Origin: Botryllus schlosseri
Taxonomy: Eukaryota
Assembly (NCBI GenBank): GCA_051294905.1
Contig: CM119372.1
Coordinates: 3,970,001 to 4,034,000, forward strand
Direction of reading: 5' to 3'
Length of the DNA: 64,000 nucleotides
Under the pieces are notes generated by a model that worked only from the letters and a program-made list of their open reading frames with translations, made no database searches and was not told where the DNA came from. The translations under genes and the position numbers were made by a program. Below, one piece after another: positions 1 to 64,000 of the stretch (the first letter of the stretch is position 1; every line of letters begins with the position of its first letter).

Positions 1-998
1 TCAATATTTGGATTTTCGGAATCAGTGCTACAGTTATATTAGATAAATATTAATTATTATAAATTCTGAGCTATTTACGATGAATTGCACTACCACAGGA
101 TGATTAGTATAGCCTACCAGATTTTACAGAGAAAATACGGCGCCCACTACTAATCCAATGTAGTGAGTTCGAATTTGTACTACCATGACGTCACTATTTT
201 TCAATTGTGACGTAACAATTGATTGACATGTATGGCTCTTTGGGACTTAAAATGGAAAATATAGGTCTAACATGGCTCTTCAGAAAAAAAAGGCTCCCGG
301 CCATTGTTATAGGCTATAAGCTACAATCACTTCGTTTGCGGTCAAATATTTGTTATCGAACAATGAAGGTTCAGTAAAACGCGAAATAATTTATTGAATG
401 AAATTGGTCGCTCTCACACGTCACACCAGCGTATCGAGAACAATCCGAACATGAAAGATACAGTGATTTTTATCGACACAAATTACTTGATGACTTGAAA
501 TTGACTCGTAAATTTTGCACCGAGTCACGAGTCAATCTGCATTTTTGAAACGCCGAGTCAAGCCAAGTCAAATCATTTTTGCAAAGTGACTCGATTATGA
601 CAAGTCATACGAAAAAGATGACTCGAGTCATCCCAACAGACTTGCACAAACTACTGAATTTTCAAAAAGCGCAACTAGAACTATAACTAGAACTAATCAA
701 TTTTTAAGACTCGCAACTATAACTATAACTATAACTATCCAATTTTCAATTTCCGCAACTAGAACTAGAACTAGAACTACTCAATCTTCAAATCTCGCAA
801 CTAGAACTAGAACTAACGAAATTTAAATATCGGTAACTAACTAACTAAAACACAACTAACTAAATTTAATTCTCAATCAACTCATTCATTTTTATTTTAT
901 TCGAATTCGGCGTTTCAGCCTTCCACATGAACGTCGGTACAACGAAATTACTGAAAAATCAGACAGACAGAACTATTCTGTAATCAGTACAGGATAAA

Positions 999-1466
999 CT
1001 AAACTATTTTCTGCAGCGGTTGCTGATTGCAGCGAATCAACATGAGTCGCGAAAATTTTTTTTCGTTGAATTTTGCCCACTTTGGGGAATACAAAATCCC
1101 AGCATGCGAGAAAGCCCTTTCACTGGGCGCAGATGTTGCAGTCATCCCAAGAAAATCTTTCGCCCAGTTCCGTAATTCTGGCAAGTCGGTCATATTCCGC
1201 CAACAGTTTAGCACATTCTGACCCAGGGGTAGTCGCTGTTCCCTGGCATACTTTTTCACCTCAGACGGGCCGGATTTAACTTCAAGCGGACGACACTGAC
1301 TTGGAGGTAGAAAGTTGAAGAGTGAGAGTCTCGGTTTCTTGTGCGTTGGAGAGCCAGGAGGAAACGACCCAGGCAATTTCTGCAATTTCCTTTGTAAAGA
1401 TACCTTGGGCGAATCCAGATCGTCTTCTCTTTGTGCCTGGGCAGGCGTGGTCGGCATCATCATCAC
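999..1466 (-). pseudogene. C-terminal fragment of a hAT transposase (dimerization domain)
   Basis: Translation contains W..PELRNWAKDFLGMTATSAPSERAFSHAG, the hAT C-terminal motif; N-terminal and catalytic parts not seen. Confidence 0.8.
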
Positions 1467-2249
1467 GAATCAAATCTCGTAAGTTCAACAGACGCGACAG
1501 CTTAGTTCCGAGATAATACTCGCCAGCGCACAGCAGGAGATCACTAGTTCACATTCCAATTAGTAAACAACCTCAGCGGGAGATCGCGTGCGCTGCGCAC
1601 TGTCGATTGTTGTAAATTTGACGAGTTATCAGTGAACTCGGCATAATCAATGAATTAACTATGATCCAACAATGAGCATTTGATCCTTTGTCATGATCAC
1701 ATTAGTAACCCTAAGCGTAGTGCACATTTGCGTAAATCGTACGCGCGTACAGTGCGCATAAAGCATTTCTTTAGTTTCTTTCCTTTCTCTTCTGTTCTCT
1801 CGTTTGCTCGTCGCGTAAAGAGCCTCTTCTCTCTCGTTTCCTTACGCGGCCTTTACGCGGAGAGAGCGATTCGTACGCGCGTATTGTTGACATGCCGAGT
1901 TCATTTGTGAGAATTCACACACGCAAGGGGTCGCAAGGTATTGATGGTTTGGAGTTCATTTATGAGAATTTAAACTCGCAAGGGGTCGCAGGTTTTAAAA
2001 TATTGAGTATCGATCCTGCGCGGGAAAATAGCTATGAAGTCCTGCCGAGCTCAATTGCGATAATTTGGAAATTCAATTGGTCTTCTGTCGGCTGGCCGTA
2101 CGGTTTTACCAATTGCTACAGGTGTTATAGAAGGACTTCTTCCCAGCTAGTTGACCGCGCGTAGAACGGCTGTTTTTTATAGTTGAGAAGTACTTAATTA
2201 TTATACTGTGAAGTGTGAAATGATCATGCTATTGCAGACGAGTAATATT

Positions 2250-3347
2250 ATGGAGAATGTAGATATTAATGAGAGGCTTATTGAAGAGGTGAGGAGCAGA
2301 CCATTTTTGTACGCAACGTCGATGAATGATCATCACAGTAAAGCAAAGTCGGCTACAGCCTGGAGGGCGATAGCGTTGACATTGGAGGCATCAGGTATGA
2401 GATGAGATATGTGCAGTTCATTGCTTGTAACGTGGATGCCTGGATTGCAGAGGATAAGTTGAAAAAAAGATGGAAGTCGATTCGTGATCGGTACGTTAGG
2501 TCAAAGAAAAATCTCCCATCGGGATCAGGAGCGGATGCGTTACCGAGAAAGTGGGCCTTAAGTTCGCTCTTGACTTTTTTGGATCCGTATATCGAAGTTC
2601 GCAGGTTAGCTTCGGTTTATTAGCAATTTTATCAGTTAATGCACCACAAAAATTGCGATACAATGAAAATGATATGAGTCTAGAAAAGTTATTGCTGTAG
2701 TCGAGATTTATGGAAGATTTGTAGATGTGGCCGTTCCTAAATTTTTATTTGTAGCAGGGCGTTTATTTTTTCTATAATGGGAATTCTAATATGCTATATA
2801 ATTTATTATGTTATTTTCAAATGATAAATTAATTGAATATAAAACTGAATCTACAGTACATCCGGCAACATGGCGGACTGTTCGTTGGAACTGTCCGTAG
2901 AGGATCCACCGACTTCCTCAGTGCCCGACGAACCAACTACATGTAAGTAGTATACACGGTAACGTTAGTTTGCTGAGCTAAACAATTATCTCTTTTTCTG
3001 CAGCAACACCAGCACGAAAACCGAGGAAAAGGAGAGCAGCAGCGGAGGAAGAGGAGGAGCAAGACAGTGACATTCAGGCGGTACTGAAAGTCATTAAGGA
3101 GGGTCACAAACGTGTGTAACCAACCGAACTTTAAGGCCCGCCAGGTTTCATATTGTGGCACATGTCGATATTTGCAGGGCAAAGTGGTAACGACGCGTTT
3201 GGGGTTATGGTAGCGAGAGAGTTGGACAAATTTGATGACAACGACCCATTTCTCATGCACATCAAGATCAAGGTGCTCACTGATATTTCCGAAGCCCAAC
3301 AGAGGAGAAGAAATTTTCCGACCATCAACCCAAACGCTTTCGGATGA
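2250..3347 (+). CDS. Harbinger accessory Myb/SANT-like MADF protein with C-terminal BESS-like motif, 220 aa; exons 2250-2394, 2451-2604, 2857-2942, 3004-3111, 3178-3347
   Basis: MADF motifs RLIEEVRSRPFLY..W..IA and LKKRWKSIRDRY; GT-AG introns give phase-consistent joins (663 nt, no internal stop); C-terminal DAFGVMVARELDKF..IKIKVLTDI. Confidence 0.85.
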
Positions 3348-4316
3348 TTTTCTATTGCAGCATTGGTGTCTGTATCAGTGGTTCTTTACCATGGGTGGTC
3401 GTTCCCCTTGGTGATACAAAGCAGGATGTGCGACAAGCAGTATGCGCATATTTGTGATCACGTAACAAGTAGGGCTGGTTTTGTACTTGTATCGGGGATG
3501 GTATAAGTCGCATCGTTATTCAAGTAGAAGCAGCATAGCAATTTTGATGGCATGTCAAACCTGCTTCAAGTAAAAAAGAAATACCGTATCTGAGAAGTAC
3601 TCTACTGCTTCAAAAAAAGTTAAATAGGTTGATGGTTTCCGCAGGTAATCGGATGTGACAGCGGTGCATGGCAAAACATTGTTTGGAAAAAAGAAGTACT
3701 TGTGGCATTTTACGTATTTTGTAACATTTATGACTCCCACTGAACATACAGATGTCATATGTTGCAATAGTGATCAAAACAGGTAAGTATGCAGGTACGG
3801 TAAGTATTGAGTAAAGTAGTTATTATGGAAATAAATTCAGTTTAATGTTAATAAATTTATCTTTCCAAAAATACTGCAAGATTGTGATACATTGAAAAGA
3901 TAGGAAATTATGTGCACTGAGTTGAAAGTTATAGAAAATAACTAAGAAAAGCTAAAGCTATAAAAATGTGCTGGTGTGTTTCAGGTGAGGTCAGTTTCAG
4001 ACCCTGGTCGAGCATTGGCTGCTATTCATTCTATAGAATCTATGATATTGGATTATGATTAGGATGAGGCTTTTATAGAGAATCAGAAAAACTCAAAAGC
4101 GTCACGTAGCACCTAGAGAGGTAGAATAGACCGCAATAACAGCTGAGGAAATTTGGCATTTTCCGGATTGGAAATAGGTTGATGTTCATGTTGTCATTGC
4201 AAGTTATACTTCTTTGTTATCTTTTAGGTACACAGAACAGGATGACGCAGCAAGAAGCATTTGTCTGAATGTCAGGAAATGGTCATAATAAATGGCTGGG
4301 AGATCTTTCATTTTAA

Positions 4317-5755
4317 CCCTTTCGCCGCGGGTGGATCCTATAGGATCCATGCACAGTTTTTCACAAACACGCTTCAATCAATTAACGACATCTGGCGTTG
4401 TAGGGGTCGTAAACGGTTACAATGATCGTCTAGAAATAGCGATTGTCGATACGCATACGACCAGCTATATATAAACCATTGCCTTATGGCATAACCTGTT
4501 CAAAATGCAGATTGAATACAGAAAAACGTTTCCCGCAAAATACAATGTGTAGCTCAGTTCGCCTGAATGAACGCTAATCTTATAATTCCTTACATCTTCC
4601 GTTCTACACGTCGTAAGCAGACACAGTTGTCGTTTTAGAGTAGCTGTTGATCGCAAGAGTTCATTTCAACCATAATATCGGCAATTAGTTGGATAGAACA
4701 CGCTTCAAATTGGTGAGAAATATAGCAATGTTCTGTTACGTGAAAAATGCCGCGCACGTATGAGCATTGGCACATAAGGCCATATACATTCACTTACGAT
4801 TGTCTTACACAGTTGAATGTCACACACATAGTTAGATGCAGTCCATAACACTTCAACAAGATCAGTATCACGAAGGTTGATCGTATATAAGTTACGCGAA
4901 GCCAGTGCTAACCACTGCAGACATGGGTGTGGAAGTTGGCGCGAGTGTACGGTATTCGCGCCTGTAATACCAACATCATACAGACAGTTGAATCATCCGT
5001 TTTATATATGTTATCCTTGAGCAGTGTAGTTTGTCAGTATTCCACTTATGATTGAAATATATTGTATTGTGCCAAACGTAAATATATCGTTTTACTTGAA
5101 TATATATGCCGCGATGCGCATGCGATACACAATAAACCATATTGACGGCATAGCTGTGCCTGAGGAAGCATGGAGGAGTTGCAGGTTATCACTACCTGTC
5201 AATTCAACCACCATGGATTTATCTGTTGTTGTTCAAAGAGCAAGGTTTATTTCAACGCATAGCAATAAATCGTACAACTGATTGATAGTCAATTACCGAT
5301 TATATACAATGATATTGTGACGGCCAGACTATCAAAACAACGCGCGCCGCGTGTGTGAGCCTCGTTTGCAAGATGCGCGACGTTGAGCACGTGTTACATA
5401 AACGGCCTTCACACTCGACTGTGTTACGGTATGAAGCTCACTCAGGACATTTTAGAAAGGTGATATTGCTGTGAAATCAGTCAGGCGATGATTTCACCCC
5501 GAGAGCGTCTATGTATGACGTAGTGGCAAATTCAGTAACAAAATTCTCTTCTAATTTTTCAAAACCTGAAACACTTCTTCTCATAGCGCTTTCAGCTCTC
5601 CCAGCTGATCAATCCGAGTAGCTCAGTTGGTTAGGCAGCTGTTTCCTGCTTACTACGATATTTTGGGTATTGGTTCAAGTCCCACTGTTCGGATTTTATG
5701 ATCTTTTTCGTGAGAGCGGTAAAATTTGGACTCGAGGCCGACCGCGGGAGTAGGG
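4317..5755 (+). mobile_element. piggyBac-like non-autonomous element nested in Harbinger 1
   Basis: TTAA on both sides (4313-4316, 5756-5759); CCCT...AGGG termini with imperfect TIR; both end regions similar to the element at 39982-42400. Confidence 0.8.
5612..5694 (+). ncRNA. tRNA-like Pol III unit inside the piggyBac-like element (not a canonical tRNA)
   Basis: A box TAGCTCAGTTGG, B box GGTTCAAGTCCC, 7-bp closing stem ATCCGAG/TTCGGAT, followed by TTTT. Confidence 0.6.
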
Positions 5756-5982
5756 TTAACCGGGTTCAAACTTTGGTCTCCACGGTGTCTTCTCAAGGCG
5801 AGAAACACCAACTCCTACAACCAGTTGTGCCCCGGTTTGCACTTGCACATCTTGGGTCTCAGACAAATGCAGTAATAAATCTATTGTACAAAAATCTGGT
5901 CCTGTGTCTTTCTCTGCCTCTGCTAGTATTTAGAGTCATCATCGCCAACAAGAGACAAGATTTTAGCAAAATCATTGATTTA

Positions 5983-6135
5983 TCATATATTGCAGGAAGA
6001 AGTGTAACAGTGAAATGTTGCCTCAGAATATTAAATCAGATTGCATCATATATTGCAGGAAGAAGTGTAACAGTGAAATGTTGCCTCAGAATATTAAATC
6101 AGATTGCTTATCATTAAATCAGATTGCTTATCATT
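5983..6135. repeat. Tandem duplication (57-bp unit x2 plus a shorter duplicated tail)
   Basis: TCATATATTGCAGGAAGAAGTGTAACAGTGAAATGTTGCCTCAGAATATTAAATCAGATTGC repeated directly. Confidence 0.85.
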
Positions 6136-6593
6136 GGCTAAGAATTCCAATGTCCAAAGCCTCAGCATTTCCGACAATATGTGATCATCATAGGCAAAGC
6201 ACTTGGATATGATCAATTGATCATATACCTCATCCGCTTATGATTAGAAACTCTTCAGATTAGAGAACTGCATAACCATAGCACAATCGGCTACAAAATG
6301 GCCACGAAGATTCCTAATCATATTTCCAATATCATGAGCTAGTATTAACATGCATGAATATATTTATATATATGGAATCTATGTACAGAGGTATCTATAA
6401 AAATCAGTAAATAAACATTGATATATTATATATATGAATTTAAGACAACATTGATATATTATAAATATATATTTATGGAACAGAGGTATCTATAAAAATC
6501 GTGAAATAAACATTGATATATTATATATATATATGAATGTAAGACAACATTGATATATTATAAATATATATATATGGATTCGAGACTCAATGC

Positions 6594-7071
6594 TAGGGAT
6601 GGTGTGAACCTCAGAAAGGTTCAGGTTCGTGTGAACGCGAATCTTTTTGAAAGATTCTGTGTGAACGCGAATGTGAACCTCATGACGTCATATTGTTAAT
6701 TCCAACCCTACATTTCAGTAAAGTGATAGCGTATATTAACATACACGATACCTAGCGATGACTCGGGCCATATAATGCCATTACGCTAAAGTACATATTG
6801 ACGTTTCAAACGTCGCCAAATGTATCAACCGGGGCAATCAAATGATATAATAATCCCGCAAAATCAATATATTCCGTCGCTTTGCCAACAATTTCAATGG
6901 GGAATTGCAAGGGAATGGTCAGACCGGACAATGTATATTCAGCGGATGGATATATGGAAAAGGTTCACAGTGCAGAACCTACCAAGGTTTGTTTGTGAAC
7001 GTGAACCTCTAAATTTGCGAGTTTCACACACACAGAACGCGAACGTGAACCTCGCGTTCACACCATCTCTA
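6594..7071 (+). mobile_element. hAT-type MITE family A, internally deleted copy
   Basis: TIR TAGGGATGGTGTGAAC / GTTCACACCATCTCTA; exact 8-bp TSD CTCAATGC; GTGAAC subterminal repeats. Confidence 0.9.
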
Positions 7072-7079
7072 CTCAATGC

Positions 7080-8408
7080 CTACGCAAAATCACCCCGCTG
7101 ACTACTGAAATAAGAAACAAAATCATCCCTAATCTTCGTTGCCTCCTCTGTTGGACGTCTTCCCGCTCTTACAAGATTCCGCCAATGCGGTGCGGGTTGC
7201 TGTGGGGGTTCATCGCCATCGTTTGCCCCAAATGCAAGGTGATGTTGATCACCTGAAAGATAATTATGCAGGACAGTAGCTGCTTTTACGATATGGTCAG
7301 CATGTACAGGAGTGATTGCCAATGCCCTGCGAAACATTCTAAACCGGGACGACAAAATGCCAAATGCATTTTCTACAACATTCCTGGCTCGAGACAACCT
7401 GAAGTTATAATGCCTCCGCTCTGGGCAATTTAAATAGGAACCTGGAAACGGCCTCATAATATGCCTCTGCAGTGGGAAAGCTTCATCTGCAACGAAAACA
7501 TGAGGAATTGGACTTACACACCCAGGCAGGGGAGCATCTGATGGCAGATCTAGCTGAGCCGATGCTAAACGCTTTCCCAAAGCGGAGTTGCTGAAGCACT
7601 TACTATCATTAACCCTTCCATATTGGCCTACATCTACTGCAACAAACTTTCTGTCCGCATCAGCAACTGCCATCAGAACTATACTAAAAGTCTTTTTATA
7701 ATTAAAATACATTGATCCAGAATTTGCAGGCTTCTGAACGATCACATGTTTACCATCAATACTGCCAATACAATTAGGAAAGTTCCACTTATCTTTGAAT
7801 TGTGCCGCGTTCTCTATCCATTGTTCTTGTGTGGGTTCTGGCATGTAATCCGCTGCTAAAGCCTGCCAGATAGCCACACAAGTGTCCCGGATCAACTTGG
7901 CCACTGTTGACTTCCCGCACCGATACGAAAAAGCGATAGTTTGAAACGAATCACCAGTAGCCAGGAACCTAAAATAGTGAAAAATGCTTTTGTACAGGGA
8001 TTCTCAATTCAAATTTACTGTACACAGATGCCGTATATAGGCCTATACCACAGTTGTAAATTGGTTTCAACAATTTATATTGTAAAGATCAAATGGATAT
8101 ATGATTTACCTGAGAGTGATTGCCAGTCGTTCATTGGGAGGAATCGGTTTCCTCATCGCTGTCGTCTGCTTCGAAATGAGCGGGCCAACAATTGACAGAA
8201 GCTCGTCAAACTTGTCAGGTGTCATGCGGAAATATTGAAAGAAGGCTGCAGGTCTTTCGTATCTCATTTCCTGTGTTAGCCTGTACTCTCCAAGTTGATC
8301 CCTTCTCTGGAGAATGGGGTGAACCCAACAGGCCCGCCTCTTCTTTTGTTTCTTCTTCCTCCTTTCGTCCTTCTTTAGAGCCAAATAAAGTAAAGCCAGC
8401 AGGTCCAT
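7080..8408 (-). CDS. Harbinger (HARBI1-like) DDE transposase, ~395 aa; exons 8408-8110 and 7968-7080
   Basis: Motifs WVHPIL, YFRMTP, ERLAITLR/FLATGDS across a 141-bp GT-AG intron, catalytic IDGKH, ADEAFPL and VENAFG; reading frame intact; start codon uncertain (alternative ATG at 8462). Confidence 0.92.
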
Positions 8409-9472
8409 TTCCGTTTGGCTGCTTGTCCCAGCCGAATCATCCTGCCTTCGTACAATACTCATCCTTGTCAACCAAAGTAATTCTCTCCACCACAAAATGC
8501 TGTGTCCAGTGCAAATTGCAAACTCAAAAGAGACCGATTGCTTTTGTTTTCGCGCGAAAGCAGCTTGACGCTCGGCAGCGACAACATGCGGAAACGCGCA
8601 AAAATTTATTCTCACTTTTCGTTCAGCGATGACGTAATCTCTCGTTTTGGCCAATTTAGTGAGAGAGTGATAATCGTACGCGCGTACGATTTACGCAAAT
8701 GTGCACTAGGCTTAAGTAACCTCACTTGTCACGCGAGGAGAGTTCTCATCGCGCAGGGCAGGACACACAAGTGTTTTCTAGTTGTTCGGCAACTAATATT
8801 TTTTTGAAATGCGCAACTAAAACTAGAACTAGAACTACTGAATTTTCAAAATCTGCAACTACAACTAGAACTAGAACTACGGAATTTTCAAAATCCGCAT
8901 CTACAACTAGAACTAGAACTACGCAATTTTCAAAATCCGCAACTACAACTAGAACTAGAACTACTCAAAAAACTGTTAGTTAGTTGACCGTCAACTAACT
9001 AAATGTTCAGTTTGTACAAGTCTGCATCCCAACACTGATGCGGAGTACCAGTAAAGCTCTGGTAGCTTTCATTGTATCACAATCTTGAAATTTTTTGAAA
9101 TGAAAACAAACGAATGAATGAAATATATCGCTCCATTTACACTTGTGGCCATCAAATTTAACTGAGCGTTCTGTTTTGTTGACATTCGTGCTGAATATGT
9201 AGCGTTTGAACGAAGAGCTGCGTTTTACCAACATTTTAAATAGCACTGTATTCACAATCAGGTGGCAAAATGGATGTAATCCCTTAAGGGTCGATCACAC
9301 ACAATCAAACATTCCAACGCGCGGTTTTGTTCTCACTCCAACCACAGCCACAGGGTGGCCACACTGAACAAAACAGTGAACAGGCTGCGCGAGTCCAGTA
9401 ACCGCGCGAAAGTTTGTCTCCAGCGAAGCTTTCGGCTGACTATGCACAGGAATAGTTTGCAGAACTGGAATA

Positions 9473-11721
9473 ATGTATGATTTCGAAGAGACGCTGATTT
9501 CGTTGGTCAGGCAGCATGTGCATTTATATGACCAATCGACAAAGTCCTACAGGAAGTCTTCTCTTCGTGAACAGAGCTGGACAAGCATTGGCAAGGCCTT
9601 GAACATACCAGGTGAGAAATGAAATATTGTCTACTGTTATGTCTATCTTATCTAAGTTTGGTTCGCATACCATACCATCTTCCTTTCTTCGAATTGTCCT
9701 TGTTTCATCTCATTTTCAATAAAACACGAAACTTCCATCTTCACCGTTATATTTATTTAATTTATCTTTCATCAAATAACCTATGCCCAGGGCCGTAACA
9801 GCACTTCGTCAGGCCCCCCCCAAAACTTTGGTCTTGGGCCCCCCATAGGGTTATAGACCTAACTTCTGGGGGGCTTCGCCCCCCAGACCCCCCTCCGGCG
9901 ATACACTGTTTACCGCTGTTTATCATTATCATTGGGAGTTTGTTTGGCGGGTCAGCTTTTGTCGCCGAAGCGCGGAAAATTTTCTAGAATTCATTATTGA
10001 ATCGGTCAGTATGATCGGAAGTTGCCTATATTGTCATCAAATTTTATCTTCTCTCTGCTCACGTAATCAGATTTGCCGGTGGAGCTGAGTGAGGTGTGTT
10101 TGAAAAGGTAGGACCACTCCATTAATAATTAAACATCTTCAGGCGTATACCCGTTGGCAGGAACGAAACAGCACCTCGTCAGGCCCCCAAAAACGTGGGT
10201 CTTGGGCTCCCATAGGGTGATAAAACGACCCCCCCATCACGTTGTTCGCGTTTGTCACGAAATCAACTGTACTGTATTGTGAGCCAGCGCGAAGCGCGAA
10301 AATTTTCGATAATTTATGATAAAATCGGTCAATCAGATAGGCGATTGCATATATATTATGCTATCAATTTATTTTCCTCTCTACTCACGTAATTAGATTT
10401 ACCGGTAGAGCTGAGTGAAGTGTCTTGAAAACGGGGTGGCCCGTAAATAATAATTAAACATCTTCTGGCGGGCGGACCCGTTGGTATGACTTCGTTACAT
10501 GATGTTATTTCGTGACTTCCAGTCTGCTATATCAAAACATATAGAATCGCCCAAACGTAGGCTTCTGAACTAAGAGACGCACACGATTTCAAATTGGTAT
10601 TTCTTCACTGGCATAAATTTTTTCCCATCGGGATGGTATTTGTCTTGTGAGGTTCAGATTGCAAAGACAGGAACATTCGACGTCTGTCATTTAGGCGCCT
10701 ATGTACAATTAAACCTATGTGTATTTTATATATAGAACGCCGTCTTCGGTCAGCATAAGGGCATAGACCTTTTCGGCCAAGGTTTTCTCGCTGCCGATCG
10801 TTCTGGCACACTTCTTGGAGTCGCATGTTATATGGCCTAAAACTTGATTGTAGGTCTTGGTGGGTCGTAGCGCGGTAATGGCCTAATACCCAATAATAAA
10901 GATAAATGGCTTCTTGAATTCGCGCGCAGCGCGAAAAAATTTTGAAAAATTGGCATGAATTTTCAAAAAATACTTTATGATTTATGCTAATTCACGAAAT
11001 AATTTTGGGCCCCCTTCGAGCTCGGGCCCCCCCCAATTGGGGGGTTTGGGGTGCGGCAGTTACGGTGCTGCCTATGCCTATATGTTCATTATATCGCAAT
11101 CAGTGTATTTATATTTGATGAAAATGTTATCAAGGGGATGATTAGGCCGTATGATGAATAATATTACGAGTCTATGAAATCATTGACTACCGATTTTCTC
11201 GCACACATTACAAATTCACTTCTTTTTGCAGGACATCCAGTAACATGGATAAAACGATCATGATCGAGTTAGTACAGGAGGAACCCGTTTCTGCAGATTT
11301 AGATCCTGAAGCTGAAGCTATCGAGGCTCAATCAAATTCTACGGATCTGGAATCTACCGGGGACGTGTTGTCATCTCCTACACAAGAAAGCTATAGCTCT
11401 CCCTTGCCATCAGTCTCTTCAAAAAACTCAAGCCGCCTATCAGTCTCTTCAAAAATATCAAGCCTATCTTCAACACAGAACACAAGCATGACTCCCGCGA
11501 GAAAGCGTACGGAGGTGCTAGACGACTTTGATTCGCTTGTTCTCAAACACTTGAAACAAGATTCTGATGAACTCGACTACTTTGCCAGATTTATCACAGG
11601 ATCACTGAAGACCATCGAAGAACCTAAGAGATCTGAAGTGATAGAAGAAATTACGCAGTGTATTTCGAAGGCGAAACGTAATGTTCTAACTGCACAACAA
11701 ATCAATACATGTACTCAGTGA
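9473..11721 (+). pseudogene. MADF/BESS-like accessory gene of Harbinger 2; exon 9473-9611 and last exon 11232-11721, middle exon not found
   Basis: Exon 1 MYDFEETLISLVRQHVHLYD..W..IGKAL; last exon TSSNM...DELDYFARFITGSLKTI; splice phases (1 versus 2) do not join without an intervening exon. Confidence 0.7.
9788..11070 (+). mobile_element. hAT-type non-autonomous element family B inside the Harbinger 2 MADF intron
   Basis: TIR CAGGGCCGTAAC / GTTACGGTGCTG; exact 8-bp TSD CCTATGCC; inverted homolog at ~54640-56353. Confidence 0.9.
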
Positions 11722-11853
11722 ATTCAGCTGTAATGTTTTCATTGAACAACAAACCAATACATGTACTCAGTGAATTCAGCTGTAATGTTTTCATTGAACA
11801 ACAAACCAATACATGTACTCAGTGAATTCAACATGTACTCAGTGAATTCAGTT
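11703..11853. repeat. 52-bp tandem repeat between the convergent stop codons
   Basis: CAATACATGTACTCAGTGAATTCAGCTGTAATGTTTTCATTGAACAACAAAC x2 plus partial units. Confidence 0.85.
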
Positions 11854-13033
11854 TCAGTGAATGATTGGATGACTATTGAAATAGTCGGTGTAGGCATTTC
11901 GAACGTTTTTTGCAATAGTAGTGGAATTTCCAGTATAATGATCCATCGAACGATCCTCAGGAATGATATCATCCGTAGAAGATTCGGTATAGTTGGGCGA
12001 ATGTTTGAGCAGAAAATTGTGGAGACAACAAATTGCCTTGACCATGTTATCCACATTTTCGACCTTTAGGGGGACAGGCTTTAGTAGAATCCGGAAACGT
12101 TGGACGAGGATGCCAAACGCATTCTCCACGACACGCCGTGCCCGAGATAGTCGTTTATTATAAACGTATCTCGGTTGGGCCAGGTATTTTCCAGGGTATG
12201 GTCTCATCAGGTGATATGATAGGGGGAAGGCTACATCGCCAACAAATACATATGGCAACGGAGGCTTTCCTGGCTCAACTTCCCGATCTGCAGGTAGCTG
12301 CAGTTCATTTGCAGCTAGTGCACGCCCAAATGGTGAATCGCGGAAAATTCCTCCATCCGATTCGCGTCCATAGCTTCCAACTTGAGCGAAACGGATCCTG
12401 TACTCTGCGTCAACAACCGCCATCAAAACCACACTGTAAGTTCCTTTGTAGTTGTAAAACAATGAACCACTATTTGCGGGACATTCCATCTGAACATGTT
12501 TCCCATCGATTGCTCCGACACAATTTGGGAACTGCCACAGTTCTTCAAACTTTTCTGCTATTTCAACCCACTCAGAAGCAGAGGATGGAGTTTTCATATA
12601 TGTCCATCGCAGGTTATTCCATAACGCCGCACAAGTCTCATGAACAATGTTACATACAGTTGAGCGGCCGAGGCGATATGATCCAGCGATTGTTCTGAAT
12701 GAGTCCCCATGCGCGAGAAATCTCAAAGTGACAGCCAATCTTTCCTCTACAGAAACAGCTTTCCTCCAGTTGGTATCGAGTTTGGCGATATCTTCTCCAA
12801 TCAGTTGGATTAGATAATGAAACTGCTGCATGTGGTTTCATCCGAAAGTAGTCGAAATAATGCGCTTCTCTTTCTAATTCATATTCCTTGACCAACCTGT
12901 GATATTCTCCTAGCTGTTCCCGCCGTTGTAAAATAGGATGCACCCAGATCGATCTGGCCTGCATCTTTTTTTTCAATCTTCTTCGAATGCACAAAATTGC
13001 CAAGGCTTTCTTCTGATCAGGAGTTAATATCAT
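11854..13033 (-). pseudogene. Harbinger DDE transposase, intronless, frameshifted near 12830
   Basis: N-terminal part (WVHPILQRR..YFRMKP) and C-terminal part (QQFHYL..IDGKH..GDVAFPL..VENAFG) are in different frames, separated by 4 extra bases. Confidence 0.9.
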
Positions 13034-14087
13034 ACTGCAAGATATAAATACACTGCAAGGTATAAATACAGAGTCATTGATGTGATATGAAGATACAGAG
13101 GTACCCGCAACTCTGCCCAAAGCAAATGTACCACAGCACACAGATTTGTACTAACTACTGGATTTGAAAAATGCGCAACTACCGGTATAGAACTACTTAA
13201 TTTTCAAAATGGGTAGTTTGTTCAAATCAGACTAGTTATATTACACCAATCGCTATGCAACAACATCACCAAAAGCCTTCTGTCTTTCTTGTCTAGTACC
13301 ACAATCGCCATTCACATGCATCGCTCACTGCCCTCGTACGATATGTCAGCACGACAACCACAGCAACAAAATAGGTACCATCGCCCTCTCGTCGCATCGT
13401 CATTCGGACGGAATCGCGCTCGCGATCATTAAGATAAAGATACAAAGAAATGCTCCGCCGCATCGATCGCTGTTGATCTGGTCGCATTGTGTGTGATCGA
13501 CCCTTTATACTAACTTCGCATTTTATTAGCACAAAATCGTTGTCGCGAATGGAAATATCGCATTTTCGCGAGCAATACGGTCGCTGTAGGCAAGCTATTG
13601 CTCTTCCTATTAGCATTGCTGCAAATCACTCGCGGAATCGATATTCGTTATCGCGTAACCCCCGCTCAGAACATTCGCAATTCAGAAGCGATCTCCCGTT
13701 CTGCCTCATTGCCCGATACGACATAACGATTAATCTGCATCCTGTCTGTATCGTGCTAGCGCGCAGCGTCACGTGTCAGACGCGGGGAAAAAGGTATCGC
13801 CATCGAGGCACAGACGTATAACGATGCGATTGATTTTTCGATTCGCCATTACAGCACGCAGGAACGGATCGATGCTTCGTTGGTGGGCTTCGATGCTCAT
13901 GTACGCTTTAAAATGTAGCAGGACTGCGCTAGATGGGTATATCTTACGAAAATTATCACGCCAAAACTAAGCTAACTCAAAGTATCGGATTATAGCAGGT
14001 ATCATAAACGGGAGGTATCGTATTTTCTTATACAGGATACATATAGGTAGCTCATGATTATTTCCTGGTCAGGTACATCGTAGTATT

Positions 14088-14625
14088 GAAAGCGGTTGAA
14101 CTGCGCCACAATCGACGTAATCGAACTATAAACCGCTATTTCAGGTAGCGTTTCTATACGATTATTCCGAGTGTATATTCCAAATGCGTAGCATCGTAGC
14201 TGTCATTGAAGCCAGTCTTAAGATATGTTAGTTAGAACTATATTCTTGAGTCATGATGATAGGAGTATTACAAGCGGTTGAATTAGGCTGCAATCGACGT
14301 AATCGAAGTATAAACCGCTATATCAGAGAATAGCGTATCAATCCGATTCTTCCGAGTGTATATAGTTATTAGTTATATACCCACCAATGCGTAGTGTTGT
14401 AGATAAAATTATTGGAGATCGGCTTAATATTGTTACTTAGAACTGTTTTCGTGAGTATTGCAAGCAGTTGAACTGAGCTACAATTGACGTAATCGAACTG
14501 CAAATCGTTATATCATAGCAGAATATCAGTCCTATTCTTCTGAGTGTATTGTATACTGTATATTCCAAATGCGTAGTGTCGTAGATATCATTGAAGCTCG
14601 TCATATATGTTACTTACAACTTTTC
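14088..14625. repeat. Three diverged tandem copies of a ~185-bp unit
   Basis: AAGCGGTTGAA..CAATCGACGTAATCGAA..GAGTGTATA..ATGCGTAG recurs from ~14090, ~14272 and ~14462. Confidence 0.8.
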
Positions 14626-14806
14626 ATGAATGACCTCACTAAACTCATTCGGTACTTTGCGTTGTGTACTGAAATACCGGCATCACGTATAACCAAATGT
14701 ATCGGGTAATGGCAACCCGAAACTATCGTTATGCTAAACTATCTCTACTTTTGAAGCCTTTAATTTTATTCACATTTTACTAAGGCACCATAGTAGGGTT
14801 GTTGAG

Positions 14807-16297
14807 ATGGCTAGTGCAGACGAACCAGCTGTATATCCCTCTAAGATAAAACGTAACCTCGACGGCACCCCGTGTAAGCTTGTGAAACGTTCCAAAATCT
14901 GGGAAATATTCCGTACCGTACCCGAAGAACCGAAAAAAGCAATCTGCGGAAAATGCGAGGCTGTCATATCTCGAGGCGGCGGTAGCGGAAAATCGCAATG
15001 CACCACGAATCTATGGAAACACTTGGAAAACAAGCACCCTGAATCATTCGCGGAAGCGTCAAAGTACAAAGAAACAATTAATCGAGCCGAACGCATAAAA
15101 CGCCACAATCCTGAGAACAGTAAAGCCTGGCGACTGTTTTCGGTGGCTGGTGACGACCCTTCTGTTATCAAGTGTTCAGAATGCGATATCGAAATAACTT
15201 GCGACCCTAGCGAGAGTAACACCACAGACGTTTTATGGTACCACATTATGACCGAGCACCAGTCCATGTACGACAAATGCGTGAGCGAGGCAATGATGGA
15301 GAACGTAGTTTCGACTCAGAAAGGCAAGCGATCGCTGGTGTGGTCAGAATTCACGCAGCACCCTATGGACTTTTGTAAAGTTATCTGCAACACATGCGAT
15401 ACTGTCGTATCACGCGGTACGACTAAAGAAAGCTTAAATACGACCAACATGCGACGGCATCTTATAAGCAGCTCGCATTTAGGCGCAGTACGAGACAAAG
15501 GGGTCGAATTAGGTAGGTTGCCTTTGGATAACGATACAAATATAACTGATGCAGTCTCGCCAAAGGCACGAAAACTTGATATTCAGAGTGATCACGGTAA
15601 CACCGACAAGAATCACCACGGTTGTAGTCAAACTAGCAACCTTATGGACGCTCAAACGCTTTTAATGCAGCGTCCAGTCGATTTATTTCACACAGGCTTG
15701 CTCGGACACGCGCTTTACGAACAGCAGAAGAATGGGATTTGCTGCGACTTTTCGATCGTGGTCCTAAACAAAAGCTCCCTGTCTTTCACGGACCAGGAGA
15801 GGAGCAGTCCCGAGATTTCGTCGGACGAGATAAAAATACACGGCTGTGTGGCGTCTGTCGTGTCGGAGAGTTTGAGGAAGACGATCGCGTCCGGCGAGCG
15901 ACAACTGAAACTAGCGGATATTCGCAAGCCTACCGTTGAACACTTTGTGGAGATCGCCTACACTGGGAAGCTGGACGTTATCAACGCGATGGGAATGAAT
16001 GAAGTGATAGAGGTCTACAAGGTCGCGAAATTACTCTGTGCTGATACAGTTGCAGCCTATGTGCAACGATCGTATCCGAATGTATCTTTTCGAACGAGCC
16101 GCGAGCAATTAAATTATGCAGTTACCAACCAGAATACCTCCAATCAGCAATCATTATCCTCGGCGCAAGAATCGAACGACAAAGGACACGAATACTCGCA
16201 ATCCATCACGCCAGCGCTGCCCAGTATTGTGCCGACAGCGAATAAGCGTAAGAATTATATGCCGAAATCGAACAGTAGTATGAAATTGGAGCAATGA
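14807..16297 (+). CDS. Protein with three BED zinc fingers followed by a BTB/POZ domain (496 aa)
   Basis: Three W..F..CxxC..T..H...H motifs (SKIWEIF..CGKC..NLWKHLENKH; SKAWRLF..CSEC..LWYHIMTEH; SLVWSEF..CNTC..NMRRHLISSSH) and BTB motifs CDFSIVV, IHGCVASVVS, FVEIAYTGKL; long uninterrupted ORF. Confidence 0.88.
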   Translation: MASADEPAVYPSKIKRNLDGTPCKLVKRSKIWEIFRTVPEEPKKAICGKCEAVISRGGGSGKSQCTTNLWKHLENKHPESFAEASKYKETINRAERIKRHNPENSKAWRLFSVAGDDPSVIKCSECDIEITCDPSESNTTDVLWYHIMTEHQSMYDKCVSEAMMENVVSTQKGKRSLVWSEFTQHPMDFCKVICNTCDTVVSRGTTKESLNTTNMRRHLISSSHLGAVRDKGVELGRLPLDNDTNITDAVSPKARKLDIQSDHGNTDKNHHGCSQTSNLMDAQTLLMQRPVDLFHTGLLGHALYEQQKNGICCDFSIVVLNKSSLSFTDQERSSPEISSDEIKIHGCVASVVSESLRKTIASGERQLKLADIRKPTVEHFVEIAYTGKLDVINAMGMNEVIEVYKVAKLLCADTVAAYVQRSYPNVSFRTSREQLNYAVTNQNTSNQQSLSSAQESNDKGHEYSQSITPALPSIVPTANKRKNYMPKSNSSMKLEQ

Positions 16298-17544
16298 ATT
16301 ATATGTCGATAAATACTGTTGTTGCGTAGGGCGATAGCTCTCAACCTCATCTTACCTCACGCCACCCTATCGCCAGAGCAGGAGTGTAAGATTTGGTAAG
16401 CTGATGACTAAAGGATGTCAGTCACCGTCATCACTATTCAGCCTCAGTTTGTGGTACTAAAATTACGAAAGAATAATACAGGGTTGTCAGACAGCTTTTG
16501 AAAAACGGGCCAAACAGTGGCGAAAAAGAGCCGTAATGGGCCAAATTGTTCAATAACGTTGTTCTTAATACATAATAATGTTACCAACGTCAATAACGTT
16601 GCAACATTACCCATAGACCTTTTGTCAATCGCCGGCAATTCTAGATTTATATTGTTGCTGTTGTGGGACACCAAATCCATTGCAACTGTTGATAGTATTT
16701 TATGACACGAATCCAACTACATTAACTGCTATTATTACAAGCCTATTCCAACTGAATATAAAATCGTAAAATCCAAATTTGTGTTATAATATGAGAGCTA
16801 TGAAGGTTTTAATGATTGAATTTTATATATTTTTATTAAAAATTGAGAGAATAGTTTCTTTACATTTGAAACTTATCTAACTTATATAGGCTACTACGCA
16901 GTCTACATCTACATTCTACAAGAAGAATTCCAAATCTTCATCTACGGTATTTCCACTCGGATCTCTGCCATTAGCATAACCATTGTCAGCTCAATTTCCG
17001 AAAGACATTTAGAAAGATAGCTAGTTTGATAGTGTATGCCAACTGCTTCCAAAAGGAGTCAAATATTGGAAACGAAGGGTCAAGGAGGGAAACAAATTTA
17101 TTTGGTGCCAACTGCCTCTAACAAAGGGCAGAGTTTGTGAAGGGGGCGACGGAGGCGAAAATAGCGAAGGGGGCGATGACGCGTCAAAACGGTGACGTTT
17201 TTTTTTCTTTTTTTTCTAGTCAACCCATGGAAATTTAGTTACAAAAGTGAGTCAAATTGAACATCGAGACGAAAATTTGACCTTTTTTTTAGTCAACCCG
17301 CCGGTGATTACAGTTTGTATGCCCAATTTTCGGTACGCAAAATTTGGGGGGCGATGATCGGTGTTGACCTTGAAAAGGCGGCGATGGGTCGTAAAAGGTT
17401 GGGAACCACTGGTTTATCCATAAACGAGGCTGGCATTGATGTCGGTTATTAATTATTATTTCAAAGATACCAATTCAGCGTCAATCAACAAACGCACACA
17501 TTTCGCAATTGCAATCAGCGAAGTTTTTCGATGTGTGGTGTTCA

Positions 17545-17651
17545 ATTAGCTTCCTTGTTACATTAGCTTTTCATTACCTTCATTAGCTTTTCATTAGCTC
17601 CATTAGCTTTCATTAGCTGTTCATTAGCTTCATTAGCTTTTCATTAGCTTG
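17545..17651. repeat. CATTAGCTT(T) minisatellite
   Basis: About ten 9-11-bp units seen directly. Confidence 0.85.
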
Positions 17652-18568
17652 CATGTACAAAATAAAGACACCCCAATCTAGTAGCCCTGGAATAATAGGT
17701 CATCATCATCACTTTCGTTCAAGCCTCAATATTACGGCCTAACTGCCAGAGTTGGACAAGTCGAAATTTCCGGCGGTTCCAAATTAGTTCAAAATTACTG
17801 AACTCGGAAAACTTAGAATTTGAATTTAATTCCGCATTAAAAGAAATTCAACAAAAATTTAGTTCAGTTCATATCAAATCAGAATTCATCCTCATAAGCA
17901 TTAGAATGGTAAATATCTGTACACCAACCTTGGCTCGTTTCGCACTGTACACTTCTGCTGTAGCGTTTTCGGGAAAACCAGAACTTAATTAGATTGGAAC
18001 TGGATTACCGGCATTCCTCTCTATTTAGATAATTAGAATCAACTAGTTGTCCTAGTTTGCTCACAGACGGCGATGACCTTTTATTATTCATCAGCTTCCC
18101 AAATGCTACTCATAATTTGGATGTCCGTAATTTTCGTTACGTCGACGGCAGACCCGCATTTCCTCATTTTCGCGCGGCACCCCCCGAACAGAACACATCC
18201 CATTTGAGGACCACTGGTGCGCGATATTATGGACTCATGCGACGGTCTTTTTTATGGTTGGGTTGAGTTCGATGACCGTTACGTTGTCGCCAGTCGCGTA
18301 TTTTCCTCTTCATTTTGCCGATTTGCGGTGGTTTATTATTTTCACGTTATCTTGTATTGACGGGGGATTTAACTCCGATTTATGTGAACGCAGCTTCTTC
18401 AGTGTTTGTGGCAATATGTTATTTTATTCACTTCTCTACTGATGGAATAATGCGTCTTCAGATATTCTGAAATAATTCTGCACACTCAGGGATGGTGACT
18501 TGGTTTACCACATTACTTGACGGAGTCTTTCTTAACCGGGAGCCTACTAACCTAGGGAACACTTACGC

Positions 18569-18951
18569 CAGGGGTCACCAACCTTTTTGCAACCAAGAGC
18601 TACTTCTTGGGTGCAGATTGAAGCGACGGGCTACCATTTACTCCCGCCGCAGTACTCTGGTATGTAACTTGACACCGCAACTCTGAGTGAGTGTTCCAGA
18701 TGTGCATTAGTGAGGCGTGTCATGATTTTAAGTGTTTAAATATATATGTGTTGTCATTTGTCAGTTACATGTTGGTGTGAATTAAACAACAATAGCTAAA
18801 TCAATCCATATATTTAAAAGCTCACTGGTAATAATCTGACGAATATTGGTAAATGCTGCTATTCGATCTGTTTTTAGAACAGCCTCGCGGGCTACTCACC
18901 TGGTCCTCGCGGGCAACCTGGGGCCCGCGGGCACCACGTTTGTGACCCCTG
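18569..18951. mobile_element. hAT-type MITE
   Basis: TIR CAGGGGTCAC / GTGACCCCTG; exact TSD ACTTACGC. Confidence 0.88.
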
Positions 18952-20364
18952 ACTTACGCTAATCTACAAGCCTTTGCGGAGCCCGAAACTTACCGACATA
19001 CACATCTAATACAGTATTATAGATCAGTACTCATTAACCTTTTTCGTCGTGGTACACCCTTTTAACGTTTACTCTAAACGCCATGGTACACCCCTGACCA
19101 ATGACCACATATTGTGGCTGGATGACCAAAAAAAGGTCAACTTTCTGGCTCAACTCCCGAAATACAGTTTTTCTTTCACGTTTTCCGTTGGTTGATTTAA
19201 ATTACTTCATAGCAAATAAGCTCATTATATTGGAGATAGAAGGATTGTGTTTCCGTTTCAAACCACCAACCTTACATGCGTCCGCCACTGTGTATAACGT
19301 ATCACCAGAGGTGGTCAAAGTAGTCTTGAAAACAGTCTTATTTCGTTCGCATGGACTGTCAAAAGCTGCAAATCGAGGTATGCGGAAGGTGCAGATAGCT
19401 TGACTCGTATTTTTGCATCCCAGGAGGTATCAATTTTGACAGAATAAGCATTCTTTCGCATCATGGGATGCAGGTTATAGAATTGATAAGAAATGCGATA
19501 CTAACCCTTTGTTTACTAGAAGACCCCGTTTTAGAGAATCATGGCATGCCGCCCTACCCCAAATTATAAGGCCTCAAGTTAAGGCGAAGAGCAATACGGA
19601 GAAGTTGTATCGGATACGGTTTCAACACTTTGCGTGATTAGTATACGTTAATAACAAATATTGTGGATCGTAAAATTTATAGTTAGTGTATAGCTTTACT
19701 TTCGGAAAACAGAGGCATTTGCTTTTATGCTGCAACATGTATGTTCTGCAGACAAAAGAACTGGAAGTAATTAGAAATCAAAGTATGATACTAGGAATTG
19801 AAAGTGAAATACAAATACGACTTCTAAAAAGCGGAAAATATACTTCACGTCTTTTGTCCATAAAGCTTCAAAGGTGTTCTGCTAAACCAGGTGTAACGTT
19901 CAAAAATGCCGAATTTTCCAGATTAGCAGGACACGTCGCGGGCTGCTTACGATATGATAATAGGTAGGCCTAATTGCTAGATTGCGACACGGTAGTTTCA
20001 AACGTTATGGTGGGCCATATTTACTATGATGGAATATTTGATATGGGCGACAATGCTATTTGAGCGAAACCAAGCTATCCGGTACCTAAATTGTATTCAT
20101 TGATACTTTCATTAAAACAAATTTGTTACTCCATAACTACTGGGCTTTACTTGACTTTTATGAATATTAAATGCTGGTAGGCCTACTACATGAAAACAGC
20201 CCCGAAATACCTCAGGCTATCTTTCGTATTGGGGGATTAAACTACTTCGACTTGACAAACTGAAAATAGCGAAAAGTAAATAAGTAGATCATAAATATTA
20301 CGAAGTAGAAGTAGAGAAAATCAGATCTACTTGAGTAAGTACCAAAAGTAGAGGAAAACGTCAT

Positions 20365-21313
20365 TTGACATTTTACAGCTCTTTAGCCTACTTTATAGGC
20401 CTACCGCTGTAGACGGCCCATCGTCTGCTCATTGTGAACAGAGGTGGTCAGTAACTAAGTACTTCTACTTTTTGAAGTACTTGAATTAGATTTTACCTAC
20501 TCGCACTACTTATTAATTAGTTATCATTTTGGAATACTTCTACTTAATAGTTTTCAGTTTTTTTAGGCAAACAGGCGTAATATAGGCTACCTACTTATTT
20601 ACTTACTTGTGAGCTGCCACTCCTACTTCTACTTGAGTAGAAATTCCGGGGATACTTCTACTTGAGTAGCGACGTGGACTACTTTGACCACCTCTGATTG
20701 TGAATCATAAACATTAAAATGAAACAAATAGGGTGACATGGTGTTATATGCTCAAAGTACCGCAACTAAAGCAAGACTGCGTGGGCATTACATGGTTCTA
20801 TCAGGAAGCGCATGACGAAAAATTGTGATGTAGACACCATTGTCAGAATGAAGCAGCACGGTGTGTCACCAGCAGTTTACGCACAACTTCAGTGTTGTCA
20901 GCCAACAACTGCTGCTGTTAAACGTTCTTTCTCCGTTCTTGGCAAGCTACTTCGTAAGGACAGACACTTTCTACTCGAAAATGTAGGAATACATCTTTCG
21001 TTGTACTATAACAAATTTTTTGATTATTTATACCATAATACGTGATGTAACTACTGGAATTCTTCATAGGGCGAGATTTCGTTGAAATAAAGTTTTTTCC
21101 TGCAAAAATTTGTCAGTTTTTGAGTCAAAGTTTTTTCAGGCCCAACTACTTCGAACGGACAGCCAGTGCCAACAAGAAATGAAGTTATATGTAGTACAAT
21201 ACTGACGTTATGTAGTAAAACACCTAATTTGCATACGTTAGGCCAAAATTTGGTAAAAATTAAGTTTTGTAAGGTCAAAAAATCTTCCGTTTTTAGGTAA
21301 AAAAATCGCCCTA
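20365..21313 (+). mobile_element. Degraded hAT element right end with dimerization-domain remnant (paralog at ~25243-26340)
   Basis: ORF remnant CQPTTAAVKRSFSVLGKLL; ends in AAAAATCGCCCTA; aligns by eye to the second copy; left boundary approximate. Confidence 0.65.
20439..20696. mobile_element. hAT-type MITE with TACTT repeats
   Basis: TIR CAGAGGTGGTCA; exact TSD ATTGTGAA; empty site visible in the paralog near 25307. Confidence 0.9.
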
Positions 21314-21478
21314 GTTATGAGTTGAACGCGTGTCTTGACATCCAGGAAGCCGTGAGACTGACTTAGGCAACACCTCCAACGGTACTATTACGTATAGCAG
21401 ACAAGTACAGGCACTTAAAATCAATTATTGTGCGTCAGCCAACCTTCACGACAGAACAGTCGACTTTATTTACTCACT

Positions 21479-22437
21479 ATATCCACGAAATTACTTGTGA
21501 CGGATAAGGTAAGAAATGTCCGAATATTCGGGAGATGGTAACAGATACGTATAGCCGTTGAAACATAAATTTCATATTCTTTAAAGTGTGCTTTCTCCCA
21601 ATCCGGTAGTCCCCAAAGTGATGGATCTTGATTCTTCAGACTGTTGTTCAACGACAGGAATTGATACCGAAGCTTCTTCGATTCTGTCATCCCTGCAAGT
21701 AAAATCCAGAACGTCGTATTCGAGATATCGGTGTATACTGTAGCCTATACTGCCGAGCACATCATATTAGAAAATATTCCATCTAAAATTCTAACATATA
21801 GTTGCATGTCAATGGCTCAGTATGAGGCACATGCTTATGGCAGATCACTCAGAGGTGATCACTGGTCAGGTAAGTAACGAAGTGATTCTATTTTTTCGAA
21901 GTAGACCTACTTACACCAGCGGTTATGATTGTAGACCACTTCTACGCAGCAGTTTTGCGAAATAAAAATAGGCTTACAATACTTACTTTTTACTTACTGG
22001 GATATCGCTACTGGTATTTGGGTATATATATTTACGACGTTATTCTATCTATACTTAAGTAGCCTACCCTGTATGACTACTTTAACCCCAGCATGCTCAT
22101 GATATATACCAAATATTTTTAGGTAGTTGATTGTCGATTATTGATATACAATGTTCTTTCCAATTCTCTACTGGTTGCTGACGATTACCCCTGACGAGTT
22201 TCATCCGAAAATATTCGGGTTCATTTCAATATGAATACAATTGTATATTGAAGTTCTGTATACCCCCAAGAAGCTCTTTTATATAGTTAAGTGGCATATG
22301 TGCCCAACTTCCGTCTATCCGATTTATGGAAAATCCATCATACCTGTTGTTTGCCCCACCAACCGCAATACCGCAGGAAGTTTCTTTGCCATGCCGTTCA
22401 CGGGGATGCTGGTCACACATTGTGAGGCTTGTGGCAT
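21479..22437 (-). CDS. Candidate exons of an unidentified host gene (~22437-22343 and 21692-21479)
   Basis: Open frames bounded by consensus splice sites (CAG/GTATGA donor; TTGCAG acceptor; ATA/GTGAGT donor) with compatible phase; no recognisable domain. Confidence 0.3.
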
Positions 22438-23492
22438 TGCCGATTTTCTTCATTTCGCGGTAGCTACCACCCTGCGTTACCACAGCTTCCTGTCGAACTT
22501 CGTTGACGTGACGTTGACTGGGAAACTCCCCGCAGTCGACGACATCTGATTTAGTTGAACTGCTGCCAGCTCCATCGAGACTCACCACCAACTTTTCGTC
22601 ATTGATTATCTGCCGGGCTGCAAAAGGAATCTCACTTTCGCTATTTAGGCAAGCCATATGCAACTCGGTGGATATGGGAGTCGAGATAAACCTCAAACAC
22701 TTGCACCTGTGGAATATAGGCCTACCACTTAGCCCAGCGGTTTTTAAAGTATGAGTCGTGAAGGGTATTGTTTTGGGTCGCGACGGCACCCGAGCGTTCT
22801 TTTAATATCGATGTAATATTTGTTGAATTTGTTGCAGTGAAAAAATTTATTCGCGCTTCGCGCGATTTCCTGTGCATTTTCTAGGTCACTGTGTTGAATA
22901 CTATTGACAATCAGTGAGACGTGCAGAAAAGTATTTGCTACAACATTGCTTCGTTATGGAAATGTGTCGATCTTTGTGTTACACAAATTAGTTTGAATTC
23001 ATGATAAGATTTATCTGACGTTGGTTTCCGTGGAAAATACCGTCGGAAACCGTTTGGATGCTTTTAGTGTAGTGGTGCGCAATGAGCGGGTGCGAGACAA
23101 TGATGCACAGGCCAACCCCTTCCGCGCCGGTACACATGAAAAAGACATAAAATTTCGGCCGGGCATATATCTGTTGAACCGACGACGATTTCGAGTGTTC
23201 CAGCCGCTCCATATCGTATACGCCGCCGACTATATTGGGTGCAAATCGTCCGTAGGCTCATACTACATTTTTTTCGAAAGTATTTAACCAATTATGGCAT
23301 AATTATAAAACAGTCGAAAAAACACAATTTTGATTCTTAAAAAAGGCATTTGTTTAAAACACCACTTGTTTCAAATGGAACCCCCGTTTCATTACGAAAT
23401 AAGCCTGTAAAGGCAAAAGCTCTAAATTGCATCCCAGATTCTGTCGGCGAACTTAACTTTGACAATAATATGGGCAAATATACACATATTCG

Positions 23493-26400
23493 TCAACCGT
23501 TTTCTCTACCATTAGTAGTCGAATCAATAATTAACGAGCCTCTCGATCCACATCTCTCCCTTTCCGACGCCAATCCATCAATCGATGCGGACGGCTCGCC
23601 GTGGCTAATGCCGCTGTTTGATTTCGATAATGAAGAAGCGCTCGAGGAGTAGACGGAGGAGGCAGATAAAAACGTTGCTGATCTCGACAAGTTTCTACCC
23701 TCTAATATTGTCCTGATGAATTGATCGTAGTCCAGACGGCCATCGTTTCTTGTATCAGCGAATCTGATTATATCAAAGACCCAATGAAACCATGTCAATA
23801 CGATGTGAGTGGGTGCAGCGGGAATGCAACTCATGACCCTTATCCACGCCAATTAGCGTATAGGCAAAAGCGAGTAAAATGCGTCTTTGCAGCTCCAAAT
23901 TTTTACCTCCCCATTGCGACGTAATATGTATATGTTACGTCATTTTAAAAAATCTAGCTTACCCTATGTAGGCTATTCTATCGCACTTCTCGAACTCCTG
24001 TCCTGGTCCATAATATGTGTCTAGTCAAACTTTTAACGAATAGCCATGATAAAACCATTGACAAAAGTTTGTAATATAAACCGTACTAAATGTTTGGAAA
24101 TACTGGTGTTTTGCTCAACTGAAACAGACCAAATTCCCACATATGATCCTTACAGCATTGCGGGATCAGGTCCCATAGCATTTATTTCATTTAATAGAAA
24201 ATGGATATGTGTTTTCCAATAAAACTACTCAAAAATAACGAGAAGGAAGTCAAATGGGTATACGCCATCCTGAAAATTAAAAATCAAAAATACGAACAAT
24301 TTACAAATTTGAGTTGAACAATTTTTCCAATTATGACAGAACGTGTCGTCCAACATGCGAAATTCTAGGTTCGGACATGAATACACTCTGAGTTTTGATG
24401 ACATATCGATTTTCATGCGTGGGAATATATGTATTGTTTTCACGGTTAACTAATCCTGTTTGCTCCTATCGGACGACTAAAAAAAGGTAATCAACATTCA
24501 AGCTGCCCGCGCAACGGTTCGTAATCCCATGTGGCCCTTTGACCGAAAATGTTGGCCACCCCGGTTTTAGTCTAATCTTCTCGACACTCCAAGTACAGCC
24601 TACTATTTTGGTTAGTAGATGAGGCAAAAATGGGTAATGCATTCCAACAGTTCTCATGAACAGAGACGGCAGATTAACGTGTGTTCTTGGTGTCGCGGTT
24701 TCTTCGTGGATTTTCAATGTCACACATCCTTAAATTATAAGTCTTGAATGATTTGCGGGTCACGCTTAGTAGGACTGACAGCCTTCATGGAGTCGTTCTC
24801 GAGCCCAGTGCCGGTTGCTCAATATATCGAACCAGGTCTAGTCATGTCATGATAGAGACTACGCGCACCATCACCGAGGTGATGGAATCATCCATCGAAA
24901 AAAAAAGCATCAAAGATTGCTAATTACAGATTAAATTTCCCGTGATAGAGTGGTTTTGGAGAATATCCTGATGCCGGTGTTGTTCCGATTAATAACAATG
25001 TCAATCAGTGTTGCAGAGGGTTTTCGAATTAGGTGTGCAATGTGGTGCGATCAATGAATGATGAGAGGTCTTCGCAGTGCGACAAATTTCATGAAGATTT
25101 TCATCATGTCAAAAAAGTCAAAATTAGGTCAAAATTGTATCGTTAGGTCAAAAAATGTCACAATTCTTTACAAAGTTAAAACTTTTTTGCAACCTACGTT
25201 TCGTTTGTATCATAGATTTTGCACTGTCGGTGAACTTATCATTTGACATTTTACAGCTTGTAGCCTACTTTATAGGCCTACCGGTGTATACGGCCCATTG
25301 TCCGCTCATTGTGAATCATAAACATTCAAATGAAACAAATAGGTTGACATAGTGTTATTACATCCTCTATAGTGTTATGTTCAACGTACCGCAATATCTT
25401 AACTGAAGCAAGACTGCGTGGGCATTGCATGGTTCTTATATTAAGAAGCGCACGGTGAAAAATTGTGATGTATAGACACCATTGCCAGAATGAAGCAACA
25501 CGGTGTGTCACCAGCAGTGTACACACAACTACAGTGTTGCCAGCCAGCAACTGCTGCTGTTGGGCGTTCTTTCTCCATTCTTGGCAATCTACTTTGAAAG
25601 GACAGACACTTTCTATCCGAGAATGTAGGAAAGTATCCTTCGTTGTACTGCAAAAAAATCAATTATTTCTACCATAATGCGTAATGTATAGCTACTGGAA
25701 TACTTCATAGGTTCAGATTTCGTTAAAATAAAGTTATAAAGTTTTTTCATGTAACAATTTGTCAGTTTTAGAGGCACGAAAGTTTTTTAAAGGCCAAACT
25801 ACTTCGTAAGAACAGACAGTTACAGTTACATTATGTAGGAATCAGTGATGAGCGGATAGTGCTTTTCGAGACTCCGAATCCCTCCGACAACTTCAGCAGT
25901 GTCCGACGAAAACTCCATCCGACTCCGAAGATCTCAATCCCAGACTCCGAGATACTCTGAAGAATCTCGTCAAGTATCCGGAACATCATGACACTACAGA
26001 CACTACAGATACTACAGACACTGCTCAACGAAAATGCCTTGCTAGATCACTAGGTTAAGATAGCTCCTGGCCAATCATACCATTTTAACCATATCATTAG
26101 AGTGGCAAGCATACACTTGGTAATGTGTTTTTTTGCGCTCCGACTGTCATAAAATCGGCAAAACTCCGCTCCGAATACACTCCGACTCCGCTCCGATGCT
26201 CATCACTGGTAGGAATACACCTAATTTGCATACCTTAGGTCAAATTTGGTCAAAGTTAAGATTTTTAAGGTCAAAAAATGTCAAAGTTTTGATTTTGTAA
26301 GTCAAAATCTTCCGTTTTCAGGTCTAAAAAAATCGCCCTACTCATTAATAATTGTGAATGCATGATCTGTTCCCTTTCGAATATAGTCTCCATGAACCAT

Positions 26401-28943
26401 TTCGGGCAAAAATTGTATGTAGAAGTAGCAGACTTCCGTGGCGGTTCTTTGATTTTCCGTGAAAGACCATATACGCTACGCTACACAGCCATATGTGAGA
26501 CGACTTCTCACAAAAGTATTCGAAACATATTTTCTTGTATAAAGCCATATTCTGACGTTTCGAAGCATGTATTTATACGTCTATAAAGCTGCATAACCGA
26601 GCGGATCCTATTGTAAATTATATAGATTCCTACATTCGATTCTTTGTAATGAATGATACAGCCAAAATATTTGAAAGTTTTGACGTTTTCAATTGGATGA
26701 TTATGCAGGGAGAAGATTGAGGTAAATATCCGTTACGATAACCGTATTTCACAGACTAAATATATTGACGGAGCATTAACCTCCATTTCACGTACAATGA
26801 CATGTCATTTCCTTAGAGGATCAATTTGTTCTGTCGTGTATTTAAAAAAGCTGACTTTGAAATTAGTGTGTACCTATACCAGGGCCGGCCAACCCGTGGC
26901 CCGCGAGGTAATTTCCGAAATTTCTAATATCAAAAATGGATTGCACAGATTGTGAACTTGCAAGGCCAACCAAAAATTTGATTATCTAACTATAGTTTGG
27001 CCGCAACACTTGAGATGTGATGACTAAAATATCAGTTTCGACGCATTGACAGATCCATCAGCCAGTCACATATTGGTATATCTTCGTACACTACAATAAT
27101 GCAGAATAATTTGCGATAGATTTATCAAAAGTAAAAATTTTCTACAAGCTTAGCGCAACATGTTGTCACTCGATTTCTTGTTTTTAATATTGTTGCCCTT
27201 TTTGTGAAAATGGAAGAAAGCCTGATGTATCAGATTGAGTCTAACTATGTTCGCGAGGCAAATGCGACCTTACGTTTGCGCTCGCAGTAAGATCGTTGAC
27301 TATGAAACCTATAGGCTCGGAATGATTGACGCATGTTGGTCGCAGCTTTCGATATCGATATGTCCATGCGCCGAATAGCCCAGTCCTCGCAAACTTAGCC
27401 CAGCGATATACGGCAGGCCCGCAATATAGTCAAGTGACAATATTATTGACCTATGAACTTCAAAAATTTTTCGCGCTTGGCGCGGTAAGTGACCCGCTCA
27501 ATATTTCGTCAATCGAATGTGGCCCTTTGGCTGAAAAGGTTGGCCAGCCCTGACCTATACGATCACATTGATTCATGTAACATGTATTGCCGACGTCCGT
27601 GGACGCTTAACATTGACTACTTGCAAATGTAGGTCCAATCCTGGTCATATAGGTAGCTGACGAATACAGATGGCGAATATAGCTGACGAATACAGGTCTC
27701 AATCGCTAGGATATGTGAAAGATTTGGAGCGTTATCATATAGAAAGGGATATAGAGTCCCGAATATTATCCAAACAAACGAATCCGCATACCTTACTAGT
27801 TCATTAGCTTCCTTCAGGGTTATTGTGTTGCCCTGACTCATAAGTAGACTTAGAAGTTCATTGGCATTAACGTATCCCTTTTCTTCGACATCAAGACACA
27901 GAAAAGCGTCTCTGCAAAAGATGACATATATATGACATATCTGTGTACTCACGATCAAACCACATCATTGTGGTAGCCTATAGAACGGGCATTATGTTCT
28001 TTGTGGTCGAATAAAAGTCACAAATTTGAACATTCCATATCATTCATAATGTTGTGACGGTAAATCAGTGGTATTCGAATACTTGACTCGACTCGAACCC
28101 ATTCAGTATCGAATTACTCAAGTACTTGACAATGCAATTACAATGTCAGCCCACAGCCTCTAACCAAATATATCGGTGCCTGCAAGATTTACTTAATTGT
28201 TTTCTATGCCGGAACACACGCACTGTCATTTGCTAGCAGCGTCCCAGCAGCCCAAATTGGAAATCACTGTATATATTATTATATACTTACTTACCTAAGT
28301 TCCGCTTCCATGCCCTTTTCCTCTCGCATGTATTCCACAATCATACAAAACTCACTAAAATCCATCGTCATGTCACCATCCACTTCCATAAGGCAAGCCA
28401 GTTCGTGTATCTCTTCGTCCGTAGTTTTGTAGCCCAAAGCACCCAACGCCATGTTCAACTCACTGTAAGTAATTGTACAAGTACATGTACATTATACAAC
28501 TGTGCAATACCCACATTTAATTTGCGTCAAGGGAAATGTTAGATTACCTCATGTCCATTGTTTTGCTGCTATCAATATCATAGAATTCGAATATTTGTCT
28601 TAATTCGTCTAACTCCTCTGCATTGAAACTGCTCTGTCCTTTCATGCCGTAGGCTCTTTCTAGTCTTCTCCGGGCCTGGATGGAGGCAGTCTTGCGGTTG
28701 GGTCCGTAGTTGTCATCGAACGGTTGTTGCGCTCCTCTCGGCGCGTTCTTACTAGGAAAAATGTTACAGATATAGTTCCATACAGTTCTAGCATATGTCC
28801 GCCTATTTCTGTTAGCGATTCTATTTTTTATCCCATTAGACGAAGCCATATCGCTGATGGCATTCTGAGCCGAAAGCTTGTTTTTGTTCGAACTGGATTT
28901 GAAGAAATTATCTTGCAGGGAAAATGATGATGAAGACGAGTAT
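23493..28943 (-). CDS. Calmodulin/centrin-like 4-EF-hand protein with Ser-rich extensions; exons 28943(or ATG 28849)-28548, 28462-28295, 27911-27792, 23763-23493
   Basis: EF-hand loops DIDSSKTMDMSE, EVDGDMTMDFSE, DVEEKGYVNANE, DTRNDGRLDYDQ; all introns GT-AG, phase 2, frame conserved. Confidence 0.88.
25243..26340 (+). mobile_element. Second copy of the degraded hAT right end
   Basis: Similar to 20365-21313; same AAAAATCGCCCTA terminus and TAGGTCAAA subterminal repeats. Confidence 0.65.
25843..26208. mobile_element. hAT-type MITE with ACTCCG repeats
   Basis: TIR CAGTGATGAGC / GCTCATCACTG; exact TSD GTAGGAAT. Confidence 0.9.
26880..27552. mobile_element. hAT-type MITE
   Basis: TIR CAGGGC(C/T)GGCCAACC; exact TSD ACCTATAC. 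Confidence 0.88.
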
Positions 28944-29184
28944 CTGTACAGATCAATATTCGCTCGCCGTCATACATAGAATAAGTCATCAGACCATAAT
29001 AATACACGAGCCCTAATAAACAGTTCTTAGCGGATCAATAATGACGATTGAAACATCTTGATGTTTTAATTATCACCGCTGTGGGGCACATATAGATGCT
29101 TATTATTGCTAAATCATGACGTCGATAAGGGATGGTGCGAATACGGCAGTAGTTATGTAGATCGGTCGTGAGCGGCTATTGTTT

Positions 29185-29460
29185 CTTATGGCGGGGTGGC
29201 GATTCGCCTGGAAACCCGGGGTGGCGATTCGCCTCTTATCTCTTATGGCGGGGGTCGCGATTCGCCATGTGTTCTTATGGGTGCGGTCGTGATTCGCCTT
29301 TTCGGGTATAGGCCGCGGTCGTGATTCGCCGTGAAAACTCGTGGTCGTGACTCGCCTTTTTTGCTATAGGCGGTGGCGGCGATTCGCCTGTCGTGTATTC
29401 TTACGGGTTCTGTGGTGAGGTGCCATGTGTTCTTATGGATGCGGTCGTGATTCGCACTTT
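29185..29460. repeat. Subterminal GC-rich repeats (G(T/C)GATTCGCC core, ~30-bp spacing), mirrored at ~44550-44825
   Basis: About eight GATTCGCC-type motifs seen directly. Confidence 0.85.
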
Positions 29461-32400
29461 CAGGCATCTCTCGCGCGGTGTTGAATATGTACGAGTCACC
29501 AACAATAACCGCACAAACGGAAACGTGGCTTGTTGTGAGGATTAAGCAGTGCATACGTCCGTTTTGGAAATTCGGAGCGCGCACTATCGTATCGATTATT
29601 CCACTAATCCAGTAAGTACTATTACATACAGGAGTATTCAGTATTCAGCAACGACACGAAAAGCGACCAACAAATAACCGCACTCGTAAATTAACACCTA
29701 AAAAAGTGTAAAATAGATTGCAAATCCCGCGATCGCTAACAAGATAATGTCTCGGCTATAACCATTTAGTGACTTGGTGTTAAAGACATACCGATCGCTC
29801 ACAAGGTAATATTTCGGTAATTAGTTTGTCACAGAGCCGTCGCAGACGGTGATTCGAAAACCAACAATTTGACACTTTCTGGTGGTCGCTATATGTTTTG
29901 ACACTTCGAACAGCGGCTGACTTTAGTTGCACGATAAGAATCATGTGAATATACAAGTAATGTATCAATTTGTCAACTTGAAATGAAACTTACTACACAA
30001 ACCAAGTTGATTCGTATTTGAATGTGTTAATTCGGTACAATTCTAATTATTTTGAGAAATCTTTTGATTCGACCGTAACCTGAATATTACTGACGCCGAC
30101 TTTCAGCCGCATCGAATTATTCGCACATTCCGCGCCGCTGTTTTCACACTTATAGAATCAATACCAACTATAACTCTACAAGAATCAAGAATCACAAGTA
30201 TGTGCATTACACAGTTATTGTATTTATTAACTTGAAATCAAACTCTTAACAAAAACACGCAACTAATCATTTGCCAGCTCTAACATTATGAAAATCCTCG
30301 AGTCTTTATTTTTAAGAATGTTATAGTACGGTGTCGGAATCCATTCGTGGGATGTACTAAAGATAAATCCAGATAATTCAAAATGAAATATTTGGACTTT
30401 GACATAGTGTGAATTGAAATAGGATTGACAAACATGACTACCAACTTTGATCCAGTCACATTTCAAGATCATACTTCGAACCAAGTAATGTAACATTACA
30501 ACTCTATTCACGATCCTGCTTTCCGTTTGTCAAAGAGATATTTTAACATCTTACCATACTCAAAAGAATTATTCACAACATTAACAATTGTTAAAAATCT
30601 AGTTTTCACTTACTTGATTATATCACTGCAACTCATAAATTTGAATTAATTCATCCTGGTTGTATTCGTATGCTCGGTCTTTTTTATTCAATTGTAAAGG
30701 TCGTTACTATTCTGAAGACAAAGTAAGCTATTTACTAATCGACACATAAATGACTTGACATAAACATATTATATTTTGAGTACACGAGATTTGAATGTCT
30801 GAACAATAACTGAGAAATAATTTATCACAATAAAATCCGTATATTACAGCGTAAAAGATGTTTGAATGTCAGCAACTCTGTACGGTCATAGTTACTACCA
30901 CTAATTTACCCGACCAACTCGTCATGATCATTCCTGAAATCAACACAAATATGACCACTGACTTGAGTTAACCACAAAACAGCATCAAGTTTTAAATCCA
31001 CTTGTAGCTTACGGATTATTTGAATGCTGGTTATGTTTTGTTGTAATTGAGTTAACGGAAATAGTATTACGTCTCGACATCTTACCATCTTACCATATTC
31101 AAAGAATCAACCACGAAAACATTGTCAAGTAAATCCGTTACCCCGACCAACTCAAACAGTATCAGTATGAAAAACAGCCAAACATACACGAATCCATACA
31201 ATCACTAAAACCTAAAATCCATAACAAGCTTGGTTGTATTCAGATCCGTACACATCTTTTTTTATCCAGTTTGAAAAGTCGTAACTATTCTGTAAGATAG
31301 AGGAATTACTACTCGGTATATTTTGTAAGACCAAAAGTAATTACTTCTCAGTGTCGGCGACTTGAGATTAACATAATATGTTTGAGTATACGAGATTTGA
31401 CAGTCTGATCATCGTAGTTTCTTACAATCGAGCACAGGTGTGATATCAAAATTATCATGATGTAAACATAGGGATTGACACATTGATTTGACATATGAGA
31501 TTTTGTAATTGTTGATCGTTACTTTATTATTAATTGTTTGCGTTAATTAGACCCGGTGTTGTGGTAAATGTTATGACAGCAACAAACTTTTCAGTACCAA
31601 TGTTATTAACATATTAAGCTGTAAACTATGTGTGTCTGAAATGTTCTTGATAGGAAAATTACTCCACCTTGGTAAAAATCACTCTGCGTATCGCGGATAT
31701 CAGAAAATATTTCCAGTAACCAAGACTAAGACTTTGATTATTACAAAAGTAAATTGTGATATGTTTGTTAGATGCATCCAATTGAACTAGAAGTGTCTAG
31801 TGCCCAACACTCGTAATATCAAAAAAGTACTTGCTACACTGTAATTCACTTAACGTGTTTTGCATTGTTGTTCATTTGTAGTATTGATTGTTTTTGAACC
31901 TCCAAATAATAATTTCCGACATGAAACCAAACCGCCGAAAGTCGTTACCATCACAACGAAACAATTTGTACGATGTTTGTCAAATGTATCCTATAGTTAG
32001 GTGTACTAGAATCACTGGTCCAACACATACACCGAAAATGCAATCGAAATTTTCCCCATTGTCATTCGTCAAAGTAAAGGTCGTCACAATACTCAACCCA
32101 TAAAAGATCTTACTTGTATGTGATTGAATCGCAGGTAATTAACCCACTAAATCAAACCATAAGGAAATTTCACTCACTCATCGGATATGAAACAGCGTCA
32201 CTTAATCGGCGTAGATCGTTTTACTAAATGCAAATCATACCTGACCAACAGAAAACAATTTTCACTTACCTTGTAATGAAACCAAGTGGTGGGCCTTCGT
32301 TCAATATTTTGTCTGTGTCAAATACTTTGTAATAAACACAATGGAGTGGTTGAGCTTTACATCATCAAGCTGTCATTAATAAATCAAGATTTCGGTAAAC

Positions 32401-33924
32401 TTGTAAATGTATCGTTTAACTAACCGAGTTGTATGCACAGTTTGATATTTTTGTCATTTAGTGATTGCTGAACATACCACTTCGAAATACTGCGTTGATC
32501 TCAATCCCCTTTGTCCTGATAATCGAAGTACTTTTTGTTTTGAATTCATAACAATCGGATTTTCTATGACATGATAAATTAGAAGATTTAGAAGATTGGT
32601 TGCATATCACTAAAAATAATATACCACACATATTATTACTGTTACTCCATTCATCGGTATTTTTTCCGTTGTCGATTTTCAAACGAGTAAAATTTATTAC
32701 TTGAGTTGCTCTGCTTACTATATTTAAATGTAAACTCACCCGTCTTTCAACAACAAACAATGTTAAAAAGTATGCAATCAAACACAACAAGTTTTACGAT
32801 ACTAATTATTATCCCACATAACCCATTTCTTACCGAAGACATATGAAATATATTCATGTTACAAGAAAATATTCGCTCATGCTACAAACCTGTACAATGA
32901 TTGGTGGTGCTTTCAAACTGTTTCGATACCTCAAGAACTTTATCATCTGAATGGTTGTTCATGTATCGTAATAATCAAGTATTTCAACACAGAACTAGTA
33001 TTAACAGAAACACCAGAGTTGTTTACACAAAAGTTTGTGTGTGTACAGTATGCGAATACCATGTGTAAGTCCAGCACAATTGTGGTATCCATACGAGTTT
33101 AGTTAACACAATTTACGACACCGAGGTCGCCTCATCTTTCGTAAGACAACAAACCAAGGCTTCAGGATATGTCCATGTCATAACAATAAATCAGCTACTC
33201 CAACAACAGAGTACATACGTTTTCTAGTTACGGTGCTTACATCTTACACACAAATCGACCTACTTTGCAAACGAAAAGCGCTGAGTCATCACAACAATAC
33301 AACTAAAACATACTATCATACAAATTGGTCGTTATAGTTTACCCACCAACGATACATCGTACAAGTAGCAAGTCTCGAGAATCCAGTTTTTCAAAAAACG
33401 TGAAAGTGTTTCTACACCAAGTCGGTATGTTGACGAAAGCATATATTGTAATATCATGATCGATTTGCATTCGTTGGTCACAAACTGTCACTACTCTAAA
33501 TAATTATTTTTCACTCAAAGCATACTTATCGCCAATCGTTTTCATCAAGCACGAGTTCAAGAAACCTGCTGCGACATGAATTGTTATTTTTATGTTGTGT
33601 AAATAGGTAATAATTAATTTTAGTAACACTATATCAACATCATCGAGTTGTGCGAATAGATTTACATGTGGTCTTGTGGTTTTAATCGAAGTATACAGCA
33701 CGGTCTAATGTAGAGTCATCTCTATTGTACAACAACTCGGTAATCGAAATGCATTAAAATTTAAACAACGATCTTGGTTCGTCGCACCAAAAATATGTTT
33801 ACTATCACGATACTCTACACAGGCCGTGTAAATCCTTTTCACACTCGTAATAGTATACCAACAGCTACCGGCGACAACGTTTAACAATACCAACGACACT
33901 AAACATACGATACCTACCCAAGTA

Positions 33925-34625
33925 AAATTTCCATTTTCACCTGGAGATCGGTCGTAACCCAAGTAGAAATACCATTGTCCTTTGGAGATTTATCGTTTAC
34001 CCAGTGTAACAAACCCCTTTTCCTTTGGTAATCTATTTTTCTCTGGGTAACAATCCTTTTTCACTTGGAAATATATTTTTTCTCTGGTTAACAATCCTTT
34101 TTCACTTGGAAATATATTTTTTCTCTGGTTAACAATCCTTTTTCACTTGGAAATATATTTTTTCACTGGGTAACAAACCTTTTTCACTTGGAAATATATT
34201 TTTTCTCTGGTTAACAAACCTTTTTAACTTGGAAATATATTTTTTCTCTGGGTAACAAACGTTTTTCACTTGGAAATATATTTTTTCCCTGGGTAACAAT
34301 CCTTTTTTTCTCTTGGTAATAAACCTTTTTCACTTGGAAATATATTTTTTCTCTGAGTAACAAACCTTTTTCACTTGGAAATATATTTTTTCTATGGGTA
34401 ACAAACCTTTTTCACTTGGAAATATATTTTTTCTCTTGGTAATAAACCTTTTTCACTTGGAAATATATTTTTTCTCTGGATAACAAACCATTTTCACTTG
34501 GCGGGTCGTCGTTTACCTTAGTAAAAATATCATTTTCCTTTGGAGATCCGGCGTTTACCCAGGGTAACAATACATTTTCTCTTGGCCATCTAGCTTTTCC
34601 CACAGTAACAAAATCATTTTCATTT
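33925..34625. repeat. 41-bp tandem array (two ~20-21-bp subunits), mirrored at ~36962-37662
   Basis: GGGTAACAA(T/A)CCTTTTTCACTTGGAAATATATTTTTTCTCT at 34045, 34086, 34127 etc., decaying at both edges. Confidence 0.92.
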
Positions 34626-37600
34626 TGAAATCTGACAATTTGATATTTTTGTATATTGTTACAACAGATAGCGACAAAATATACACCAACAACAACTCCA
34701 ATACATTTGTGTAATCGCATATTCACTTGTGCTGATGCAACCCATCAAAATCATCGGTTACCCACATGCAATGTGCTGTTGTACATCGACGTTTATGTTT
34801 TTGGAAAATTGGACAATAGGCTTCGATAGTTCTGTGATGTCCGGGCTCGTGCTTTGGATTTTCCAGAGTCAAAATGTCTGAATAAAACACCTCCTTGACG
34901 ATGGTTGGTATGTGGATAACGGTGTTCGGAAAACGATTGGATTTATGTCACCCATCGCGATAACAATTCCAGGTCGAGTTTTCCCCCGCGTGTTTACTAT
35001 ATTGTGTCTTTATTGGTCATGTATGTCTCGACATTCAGTTTGAAATCGGAAACCCTGATAAAGTATGTAACCGGATCCGGATATCAACTCTGAATCGATA
35101 AACCAATGAACAATATTCAAAGTAAACATGTTACACCCTGTGTTTCCACGAAAAAATACCATCCAGACATACGTCGCGCTTGTTTGCCCACATCAGTATA
35201 CGCATAAATGGAGGTGTGTGACATTGCATGCAATGTGTTGGTATACAAACATCGATCCACAGACATTATCATAGCCGGTAGTTTTGATGTAGATCGAATG
35301 TCATCACACCCGATAACAATACCAATAAGCCACATTGCAATGACTCTGAGTCAATCTGAAGCATGACATACAGACACACAAACATGGAACCCTAACATGG
35401 GTTATTCACACGACGGTGAAAGTGAACCATACAGCATATACCAATAGGGCGTTCACAGTCGAATATGCGAACCATGCACAATCATATACCCTGGTTTTTG
35501 TTGGATATGTACGAAACCAATAAATCGATACATTTCTGTTCCTTCTACGTCAATAATACAAGCGTCATTCCAATGCATCGCTCGAATGTAAGGTTCGTCG
35601 GGTGTAAAATCCATGTCAAATAACACCAAAGTGTGCTTTCCGTGTTTTATTATTTCCACCGACGCTTCTTGTCTGTGTCGTAACACTATGGTGCGGGGAG
35701 TTGAAAAACGGTGGATTGTGAAACGGATTGACATGACCAACTGAATCGACGTCAATAGACTTGTGATGACAGTTTCAAAATGATACCGATCTCTTGTGGT
35801 GATGACCGTTTCGAAATGTAACCGGACGAACTGAATCCTTACGATGATGTGTTTTATGATTGCGTGTGAAATCACGAGGTAGTGTTCTATTGTGGTGTAC
35901 GATTGCAGTCTTCATTCCACAGAAACATACCTTATTGGATCACAATATCAGTCCGACATTTGCACGATATTTATCCGGAGTCGTTATGTGGGAGTAGCGA
36001 CATCCATTGATCGTGACTGAAAGACTGATCGCAATCATTTCGAGCACCGTACTTCGATAGTTCACCTAGAACAAACGCTGCAGCAGAAAACTTCGGTGTC
36101 GACAACACGATGGATATTGACCGATGTATCCAATTGATCTGGGTGGTCCGTCTACAGATAGGGTCATGACTATCTTGCGATAAAACCATCGAGTAAATCA
36201 ATGAACGGTGTCGAAATAGCGATGTAATAGCGCAGACTCAGAGTCATTGCAATGTGGCTTATTGGTATTGTTATCGGGTGTGATGACATTCGATCTACAT
36301 CAAAACTACCGGCTATGATAATGTCTGTGGATCGATGTTTGTATACCAACACATTGCATGCAATGTCACACACCTCCATTTATGCGTATACTGATGTGGG
36401 CAAACAAGCGCGACGTATGTCTGGATGGTATTTTTTCGTGGAAACACAGGGTGTAACATGTTTACTTTGAATATTGTTCATTGGTTTATCGATTCAGAGT
36501 TGATATCCGGATCCGGTTACATACTTTATCAGGGTTTCCGATTTCAAACTGAATGTCGAGACATACATGACCAATAAAGACACAATATAGTAAACACGCG
36601 GGGGAAAACTCGACCTGGAATTGTTATCGCGATGGGTGACATAAATCCAATCGTTTTCCGAACACCGTTATCCACATACCAACCATCGTCAAGGAGGTGT
36701 TTTATTCAGACATTTTGACTCTGGAAAATCCAAAGCACGAGCCCGGACATCACAGAACTATCGAAGCCTATTGTCCAATTTTCCAAAAACATAAACGTCG
36801 ATGTACAACAGCACATTGCATGTGGGTAACCGATGATTTTGATGGGTTGCATCAGCACAAGTGAATATGCGATTACACAAATGTATTGGAGTTGTTGTTG
36901 GTGTATATTTTGTCGCTATCTGTTGTAACAATATACAAAAATATCAAATTGTCAGATTTCAAAATGAAAATGATTTTGTTACTGTGGGAAAAGCTAGATG
37001 GCCAAGAGAAAATGTATTGTTACCCTGGGTAAACGCCGGATCTCCAAAGGAAAATGATATTTTTACTAAGGTAAACGACGACCCGCCAAGTGAAAATGGT
37101 TTGTTATCCAGAGAAAAAATATATTTCCAAGTGAAAAAGGTTTATTACCAAGAGAAAAAATATATTTCCAAGTGAAAAAGGTTTGTTACCCATAGAAAAA
37201 ATATATTTCCAAGTGAAAAAGGTTTGTTACTCAGAGAAAAAATATATTTCCAAGTGAAAAAGGTTTATTACCAAGAGAAAAAAAGGATTGTTACCCAGGG
37301 AAAAAATATATTTCCAAGTGAAAAACGTTTGTTACCCAGAGAAAAAATATATTTCCAAGTTAAAAAGGTTTGTTAACCAGAGAAAAAATATATTTCCAAG
37401 TGAAAAAGGTTTGTTACCCAGTGAAAAAATATATTTCCAAGTGAAAAAGGATTGTTAACCAGAGAAAAAATATATTTCCAAGTGAAAAAGGATTGTTAAC
37501 CAGAGAAAAAATATATTTCCAAGTGAAAAAGGATTGTTACCCAGAGAAAAATAGATTACCAAAGGAAAAGGGGTTTGTTACACTGGGTAAACGATAAATC

Positions 37601-39981
37601 TCCAAAGGACAATGGTATTTCTACTTGGGTTACGACCGATCTCCAGGTGAAAATGGAAATTTTACTTGGGTAGGTATCGTATGTTTAGTGTCGTTGGTAT
37701 TGTTAAACGTTGTCGCCGGTAGCTGTTGGTATACTATTACGAGTGTGAAAAGGATTTACACGGCCTGTGTAGAGTATCGTGATAGTAAACATATTTTTGG
37801 TGCGACGAACCAAGATCGTTGTTTAAATTTTAATGCATTTCGATTACCGAGTTGTTGTACAATAGAGATGACTCTACATTAGACCGTGCTGTATACTTCG
37901 ATTAAAACCACAAGACCACATGTAAATCTATTCGCACAACTCGATGATGTTGATATAGTGTTACTAAAATTAATTATTACCTATTTACACAACATAAAAA
38001 TAACAATTCATGTCGCAGCAGGTTTCTTGAACTCGTGCTTGATGAAAACGATTGGCGATAAGTATGCTTTGAGTGAAAAATAATTATTTAGAGTAGTGAC
38101 AGTTTGTGACCAACGAATGCAAATCGATCATGATATTACAATATATGCTTTCGTCAACATACCGACTTGGTGTAGAAACACTTTCACGTTTTTTGAAAAA
38201 CTGGATTCTCGAGACTTGCTACTTGTACGATGTATCGTTGGTGGGTAAACTATAACGACCAATTTGTATGATAGTATGTTTGAGTTGTATTGTTGTGATG
38301 ACTCAGCGCTTTTCGTTTGCAAAGTAGGTCGATTTGTGTGTAAGATGTAAGCACCGTAACTAGAAAACGTATGTACTCTGTTGTTGGAGTAGCTGATTTA
38401 TTGTTATGACATGGACATATCCTGAAGCCTTGGTTTGTTGTCTTACGAAAGATGAGGCGACCTCGGTGTCGTAAATTGTGTTAACTAAACTCGTATGGAT
38501 ACCACAATTGTGCTGGACTTACACATGGTATTCGCATACTGTACACACACAAACTTTTGTGTAAACAACTCTGGTGTTTCTGTTAATACTAGTTCTGTGT
38601 TGAAATACTTGATTATTACGATACATGAACAACCATTCAGATGATAAAGTTCTTGAGGTATCGAAACAGTTTGAAAGCACCACCAATCATTGTACAGGTT
38701 TGTAGCATGAGCGAATATTTTCTTGTAACATGAATATATTTCATATGTCTTCGGTAAGAAATGGGTTATGTGGGATAATAATTAGTATCGTAAAACTTGT
38801 TGTGTTTGATTGCATACTTTTTAACATTGTTTGTTGTTGAAAGACGGGTGAGTTTACATTTAAATATAGTAAGCAGAGCAACTCAAGTAATAAATTTTAC
38901 TCGTTTGAAAATCGACAACGGAAAAAATACCGATGAATGGAGTAACAGTAATAATATGTGTGGTATATTATTTTTAGTGATATGCAACCAATCTTCTAAA
39001 TCTTCTAATTTATCATGTCATAGAAAATCCGATTGTTATGAATTCAAAACAAAAAGTACTTCGATTATCAGGACAAAGGGGATTGAGATCAACGCAGTAT
39101 TTCGAAGTGGTATGTTCAGCAATCACTAAATGACAAAAATATCAAACTGTGCATACAACTCGGTTAGTTAAACGATACATTTACAAGTTTACCGAAATCT
39201 TGATTTATTAATGACAGCTTGATGATGTAAAGCTCAACCACTCCATTGTGTTTATTACAAAGTATTTGACACAGACAAAATATTGAACGAAGGCCCACCA
39301 CTTGGTTTCATTACAAGGTAAGTGAAAATTGTTTTCTGTTGGTCAGGTATGATTTGCATTTAGTAAAACGATCTACGCCGATTAAGTGACGCTGTTTCAT
39401 ATCCGATGAGTGAGTGAAATTTCCTTATGGTTTGATTTAGTGGGTTAATTACCTGCGATTCAATCACATACAAGTAAGATCTTTTATGGGTTGAGTATTG
39501 TGACGACCTTTACTTTGACGAATGACAATGGGGAAAATTTCGATTGCATTTTCGGTGTATGTGTTGGACCAGTGATTCTAGTACACCTAACTATAGGATA
39601 CATTTGACAAACATCGTACAAATTGTTTCGTTGTGATGGTAACGACTTTCGGCGGTTTGGTTTCATGTCGGAAATTATTATTTGGAGGTTCAAAAACAAT
39701 CAATACTACAAATGAACAACAATGCAAAACACGTTAAGTGAATTACAGTGTAGCAAGTACTTTTTTGATATTACGAGTGTTGGGCACTAGACACTTCTAG
39801 TTCAATTGGATGCATCTAACAAACATATCACAATTTACTTTTGTAATAATCAAAGTCTTAGTCTTGGTTACTGGAAATATTTTCTGATATCCGCGATACG
39901 CAGAGTGATTTTTACCAAGGTGGAGTAATTTTCCTATCAAGAACATTTCAGACACACATAGTTTACAGCTTAATATGTTAA

Positions 39982-42400
39982 CCCGATCGAAACGGCCGGC
40001 CTCAAGTCCAAATTTCAATGCATTTAGTAAAATGTTCATAAAATCTGAACCACGGGAGTTGAACCGACACCCAATATATCGCTGTAATCGTGAAACAGCC
40101 GCCTAACCAACTGAGCTACTCTCAAAGCGAGAGAGAAACAGGTGATGCCCCTATACCAAGAAGTGTTCTCAACTTTTAGAAAATAAAAGAGAATTTGATT
40201 TTTGAATTTGCGACTACGTCATACAAAGACCTGCTCGGGATAGAATCATCGCCTGACTGATTTCGCAAGGATATCAGGATTCTAAAATGACCTGAGTGAG
40301 GTTCTTACGATAATACAATCGAGAGTAACGACCGCTGATATAGCGATGGCTACAGTTGGATATAGCGCGATTGATGCCAGGCGTCTCGCATTCGGCGCAC
40401 ATACACGCGCCGTGAGTTATTCTAGTATCGACGACGTTCAATGATTCATTTCACCGCGCCGGTGTATATATTAGCTTTGTACGAGTTACTAAGTACTAGA
40501 TAGTGCTTTGTCGAAACACACCTTGCTCTTGTACAACAACTAGAACTGAATATATAGTGGTTGGATTGACAGGTAGTCATACCTGCAATATAAAATACAG
40601 TGTTTCACTGATATTTTACTGGGCATTTGAAAAAAGATTAGGTCATATTATGCAAGCCTTTTATCGATAATCGTGATGTACACAATCGCTTTGAGACAAG
40701 GGCTGTCTATTGAACAAATAGGCATTTTGAAAACCCAGTGTTCACGACATGCGCACCGCAGCAATCAGCTTCGAAGTGCACAACTCGACCGCTGACTCTA
40801 CACACCTATTTTATTCGCTAATTTGACAATGGACATTGGACATTCAGCCATATTTTGCTTTTGTTCTCTACCATGGGCCAGATCTGAAACATTTTCACCA
40901 GAAGTGAAGCCATTTACGGACATAACTTTGCTGTCATATCGATTGCGCGTTGGAGATCTTGTAGCTCGTTGCACATATCATGCTGGTAATGCTGTATTAG
41001 TATAAAAAGCAGCAATCGATATGCGTAATCTGTAACAGCGAATCTGCGCTAATCACAACAGCAAATATATTACCGCGTGTTATTGTTTGGGTAATAACAT
41101 AGTATCGCGGACGTTCAAATGATTCATTTCACTACGTCGGTATATGTAATCGCTTGTCTATCCTTTGTACGAGTTAGTGCCATGTGTTGAAACTAACATT
41201 GCTGTTGTACAACACGCGCATCGCAGCAATCAGTTTCGAAGTGCGTTCGTGACCGCAGACTCTACATACCTCGATCCGCTAAATTGAAAATCGACATTCA
41301 ACCATATTTTTGTAAAAGAATTTATTGCATGGCGCAATATATCATGAAATAATGCACCACGTGTGTAATGCAATAGCAAATCGAAATAATAACAAACCAG
41401 CACATCTAGCACCAACACATGGAAAAACGTAAGAAACCATTATAGCATTGGCAACTGAAGTTATTGCAATTATATTCGTTGCCCACACTGCAATGATAAT
41501 AGGTCAACTGCTTTGACAGAGTTACGCCGAATTTTCTTGCCTCTCTCGTGAATCATGGACGAATAAAATACTTTGAATCAAGAAAGTGCATTGATTAGAT
41601 GGAACCGGGATTTGATGCCTGGCTTTGCTGGTCGTCAAATTTTCATAAATGACCTGCGCGTTGTGGACGGAAATCTCGAGCAGACACGAAAATACTTTTC
41701 AATACCAGAATCGCGACCGGAGCATTGATGTGCCGGTGCATTTCTTTTTATTCGCTACTACGGGAAAGACGTGAAACATTTCCACCAGAAGTGAAGCCAT
41801 TTACGGACATAAATTTGCTGTCATATCAATAGCGGAGATCTTGTAGCTCGCTGAAGAACATCATGGCAGTATTGGTGTATTAGTATGAATAGCAAAAATA
41901 TTCAATATGCGTAATCTTCAACAGCAACAGAAAATACATTGCTAAAACCCGCGCATGTTATTTCGTAACATAATTTTACTTCCAGTTCGAAGAATCTTCT
42001 GTGCGACTAATTTTTGATTATAAGTATTCCAATAGATGGGCAATGGGCATAACCAGCACATGTTAGGAGAAAAGATCTGCAAATGAATTTGATGTCTCGG
42101 AGATGCGCTGATTTAGGTCACGGGCGCTGGTTTATCTCACGCGCGCACATTCACGCGAACGTCGTGGCGAATTGTATTTTGCGCAAAACGTTTTTATGTA
42201 TTCAATCTGCATTTTGAACAGGCTATTCGATAGTATAAGATGTTATTTATGGCTCGACGTATGCGTATTGATAATAGCTATCCATCTGTAATAGTTGTAA
42301 TTGTCTACGACCAGAACAACCCAGGAAATTTTGGATTAAGTAAAGCGTGTTCGTGAAAATACGCTCAGTAATCATTAATGAGTGTGCCGTTTCGATCGGG
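39982..42400 (-). mobile_element. piggyBac-like non-autonomous element (2419 bp) in the right arm
   Basis: Perfect 15-bp TIR CCCGATCGAAACGGC; TTAA duplicated (39978-39981, 42401-42404); single empty TTAA at 31606-31609 in the left arm. Confidence 0.93.
40043..40126 (-). ncRNA. tRNA-like Pol III unit, homolog of 5612-5694
   Basis: Minus strand: TAGCTCAGTTGG A box, GCTGT/ACAGC stem, GGTTCAACTCCC B box, TTTT downstream. Confidence 0.6.
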
Positions 42401-44896
42401 TTAATAACATTGGTACTGAAAAGTTTGTTGCTGTCATAACATTTACCACAACACCGGGTCTAATTAACGCAAACAATTAATAATAAAGTAACGATCAACA
42501 ATTACAAAATCTCATATGTCAAATCAATGTGTCAATCCCTATGTTTACATCATGATAATTTTGATATCACACCTGTGCTCGATTGTAAGAAACTACGATG
42601 ATCAGACTGTCAAATCTCGTATACTCAAACATATTATGTTAATCTCAAGTCGCCGACACTGAGAAGTAATTACTTTTGGTCTTACAAAATATACCGAGTA
42701 GTAATTCCTCTATCTTACAGAATAGTTACGACTTTTCAAACTGGATAAAAAAAGATGTGTACGGATCTGAATACAACCAAGCTTGTTATGGATTTTAGGT
42801 TTTAGTGATTGTATGGATTCGTGTATGTTTGGCTGTTTTTCATACTGATACTGTTTGAGTTGGTCGGGGTAACGGATTTACTTGACAATGTTTTCGTGGT
42901 TGATTCTTTGAATATGGTAAGATGGTAAGATGTCGAGACGTAATACTATTTCCGTTAACTCAATTACAACAAAACATAACCAGCATTCAAATAATCCGTA
43001 AGCTACAAGTGGATTTAAAACTTGATGCTGTTTTGTGGTTAACTCAAGTCAGTGGTCATATTTGTGTTGATTTCAGGAATGATCATGACGAGTTGGTCGG
43101 GTAAATTAGTGGTAGTAACTATGACCGTACAGAGTTGCTGACATTCAAACATCTTTTACGCTGTAATATACGGATTTTATTGTGATAAATTATTTCTCAG
43201 TTATTGTTCAGACATTCAAATCTCGTGTACTCAAAATATAATATGTTTATGTCAAGTCATTTATGTGTCGATTAGTAAATAGCTTACTTTGTCTTCAGAA
43301 TAGTAACGACCTTTACAATTGAATAAAAAAGACCGAGCATACGAATACAACCAGGATGAATTAATTCAAATTTATGAGTTGCAGTGATATAATCAAGTAA
43401 GTGAAAACTAGATTTTTAACAATTGTTAATGTTGTGAATAATTCTTTTGAGTATGGTAAGATGTTAAAATATCTCTTTGACAAACGGAAAGCAGGATCGT
43501 GAATAGAGTTGTAATGTTACATTACTTGGTTCGAAGTATGATCTTGAAATGTGACTGGATCAAAGTTGGTAGTCATGTTTGTCAATCCTATTTCAATTCA
43601 CACTATGTCAAAGTCCAAATATTTCATTTTGAATTATCTGGATTTATCTTTAGTACATCCCACGAATGGATTCCGACACCGTACTATAACATTCTTAAAA
43701 ATAAAGACTCGAGGATTTTCATAATGTTAGAGCTGGCAAATGATTAGTTGCGTGTTTTTGTTAAGAGTTTGATTTCAAGTTAATAAATACAATAACTGTG
43801 TAATGCACATACTTGTGATTCTTGATTCTTGTAGAGTTATAGTTGGTATTGATTCTATAAGTGTGAAAACAGCGGCGCGGAATGTGCGAATAATTCGATG
43901 CGGCTGAAAGTCGGCGTCAGTAATATTCAGGTTACGGTCGAATCAAAAGATTTCTCAAAATAATTAGAATTGTACCGAATTAACACATTCAAATACGAAT
44001 CAACTTGGTTTGTGTAGTAAGTTTCATTTCAAGTTGACAAATTGATACATTACTTGTATATTCACATGATTCTTATCGTGCAACTAAAGTCAGCCGCTGT
44101 TCGAAGTGTCAAAACATATAGCGACCACCAGAAAGTGTCAAATTGTTGGTTTTCGAATCACCGTCTGCGACGGCTCTGTGACAAACTAATTACCGAAATA
44201 TTACCTTGTGAGCGATCGGTATGTCTTTAACACCAAGTCACTAAATGGTTATAGCCGAGACATTATCTTGTTAGCGATCGCGGGATTTGCAATCTATTTT
44301 ACACTTTTTTAGGTGTTAATTTACGAGTGCGGTTATTTGTTGGTCGCTTTTCGTGTCGTTGCTGAATACTGAATACTCCTGTATGTAATAGTACTTACTG
44401 GATTAGTGGAATAATCGATACGATAGTGCGCGCTCCGAATTTCCAAAACGGACGTATGCACTGCTTAATCCTCACAACAAGCCACGTTTCCGTTTGTGCG
44501 GTTATTGTTGGTGACTCGTACATATTCAACACCGCGCGAGAGATGCCTGAAAGTGCGAATCACGACCGCATCCATAAGAACACATGGCACCTCACCACAG
44601 AACCCGTAAGAATACACGACAGGCGAATCGCCGCCACCGCCTATAGCAAAAAAGGCGAGTCACGACCACGAGTTTTCACGGCGAATCACGACCGCGGCCT
44701 ATACCCGAAAAGGCGAATCACGACCGCACCCATAAGAACACATGGCGAATCGCGACCCCCGCCATAAGAGATAAGAGGCGAATCGCCACCCCGGGTTTCC
44801 AGGCGAATCGCCACCCCGCCATAAGAAACAATAGCCGCTCACGACCGATCTACATAACTACTTACGGCACATAAAATTGTACCGAGGAACTCTTAC

Positions 44897-44940
44897 TCTG
44901 TCTTAGAAGAGTTTTCTCTGCTGCAAATCGACCCATGCAT
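44897..44940 (-). CDS. Candidate first coding exon of the EF-hand gene (MHGSICSRENSSKT-E)
   Basis: ATG plus 44 nt ending in phase 2 at a GTAAGA donor; joins in frame to the CAG acceptor at 28944 and the open frame upstream of ATG 28849. Confidence 0.5.
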
Positions 44941-46849
44941 GTAGGCCTACTTGTTTCGCTGTCGGTGGCAATTTAGTGTCCATTTCTGCACTAGATTTCT
45001 GTTGATAATGCATTGCATATTGGCCTACCTGCAGTGTTATTCAACGTTTTTTCGGATTATGATATTAAGATAAAAAGCAAATGAAAATTGGATATAGATC
45101 GATACTGAGAAAACGTAAATTCCACATTTTCGATTGGGACATGGAATCTGGAGTTCTGGTTACACACAAATCCAGCATATTGGCTATGCACAGGGAACTC
45201 GGAGTGCGGAGTGCGGATGCGGAATGCGGAGATGCGAGATGGATATAAACGTGTTATTTGGAATTACGATAAGAAGAGGATCTATGATTTGCATTTGAAG
45301 TTTTAAAATGGACCATGATTTGGATTTGGTGCCGTCTCGAATTCGACCGCAGTCAGGATGCAAATTCTGCAGCTACAATTTTTATAATTTATTGCTGCCT
45401 AATGTGGAAAACCAAGCCCATGTATCTTCCACTGCAAAACTTTGTCGCTATGCAATCAATCTGAATGTACTTAATTTCTTGCATTGAGTCGGTTAATCAT
45501 CGGAAGTTTTGTCACAAATTGTCAAGTAAGAAAGTGGCAGGGAGGCAGAATACGTTTGTGTTATATGGCAATCGATTCCGTATGCATCGATAAATCTATA
45601 AGTCATTATCATAACGATCCAAATGCAGCGTAATCGATCTAATCATCGCATTCATTATAGTGGGGTGTTCTTTGACGAATCTCACCCAGTTCAAACAGGT
45701 GCTATTGAACACCCCGGAGGTGTGGTCGTGCACCCGTTAAGATCCTTCTCCGTTTACAGGTGTGTTTTAGCAATTATCACTCAACACTTTGAAGTGAAAT
45801 TGGGAAAATATGCACCCAAAACGTGTATGGACTGCAAACCTAATCGTTCACGTGGTTGAGTGTGGTGTATGGTTGCATTTAAAACAAACATGTTTAAAAC
45901 AATGCCCTTGCTCAAATCGTGTTTTTTATTGTGTTTTTTAAGCCATGACGTCTCGAATATTCTGTTGTGACGTCATGATGGATTTACATTGACAATTGAA
46001 AATATAGGGTAAATATAGCTCCTTTGACGAAATATCTATACTATTGCTGTTGAACTGACTATTTTGAGGGTTCCAGACATCCCGTATCGATATACGTCGG
46101 CTATATCGGGTAGCTGTCCGTAGGCTCATACAACATGTTTTTTGGAAAGTATTTACACGACCATGGCATAACTTCACGACCTATTTTTTTTAAATAGGCC
46201 TTTGTTTAAAACGCTGTTTAAAGCATGATTTAAACAAAGTGTTTTAAAACACCGTTTGTTTTAAATGCAACCCTAGCGGTGTAGTGCCATGAAGCAACAA
46301 TTATTCCGTGAATCCTCAATAATGATATTTTTAAAAACTGATATAAATGCTGCTGTACTCACGAGAGAGGAGCGAACAGATCGAACTCCAAAAGCTGAAA
46401 ATTTTCCATAAGGATGTCACAGGATAACGTGGATTATGAATGGAATTTTAATATTTCCGTTATGGGAGTCACGAAATGCAATCAAATTTGCAGGCTTTGC
46501 ATATATGACCTACAAAAGTCATATACTATATAAATATATACTTAATACGAATGCATGAATAAAAATATGTAGAATGGCGACAGAGCAGCTATAGTTACAT
46601 ACACGGCGGTATAGTTGCGAGCGGAGGCGATGTTAGGAAGACAAATTTGGGTGGGCCGCTTTGCTCAATGACAGTTATAACTATAGCATATATAGAGCAG
46701 GGAAAATTAAAGTATAGGTCGCGAAGGGTGTAAATTTGGGTCGAGACCTTCCCAGAGCGATCTTTTATTATATATTGTATATCTGCTGAATTTCTTGCAG
46801 CAACTATACTTCTTCACGCGATCTCCTGTGGCTGGTTTGTACAATGTAC

Positions 46850-47815
46850 TAGGGATGGTGTGAACCCCTGAAAGGTTCAGGTTCGTATGAACGCGAACCT
46901 TTTAGAAAGGTTCTGTGTGAACGCGAACGTGAACCTCATGACGTCACGTGACGCCATATTGCTAATTCAAACCCTACATTTCAGTGAGGTAATAGCTGAT
47001 ATCAATGTACAGCACACGATACATACTATAGCGACGACTCGGGACGAATAATGCCACAATGCTGAAGTACATATTTACGTTTTAAACGTCGCCAGATGTA
47101 TCAACTGGGACAATCAAATGATATAATAATCCCATAACGTCAATATCTTCTGTCCCTTTGCCAACAATTTCGACGAGGACTTGCAAGGGAATAAAAGCTT
47201 ATGCCTAAACGGTCTTGGCCAGACCGGAAAATGTATTCACCGTCTGAGTATTGCTACGTTGATATTGAGCAGCGTGTAAAACGGGTTTCTATAGCCTACT
47301 TGCTGTCGATGTTACCCCATTACCAAGTTATACAGCAGTAGCCAACACCCCAATCGCACGGATTGGCTTTTATGATACAATAAACATATGAAGTCAAGAT
47401 TGACCCCATTTCATTGATTGGTTGAATAAGTATCATTCGCTGACTACATGTAGTGTATTTCGCTCTTGATGCTGCGTGATTGTGGGTCAAGCTCGCAGCA
47501 GAGTGTCACTAAATATTCACAAACGGAAAGCTGGATATTTCGAACAAACATTTGTAAGTAAATTTTTGAGATTGTCAAGGTGCATACTTGTTTAGTGTTG
47601 ATTTTTTATATGCTGCCAGCGCCTTGCATAGAGTGGCTCGCAGTTCAAAGGCAATAGATTTCAACCAAAGTTGTTATAATGAAGTGAAAATTGTAATAAA
47701 TGAAAAAGGTTCACAGTGCAGAACCTACCAAGGTTCGTTTGTGAACGTGAACCTCTTAATTTCTGAGGTTCACACACAGAACGCGAACGTGAACCTCACG
47801 TTCACACCATCCCTA
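46850..47815 (+). mobile_element. hAT-type MITE family A, full length (966 bp)
   Basis: TIR TAGGGATGGTGTGAAC both ends; TSD CAATGTAC / TAATGTAC. Confidence 0.9.
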
Positions 47816-47834
47816 TAATGTACATGTTCCAGCG

Positions 47835-48062
47835 AGATATAGTGTAATGCGTCCAGTTTCTCGATCGGTAGGTCGTGTTTCGATCACCGGCCGGGTCATA
47901 CTAAAGACTTGAAAATTGGTATCCGCAGCTATCCTGCTAGGCACTCAGCAAGCACGGATAGCATGGATGAGAAAAACGGGGGTGCAGATGAGGGTGACTT
48001 TACGGTCGTATCGCATCTCCGTCGTCAAAGCATCTCGACGGTGCAGGCGAAAAAGATATATC
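47835..48062 (+). mobile_element. tRNA-derived SINE, degraded, with a MetaSINE-like core
   Basis: Degenerate B box TTCGATCACC, core GTCATACTAAAGACTTGAAAATTGGTAT..TGCTAGGCACTCAGCA; 3' part shared with 56358-56465; related head at ~52400-52490. Confidence 0.55.
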
Positions 48063-50890
48063 CCTCATTGTTCAAGGACACTGTGTAAGTCAATAAGATA
48101 GACATGCAGAAAAAGTGGTTACGATATTTGGCTTGATCATGAAAATGTGCCGACCTTTGTATTACACAAAATGGTTTAGTGGCATGATGATAAGGTTTGT
48201 CAGACATTGACCTTCAGTCTTAGGAAAGCTCTTCTTGCGCTGGTAGTACTAGTAGGCTACTCGGGCAGGGCCAAGGGACGGGCGGAAAGAGCGAGGCCGT
48301 ATCTGCCGCACCCCATATTTTTTGTATACGCACAATTTCCAAAAATGAATTGAATTTTATCCGCAATTTTGAAAGACTGGTTTATTCCTAGTATCGCTTA
48401 ACGTTGTCGGAGACAGTTTCGATACTTTAGTATGGGAGTGTATACAACGTTCGGGTCTTTTAGACACATATATTTCGTGGCCGACCCTTTCCGTGCCGGG
48501 AAGCTCGAAGGCATGAAGTGTTGACCAACACGCGGCTGGGCAAAGTGCAGTGCCAAAAACATGGCGGCGATAAAACCCTGGTCCGAAAGGACTGTTGCAT
48601 GCTTGTTGGCCAAAATCTTCGATTTTGATACGTCCGGTCGTCAAAATCGTCGGCACCGAATATAGTCCCGTCCTTGTAGTCTGAGCGGCACTATACAGAT
48701 GCGCCTCGCAGTTTGAAATCGAGTGCGTCACACATGTTTCATAGAACTGCGTTGCGTCTGCACCGTCTCTATTCCTCGCATGCGCGCAAAAATGTAGTAT
48801 CATAACATTAGGATAAGCATTATTTCGATGTGGCCGTCAGGCGATAAGCGCCAGATCTTTTTGTTTATTAAACAATAATTTCGATGTGTGAGACTTGGGT
48901 CGCGAGATGCTAATACAACTGAGATTTGGGTCGCGGTCTAAAAAGTTCAAGAACCACTGATGCAGAGCTATATATCTACCCCAATGTGATTTTCCTGTTG
49001 ATGTGATTCGTCAATCCACATGCCTCATTGGAATCAAAGGCATGAAAATGATTCGAATCGATTGGGAAACACTGATTCGTTCAGCCCATCCCTTGCTGTT
49101 ATTTATTATAACCACCCATTGCTTCGTCGTCAAATAAAATATTCTTTCCTATGAAATTTTAATTCTCTGCTAATGGATTAGAAGGAGTTTCCAAGCTCTA
49201 CCGATATTTAGACTATATAATACCCTCACGGAGGTTTACTTACGAATTCTGCATTTTTAGTTCCGGACAACCTGAAGTGATCGCCTTGTAAGTAGACTAG
49301 TGCGTTTATCTTATACGCGTCGCATACATATATGGATGTTTTACAAAATGAATGATTGCATTAATATGATTACAGCAATCGATAAAATATAGGGCTCATT
49401 ATCCACTTTGTCAAGGAGCATTTCAATATATGTATAGCTCATCAGTTTCGAGGTTCCTATGAAACCAGTTTTCATGCGTTAATGAGCTATTATAGCTGTG
49501 ACTCCAAAAGTCTATTTGCGAAGGGTCGAAATTTAAGCAATTAGCCCATAGCTAGAGCACGAGGTATCGCCATAGCAATATTTGCTGGATATATTGCAAA
49601 AAAGTATCGTAAATAATTTTTCGTGATTGGCACGAAGTATTCTGTATAGTTAATGTGTAAGCCTACATTATTCCAAGTCCAACACTGTGTTGGGTGCTAT
49701 ATAGAGTGTATTGACAGCCAATACATCATACATAATCTCGCGCATTCGGGGAATCGAGTGCTCCAAAACTTCCTCTATCGAATTCTTGACTGGAAAACGG
49801 ATTGGCACCATTGGTGCATTGTACAGTGTACAGTGTACACTGTACAACTAATACACGCGTAGCGTGGAATACAATACAGTCGTGCATATACAATGAAGGT
49901 TAAATTTCAGCGAGATTAATCGCACTGATTTTTGTTGTAATAAAATATGTTTCACCGAACTGTCCACTACAACTTTATGTCTGCACCGTCTCTATTGAAT
50001 ATATGCTCGTAAAAAGTATCATGCTAACAATATAAAATAAATTTGGTATAGTGAGATGTTTAGAACTTAGATTTTAGCCACGCTGTAGAACTTCGATGTG
50101 GACATTTTGATCCACATGGATATATTTGTAGGTAGGCTACTGTGCTACATCTCACTGAATAGGTCTCATCATGCACGCTGATTGAGATACTGGTACTCAT
50201 TGAGAAAAAGGTCTACGACAACCTTTCAACGCCTTGACGGAACTCTTATTGACGCAAATAAATTTAGGTGTAAGGAGCGACCGCCATATAACATATAGGA
50301 TATCTCCTGAGATATAGGATAATCGAGAAATATTAACAATTGACATAGGCATACACGCGATATCGCAACAATCTTCAATTGCAGGCTGTTTGGCACCTAC
50401 CCGCTCTTGATGGAGTATAGCTATATCTGATTATTACATCCATCTAACTATCGGCGTATAACCTGTTTTAGTTGTAAAATCAGATTATACGTATTGTGTA
50501 TAAACATGTATCCTATATGTAGCAATATACGCTATATATTTCCCATGTCACATGCAGTTTTTCATGCAGAATCGATAGTTAAAGTCGATAACATATCGAC
50601 TTTTCACTAATCCTGCACTATTATCGACCGGGGATGAGCTGATGTCAATGCGGATAAAACCGATGACTGTGAGTGCACAATGCACATAAAGCAGTTTTGA
50701 GGATTGCTAACGAGATTTTGACCAGACGAATAAGCTGTTCGTAGCGCGAGTTGTTCCGGGATGCAATCAAATCAGGGTCGGCGAAGGACTAATTTTATAA
50801 ATCCCAGGCCAAATATCCCTTGCATGGTTCGACCAATGTTTACACAACGGTGAATAATTTTTAACCGCACACTAGCACGCAGTCTAACAT

Positions 50891-52218
50891 CAGACCTGGG
50901 CAAACTGCGGCCCCCGGGCCACATGCGACCCACGACGCGATTTGGAGCAAGTTGCTAGGAATTTAGAACACGCGGCATACTTTTATATGTTAAATGGGAA
51001 CTAAAACGATAGGCTGTATAAACTGAACCGGAAATATGTTTACATGCAGCGCGTTTGTTTATGTACCGTGTGTAAGTGACCTACTTACAGGATATTCTCT
51101 TACTGATGATCATCTGTCAGCTCTGCGTCGCATCTCAACTTCAAACATTCAACCTAACATTGGTGCGCTCGTTGAAGCCCAGCAGACGCTACATTGCTCT
51201 CACTAAGCACGCCAACATATTAGTTCATTTTACTTTTCGTCTGCACAACGTGGCCGTTTGACAATCATAATCTGACATATTTTGGTCGTTATTAGGACAA
51301 GGTTTTGTTGCTGTCAAATCCGTGGAAAGCTGCACTTATTTTTCACAAAAGTTGCAGTAAAAAGTTGCTAATTATTTTTCACAAAAGTTGCATTTATGGA
51401 CAAGTTCCTTGAAATTATTAGGGTATGAGATATCCCACTTGAATTACTCCGTATCCAAGGCACTGTAGCAAATCTCAATGCTGGCAAATTCAACACAATC
51501 AATATCCTGAAAATAATGACCCACTGAAAATATAATTTTCGGCGGTCTAGCCTGAATGTACGTCAAATTAGAAATGACCCCGACAGTGAAATAATCAAGC
51601 GATCTATTTACATATGGTACCAAATACTTCCAGTAAAACGTTAGTTGCATAAAAAATCGGAAAAAAACTTGCAAAAAGTTGCATGAAAAATCGAAAAGAG
51701 TTGCAAAAAGTTGCAGGAAATATCGATAAAGCTGCAAAAGTTGTATGAAAAATTGAAGAAAAGTTGCAAGAAGTTGCGATATAAGATTCCTCCAAACAGC
51801 CTTAAACACCATACTACATAACTTCTGAGAATCTATAGGAAGCTGCTGGAAGTTGTAAAAAAAGTTGTAAAAGTTGCTAATATACTTGCTCTAGATTCGA
51901 AATACATCCTGGTGTTCAATAGAAAGAGGTGTCAGGGGGATAGTGTGATTAACAAAGAATTTGAAACGGTTCATGCTTATCACTTTGTGATTTTGTAATG
52001 ACACTGCATAAATATTATTTCTAAATTAACCCACACTTTCTTATTACTTTAACACGTCAAGTTAGTCGCTTGCCTTGAAAAGTCATTTACCACTTCCAAT
52101 TTGAAAAGATATATAACTAATACACCGCAGAAAATAGCTTAATTTTCGGCTCGGCCGCCAAAGTAATTTTTGCTTCTCAACTGACGGCCCGCCTGGAAAA
52201 AATAATTGCCCACTCCTC
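50891..52218. mobile_element. Degraded hAT-type MITE containing AAAAGTTGC repeats
   Basis: TSD TCTAACAT; degenerate TIR CAGACCTGGGCAA / TTGCCCACTCCTC. Confidence 0.6.
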
Positions 52219-52757
52219 TCTAACATAACGCAACTTTATCAATATGAGCTTAATCGGGCCTCTCGGGAAAATGTTTGGATACCTTACTGCAGATATTTGC
52301 TAGAGAGGCCTACCCAATGCCTCAATGCTGAATCCGAAACCGCTTCACCGTGCCACGCTTACCGTCTTTATAGCACATATTCTTTAATATTATCGGTATG
52401 TCGCGGGTTCTATCCCCGGCCGGACCAGACCAAAGACCTGATTAGTAACACTGGTATCCGTGACTTGTCGACTTGGTGCTTAGCATCACCATCATGCAGG
52501 TTAGCATGGAGGCCATTGGAGGGGTGGTGCAAGACTTAGAAAGCCTTACGAGCCTATATGTCTGCCTCTTTCTTCTCCAGCGGCATAGGCACACCATCAT
52601 GGACTCATGGACTCATGGTATGCATATTGCATATGCAATGCACAGATCGTGTTTATCTGTATCATCTTATAGTATATGCCGCAGAACATCAAGAACAAAA
52701 ATTTACTAATAATATTGACGGACAGTTGGTCACGAAATTATACTAATTAATTAATAC

Positions 52758-53030
52758 TAATACTAGTCAGCCTTCAGGATTACCGGACCACGACCTAACA
52801 TCGATCTCGCCTTCCGCCACATGCCACCTCATTTTGTCGCTTGCCTTCTGCTTTACTTTTCGTTTAGTGTGCAATGTGCATGCCTCTTCTTTACTTTGCC
52901 TAGGCTAAGGTGGATGTCTGATCTCAAAGACTACTACAAGTCGTTTCGACACCTATTCCCATCTTTTCATTGTATCGCAGTTTTGTGGTGTTTTGAAATG
53001 ATGAGAATATTAATAAACTGATACTGATGA
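52758..53030 (+). mobile_element. Probable LINE 3'-end fragment (inverted homolog at ~60897-61170)
   Basis: Two similar copies, both ending in AATAAA followed by a TGAT-type tail. Confidence 0.55.
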
Positions 53031-53282
53031 AAATATTCCACTTACTGATATTGACTCGTATCTAGCAGTCGAGATACGACTACGTGTAGCACGCCATTGC
53101 TTACAACTCGTATACTAAGGGCATTCTAAAAATGCAAAAATATATATAGCATAATGGCGACTTTTAGGGATTGAAACTTGAAATTGCGACCACCGGATGC
53201 AGCATCGGCGAACGGTACAATGAAAATACAACGAATACCACGAAAATAGCGCAAAACACATGAAGCGACGTCGGTATACTAC

Positions 53283-54288
53283 TAGGGATGGTGGGAACGA
53301 GAGGTTCAAGTTCGCGTTCTGTGTGAACCTCCGAAATTTAGAGATTCGCATTCACAAACAAACCTTGGTGGGTTCTGCACTATGAAACTTTTTCATAGAT
53401 TACCATTTTTCACGTCATAACATCGTCGGTTGAAATTCTTTGCATTTCAACTTCGTACCGCTCTACTATGCATGGCGCTGGCAACATAAAAGAAGTCAAC
53501 ACCAAAGGGGCATGCACCTTGCCAATCTCAAAAATTTCCATTGCTTTGTTACAAAAGTTTGCTCAAAATATCCAGCTTTCCGTTTTTGAATTTTTGGTGA
53601 CTCTCTGCTGTGCCAGCTTGACCCGCACATGAGCGAAATACGCTCATACATACGCGTAGTCAGCGAATGATGCTTATTCAACCAATCAATAAAATTGATA
53701 TCGTTGTCTGATGTAAAAAATCTAGCAGGCGTACTGGCGGTTCAATCTTGATTTCATATGTTTATCATATCATAAAAACCCAATGCGTGCGATTGGGGTG
53801 TCATGGTTACTGCTGTATAACTTGTTAATGGGGTAGTATCGGTAGCAAGTATATATAAATCCGTTTACACTCTGCTCAATATCAACGTAGCAATACTCAG
53901 GCGCCGAATACATTGTCCGGTCTGGCCTAGGCCGTTAAGGCGCAAGCTTATGTTCTCTTGCAATTCCTCGTCGAAATTGTTGGCAAAGCGACGAAAGATA
54001 TTGATTTTATGGGATTATTGTATCATTTGATTGCCCCGGTTGATACATTTGGCGAGGTCTAAAACCTCAATATGTACTTCAGAATTGTGGCATTATGTGG
54101 CCCGAGTCGTCGCTACGTATCGTTTACGTACGTTAATATACGCTCTCACTTCACTGAAATGAAGGGTTGGAATTAGCAATATGACGTCACGTGACGTCAT
54201 GAGGTTCACGTTCGCTTTCACACAGAACCTTTCAAAAATGTTCGCGTTCACACGAACCTGAACTTGTCAGAGGTTCACAACATCCCTA
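53283..54288 (-). mobile_element. hAT-type MITE family A, inverted copy
   Basis: TAGGGATG...CATCCCTA termini; reverse-complement similarity to 46850-47815; TSD imperfect. Confidence 0.85.
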
Positions 54289-54639
54289 TACTATTACTTA
54301 CAATGCCAAGCGACGCATCCGCAAAAATTGAAACAACAGACCATATGGTGTGGAGTTGCGGACACAAGCAAATCTCACGGCTCAGTGAAATTGGCTAGGC
54401 TACGTCATACTCTAACTACCGCTAAATTGTATTTGCATTGTATTTCGAATTGGTCCATGATACTGTGCCTTATTTTTCTTTTCGTTCGTTAGTTAATATT
54501 ATTTTTTGTTGTTTATTAGTTATTGACTGTGAAAATTGCTCCTGTCCTGGGTGGCTCGGCTCTGAAGACTTTGTCATATCGAGCCTCCCGTTTACCTTGC
54601 ATGCCGCATTTCACTGTTACAGTATTTCTTTAAAATTTA

Positions 54640-56353
54640 TGCAATTGTTTCAATTTTTTCGCGCTGCTCGCGAATTCAAGTAGCCATTCATCTTTATTAT
54701 TGGGTATTGGGCCCTTACCGCGCCACGACCCACCAAGACATACAATCAAGTTTTAGGCCATATAACATGCGACTCCAAGAAATGTGCCAGAACGATCGGC
54801 AGCGAGAAAACCTTGGCCGAAAAGGTCTATGCCCTTATGCTGACCGAAGACTTCGTTATATATACAAAATACATAAAGGTTTAATTGTCCATAGGCGCCT
54901 AAATGACTGGCACCGAATGTTCCTGTCTTTGCAATCTGAACCTCATAAGACAAATGCCATCCCGCTGGGAAAAATTTTATGCCAGTGGAGAAATACCAAT
55001 TTGAAATCGTGTGCGTCTCTTAGTTTAGAAGCCTACGTTTGGGCGATTCTACATTTTTGATATAGCAGACTGGAAGTCACGAAATAACATTATGTAACGA
55101 AGTCATATCGACGGGTCCGCCCGCCCGAAGATGTTTAATTATTATTTACGAGCCCTCCCGTTTTCAAGACACTTCAATCAGCTCTACCGGTAAATCTAAT
55201 TACGTGAGCAGAGAGGACAATAAATTGATAGCATAATATATATGCAATCGCCGATCTGATTGATCGATTTTATCTTAAATTATCGAAAATTTTCGCGCCT
55301 GGCGCTGGCTCACAATACAGTACAGATGATTTCGTGACAAACGCGAACAACGTGATGGAGTGGTCGTTTCATTACCCTATGGGAGCCCAAGACCTACGTT
55401 TTTTTGGGCCTGATGAGGTCTGGGTTGTAATGACTCGAGTCATGACGCGACTCGAGTCAGACTCGAGTCACGACTTTCTGATGACTCGACTTGACTCGAG
55501 TCATTTTCTCAAAATGCGGAAATGACTCGACTCGAGTCGAGTCAATCTGTATATTGACACGACTTGGACTCGAGTCATTGCGCATGACTCGAACCAAGTC
55601 ATATGACTCGAGACTCAGACGGCCAAGACCAACATTCCATTGTAATTTCGAAGAATAGTAAAGTAACCACCCTATTTCGGCTTCGCCAATTGGTACTGGC
55701 ACTTGAATGCGACCAGAAACTATTAAAAGTGAGGAAAATTAGTATATTAGAAATGCGAACCGTTCGATATCACCAAACAGCGTTATAACAGCGGGTTTAA
55801 CAAGATTTTAACTGAGAACTGAGCAGTCAACACAATGACTTGGACTCGGACTCGAGTCATTATCCCATGACTGGTACTCGAACCTCTGCTCGACGACTTG
55901 GACTCGGACTTGACTCGGAGTCTTGTGACTTGGTTACAACCCTGGATGAGGTGCTGTTTCGTTCCTGCTAACGGGTATACGCCCGAAGATGTTTTAATTG
56001 TTATTGAGTGGTCCTACCTTTTCAAACACACCTCACTCAGCTCTACCGGCAAATCTGATTACGTGAGCAGAGAGTAGATAAAAATTGATAACAATATACA
56101 TGCAATTCCCGATCATACTGACCGATTCAGTCATGAATTCTAGAAATTTCCCGCGCTTCGCGCGCTTAGGCGACAAAAGCTGATAAACTAAACAAACTCC
56201 CAACGAAACAGGCTATCGCCTAGTGGGAAACAGGCTATCGCCGAAGGGAGGTCTGGGGGGTGAAGCCCCCCAGAAGTTCGGTCTATAACCCTATGGGGGG
56301 CCCAAGACCAAAGTTTTTTTGGGGGGGCCTGACGAAGTGCTGTTACGGCCCTG
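54640..56353 (-). mobile_element. Family B element, inverted copy with nested MITE
   Basis: Reverse-complement similarity to 9788-10970; terminus GTTACGGCCCTG at 56342-56353; left boundary approximate. Confidence 0.85.
55420..55944. mobile_element. hAT-type MITE with GACTCGAGTC repeats
   Basis: TIR C(T/A)GGGTTGTAA; exact TSD GATGAGGT; absent from the copy at 9788-11070. Confidence 0.9.
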
Positions 56354-56680
56354 CTGTGGGTGCAGACTAGATGACCTTACTATAAAGGCCGTATCGCATC
56401 TCCGTCGTCAAAGCATCTCGATGGTGCAGGCGAAAAAGAATACCATCTCTCTCTCTCTCTCTCTCTACCGGTAAATCTGATTACGTGAGCAGAGAGGCCA
56501 AGAATTTGATAGCAATATATTTATTATATAATATGCCCTTACGGGAGGCTGACGAAGTGCTGTTTCGTTCCAGCCAACGGGTAGGCCTATATACGCCCGA
56601 AGATGTTTAATTAATTTTGGGGGGTAGGCCTACTATCTTTTCAAACACACCCAGCCCCAAGAAGTTCGGTTTATCATGGG

Positions 56681-57463
56681 AGAGAGAGTCTTTATTTTCA
56701 TCAAACCAAAATACATAACACACGGCAGTGGTGGTGGTGGTACAGAAAATATGCATGCACAGTATTCGGTATTAGACAGGAATGATCGATAAGACCGTGA
56801 AGATCATCTAGTCTGATCACACCAGCATCAAACAGGTACACTTGACTCTAGACAGTCTGGCTGTAAAAAATGTTACAGTAGTTTAAAAAAATAAAATAGA
56901 AGAAAAATTAAACGATGGTAGCAAATGATCAATGAAGCAATGTCTGGGCGAGGTAGGGCAACAGTGTTAGTGTAACGATAGAGGTGATCAAGTAGGGCTT
57001 TTTTGAATCTATTATAGGGCAATTCACGGATATGTGGTGGTAATGCATTCCAGATGATAGGTCCCGAGTAGTCGATGGACCTCTTAGTTAAGTTGCTATT
57101 GGGTGGGGGTAGGTAGATATTTCCTTTAGACGAGGATCTCGTGTAATGGGAGCGGACATTTTTAGCAGGCATGAAAAAGTCATCAAACACAGGAGGCAAA
57201 CTATTGGAAAAATATTTGTGAATGACTTTTGATACTTCGAAGCGATAGAGGTCGTCAACTTGCAAAATTCGGTGCTTACGGTAGTAAGGCGATAGTTTGG
57301 TACGTAAAGGTACAGATGAGATCAGCCGTATCGCACGGTTTTGCAGGGTTCGAATTCTGCACAGAAATGTTTTGCATGCACTTCCCCATACTACGATTCC
57401 ATATTGCAGGTGAGAGTGGAAGAGAAGAGAAAAATATATGGTTCGTAGTATTGATCTGGAAAC
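56681..57463 (-). mobile_element. 5'-truncated LINE (CR1/L2 group, Crack/Daphne-like): ORF2 C-terminus plus 3' UTR
   Basis: IYFSL.HSHLQYGIVVWG..LQNRAIRLI..HYTRS..YSGPIIWNALP..FKKAL motifs; ends AATAAAGACTCTCTCT; interrupts a partial family B copy ending at 57530. Confidence 0.85.
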
Positions 57464-57984
57464 CCAAGGGAGGCCCAAGACCAACGTTTTTTTTTCTTCT
57501 GGGGGCTGACGAAGTGCTGTTACGGCCCTGGCAATGCATTTTCTGATCATTTGGTAGTTGTTATTCGTTGACGCCGTACTTGGTCGCTTTCGACTCCGAG
57601 GTTCCACTGGGATATTTCGGAAAAACGCAGATGTGGAGGCGAAATAAACCCAGATCCTATATTTCACTCAAAAGACACGAGATAGCTGTGAAAGTGGAGC
57701 CTGATAGTCGTCGAATACACTCATACAGTCATTGAAGCCTTTGATATTGAATTTACAACAGTTCATAATACACATTTTGCTTGGTTAACACTACTGCGAA
57801 TCGCACAAAAAAAACACGTTGTTTTCCTCTCGACACATCGCAATGAAACAATAATTGGGGCGCAGCGTGAATACTTAATAGTGTACCGGTCCGGTACTAA
57901 TTACTAGGGATGGTGTGAACGTGAGGTTCACGTTCGCGTTCTGTGTGTGAACCTCGGAAATTTAGAGGTTCGCGTTCACAACAG

Positions 57985-58552
57985 TGCCACGGAAGATGAG
58001 TTCGAACAACGTCAAAGTCAAGTGATTTCACGCTGCCATTCGGACTGTCCAAAGTTGATTCCATACCTTCAGAAACGAATGTTCAATTTGCTAAAAAACA
58101 AAGTTTGGAAAACTGGCAAGATATCTCCCGGAAACGCATATTGGACAAATAACAACAACGAAAGTATGAACCATGTATTTAAACGACTTACTGGTTGGAA
58201 ACTTGAAAAGATTCCAGAACTGATTGACACCTTGCACACGGCAGTTTCGACGCAATATGTTGATGCTCGGAGAAGCATAACTAATACTGGGCCCTGTCGT
58301 ATGATCGGTTGCTGCGATAAATTTCTTGTCCCGCAGTGGGATTGGAGCGTTTTGCCCGATGAGCAACAGGAAAAGATTTACCATGATTTCCTGAAGTACA
58401 TTCCCCGAAAAAATTTGCATGCTGATCAAAAGACGTCTGTTTCGAGCGATTCGAAGATGATCACAAGAACTCCACCAAAACGTAGTGGAAGTAAGCCTGG
58501 CCAATATCCCAGATCAGCCATCAAGCAAAAAACGAAGAAAAAACACTCGTGA
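57985..58552 (+). pseudogene. C-terminal fragment of a MULE/Mutator-like transposase
   Basis: WTNNNNESMNHVFK matches the TNNxxESxN motif around the MULE catalytic Glu; basic C-terminal tail; 5' truncated at the MITE junction. Confidence 0.65.
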
Positions 58553-61500
58553 TCGTGATCATTGATTGTTGTTAGTTGCTGTACAGACACAGCTACCACT
58601 TGATGTGTGTTGTTGAATAAAATCAGTTTCGTTTGGCTATATGGAATTGTATTATTTTTGAACAAGCTAGGGGTTCGTATAAAACAGGGCTAGTTCTAGT
58701 TCTATAGTGCGCTTTTTGAAAATCCAGTAGTTTATACAAGTCTGATGGCAACAAAGAAGGTTTGTCACTACAGGGCACTTATAGCTACACTGACTTCATT
58801 TTAAATCTGGATTACTCATACGACGCACGTTGGCCATTTATATATGAATTTCGTCAATAATATTGATATAGTTGCACATTTTATATCATACATTTATCGT
58901 TTCTCCAACCATTTGATCGATTTACAGATAGAGCTTATGGGAGGGGTGTCTTTGAACATTTAGCGCAAGTAATTGATATAATGATGAATCGGGTGGGCGC
59001 AGCATTGTTATCACTTTGTTGCAAGTTGTTATTACTTGACCTCCCATCAGGTTTGTCACAAAAGTCAAAATATATTGGAATTCTCTAAACGTACGAAAAA
59101 AATTGTGAGACACACACGATTCCAAAAGTCTTTTTTTTAATTAAAGAAAAATTTGGCACTTACCACCTGTTGGTCTTTTACTCCACGGACAATAATGGCG
59201 TAAGTAGAAATGAAAAGCAGTCAATGATGGCGTACGTCTTGGTTAGAAAGACATAATACCGTTCAAAATCGCGTCGCGGGCCACATTTGGCGCAATCTCG
59301 GCGACGACGAACTATGTTCGCAAATCAAAATATCGAAGTGATTATATTGGAATCTGCTTTGTATATGACAGCGATTTCAAGTTTCAAGTCAGCCCTTTCT
59401 TATCTTTTGATAACTCGAGCCTTGACACACATCTTCTGAACGTTATGTTTTAGCATTAGCGGATATATCAATTAGGCTAGGCCTACGCCAATTACGGTTT
59501 GAGGCGAACCGCGCAGATTCGATGTTATTCAGTTTCAAGATGTCACTCAACTTATTCAACGGTAGAGTTGATGGAGAGGGCAAGTGAATGACGTGTCCAC
59601 GGCCGCACAAATTTCCTTCTATGGTAGGGTTACCATATTTCAGAAACCCCAATTCCGGACACTCTTTAGCGCCCACTAGTGAGTTATGACGTCACACTAG
59701 CAAAGCTTTGATCAGAGACCAGAGGTGCTGGTCACGATCCGGTTCAGGAGCGTGAGGCTGTGTGTTGTGTAACCGGGACCGAAAGCACATGTTTACAGCC
59801 TCCTCCCGCCCAAATATACAATGATTTTGAGCCCACACTATAGGGTAATCGATGCAACTTCTGGGGGGGGGGGGGGGGGGGTACTTGCTATATGAATCTG
59901 TTTCATATATGCATCTGGTCGTTAAATTATTTGAATGAATTATACGTCGTTCCATATATTAATATATAGCTATACTGCTCTCCGCCCACATGATCAGAGT
60001 TAGCGTTAGAGCTGGTGGAGAATGATGAGTTCGAAAACACAGGGAGCGTAATTGCACATGGTTAAGTCACGTTCATGTCCTACCTATAAGATTATTTATC
60101 AGCCTTATGCCGGTGCGCACCACGGAGCTTTATAAACACCCAACATCCAGTGGTTACAACCTTTTCATGGTCGCGACTCCATCTCCAATTTGAAAATGTT
60201 CCGTGGCCCTGATCAAAATTTAACGACCCGATTACTAAAAGAAGTCAGCACCTTTGCCCAGACTTACTCACGGGCTATTTTGGAAGCTGATTACATTCAA
60301 CATATTCGCAAACCTTAGAATAAAGGCAGACGCCCCCCTCCGTTTGAGACCACTATCTTTGAATAAAGCGTTTAAACGGTTTTAACGATCTCTAGGAATA
60401 TACCGTTCTCCTATAATTGCGGTTACAATTAGGCTTATTCCAGTAAATGAAGGTTGTTTTTATTTGTATTTTATTGCAGTTTTTGCGAGGGTGGTAGTTT
60501 CCATATTAAAATTAATGAATGTGATAGTAAATCGCGCGCAGCGCAAAGAAAAATATCATGCATGAGCATAAATATTCCCAAAAAATATTGTTTTTATGCT
60601 GATTTACGAAAAAATTAGGAACCTACGTCAAGTCTTCAAAATTCCGGACATTTGGCATATTTTAGAAATTCCTCCCGGACGATAGTTTGAACAGTGAAAT
60701 TCCGGACATGTCCGGGAAATTCCGGACGTATGGCAACCCTATTCTTATGGCCGCTGGTTGGCCACCCCTGGTTTACACGAATGGAAATTTCAAATTAAGT
60801 AGGCCTACCTTGCCAAGTGAATAGTATATTGATATTGAAATGAACCCGAATATTTTCAGCTGACACTCGTCATTTTGATAAAAGTCGGCCTCTACCGTCA
60901 ATCAATCAGGTTTATTATTATTTTCATCGTTTCAAAACATCACAAGACTGCGATACAATGAAAAGATAGGAAGGTGTCGAAACAACTTGGATTAGCCATT
61001 AAGATCAGACACCCACCTTAGCCTAGGCGAAGTAAATAAGAGGCATGCACACTGAATGAAAAGTAATGCAGAGAATATAAGACGCAAGCGACAAAATGGG
61101 GTGGCATGTGGCGGAGGGCGAGGTCGATGTTAGGTCGTGGTCCGGTAATCCTGAAGACTGACTAGTATTGATTTAGAAGAAATTGCTTGTATTTCGACTT
61201 GAATGCGTTTCAACCGTCAACACGAAATCTTTCGTCTTTTCGCGCTCACAACAGGCAAATGCCATAAACATTTGTTAGATAATCTTGCTTGCTCGAAAAT
61301 GATCGAGGTGACAGGTTTCTTGTCTTCGGGAGACGCAGTCCACACTTCATTTGGGGGCCTTGGAGTCAAATGATAAGTTCACAGACAGAGCACTATCTGA
61401 CACCAATGGAATGCGAAATGGTGTACTTTTTTGCCAGCGTACCCACGCCCGGTCGTGTATTTTCCTCGCGAATCCTACACTGGAATGTATAAAGACTTCG

Positions 61501-61734
61501 ACGTTCATTCAATTCAACGTAGGCATAATAATATAAATAATATGATTAGTTATAAATAATTTGCGTTTGTGGCCATGCAATCTTCAGGTCTTCCCGTCAA
61601 GAATCGCGTAGTATGTAGCGAGATAGTCGAAGTGCTTGAGTAGCCGAGTTCAGGTCAAGTCAATACCAATAAGATTGATTCAAGTCGAGTCACCAAAAAT
61701 CCTGTCATTACATTACCCTAGTTTCGGCCCCCGA

Positions 61735-61920
61735 GCGGCATCGTCGGCAATGTCGGAATTGTCGGCAATGGCGGCATTGTCGGCAATGTCGGCATTGGCG
61801 ACATTGGTGACATAGCCGACATTGGTGACATTGGTGACATTGGCGACATTGGCGACATTGACAAAATAGATAGACGTCGACATTGGCGACATTGGTGACA
61901 TTGGTGACATTGGCGACATG
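61735..61920. repeat. 9-bp repeat array (GGCAATGTC / GACATTGGY)
   Basis: Repeated 9-mers in both orientations seen directly. Confidence 0.88.
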
Positions 61921-63035
61921 TACAAATCAACGACACCCCAACAGAACCTTGGTAGGTTCTGCACTGTGAACCTTTTTCATATATTACAATTTTCACTTCA
62001 TTATAACATCTTTGGTTCATATTTATTGCATTTCAACTGCGGGCCACTCTATGCATGGCGCTGGCAGCTATAAAAATTAACACTAAACGAGCATGCACCT
62101 TGACACCTCTCAAAAGTTTTACTTGCTTTGTTACAAAAGTTTGCTCGAAATATCCAGCTTTCCGTTTGTGAATATGTAGTGACTCTCTGCTATGAGTTTG
62201 ACCCGCAATCACACAACATCACGAGCGAAATACGTAGTCAGCGAATGATGCTTATTCAATCAATCAATGAGATTGATATCGTTTTCTCGTGCAAAAAATC
62301 TAGCTGGCGTACGGGGTCAATCTTGACTTCATATCTTTACTCAGTTTACTGCATTAAAACCAAATCCTTGCGATTGAGATGTTGGCTACTGCTGCATAAC
62401 TTATAAATGGGGTAATATTGGTAGCAAGTATAGAAAGTAGAAACCCGCTTTACACTCTGCTCAATATCAATGTAGCGATACTCAGACGCCGAATACATTG
62501 TCCGGTCTGGCCTATATTCCCTGGTAAGTCCTCGTTGAAATTGTTGGCAAAGCGACGGAAGATATTGATTTGATAGGAGTATTATATCCTTTGATTGCCT
62601 CAGTTGATATACGTTTAGCGATGTTTAAAACGCCAACATGGAGTTCGATGTGGCCCGAGTCGTCGCTAGGTATCGTGTACATTAATACAGGCTATCACTT
62701 CATTGAAAGATAGGCTTGGAATTAGCAATATGACGTCACGTGACGTCATGAGGTTCATGTTCGTGTTCACACAGAACCTTTCAAAAAGGTTCGCGTTCAC
62801 ACGAACCTGAACCTTTCAGAGGTTCACACCATCCCTACTAATTACATCATCGCGCTGCGAAAGTTCAATGCAATGCCATCCATTCCCTATTTCTAAGGAT
62901 GATTTCATGTATTTTCAGCGACCTGAACAGATTGAAAGTAGCTTTCGATTGATTAATCCTACGACAATCACTTTTATTTGGAATAATCACAGACCAATGT
63001 ATAGTGGAAATAAATAACTGCCAAATCATGAAATT

Positions 63036-63068
63036 CAGGGTTAGGGTTAGGGACTTAGGGTTAGGGTT
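63036..63068 (+). repeat. Short interstitial TTAGGG telomeric-type repeat
   Basis: TCAGGG TTAGGG TTAGGG AC TTAGGG TTAGGG TT. Confidence 0.75.
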
Positions 63069-64000
63069 CGAATGTGCTGATAACCAATGCCTCTGATTAA
63101 CTTGCTAGGAGTGTCCAATAGGGTTGTCCAAAATTTGGAAAATCTTAAAAATACCCCGTGATTGTGTCTCATTCCATAGATTATTGATAAAAAATAACAA
63201 TGAGCCCAAAAGAAGCTCACGGGATAGCCGTTAAGATTTCAGCCGAAGCGTTTTAAAGTAGCTGCCCAAGAATGGGCGTGCCACTGACCATAGAACGGCG
63301 AGAAGACTAGTAATCAAATAACCACGGCTCCTGATTGGCTAATTGGCTATGCTTCAATGATCACCACAGCAACAACTTGCTGATTATGTGCTCAAGGAGT
63401 CTGCTACCGGTGGGGATTCTGAAATCGCGTTGTTGGTAGGTTGGCAGATGATGATTTAAGATTAATTCAGGACATGTTAAGGTACGAAATACATGATGAA
63501 CAATCAACAGCTGATTCACAAAAACTTCTACAGCATGACTGCTTTGTTGGAAGGAAACGGCTGTAGCCTACATGCCGTGTTTTCATCGAGGGAAAGCAAA
63601 GGCGCTCATGCAAGCGGTAAACGAATTCCCCGTTTGGAAAGGATCCATCATCAGTGAACACAAATATAAAGCTTAACAATGACACGATACCGTAATTTGT
63701 GTGATGTTATTAGGCTCAAGCTGTAATATATAGGTGACGTTTTGAATGATATTGGAATCGGCTGAATCAGCGGGTTATGCTTGGCACTCATCAGATGCTT
63801 ACAGTAAATTGAATTCACTTGTAAGTGTTGCTAAAGTCCCTAATGATAACGCACACTCGCACAGGCTATGCCCAATGTGGTATGTCAAAGTCCCTATTGA
63901 TCCCGCAGAAAATAGGTGTAAAGATAATCACAGACTATACTGCATAGTATCCAGCATAGTTTGGACATGATATCCAGCATTGTGCTTACTTTACACCTCT

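Follow-up and report, generated by a model that had tools for sequence, protein, structure and literature searches.

A family of long palindromic elements with Maverick-type ends, probably moved in trans, in Botryllus schlosseri

Structure of the element

The window is a 64,000-bp stretch of the Botryllus schlosseri genome (contig CM119372.1, positions 3,970,001 to 4,034,000). At window positions 29148-44862 lies an element bounded by AGTAGT... and ...ACTACT termini and flanked by a target site duplication (TSD), the hexamer TACGGC. About 95% of the element is palindrome: two inverted arms of 6,205 bp, which differ by a single mismatch (at 33305), enclose a unique loop of 882 bp. These termini, TSD, arms and spacer had been called in a preliminary description and were confirmed. 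Without its nested insert the element measures 2 x 6,205 + 882 = 13,292 bp; the interval spans 15,715 bp because the right arm is interrupted by a 2,419-bp insert. The features are as follows.

29142-29147: left TSD copy, TACGGC, read directly
29148-35352, plus strand: left arm, 6,205 bp (inverted-repeat blocks I1 + I2)
29148-29388, plus strand: terminal cis region, with the (AGT)2 end, AGTAGT-N6-GATCG[GC]TCG and seven subterminal repeats; mirror copy at 44622-44862
34006-34501, plus strand: 41-bp tandem array of the left arm; mirror copy at 37086-37581
35353-36234: unique central spacer (loop) between the inverted arms, 882 bp
35456-35734 (to 35453 with the stop codon), minus strand: loop ORF, a conserved frame of 93 codons (protein P0001)
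36235-39981, minus strand: inner part of the right arm, 3,747 bp (block I1), one mismatch to the left arm
39982-42400: nested insert, 2,419 bp, non-coding, with 15-bp terminal inverted repeats (TIRs) CCCGATCGAAACGGC and a TTAA duplication
42401-44862, minus strand: outer part of the right arm including the right terminus, 2,462 bp (block I2), no mismatch to the left arm
44863-44868: right TSD copy, TACGGC, read directly

The subterminal repeats can be written as G-N-G-R-Y-TCGCC and lie at element positions 52, 77, 110, 142, 174, 200 and 232; they recur at nearly the same positions in all 12 palindromic copies that were read (see below), and none occurs in the arm interior. The tandem array has a period of 41, with 7.4 plus 4.8 copies at 91-92% matches (Tandem Repeats Finder).

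The insert within the right arm had gone unmentioned in the preliminary description. Hallmarks of piggyBac elements are a TTAA target duplication, CCC...GGG termini and a transposase gene. The insert shows the first of these (TTAA at 39978-39981 and again at 42401-42404) together with a 15-bp TIR that begins CCCGATCG... and so starts with CCC, both as in piggyBac; no long ORF was found in 39982-42400. It is confined to the right arm, the left arm keeping an empty TTAA site. Judged by its sequence features, it is a piggyBac-type element, at most a non-autonomous member, that landed after the palindrome had inserted.

Not one of the 75 stop-to-stop frames of at least 45 aa in the left arm and spacer gave a Pfam match at E<=0.01, and the longest frame anywhere in the interval has 152 aa. 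By Pfam and by frame length the element encodes none of the Polinton enzymes (pPolB, rve integrase, ATPase, protease, capsid), no transposase domain was found in any frame checked against Pfam, and tblastx against one local Maverick detected no Maverick coding remnant. The earlier statement that no recognisable ORF is present thus stands for the Polinton genes, and overlooked the conserved 93-codon ORF of the spacer. An element without any of these enzymes would have to be moved in trans, as had been supposed.

A palindromic family in the genome

The 21-nt terminal motif occurs genome-wide 967 times in forward and 959 times in reverse orientation, where the reversed control gives 0 and 2, which suggests that the family has about 1,000 copies. 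Every copy read (the window copy and 11 other loci, on 8 contigs) has the palindromic architecture, and each is flanked by its own perfect 6-bp TSD, different from copy to copy; pooling all kinds of element that were read, TSDs were perfect in 16 of 16. Among 39 terminus pairs on contig C1, paired by hand among the first 100 termini listed, 23 are spaced 12.8-15.5 kb apart. The palindromic layout, together with a separate perfect TSD in each copy read, shows that the palindrome is mobile as a whole. From the terminal-motif and loop-ORF counts we estimate, by extrapolation, that the family makes up 2-3% of the 495-Mb assembly.

Perfect palindromes are a known artefact of some long-read libraries, so that a chimeric palindromic read, or the collapse of a repeat, might have produced such a structure. 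This explanation is effectively refuted: all 12 loci, on 8 contigs, share the structure and differ in their TSDs, the termini form approximately 960 pairs, and the fold-back joint itself (35352 joined to 36234 on opposite strands) was recovered in short-read contigs from two public runs, each belonging to a different study. Because the architecture recurs at all 11 other loci with different TSDs, and the joint in both runs, we take the palindrome, on this sequence evidence, to be neither chance nor a local assembly error.

Inherited loops and a loop gene under selection

Three loop types occur among the 12 copies, with loops of 0.3-1 kb and arms of 6.1-6.9 kb. Within a type, spacers align end to end at 87-99%; the window spacer does so with those of four other copies, in either orientation, at 87-97%. 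Spacers that align from first to last base between diverged copies have inherited junctions rather than junctions drawn anew, and these alignments show the loop and the arm/loop joints to be inherited. The window element had been proposed to be the product of a single template switch, like a copy-back defective genome; that proposal gives way to membership in a family of some 1,000 copies with inherited junctions and spacers.

Most copies carry the loop ORF, at 91-93 aa, and its frame is kept in spacer types A and B. In all nine A-versus-B pairs dN/dS is 0.20-0.39 (Fisher p from 3.6e-8 to 6.7e-4) at a dS of about 0.8-1.3, substitution ratios that show purifying selection. A first look at the genome gave 1,192 candidates, of which 150 were scored, at 90-100% amino acid identity. 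The ORF is missing from the two of 12 copies that have a 332-bp loop, and is therefore not needed in cis. P0001 gave no Pfam match and no informative relative, and its predicted structure is unusable (pLDDT 40.5).

Two non-palindromic relatives, of 3.3 kb and 6.6 kb, share the arm interior and have ordinary TIRs of 375 and 878 bp; descent between short relatives and palindromes may run either way. They bear on the idea that each palindrome is made anew, in every round or repeatedly, by copy-back or inverted dimerization of a short defective Maverick. Doubling 6.6 kb gives nearly the modal 13.3 kb, fresh copy-back would yield perfect arms, and recurrent origin would also fit the three loop types, the spread of arm lengths, and the finding of Maverick left-end sequence at both ends of some copies and right-end sequence in others. 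We nevertheless consider it quite improbable: spacers of one type align fully between copies that are 3-13% apart, as expected of inherited junctions, selection has acted on the loop gene across types at the dS given above, the 6.6-kb relative has no loop ORF homology (P0001 matched none of its sequence), and palindromes outnumber short forms (of the 39 pairs matched by hand on C1, 23 have palindrome length and 2 are verified short forms). For the ancestor of the family, a copy-back or inverted-dimer event is still a reasonable source.

Identity of the arms

Within a copy, the two arms are 99.79-99.98% identical in nine of the 12 copies, as measured on the assembly, where polishing could inflate identity. 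In the other three it is lower: about 97% in one, about 90-94% in another, and 96-99.9% in a rearranged copy. Between copies arm identity is 77.6-92.5%, over only 2.4-5.4 kb of alignable sequence, with one pair at 97.1%. Copies are mosaic, with the same pattern in both arms. Arms near-identical within a copy and 8-22% apart between copies have evolved in concert along each lineage, as the aligned copies show. That all 12 copies have kept intact TSDs speaks for young copies whose divergence is older than their insertion.

Gene conversion maintains other inverted repeats, such as sex-chromosome palindromes and those of plastids, and conversion in place between the close inverted arms could keep them identical independently of replication; Maverick dependence would stand under this explanation too. 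Arms of 6 kb less than 1 kb apart are good conversion substrates, and 99.8-100% identity within copies against 78-92% between them is what conversion predicts. It appears unlikely all the same, as perfect TSDs in every copy would not be expected had 8-22% divergence built up in place, and the three copies with arms at 90-98% indicate that identity does decay in place. In addition, the window copy and the one at C5:19387327-19411589 carry large insertions in just one of their arms, between flanks that are 100% identical, and mosaicism in both arms would need exchange between elements followed by symmetrization.

Relationship to Mavericks

Vertebrate Mavericks end in an (AGT)2 motif, make 6-bp TSDs, have TIRs of 46-1,447 bp (134 intact elements) and are constrained in size to 16.9 +/- 1.7 kb (PMC8097293); in the same paper, Mavericks/Polintons are thought to be protein-primed, capsid-packed viruses whose virions and replication intermediates have gone unobserved. 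The window element resembles them in its (AGT)2/(ACT)2 ends, 6-bp TSD, and TIR and subterminal sequence, and differs in lacking all of their pPolB, integrase, ATPase, protease and capsid genes. Its TIRs, at 6.2 kb, far exceed both the vertebrate range (PMC8097293) and the 443-557 bp of local Mavericks, and the copy number of its family, hundreds to about 1,000, is also unlike that of autonomous Polintons/Mavericks.

Two local relatives were read. (i) A complete Maverick at C1:5923771-5942033 (18,263 bp, TSD GCCGAG, 443-bp TIR) has the terminal motif in common with the palindromes, which upholds the earlier reading of the ends as Polinton/Maverick-type. It encodes a pPolB of 1,214 aa (PF03175, E 5.5e-8), an rve+chromo integrase (E 2.7e-16), a P-loop ATPase, and a capsid-like ORF of 432 aa whose nearest ESM-Atlas clusters carry DJR-like_dom (score 0.98). 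Its subterminal repeat differs, being CACATCGTAC-like, with only one GTGATTCGCC. (ii) A Maverick-type copy at C4:12062501-12077432 (TSD TATGCC, 557-bp TIR), read at its two ends for 3.3 kb each, matches the terminal 300 bp of the window element at 93%. Its eight subterminal repeats are placed as in the palindromes. Stretches of its interior correspond to the Maverick right end (91% over 1,480 bp) and to the capsid ORF (95.5% over 950 bp). Compared with the full Maverick, it is shorter by 3.4 kb and has at least one internal deletion. The expectation that autonomous-type relatives in this genome have short TIRs was thus borne out. Of the pPolB genes scored, 34 of 38 copies have no stop; on contig C1, the terminal motif does not flank three of the four other copies of this gene.

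A segment of 1,045 bp from the Maverick right end, which adjoins pPolB genes at no fewer than 10 loci, matches the outer arms of several palindromes at 88-89%; homology of the outer arm of some copies to one end of the autonomous element reaches 89-93% over about 1 kb. Some palindromes have this right-end sequence (approximately 1 kb), and another approximately 0.5 kb of the left end, at both ends; the outer arm of the window copy has little Maverick end sequence beyond the TIR. The recognisably helper-derived part of the stem is the outer 1.5 kb or less, and in each arm about 4.7 of the 6.2 kb is unlike the Maverick used for comparison. The preliminary view of the stem as a copy of one genome end fits the outer ~1 kb of some copies, and for ~4.7 kb of each arm a Polinton origin is not detectable.

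Subterminal repeat arrays are typical of cut-and-paste elements. These arrays, the different repeat of the autonomous Maverick that was fully read and the largely non-Maverick arms could indicate a cut-and-paste foldback transposon of another superfamily, with ends that resemble those of Mavericks and its own, unfound transposase. We regard this as very improbable: the Maverick-type C4 copy has the same TIR and the same eight repeats in the same positions, the homology to the Maverick right end extends over about 1 kb at 88-93%, no frame searched against Pfam contains a transposase domain, and an (AGT)2 motif with a 6-bp TSD is a Maverick signature (PMC8097293).

Discussion

The reading we favor, with a probability of about 0.7, is that of a Maverick-dependent, inherited palindromic family moved in trans. 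The window copy would be one recent insertion of this helper-dependent Maverick/Polinton derivative, later hit by a piggyBac-type element. Its integration could be carried out in trans by a Maverick integrase acting on the common ends. Replication, hairpin formation and packaging are steps that we infer from the pattern in the copies and from analogy. Copying would be done by the protein-primed, strand-displacing polymerase of the helper, and each displaced single strand would fold on itself as a hairpin of 6 kb, a 'panhandle' or 'racket' of extreme size. Correction of mismatches in the stem, or new synthesis of an arm on its partner as template, would make the arms identical in each cycle, and after integration this identity would decay. 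We see such a resetting of the arms by hairpins, suggested by the pattern of identities, as having about an even chance of being right. Somewhat more tentatively, the narrow length of 13-15 kb, 72-82% of the 18.3-kb putative helper, might be kept by a packaging limit of the capsid, by analogy with adenovirus. The loop protein may serve the satellite, perhaps on its own subterminal repeats; this is the weakest step of the explanation.

The adenovirus parallel covers several features. Helper-dependent ('gutless') adenovirus genomes and subgenomic incomplete-particle DNA are, as the palindromes would be, protein-primed linear dsDNA without enzymes of their own, propagated by a helper, with a repeated cis element beside the terminal repeat (PMC4189039). 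Helper-dependent genomes that fall short of ~75% of the wild-type length undergo rearrangement, and one vector of 15 kb was packaged as direct and inverted dimers (PMC4189039); a packageable length reached by inverted duplication would be a further likeness. Adenovirus derivatives are products of the laboratory or of a single infection, lacking both genes of their own and a history in the germ line, whereas the palindromic family is chromosomally integrated, ancient and diversified, with a conserved gene.

Other systems share parts of the design. Copy-back or snap-back defective viral genomes have the same arm-loop-arm layout, with a stem bearing the genome end needed for replication; their junctions are variable, while the palindromic family has inherited ones in three loop types among 12 copies, a stem that is helper-derived only in its outer 1.5 kb or less, and its own selected ORF. 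Foldback (FB-type) transposons are likewise mostly inverted repeat with a short unique middle. FB arms consist of short tandem subrepeats throughout, and the duplications are of 9 bp; the arms here are mostly unique, with one 0.5-kb array of 41-bp units, and come with a 6-bp TSD and Maverick ends. Virophage- and transpoviron-like satellites are also small linear TIR DNAs with few genes that depend on a larger virus-like element; the palindromes have no sequence or gene relation to them, and would have an endogenous Maverick as helper in place of a giant virus. Full-text literature searches found no published description of a palindromic Maverick-satellite family of this kind.

More speculatively, the family could be a true satellite virus of Mavericks: a palindromic linear genome of 13-15 kb, replicated by the helper's protein-primed polymerase and packed into its capsids, with one arm proof-read against the other in a giant single-strand hairpin in every cycle and a 93-aa protein that binds its own subterminal repeats and diverts helper replication or packaging. 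We think this doubtful as a whole. If true, the arm identity, length limit and diversity of the copies would be a natural read-out of Maverick strand displacement and virions.

As a dependent family, the palindromes would offer indirect, testable genome signatures of Maverick protein-primed replication and packaging: a palindrome of about 95%, arms reset while lineages diverge, and a length about three quarters that of the helper. Some 1,000 palindromes of 13 kb are also a hazard for assembly and repeat classification. Successful non-autonomous Maverick families are rarely documented; this would be one, and it has a gene of its own.

Structure of the window element

The palindromic element begins with AGTAGT, ends with ACTACT and is flanked by TACGGC on either side (29148-44862), as the preliminary description had read it, and direct comparison of the two inverted arms finds a single mismatch (at 33305) across 6,205 bp. 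The inverted-repeat search also recovered the 882-nt spacer proposed between the inner arms. Features of the window are:

7080-8003, minus strand: DDE_Tnp_4 ORF, 307 aa (E about 6e-33)
11854-12837, minus strand: DDE_Tnp_4 ORF, 327 aa (E about 6e-33)
14738-16297, plus strand: open frame of 519 aa, containing two zf-BED fingers (E 5.8e-22) and weakly matching BTB
29148-31610 vs 42400-44862: outer inverted-repeat block, 2,463 nt (inverted-repeat search)
31606-35352 vs 36235-39981: inner inverted-repeat block, 3,747 nt (inverted-repeat search)
35456-35734, minus strand: loop ORF in the spacer (translation)
39982-42400: 2,419-bp non-coding insert

The insert splits the right arm, parting both blocks. 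Its 15-bp terminal inverted repeats (TIRs) start with CCC (CCCGATCGAAACGGC), TTAA is duplicated on either side of it, and the TTAA site of the left arm is empty; the insert is a later, piggyBac-type non-autonomous insertion, in which ARAGORN and Rfam detect no RNA gene. Without it the element measures 13,292 bp. Each arm also contains a 0.5-kb array of 41-bp repeats. The earlier statement that no recognizable Polinton ORF is present stood, the longest frame being 152 aa and none of the 75 frames of at least 45 aa in the left arm and spacer matching Pfam; the loop ORF had been overlooked. Rfam and tRNA scans of 29000-45000 were empty. The region upstream of the element is rich in transposons: the two DDE_Tnp_4 ORFs encode predicted PIF/Harbinger-type transposases, and the zf-BED frame is possibly a gene that was domesticated or came from a transposon.

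A palindromic family that transposes as a unit

The host assembly (495 Mb in 219 contigs, eukaryotic) contains many matches of 91-100% to the terminal 300 bp of the window element, arranged as inverted pairs 13-15 kb apart. The end motif AGTAGT-N6-GATCG[GC]TCG occurs genome-wide at 967 forward and 959 reverse places, against 0 and 2 for a reversed control. The first 100 motif places listed, all on contig C1, were paired by hand into 39 pairs with 22 singles left over; 23 of the 39 pairs are spaced 12.8-15.5 kb, and pairs 16.8-18 kb apart are present on C1 and on a second contig, C9. At G000:C1:16768420-16810237 three terminus pairs are nested, the innermost 14.6 kb apart, the next 28.7 kb and the outermost 41.8 kb, suggesting that family members have repeatedly inserted into each other.

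We read 11 copies besides that of the window, 10 from the best terminal matches and one from a 24-kb pair. Each of the 12 is a palindrome whose arms measure 6.1-6.9 kb, and all 12 have target-site duplications (TSDs) of 6 bp that are perfect and differ from copy to copy, the outcome that the preliminary description had named as a sign of movement as a unit. It follows that the whole palindrome is what transposes, and it has done so recently and to high copy number. Nine of 16 six-base TSDs, from 16 elements, have CG at positions 3-4 (e.g. TACGGC, AACGTG, TACGTC, CGCGTC), which might mean that the integrase weakly prefers such targets.

In public sequencing data, the fold-back joint of spacer end and inner arm was found in contigs of two runs from two studies. 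The window spacer is present in runs of two organisms, A and B; in those of organism B (one study) it is found at about half of the sampled words, so the family extends beyond one species label. The terminal pattern gave 27 single internal matches in IMG/VR, none of them paired and none at contig ends, and we take these as chance.

Same-ended Mavericks in the genome

A complete Maverick of 18,263 bp (C1:5923771-5942033) shares the terminal motif of the palindromes. It has the TSD GCCGAG, TIRs of 443 bp (99.5%) and all its long ORFs on the same strand, among them:

pPolB, 1,214 aa (PF03175, E 5.5e-8, above the cut-off)
integrase, rve plus chromodomain (E 2.7e-16)
P-loop ATPase (weak A32-like matches)
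ORF of 432 aa (a double-jelly-roll-like domain is carried by the ESM-Atlas clusters closest to it, score 0.98)

A protein search of the genome scored 38 pPolB genes among 437 candidates, and 34 of the 38 are free of stops. The zero matches to PF03175 in a Pfam-family genome search are a false negative, at least 38 genes being found by the protein query; Pfam-family searches of this assembly can thus miss diverged viral polymerases.

The palindromes, whose TIRs are of the GTGATTCGCC type, all carry 7-9 copies of a subterminal repeat, G-N-G-R-Y-TCGCC, at nearly fixed sites (starts at about 52, 77, 110, 142, 174, 200 and 232; some copies have an additional or displaced start, or two); the repeat does not occur inside the arms of any of the 12. 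The subterminal repeat of the C1 element differs, being CACATCGTAC-like. A Maverick-type copy at C4:12062501-12077432 (TSD TATGCC, TIR 557 bp) appears to close this gap: (i) its termini are 93% identical to those of the window element; (ii) it has eight subterminal repeats, positioned as in the palindromes; (iii) just inside its termini lie Maverick right-end sequence (91% over 1,480 bp) and also left-end sequence; and (iv) it has a partial capsid-like ORF, 95.5% over 950 bp. These features come from reading the two ends of the copy, which in length falls 3.4 kb short of the C1 element and has at least one deletion. Two Maverick-type left ends, at G000:C4:12083828 and 12062501, lie 21.3 kb apart with common flank and terminal sequence, suggesting that the element lies in a segmental duplication.

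Similarity between the palindromes and the Mavericks extends into the outer arms. Immediately internal to the C1 element's right TIR is a 1,045-bp segment that several palindromes have in their outer arms, at both ends, with 88-89% identity; this segment adjoins pPolB genes at no fewer than 10 loci. One palindromic copy (L011/L012, G000:C4:17839968-17854466) has Maverick left-end sequence just inside both termini, and three others (L003/L004, L007/L008 and L027/L028) have right-end sequence there. Apparently the satellites swap end modules with helpers and then symmetrize them. The inner ~4.7 kb of the arms has no nucleotide or translated similarity to the C1 element. Arm-interior sequence is present once, rather than inverted, in two short non-palindromic relatives, one of 6.6 kb with TIRs of 878 bp and one of 3.3 kb with TIRs of 375 bp; both have TSDs of 6 bp.

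The central loop is inherited and carries a gene

Three types of spacer were found among the 12 copies:

about 880-930 bp: window copy and four others
about 660-990 bp: five copies
332 bp: two copies, loop ORF absent

Spacers of one type can be aligned over their full length, whichever way round they lie, with 87-99% identity, so the junctions of arm and loop are inherited and not redrawn. Inherited junctions in a family of like copies contradict the initial idea of a one-off copy-back accident; copy-back that recurs is the main rival account of how the palindromes originated. We considered and rejected a plain inverted dimer whose monomer was bounded by TIRs, as the center is a unique, gene-bearing loop with no TIR-TIR junction.

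Between the first and second types only ~250 bp can be aligned, at ~75% identity, and this stretch is an ORF of 91-93 codons with a Met start in both. Its dN/dS between types is 0.20-0.39 in all nine pairs, which are not independent (Fisher p 3.6e-8 to 6.7e-4), at a dS of ~0.8-1.3; one within-type pair gave 0.14. Judged by these substitution patterns, the loop gene is under selection. Genome-wide, 150 copies were scored among 1,192 first-look candidates, with 90-100% amino acid identity. A hand count found a stop inside 41 of the 150; in most of the 41 the reported open frame (105 aa) outruns the match, so the stop must lie at the very end, comparable to those copies whose ORF is two codons shorter. 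Where ORF and terminus are both listed on C1, ~6.5-7 kb separates them.

The loop protein matches no Pfam family. A word-index search returned one 98% twin and nothing further, and an exhaustive search a single 91-aa relative at 68%. WD40-repeat proteins were matched weakly, in multiple stretches (E 1e-7 at best); these matches, with none to Pfam WD40, make a possible resemblance to a beta-propeller blade a weak lead only. ESM Atlas gave unrelated small proteins (scores of at most 0.88), and an AlphaFold model from eight sequences was unusable (pLDDT 40.5). IMG/VR holds no relatives of the ORF. JGI metagenomes gave three weak matches; one of these, L085, was rejected, as the match falls within a 323-aa protein of high GC and its contig has a bacterial, unrelated look. 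No run listed as RNA contains the spacer. Two runs whose RNA label is guessed do contain it, at a depth equal to or above that of the arms, unlike in the DNA run, though contig depth cannot rank parts of the element.

Concerted arms and a putative replication cycle

Arms within a copy are 99.79-99.98% identical in nine of the 12 copies; the remaining three fall below this, one at about 97%, another at about 90-94%, and the last a rearranged copy. Left arms of different copies are only 77.6-92.5% identical, over just 2.4-5.4 kb that can be aligned, apart from one pair at 97.1%. Identity between copies is mosaic. For the window and C16 copies, as an example, it is 97% across the terminal 0.4 kb, 93% along a further 2.9 kb and 82-84% in other parts, with sequence between these that cannot be aligned, and both arms show the same mosaic. 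Lineages have thus diverged strongly, each with its two arms kept alike. Most of the divergence between copies must pre-date insertion, because all 12 TSDs are perfect. Gene conversion in situ, which would keep the arms of resident copies identical, is the main rival to a resetting of arms during replication; the three copies with decayed arms mean that identity is lost after insertion. We infer that the arms are made identical in the course of every round of propagation, or shortly ahead of it, in much the way LTRs are.

Such resetting could be part of a cycle that depends on Mavericks. Their polymerase would copy the element by protein-primed strand displacement; a passage in PMC8097293 presents an end-motif repeat as the expected 'jumping-back' signature. 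The displaced strand would have to fold into a 6-kb hairpin, and the arms would be reset in every cycle, either by repair within this stem or by new synthesis of one arm with the other as template. The Maverick integrase would insert the element in trans. The loop protein presumably serves the satellite, and we would guess that it binds the element's own repeat array.

The palindromes fall within a tight length range, 13-15 kb or 72-82% of the putative 18.3-kb helper, despite heavy indel turnover. This may be analogous to the lower packaging limit of adenovirus: in the portion of PMC4189039 concerned, helper-dependent genomes undergo rearrangement if shorter than about 75% of wild-type length, and a vector of 15 kb was packaged as direct and inverted dimers. 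A section of PMC8097293 likewise describes the size of vertebrate Mavericks as constrained.

Classification and significance

Polintons are defined, in the relevant part of PMC5499653, as encoding pPolB and integrase, so the window element, which encodes neither, is not a Polinton. From its sequence it can be classed as a non-autonomous Maverick derivative, with a putative helper and putative mobilization in trans. Our full-text literature search found no palindromic and no high-copy non-autonomous Maverick family described; Repbase and the founding 2006 paper lay outside that search, and a library entry is possible. The phrases 'non-autonomous Polinton' and 'Polinton-derived' are rare: PMC5499653 applies such wording to Tlr1 elements, and 'Polinton-derived' otherwise appears in papers on virophages, Polinton-like viruses and Teratorn. 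In a lizard, an excerpt of PMC3014272 has non-autonomous Maverick copies as apparently absent. The palindromic family offers a natural and abundant reporter by which strand-displacement replication and encapsidation of Mavericks, both open questions, become testable.

What the first reader, a model, noticed from the sequence alone, without database searches (positions are those of the whole stretch)
28944..44940. The palindromic element appears to sit in intron 1 of the EF-hand gene, predicting a multi-kb dsRNA hairpin in a host pre-mRNA
Seen: a 44-nt ATG exon (44940-44897) with a GTAAGA donor joins in frame to an acceptor at 28944. Removing the element and one TSD leaves a 232-bp intron, against 15,953 bp now; the insertion is ~30 bp from the donor. 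Inference: read-through transcription would give a 6.2-kb stem, a substrate for Dicer or ADAR and a possible small-RNA source against the Polinton family. Folding would also bring donor and acceptor back together, so splicing might survive.
Basis: inference. Interest (0 to 1): 0.8.

Follow-up and report, generated by a model that had tools for sequence, protein, structure and literature searches.

The report
Giant palindromic transposon inside host intron
A 15.7-kb jumping element built as a near-perfect mirror image of itself recently landed in an intron of a sea-squirt calcium-binding gene, so the gene's unspliced RNA could fold into a very long double strand, but this is one of roughly a thousand such copies and no RNA evidence for the fold or its effects was obtained.

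Summary
The coordinates check out. The element (29148-44862) has AGTAGT ends and a 6-bp target-site duplication. Its 6.2-kb arms differ at 1 base, but one arm is broken by a 2.4-kb piggyBac-like insert. The Styela clava ortholog's first exon matches 46409-46363 (score 48, best shuffle 27), and all its isoforms join at the acceptor homologous to 28752. The homology-supported intron is therefore 17,611 nt (1,890 empty), not 15,953 (232). The element belongs to a family of about 930-1,170 palindromes, about 2.7% of the genome, with a selected 93-aa loop gene. The scan had already noted this family and gene on other DNA. Folding, editing, siRNA production and splice rescue remain untested: two RNA runs had no reads on exons 2-4. 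Most likely this is a young, functionless insertion whose RNA is spliced out, edited or cut short.

The parts
46363..46409 (-). Conserved upstream coding exon of the host EF-hand gene (15 codons + 2 nt, GTGAGT donor, phase 2)
   Evidence: Matches the first exon of S. clava isoform P0001. End-anchored score 48; next best 16 among 3,890 minus-strand donors; shuffle maximum 27, 0 of 300 reach it
44897..44940 (-).
   Evidence: Sequence; no homology to 4 ortholog N-termini; in frame with both acceptors
44863..44868 (.). 6-bp target-site duplication, right copy
29148..44862 (.). Whole element, 15,715 bp, AGTAGT...ACTACT termini, no polymerase, integrase or capsid ORF
   Evidence: no stop-free frame over 152 aa inside it
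42401..44862 (.). Right arm, outer part (pairs with 29148-31609)
   Evidence: 100% over 2,463 bp
39982..42400 (.). Nested 2,419-bp non-coding piggyBac-like insert (CCC...GGG short TIRs, TTAA duplication) in one arm only
   Evidence: the piggyBac label comes from recalled end rules
36235..39981 (.). Right arm, inner part (pairs with 31606-35352)
   Evidence: 99.97% over 3,747 bp, single mismatch at 33305
35353..36234 (.). 882-bp unpaired loop, conserved across the family
35453..35734 (-). 93-aa loop ORF on the host gene's strand; family unknown
   Evidence: Intact in 19 of 21 subfamily-A loops; dN/dS 0.33 against subfamily B; no Pfam, Atlas or outside homolog
35009..35014 (-). AATAAA downstream of the loop ORF; candidate poly(A) signal that could end read-through early in the second arm
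   Evidence: Present in 20 of 21 copies, but the arms are 97.9% alike, so this is not evidence of selection
29148..35352 (.). Left arm, 6,205 bp, with short subterminal repeats and a 41-bp tandem array near 34006-34501
29142..29147 (.). 6-bp target-site duplication, left copy
28752..28943 (-).
28548..28751 (-). Conserved exon 2 (acceptor TTTTTCCTAG at 28752)
   Evidence: 66-67% identity to S. clava proteins, whose isoforms all converge here
28295..28462 (-). Exon 3 (EF-hand)
   Evidence: 77% to the ortholog
27792..27911 (-). Exon 4 (EF-hand)
   Evidence: Pfam EF-hand below cut-off, E 0.0014; 61% to the ortholog
23493..23763 (-). Exon 5 (EF-hand and tail to the stop)

Best explanation
SHOWN: a young copy of a very abundant non-autonomous element sits 1,500 nt downstream of a conserved upstream exon (46409-46363) and 396 nt upstream of conserved exon 2 of a single-copy calmodulin/centrin-like gene in an ascidian. 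It has Polinton/Maverick-type ends and terminal inverted repeats that make up almost its whole length. It turns a 1.9-kb intron into 17.6 kb, and a piggyBac-like element later entered one arm. INFERRED: the family is moved in trans by Polinton proteins, and its replication or repair copies one arm onto the other, which keeps the arms identical within a copy while copies diverge. INFERRED: when the upstream promoter fires, Pol II either reads through or stops at one of 17 AATAAA sites. If it reads through, the intron folds into two stems of 2.5 and 3.7 kb, is probably hyper-edited by ADAR in the nucleus, and is spliced out and degraded. Isoforms from a downstream start would not be affected. 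The hairpin is a by-product of the element's DNA architecture, not a selected host function, and this locus adds little to a dsRNA pool that hundreds of other copies could also feed.
For: Element anatomy and TSD. Exon homology on both sides. Host region single-copy in the assembly. Family size: 1,175 + 1,159 terminal motifs against 3 + 3 for the control; 40 pairs among the first 100 listed, median 14.6 kb. The longest arm block is 99.0-99.9% identical within 10 of 10 fetched copies, but mostly 75-97% to the window's arm. TSD 6/6 in 7 of 11 copies and 5/6 in 2 more. The (AGT)2//(ACT)2 ends and 6-bp TSD match the published Maverick signature (PMC8097293, passages). Arms mismatch at 0.34% against 0.89% private substitutions in the loop, with 19 private variants in both arms and 16 in one. 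ADAR-family deaminase domains at 4 loci. Intronic inverted repeats are ordinary ADAR substrates in C. elegans (PMC4282642, passages).
Against: No RNA read supports any junction or read-through here. I found no Polinton polymerase or capsid gene in the genome; both controls were blank, so these searches show nothing either way, and the helper is known only from unchecked scan notes. In 2 of 11 copies the flanks are mirrored rather than duplicated, so the assembly may over-homogenise palindromes. In Ciona savignyi repeats are barely transcribed and give only 13-24% of editing sites (PMC9989829, passages). PF02137 also covers ADAT1 and ADAD (recalled), so not all 4 loci need be ADARs.
Confidence: 0.68

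Rival explanations
1. A species-specific first exon (44940-44897) splices to 28943 or to 28751. The element sits 34 nt from its donor, and fold-back brings the splice sites within 232-430 nt of each other.
For: In-frame join and good donor. It is the only such mini-exon in the 1.5 kb upstream of the element. There are 73 open codons upstream of the conserved acceptor, p about 0.012. Two variants in another individual's contig leave that frame open (N>D and silent). The ortholog has at least 5 alternative N-termini, and the window has lost the ortholog's internal Met.
Against: No homology for the exon or the extension. The 28944 acceptor has 7 of 14 pyrimidines against 10 of 14 at 28752. No reads.
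Confidence: 0.25
2. The insertion knocks out the upstream-promoter isoform: transcripts end inside the element (poly(A) sites, loop-gene 3' end, silencing) and no long hairpin forms. The allele is a rare, mildly deleterious polymorphism, buffered by downstream starts.
For: 17 AATAAA on the host strand inside the element, 12 of them before the loop. The loop ORF and its candidate poly(A) signal lie on the host strand. The element end has less RNA per unit DNA (2.0 and 0.9) than 4 other repeat bins (2.5-27); this is weak because it is a 153-bp edge bin. One mismatch in 6.2 kb suggests a recent insertion.
Against: AATAAA is common in AT-rich introns and is usually ignored (general knowledge). No expression data from carriers.
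Confidence: 0.35
3. The intronic hairpin is diced and is a meaningful trans-acting small-RNA source against the family.
For: A perfect multi-kb stem is a formal Dicer substrate, and the arms share 75-97% identity with other copies.
Against: No small-RNA data. About a thousand palindromic copies make this locus redundant. The host gene had no exon 2-4 reads in 2 of 2 RNA runs. In C. elegans ADARs antagonise RNAi on self dsRNA (PMC5859968, title, abstract and section headings only). The arms carry no Polinton core gene, so siRNAs could reach helper elements only through shared ends, which I did not test.
Confidence: 0.1
4. The element is a foldback (FB/Galileo-like) cut-and-paste transposon rather than a Polinton derivative.
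For: Very long TIRs with internal tandem arrays and no Polinton gene. An earlier scan note raises the same alternative.
Against: The (AGT)2 ends with a 6-bp TSD are the Maverick signature. FB/Galileo TSDs are 7-9 bp (recalled). Arms are renewed within each copy.
Confidence: 0.12
5. The palindrome is an assembly artefact.
For: Near-perfect arms; mirrored flanks in 2 of 11 other copies.
Against: Distinct flanks with an exact TSD, collinear exons of one gene on both sides, an insert in one arm only, and a conserved loop in at least 40 copies.
Confidence: 0.03

Closest known systems
Maverick/Polinton elements (PMC8097293, passages read; Kapitonov and Jurka 2006 not held, recalled)
   Same: 5'-(AGT)2//(ACT)2-3' end motif, 6-bp TSD, terminal inverted repeats, length about 15 kb.
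   Different: No pPolB, integrase, ATPase, protease or capsid gene. TIRs are 6.2 kb, about 93% of the element without the nested insert (the C. elegans TIR is 744 bp). About a thousand copies. One small unrelated loop gene.
C. elegans eri-6/7: Polinton TIR-derived repeats that pair pre-mRNAs for splicing (bioRxiv 10.1101/2024.01.15.575659, passages read)
   Same: Polinton TIR sequence lies inside a host gene, and RNA pairing through it bears on splicing.
   Different: There the repeats are about 930 bp, direct in DNA, and drive trans-splicing of two transcripts, shown by experiment. Here there is one cis intron, a 6.2-kb fold-back and no RNA evidence.
Intronic inverted repeats as ADAR/dsRNA substrates (PMC4282642 and PMC9989829, passages read)
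   Same: A transposon-derived inverted repeat in an intron is predicted to form intramolecular dsRNA; about 25% of expressed worm genes have one.
   Different: Scale and perfection: 6.2 kb at 99.98% from a single element.
Foldback transposons (Drosophila FB, Galileo; recalled)
   Same: Non-coding very long TIRs with internal tandem repeats and a central loop.
   Different: End motif and TSD length are Maverick-like, and no transposase was found.
Styela clava LOC120342103 (calmodulin/caltractin-like)
   Same: Ortholog of the host gene: 57-77% identity over exons 2-5, the same exon-2 entry point, and a homologous upstream exon.
   Different: The window lacks the Met at the start of exon 2 and has a shorter C-terminal tail. 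The ortholog's intron length could not be obtained.

Membership tests
Maverick/Polinton (autonomous) | (AGT)2//(ACT)2 or (AG)3//(CT)3 termini | tested here: met
   definition
Maverick/Polinton (autonomous) | 6-bp target-site duplication | tested here: met
   6/6 in the window; 7 of 11 copies exact, 2 with one mismatch, 2 with mirrored flanks
Maverick/Polinton (autonomous) | Terminal inverted repeats | tested here: met
   6.2 kb, far longer than usual
Maverick/Polinton (autonomous) | Encodes pPolB and a retroviral-like integrase, usually with ATPase, protease and capsids | tested here: not met
   No frame over 152 aa in the window's element; no such ORF recognised among the frames of 110 aa or more listed for 10 other copies (read by eye) or in the core of a 20.8-kb copy
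Non-autonomous Polinton derivative | An autonomous helper with matching ends in the same genome | tested here: inconclusive
   PF03175 and PF21738 searches were blank with blank controls; unchecked scan notes report Polintons here
Non-autonomous Polinton derivative | Transposes as a unit (many loci with their own TSDs) | tested here: met
Intronic hairpin RNA (ADAR/Dicer substrate) | Both arms inside one intron of a host gene | tested here: met
   Conserved exons at 46409-46363 and 28751-28548; shown by homology, not by transcripts
Intronic hairpin RNA (ADAR/Dicer substrate) | Transcribed through both arms | tested here: inconclusive
Intronic hairpin RNA (ADAR/Dicer substrate) | A-to-I clusters or siRNAs over the arms but not the loop | not testable with these tools
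   No small-RNA runs were listed, and reads from near-identical repeats cannot be placed
piggyBac (nested insert) | TTAA duplication and CCC...GGG TIR ends | tested here: met
   defining features recalled; no transposase, so non-autonomous

The most novel reading that the evidence does not exclude
The family is a class of minimal Polinton satellites whose near-total palindromy makes them almost invisible to splicing. A 14-kb insert folds out of the pre-mRNA as one stem, so host introns tolerate it. This helps about a thousand copies (about 2.7% of the genome) accumulate, and gives this ascidian many host pre-mRNAs with multi-kilobase perfect dsRNA that its editing and antiviral sensors must handle. 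The selected 93-aa loop protein may be part of that accommodation.
Probability: 0.15. Interest if true: 0.78.

Novelty: new variant of a known kind. Interest (0 to 1): 0.42.

Why it matters
A transposon in an intron that can form dsRNA is ordinary; the scale here is not. A polymorphic 6.2-kb, 99.98% perfect stem in a single-copy gene with defined flanking exons would be a clean natural test. It could show whether the spliceosome crosses a 15.7-kb insert more easily when it folds, and whether such self dsRNA is edited, diced or sensed in a chordate. The family itself (Maverick ends, no core genes, arms renewed within each copy, one orphan gene) did not appear in 4 literature searches on Polinton, palindromic or tunicate elements (one search returned only general tunicate papers). 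Those cover open-access papers only and not Repbase. The scan had already recorded the family elsewhere in this genome.

Tried and rejected
RNA test of the junction (window 23200-29300; runs X5, X6, X18, X22). The raw RNA runs, of which about 6% and 13% were read, had zero depth in the bins covering exons 2-4; X18 had 0.52 over exon 5. The joint and loose-end tables were filled by unrelated repeats (15 of 250 joints and 24 of 1,969 loose ends shown), so neither a splice junction nor an empty allele could be read: no verdict; no RNA holder listed. Empty allele or haplotig in the assembly: none, 1 match; the search with the upstream flank failed and was not repeated. Other S. clava first exons (P0002, P0004, P0006): best scores 14-18, not above chance; P0010 was too short to test. 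Polinton core genes: blank with blank controls. Loop ORF: no Pfam hit, Atlas blank, no longer relatives, none in viral or metagenome contigs. The only real hit, P0019, is this genome's own subfamily; the other 4 hits were long repeat-rich proteins matched over 26-49 residues and were set aside. AlphaFold gave pLDDT 39, so no fold search was run. A strand-biased mutation pattern in the loop, expected if it is single-stranded during replication, was not seen (G>A 31, C>T 26). dN/dS within subfamily A is 0.82, close to neutral (20 sequences after dropping 6 overlapping duplicates and 2 broken copies). The core of a 20.8-kb copy held nested inserts, not genes; two other long copies could not be examined. 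Kapitonov and Jurka 2006 was not held. No supplements were read.
Full report
OBSERVATION. Self-comparison of the window gives two inverted blocks: 29148-31610 with 42400-44862 (2,463 bp, 100%) and 31606-35352 with 36235-39981 (3,747 bp, one mismatch). The element runs 29148-44862 (15,715 bp), starts AGTAGT, ends ACTACT, and has an identical 6-bp duplication on both sides. The gap in the right arm is a 2,419-bp insert with short CCC...GGG TIRs and a TTAA duplication, present in that arm only; I call it piggyBac-like from recalled end rules. The loop is 882 bp. The stem is two stems with a 2.4-kb bulge, not one.

HOST GENE. Exon 2 finds three proteins: two Styela clava clusters (LOC120342103, named calmodulin-, caltractin- or CDPK-like) and one unnamed. 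The host is therefore an ascidian (496 Mb, 219 contigs). The 17 S. clava records have five different N-termini, all converging on the same peptide at the start of exon 2. One of those N-termini aligns with window 46409-46363 on the same strand, followed directly by a phase-2 GTGAGT donor that joins 28751 in frame. Its end-anchored score is 48; the next best of 3,890 minus-strand donors is 16, and the best of 300 shuffles is 27. So exons of one gene flank the element in order: it is intronic. The homology-supported intron is 46362-28752: 17,611 nt now and 1,890 nt empty, with the element 1,500 nt from the donor and 396 nt from the acceptor. The region is single-copy in the assembly, with no empty allele.

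It matches none of four ortholog N-termini, and neither does the 64-residue extension of exon 2. It is not refuted. It is the only open ATG-to-GTRAG phase-2 candidate in the 1.5 kb before the element, and it is in frame with both acceptors. The frame upstream of the conserved acceptor is open for 73 codons (1.2% of 10,352 local intron positions), and two variants in another individual's contig keep it open. There is also an in-frame ATG at 28849, so a transcript starting downstream of the element is possible.

RNA. I laid two contig sets and two raw RNA runs on 23200-29300. The RNA runs had no depth over exons 2-4, and the junction tables were dominated by other repeats, so splicing, read-through and editing are untested. 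The last bin, holding the element end, has 2.0 and 0.9 RNA units per DNA unit against 2.5-27 for four other repeat bins. That hints at low transcription of the family's ends but is weak.

THE FAMILY. The terminal motif occurs 1,175 times forward and 1,159 times reverse, against 3 and 3 for the control. Among the first 100 listed there are 40 facing pairs, median 14.6 kb; extrapolated, that is about 930 paired elements and 2.7% of the genome. All 10 copies fetched are giant palindromes whose longest arm block is 99.0-99.9% identical, while their arms are mostly 75-97% identical to the window's. TSDs are exact in 7 of 11 (window included), one-off in 2, and replaced by mirrored flanks in 2, a warning that some palindromes may be mis-assembled. 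In 21 subfamily-A copies the loop carries 0.89% private substitutions, the inner arms mismatch at 0.34%, and 19 private arm variants occur in both arms against 16 in one. Unlinked neutral decay would predict about 1.8% mismatch. Copying between arms, at replication or afterwards, is the likeliest reason; unsampled source copies and assembly polishing are alternatives. The loop holds a 93-aa ORF (35734-35453, host strand), intact in 19 of 21. It is 64% identical to a second subfamily, with dN/dS 0.33 between subfamilies and 0.82 within A. A third version (P0019) has 150 scored matches among 1,194 candidates in this genome. No outside homolog or fold was found. No Polinton core gene is in the element, and genome searches for pPolB and capsid were uninformative. 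After this work I consulted the scan's notes, which already describe the family, the loop gene and autonomous Polintons on other DNA of this genome. Nothing was noted near this window.

MECHANISM. Shown: architecture, mobility as a unit, intronic position. Inferred: mobilisation by a Polinton helper, and arm-to-arm copying. For the RNA, a read-through transcript would pair with about -4,500 and -6,700 kcal/mol, leaving about 1.9 kb of unpaired host intron between the conserved splice sites. It must first pass 17 AATAAA on its strand, including one 440 nt downstream of the loop ORF that is present in 20 of 21 copies. ADAR-family deaminase domains exist at four loci; Dicer was not searched. I rate read-through with folding in at least some transcripts at about 0.5, loss of the upstream isoform at about 0.35, and a meaningful siRNA role at about 0.1. 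These are judgements.

LITERATURE. PMC8097293 (passages): (AGT)2//(ACT)2 ends and 6-bp TSDs mark vertebrate Mavericks. bioRxiv 10.1101/2024.01.15.575659 (passages): Polinton TIR-derived repeats mediate trans-splicing at eri-6/7, the closest case of Polinton repeats shaping host splicing. PMC4282642 (passages): about 25% of expressed worm genes have an intronic inverted repeat, and over 90% of editing is in introns and 3' UTRs. PMC9989829 (passages): Ciona savignyi edits in clusters, but its repeats are barely transcribed. PMC5859968 (abstract and headings): ADARs antagonise RNAi on self dsRNA. PMC6431247 (passages) and PMC12448946 (passages; it notes only gene-scale palindromes) do not describe such elements in the passages seen. 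Searches listed no description of giant-TIR non-autonomous Polintons; they cover open-access papers only, and no supplements were read.

VERDICT. The element is real, intronic and one member of an unusual, very large family. The gene model needs correcting. The dsRNA consequences are a reasonable but untested prediction, of a kind already known at smaller scale. New variant of a known kind; interest 0.42.

Noticed in passing
L049-L051 (G000:C4 and C3): A second family of multi-kb palindromes shares the loop-ORF cassette (P0019 type, in both arms). It has a short conserved central loop of about 45 nt, and many copies carry an intact Bcl-2-like ORF (Pfam Bcl-2, E 3e-21; 150 scored of 417 candidates). 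An earlier scan note reports it.
   Followed up: partly
G000:C1:16768420-16810257: Three family members appear nested inside one another (matching terminal variants in A-B-C-C-B-A order), which suggests insertion into its own copies.
   Followed up: no
L015-L016 and L023-L024: Two copies are inserted into retroelement-like ORFs, read by eye from translations.
   Followed up: no
L025-L028: In two copies the palindrome continues into mirrored flanks with no TSD: palindrome extension or mis-assembly.
   Followed up: partly
L009-L010 and L017-L018: Two copies have a 332-bp loop that lacks the 93-aa ORF, so the gene may be dispensable in cis.
   Followed up: no
window 7080-8003 and 11854-12837 (-): Two Harbinger-type DDE_Tnp_4 transposase ORFs.
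   Followed up: no
window 14738-16297 (+): 519-aa frame with two BED zinc fingers and a weak BTB match.
   Followed up: no
window 4358-5744: Diverged relative (73-78%) of the piggyBac-like insert.
   Followed up: no
window 35735-36234 (-): Upstream of the loop ORF there are donor-like and acceptor-like sites, and a short stretch conserved with the P0019-type cassette. This may be a 5' intron of the loop gene and a possible trap for the host's upstream exon.
   Followed up: no
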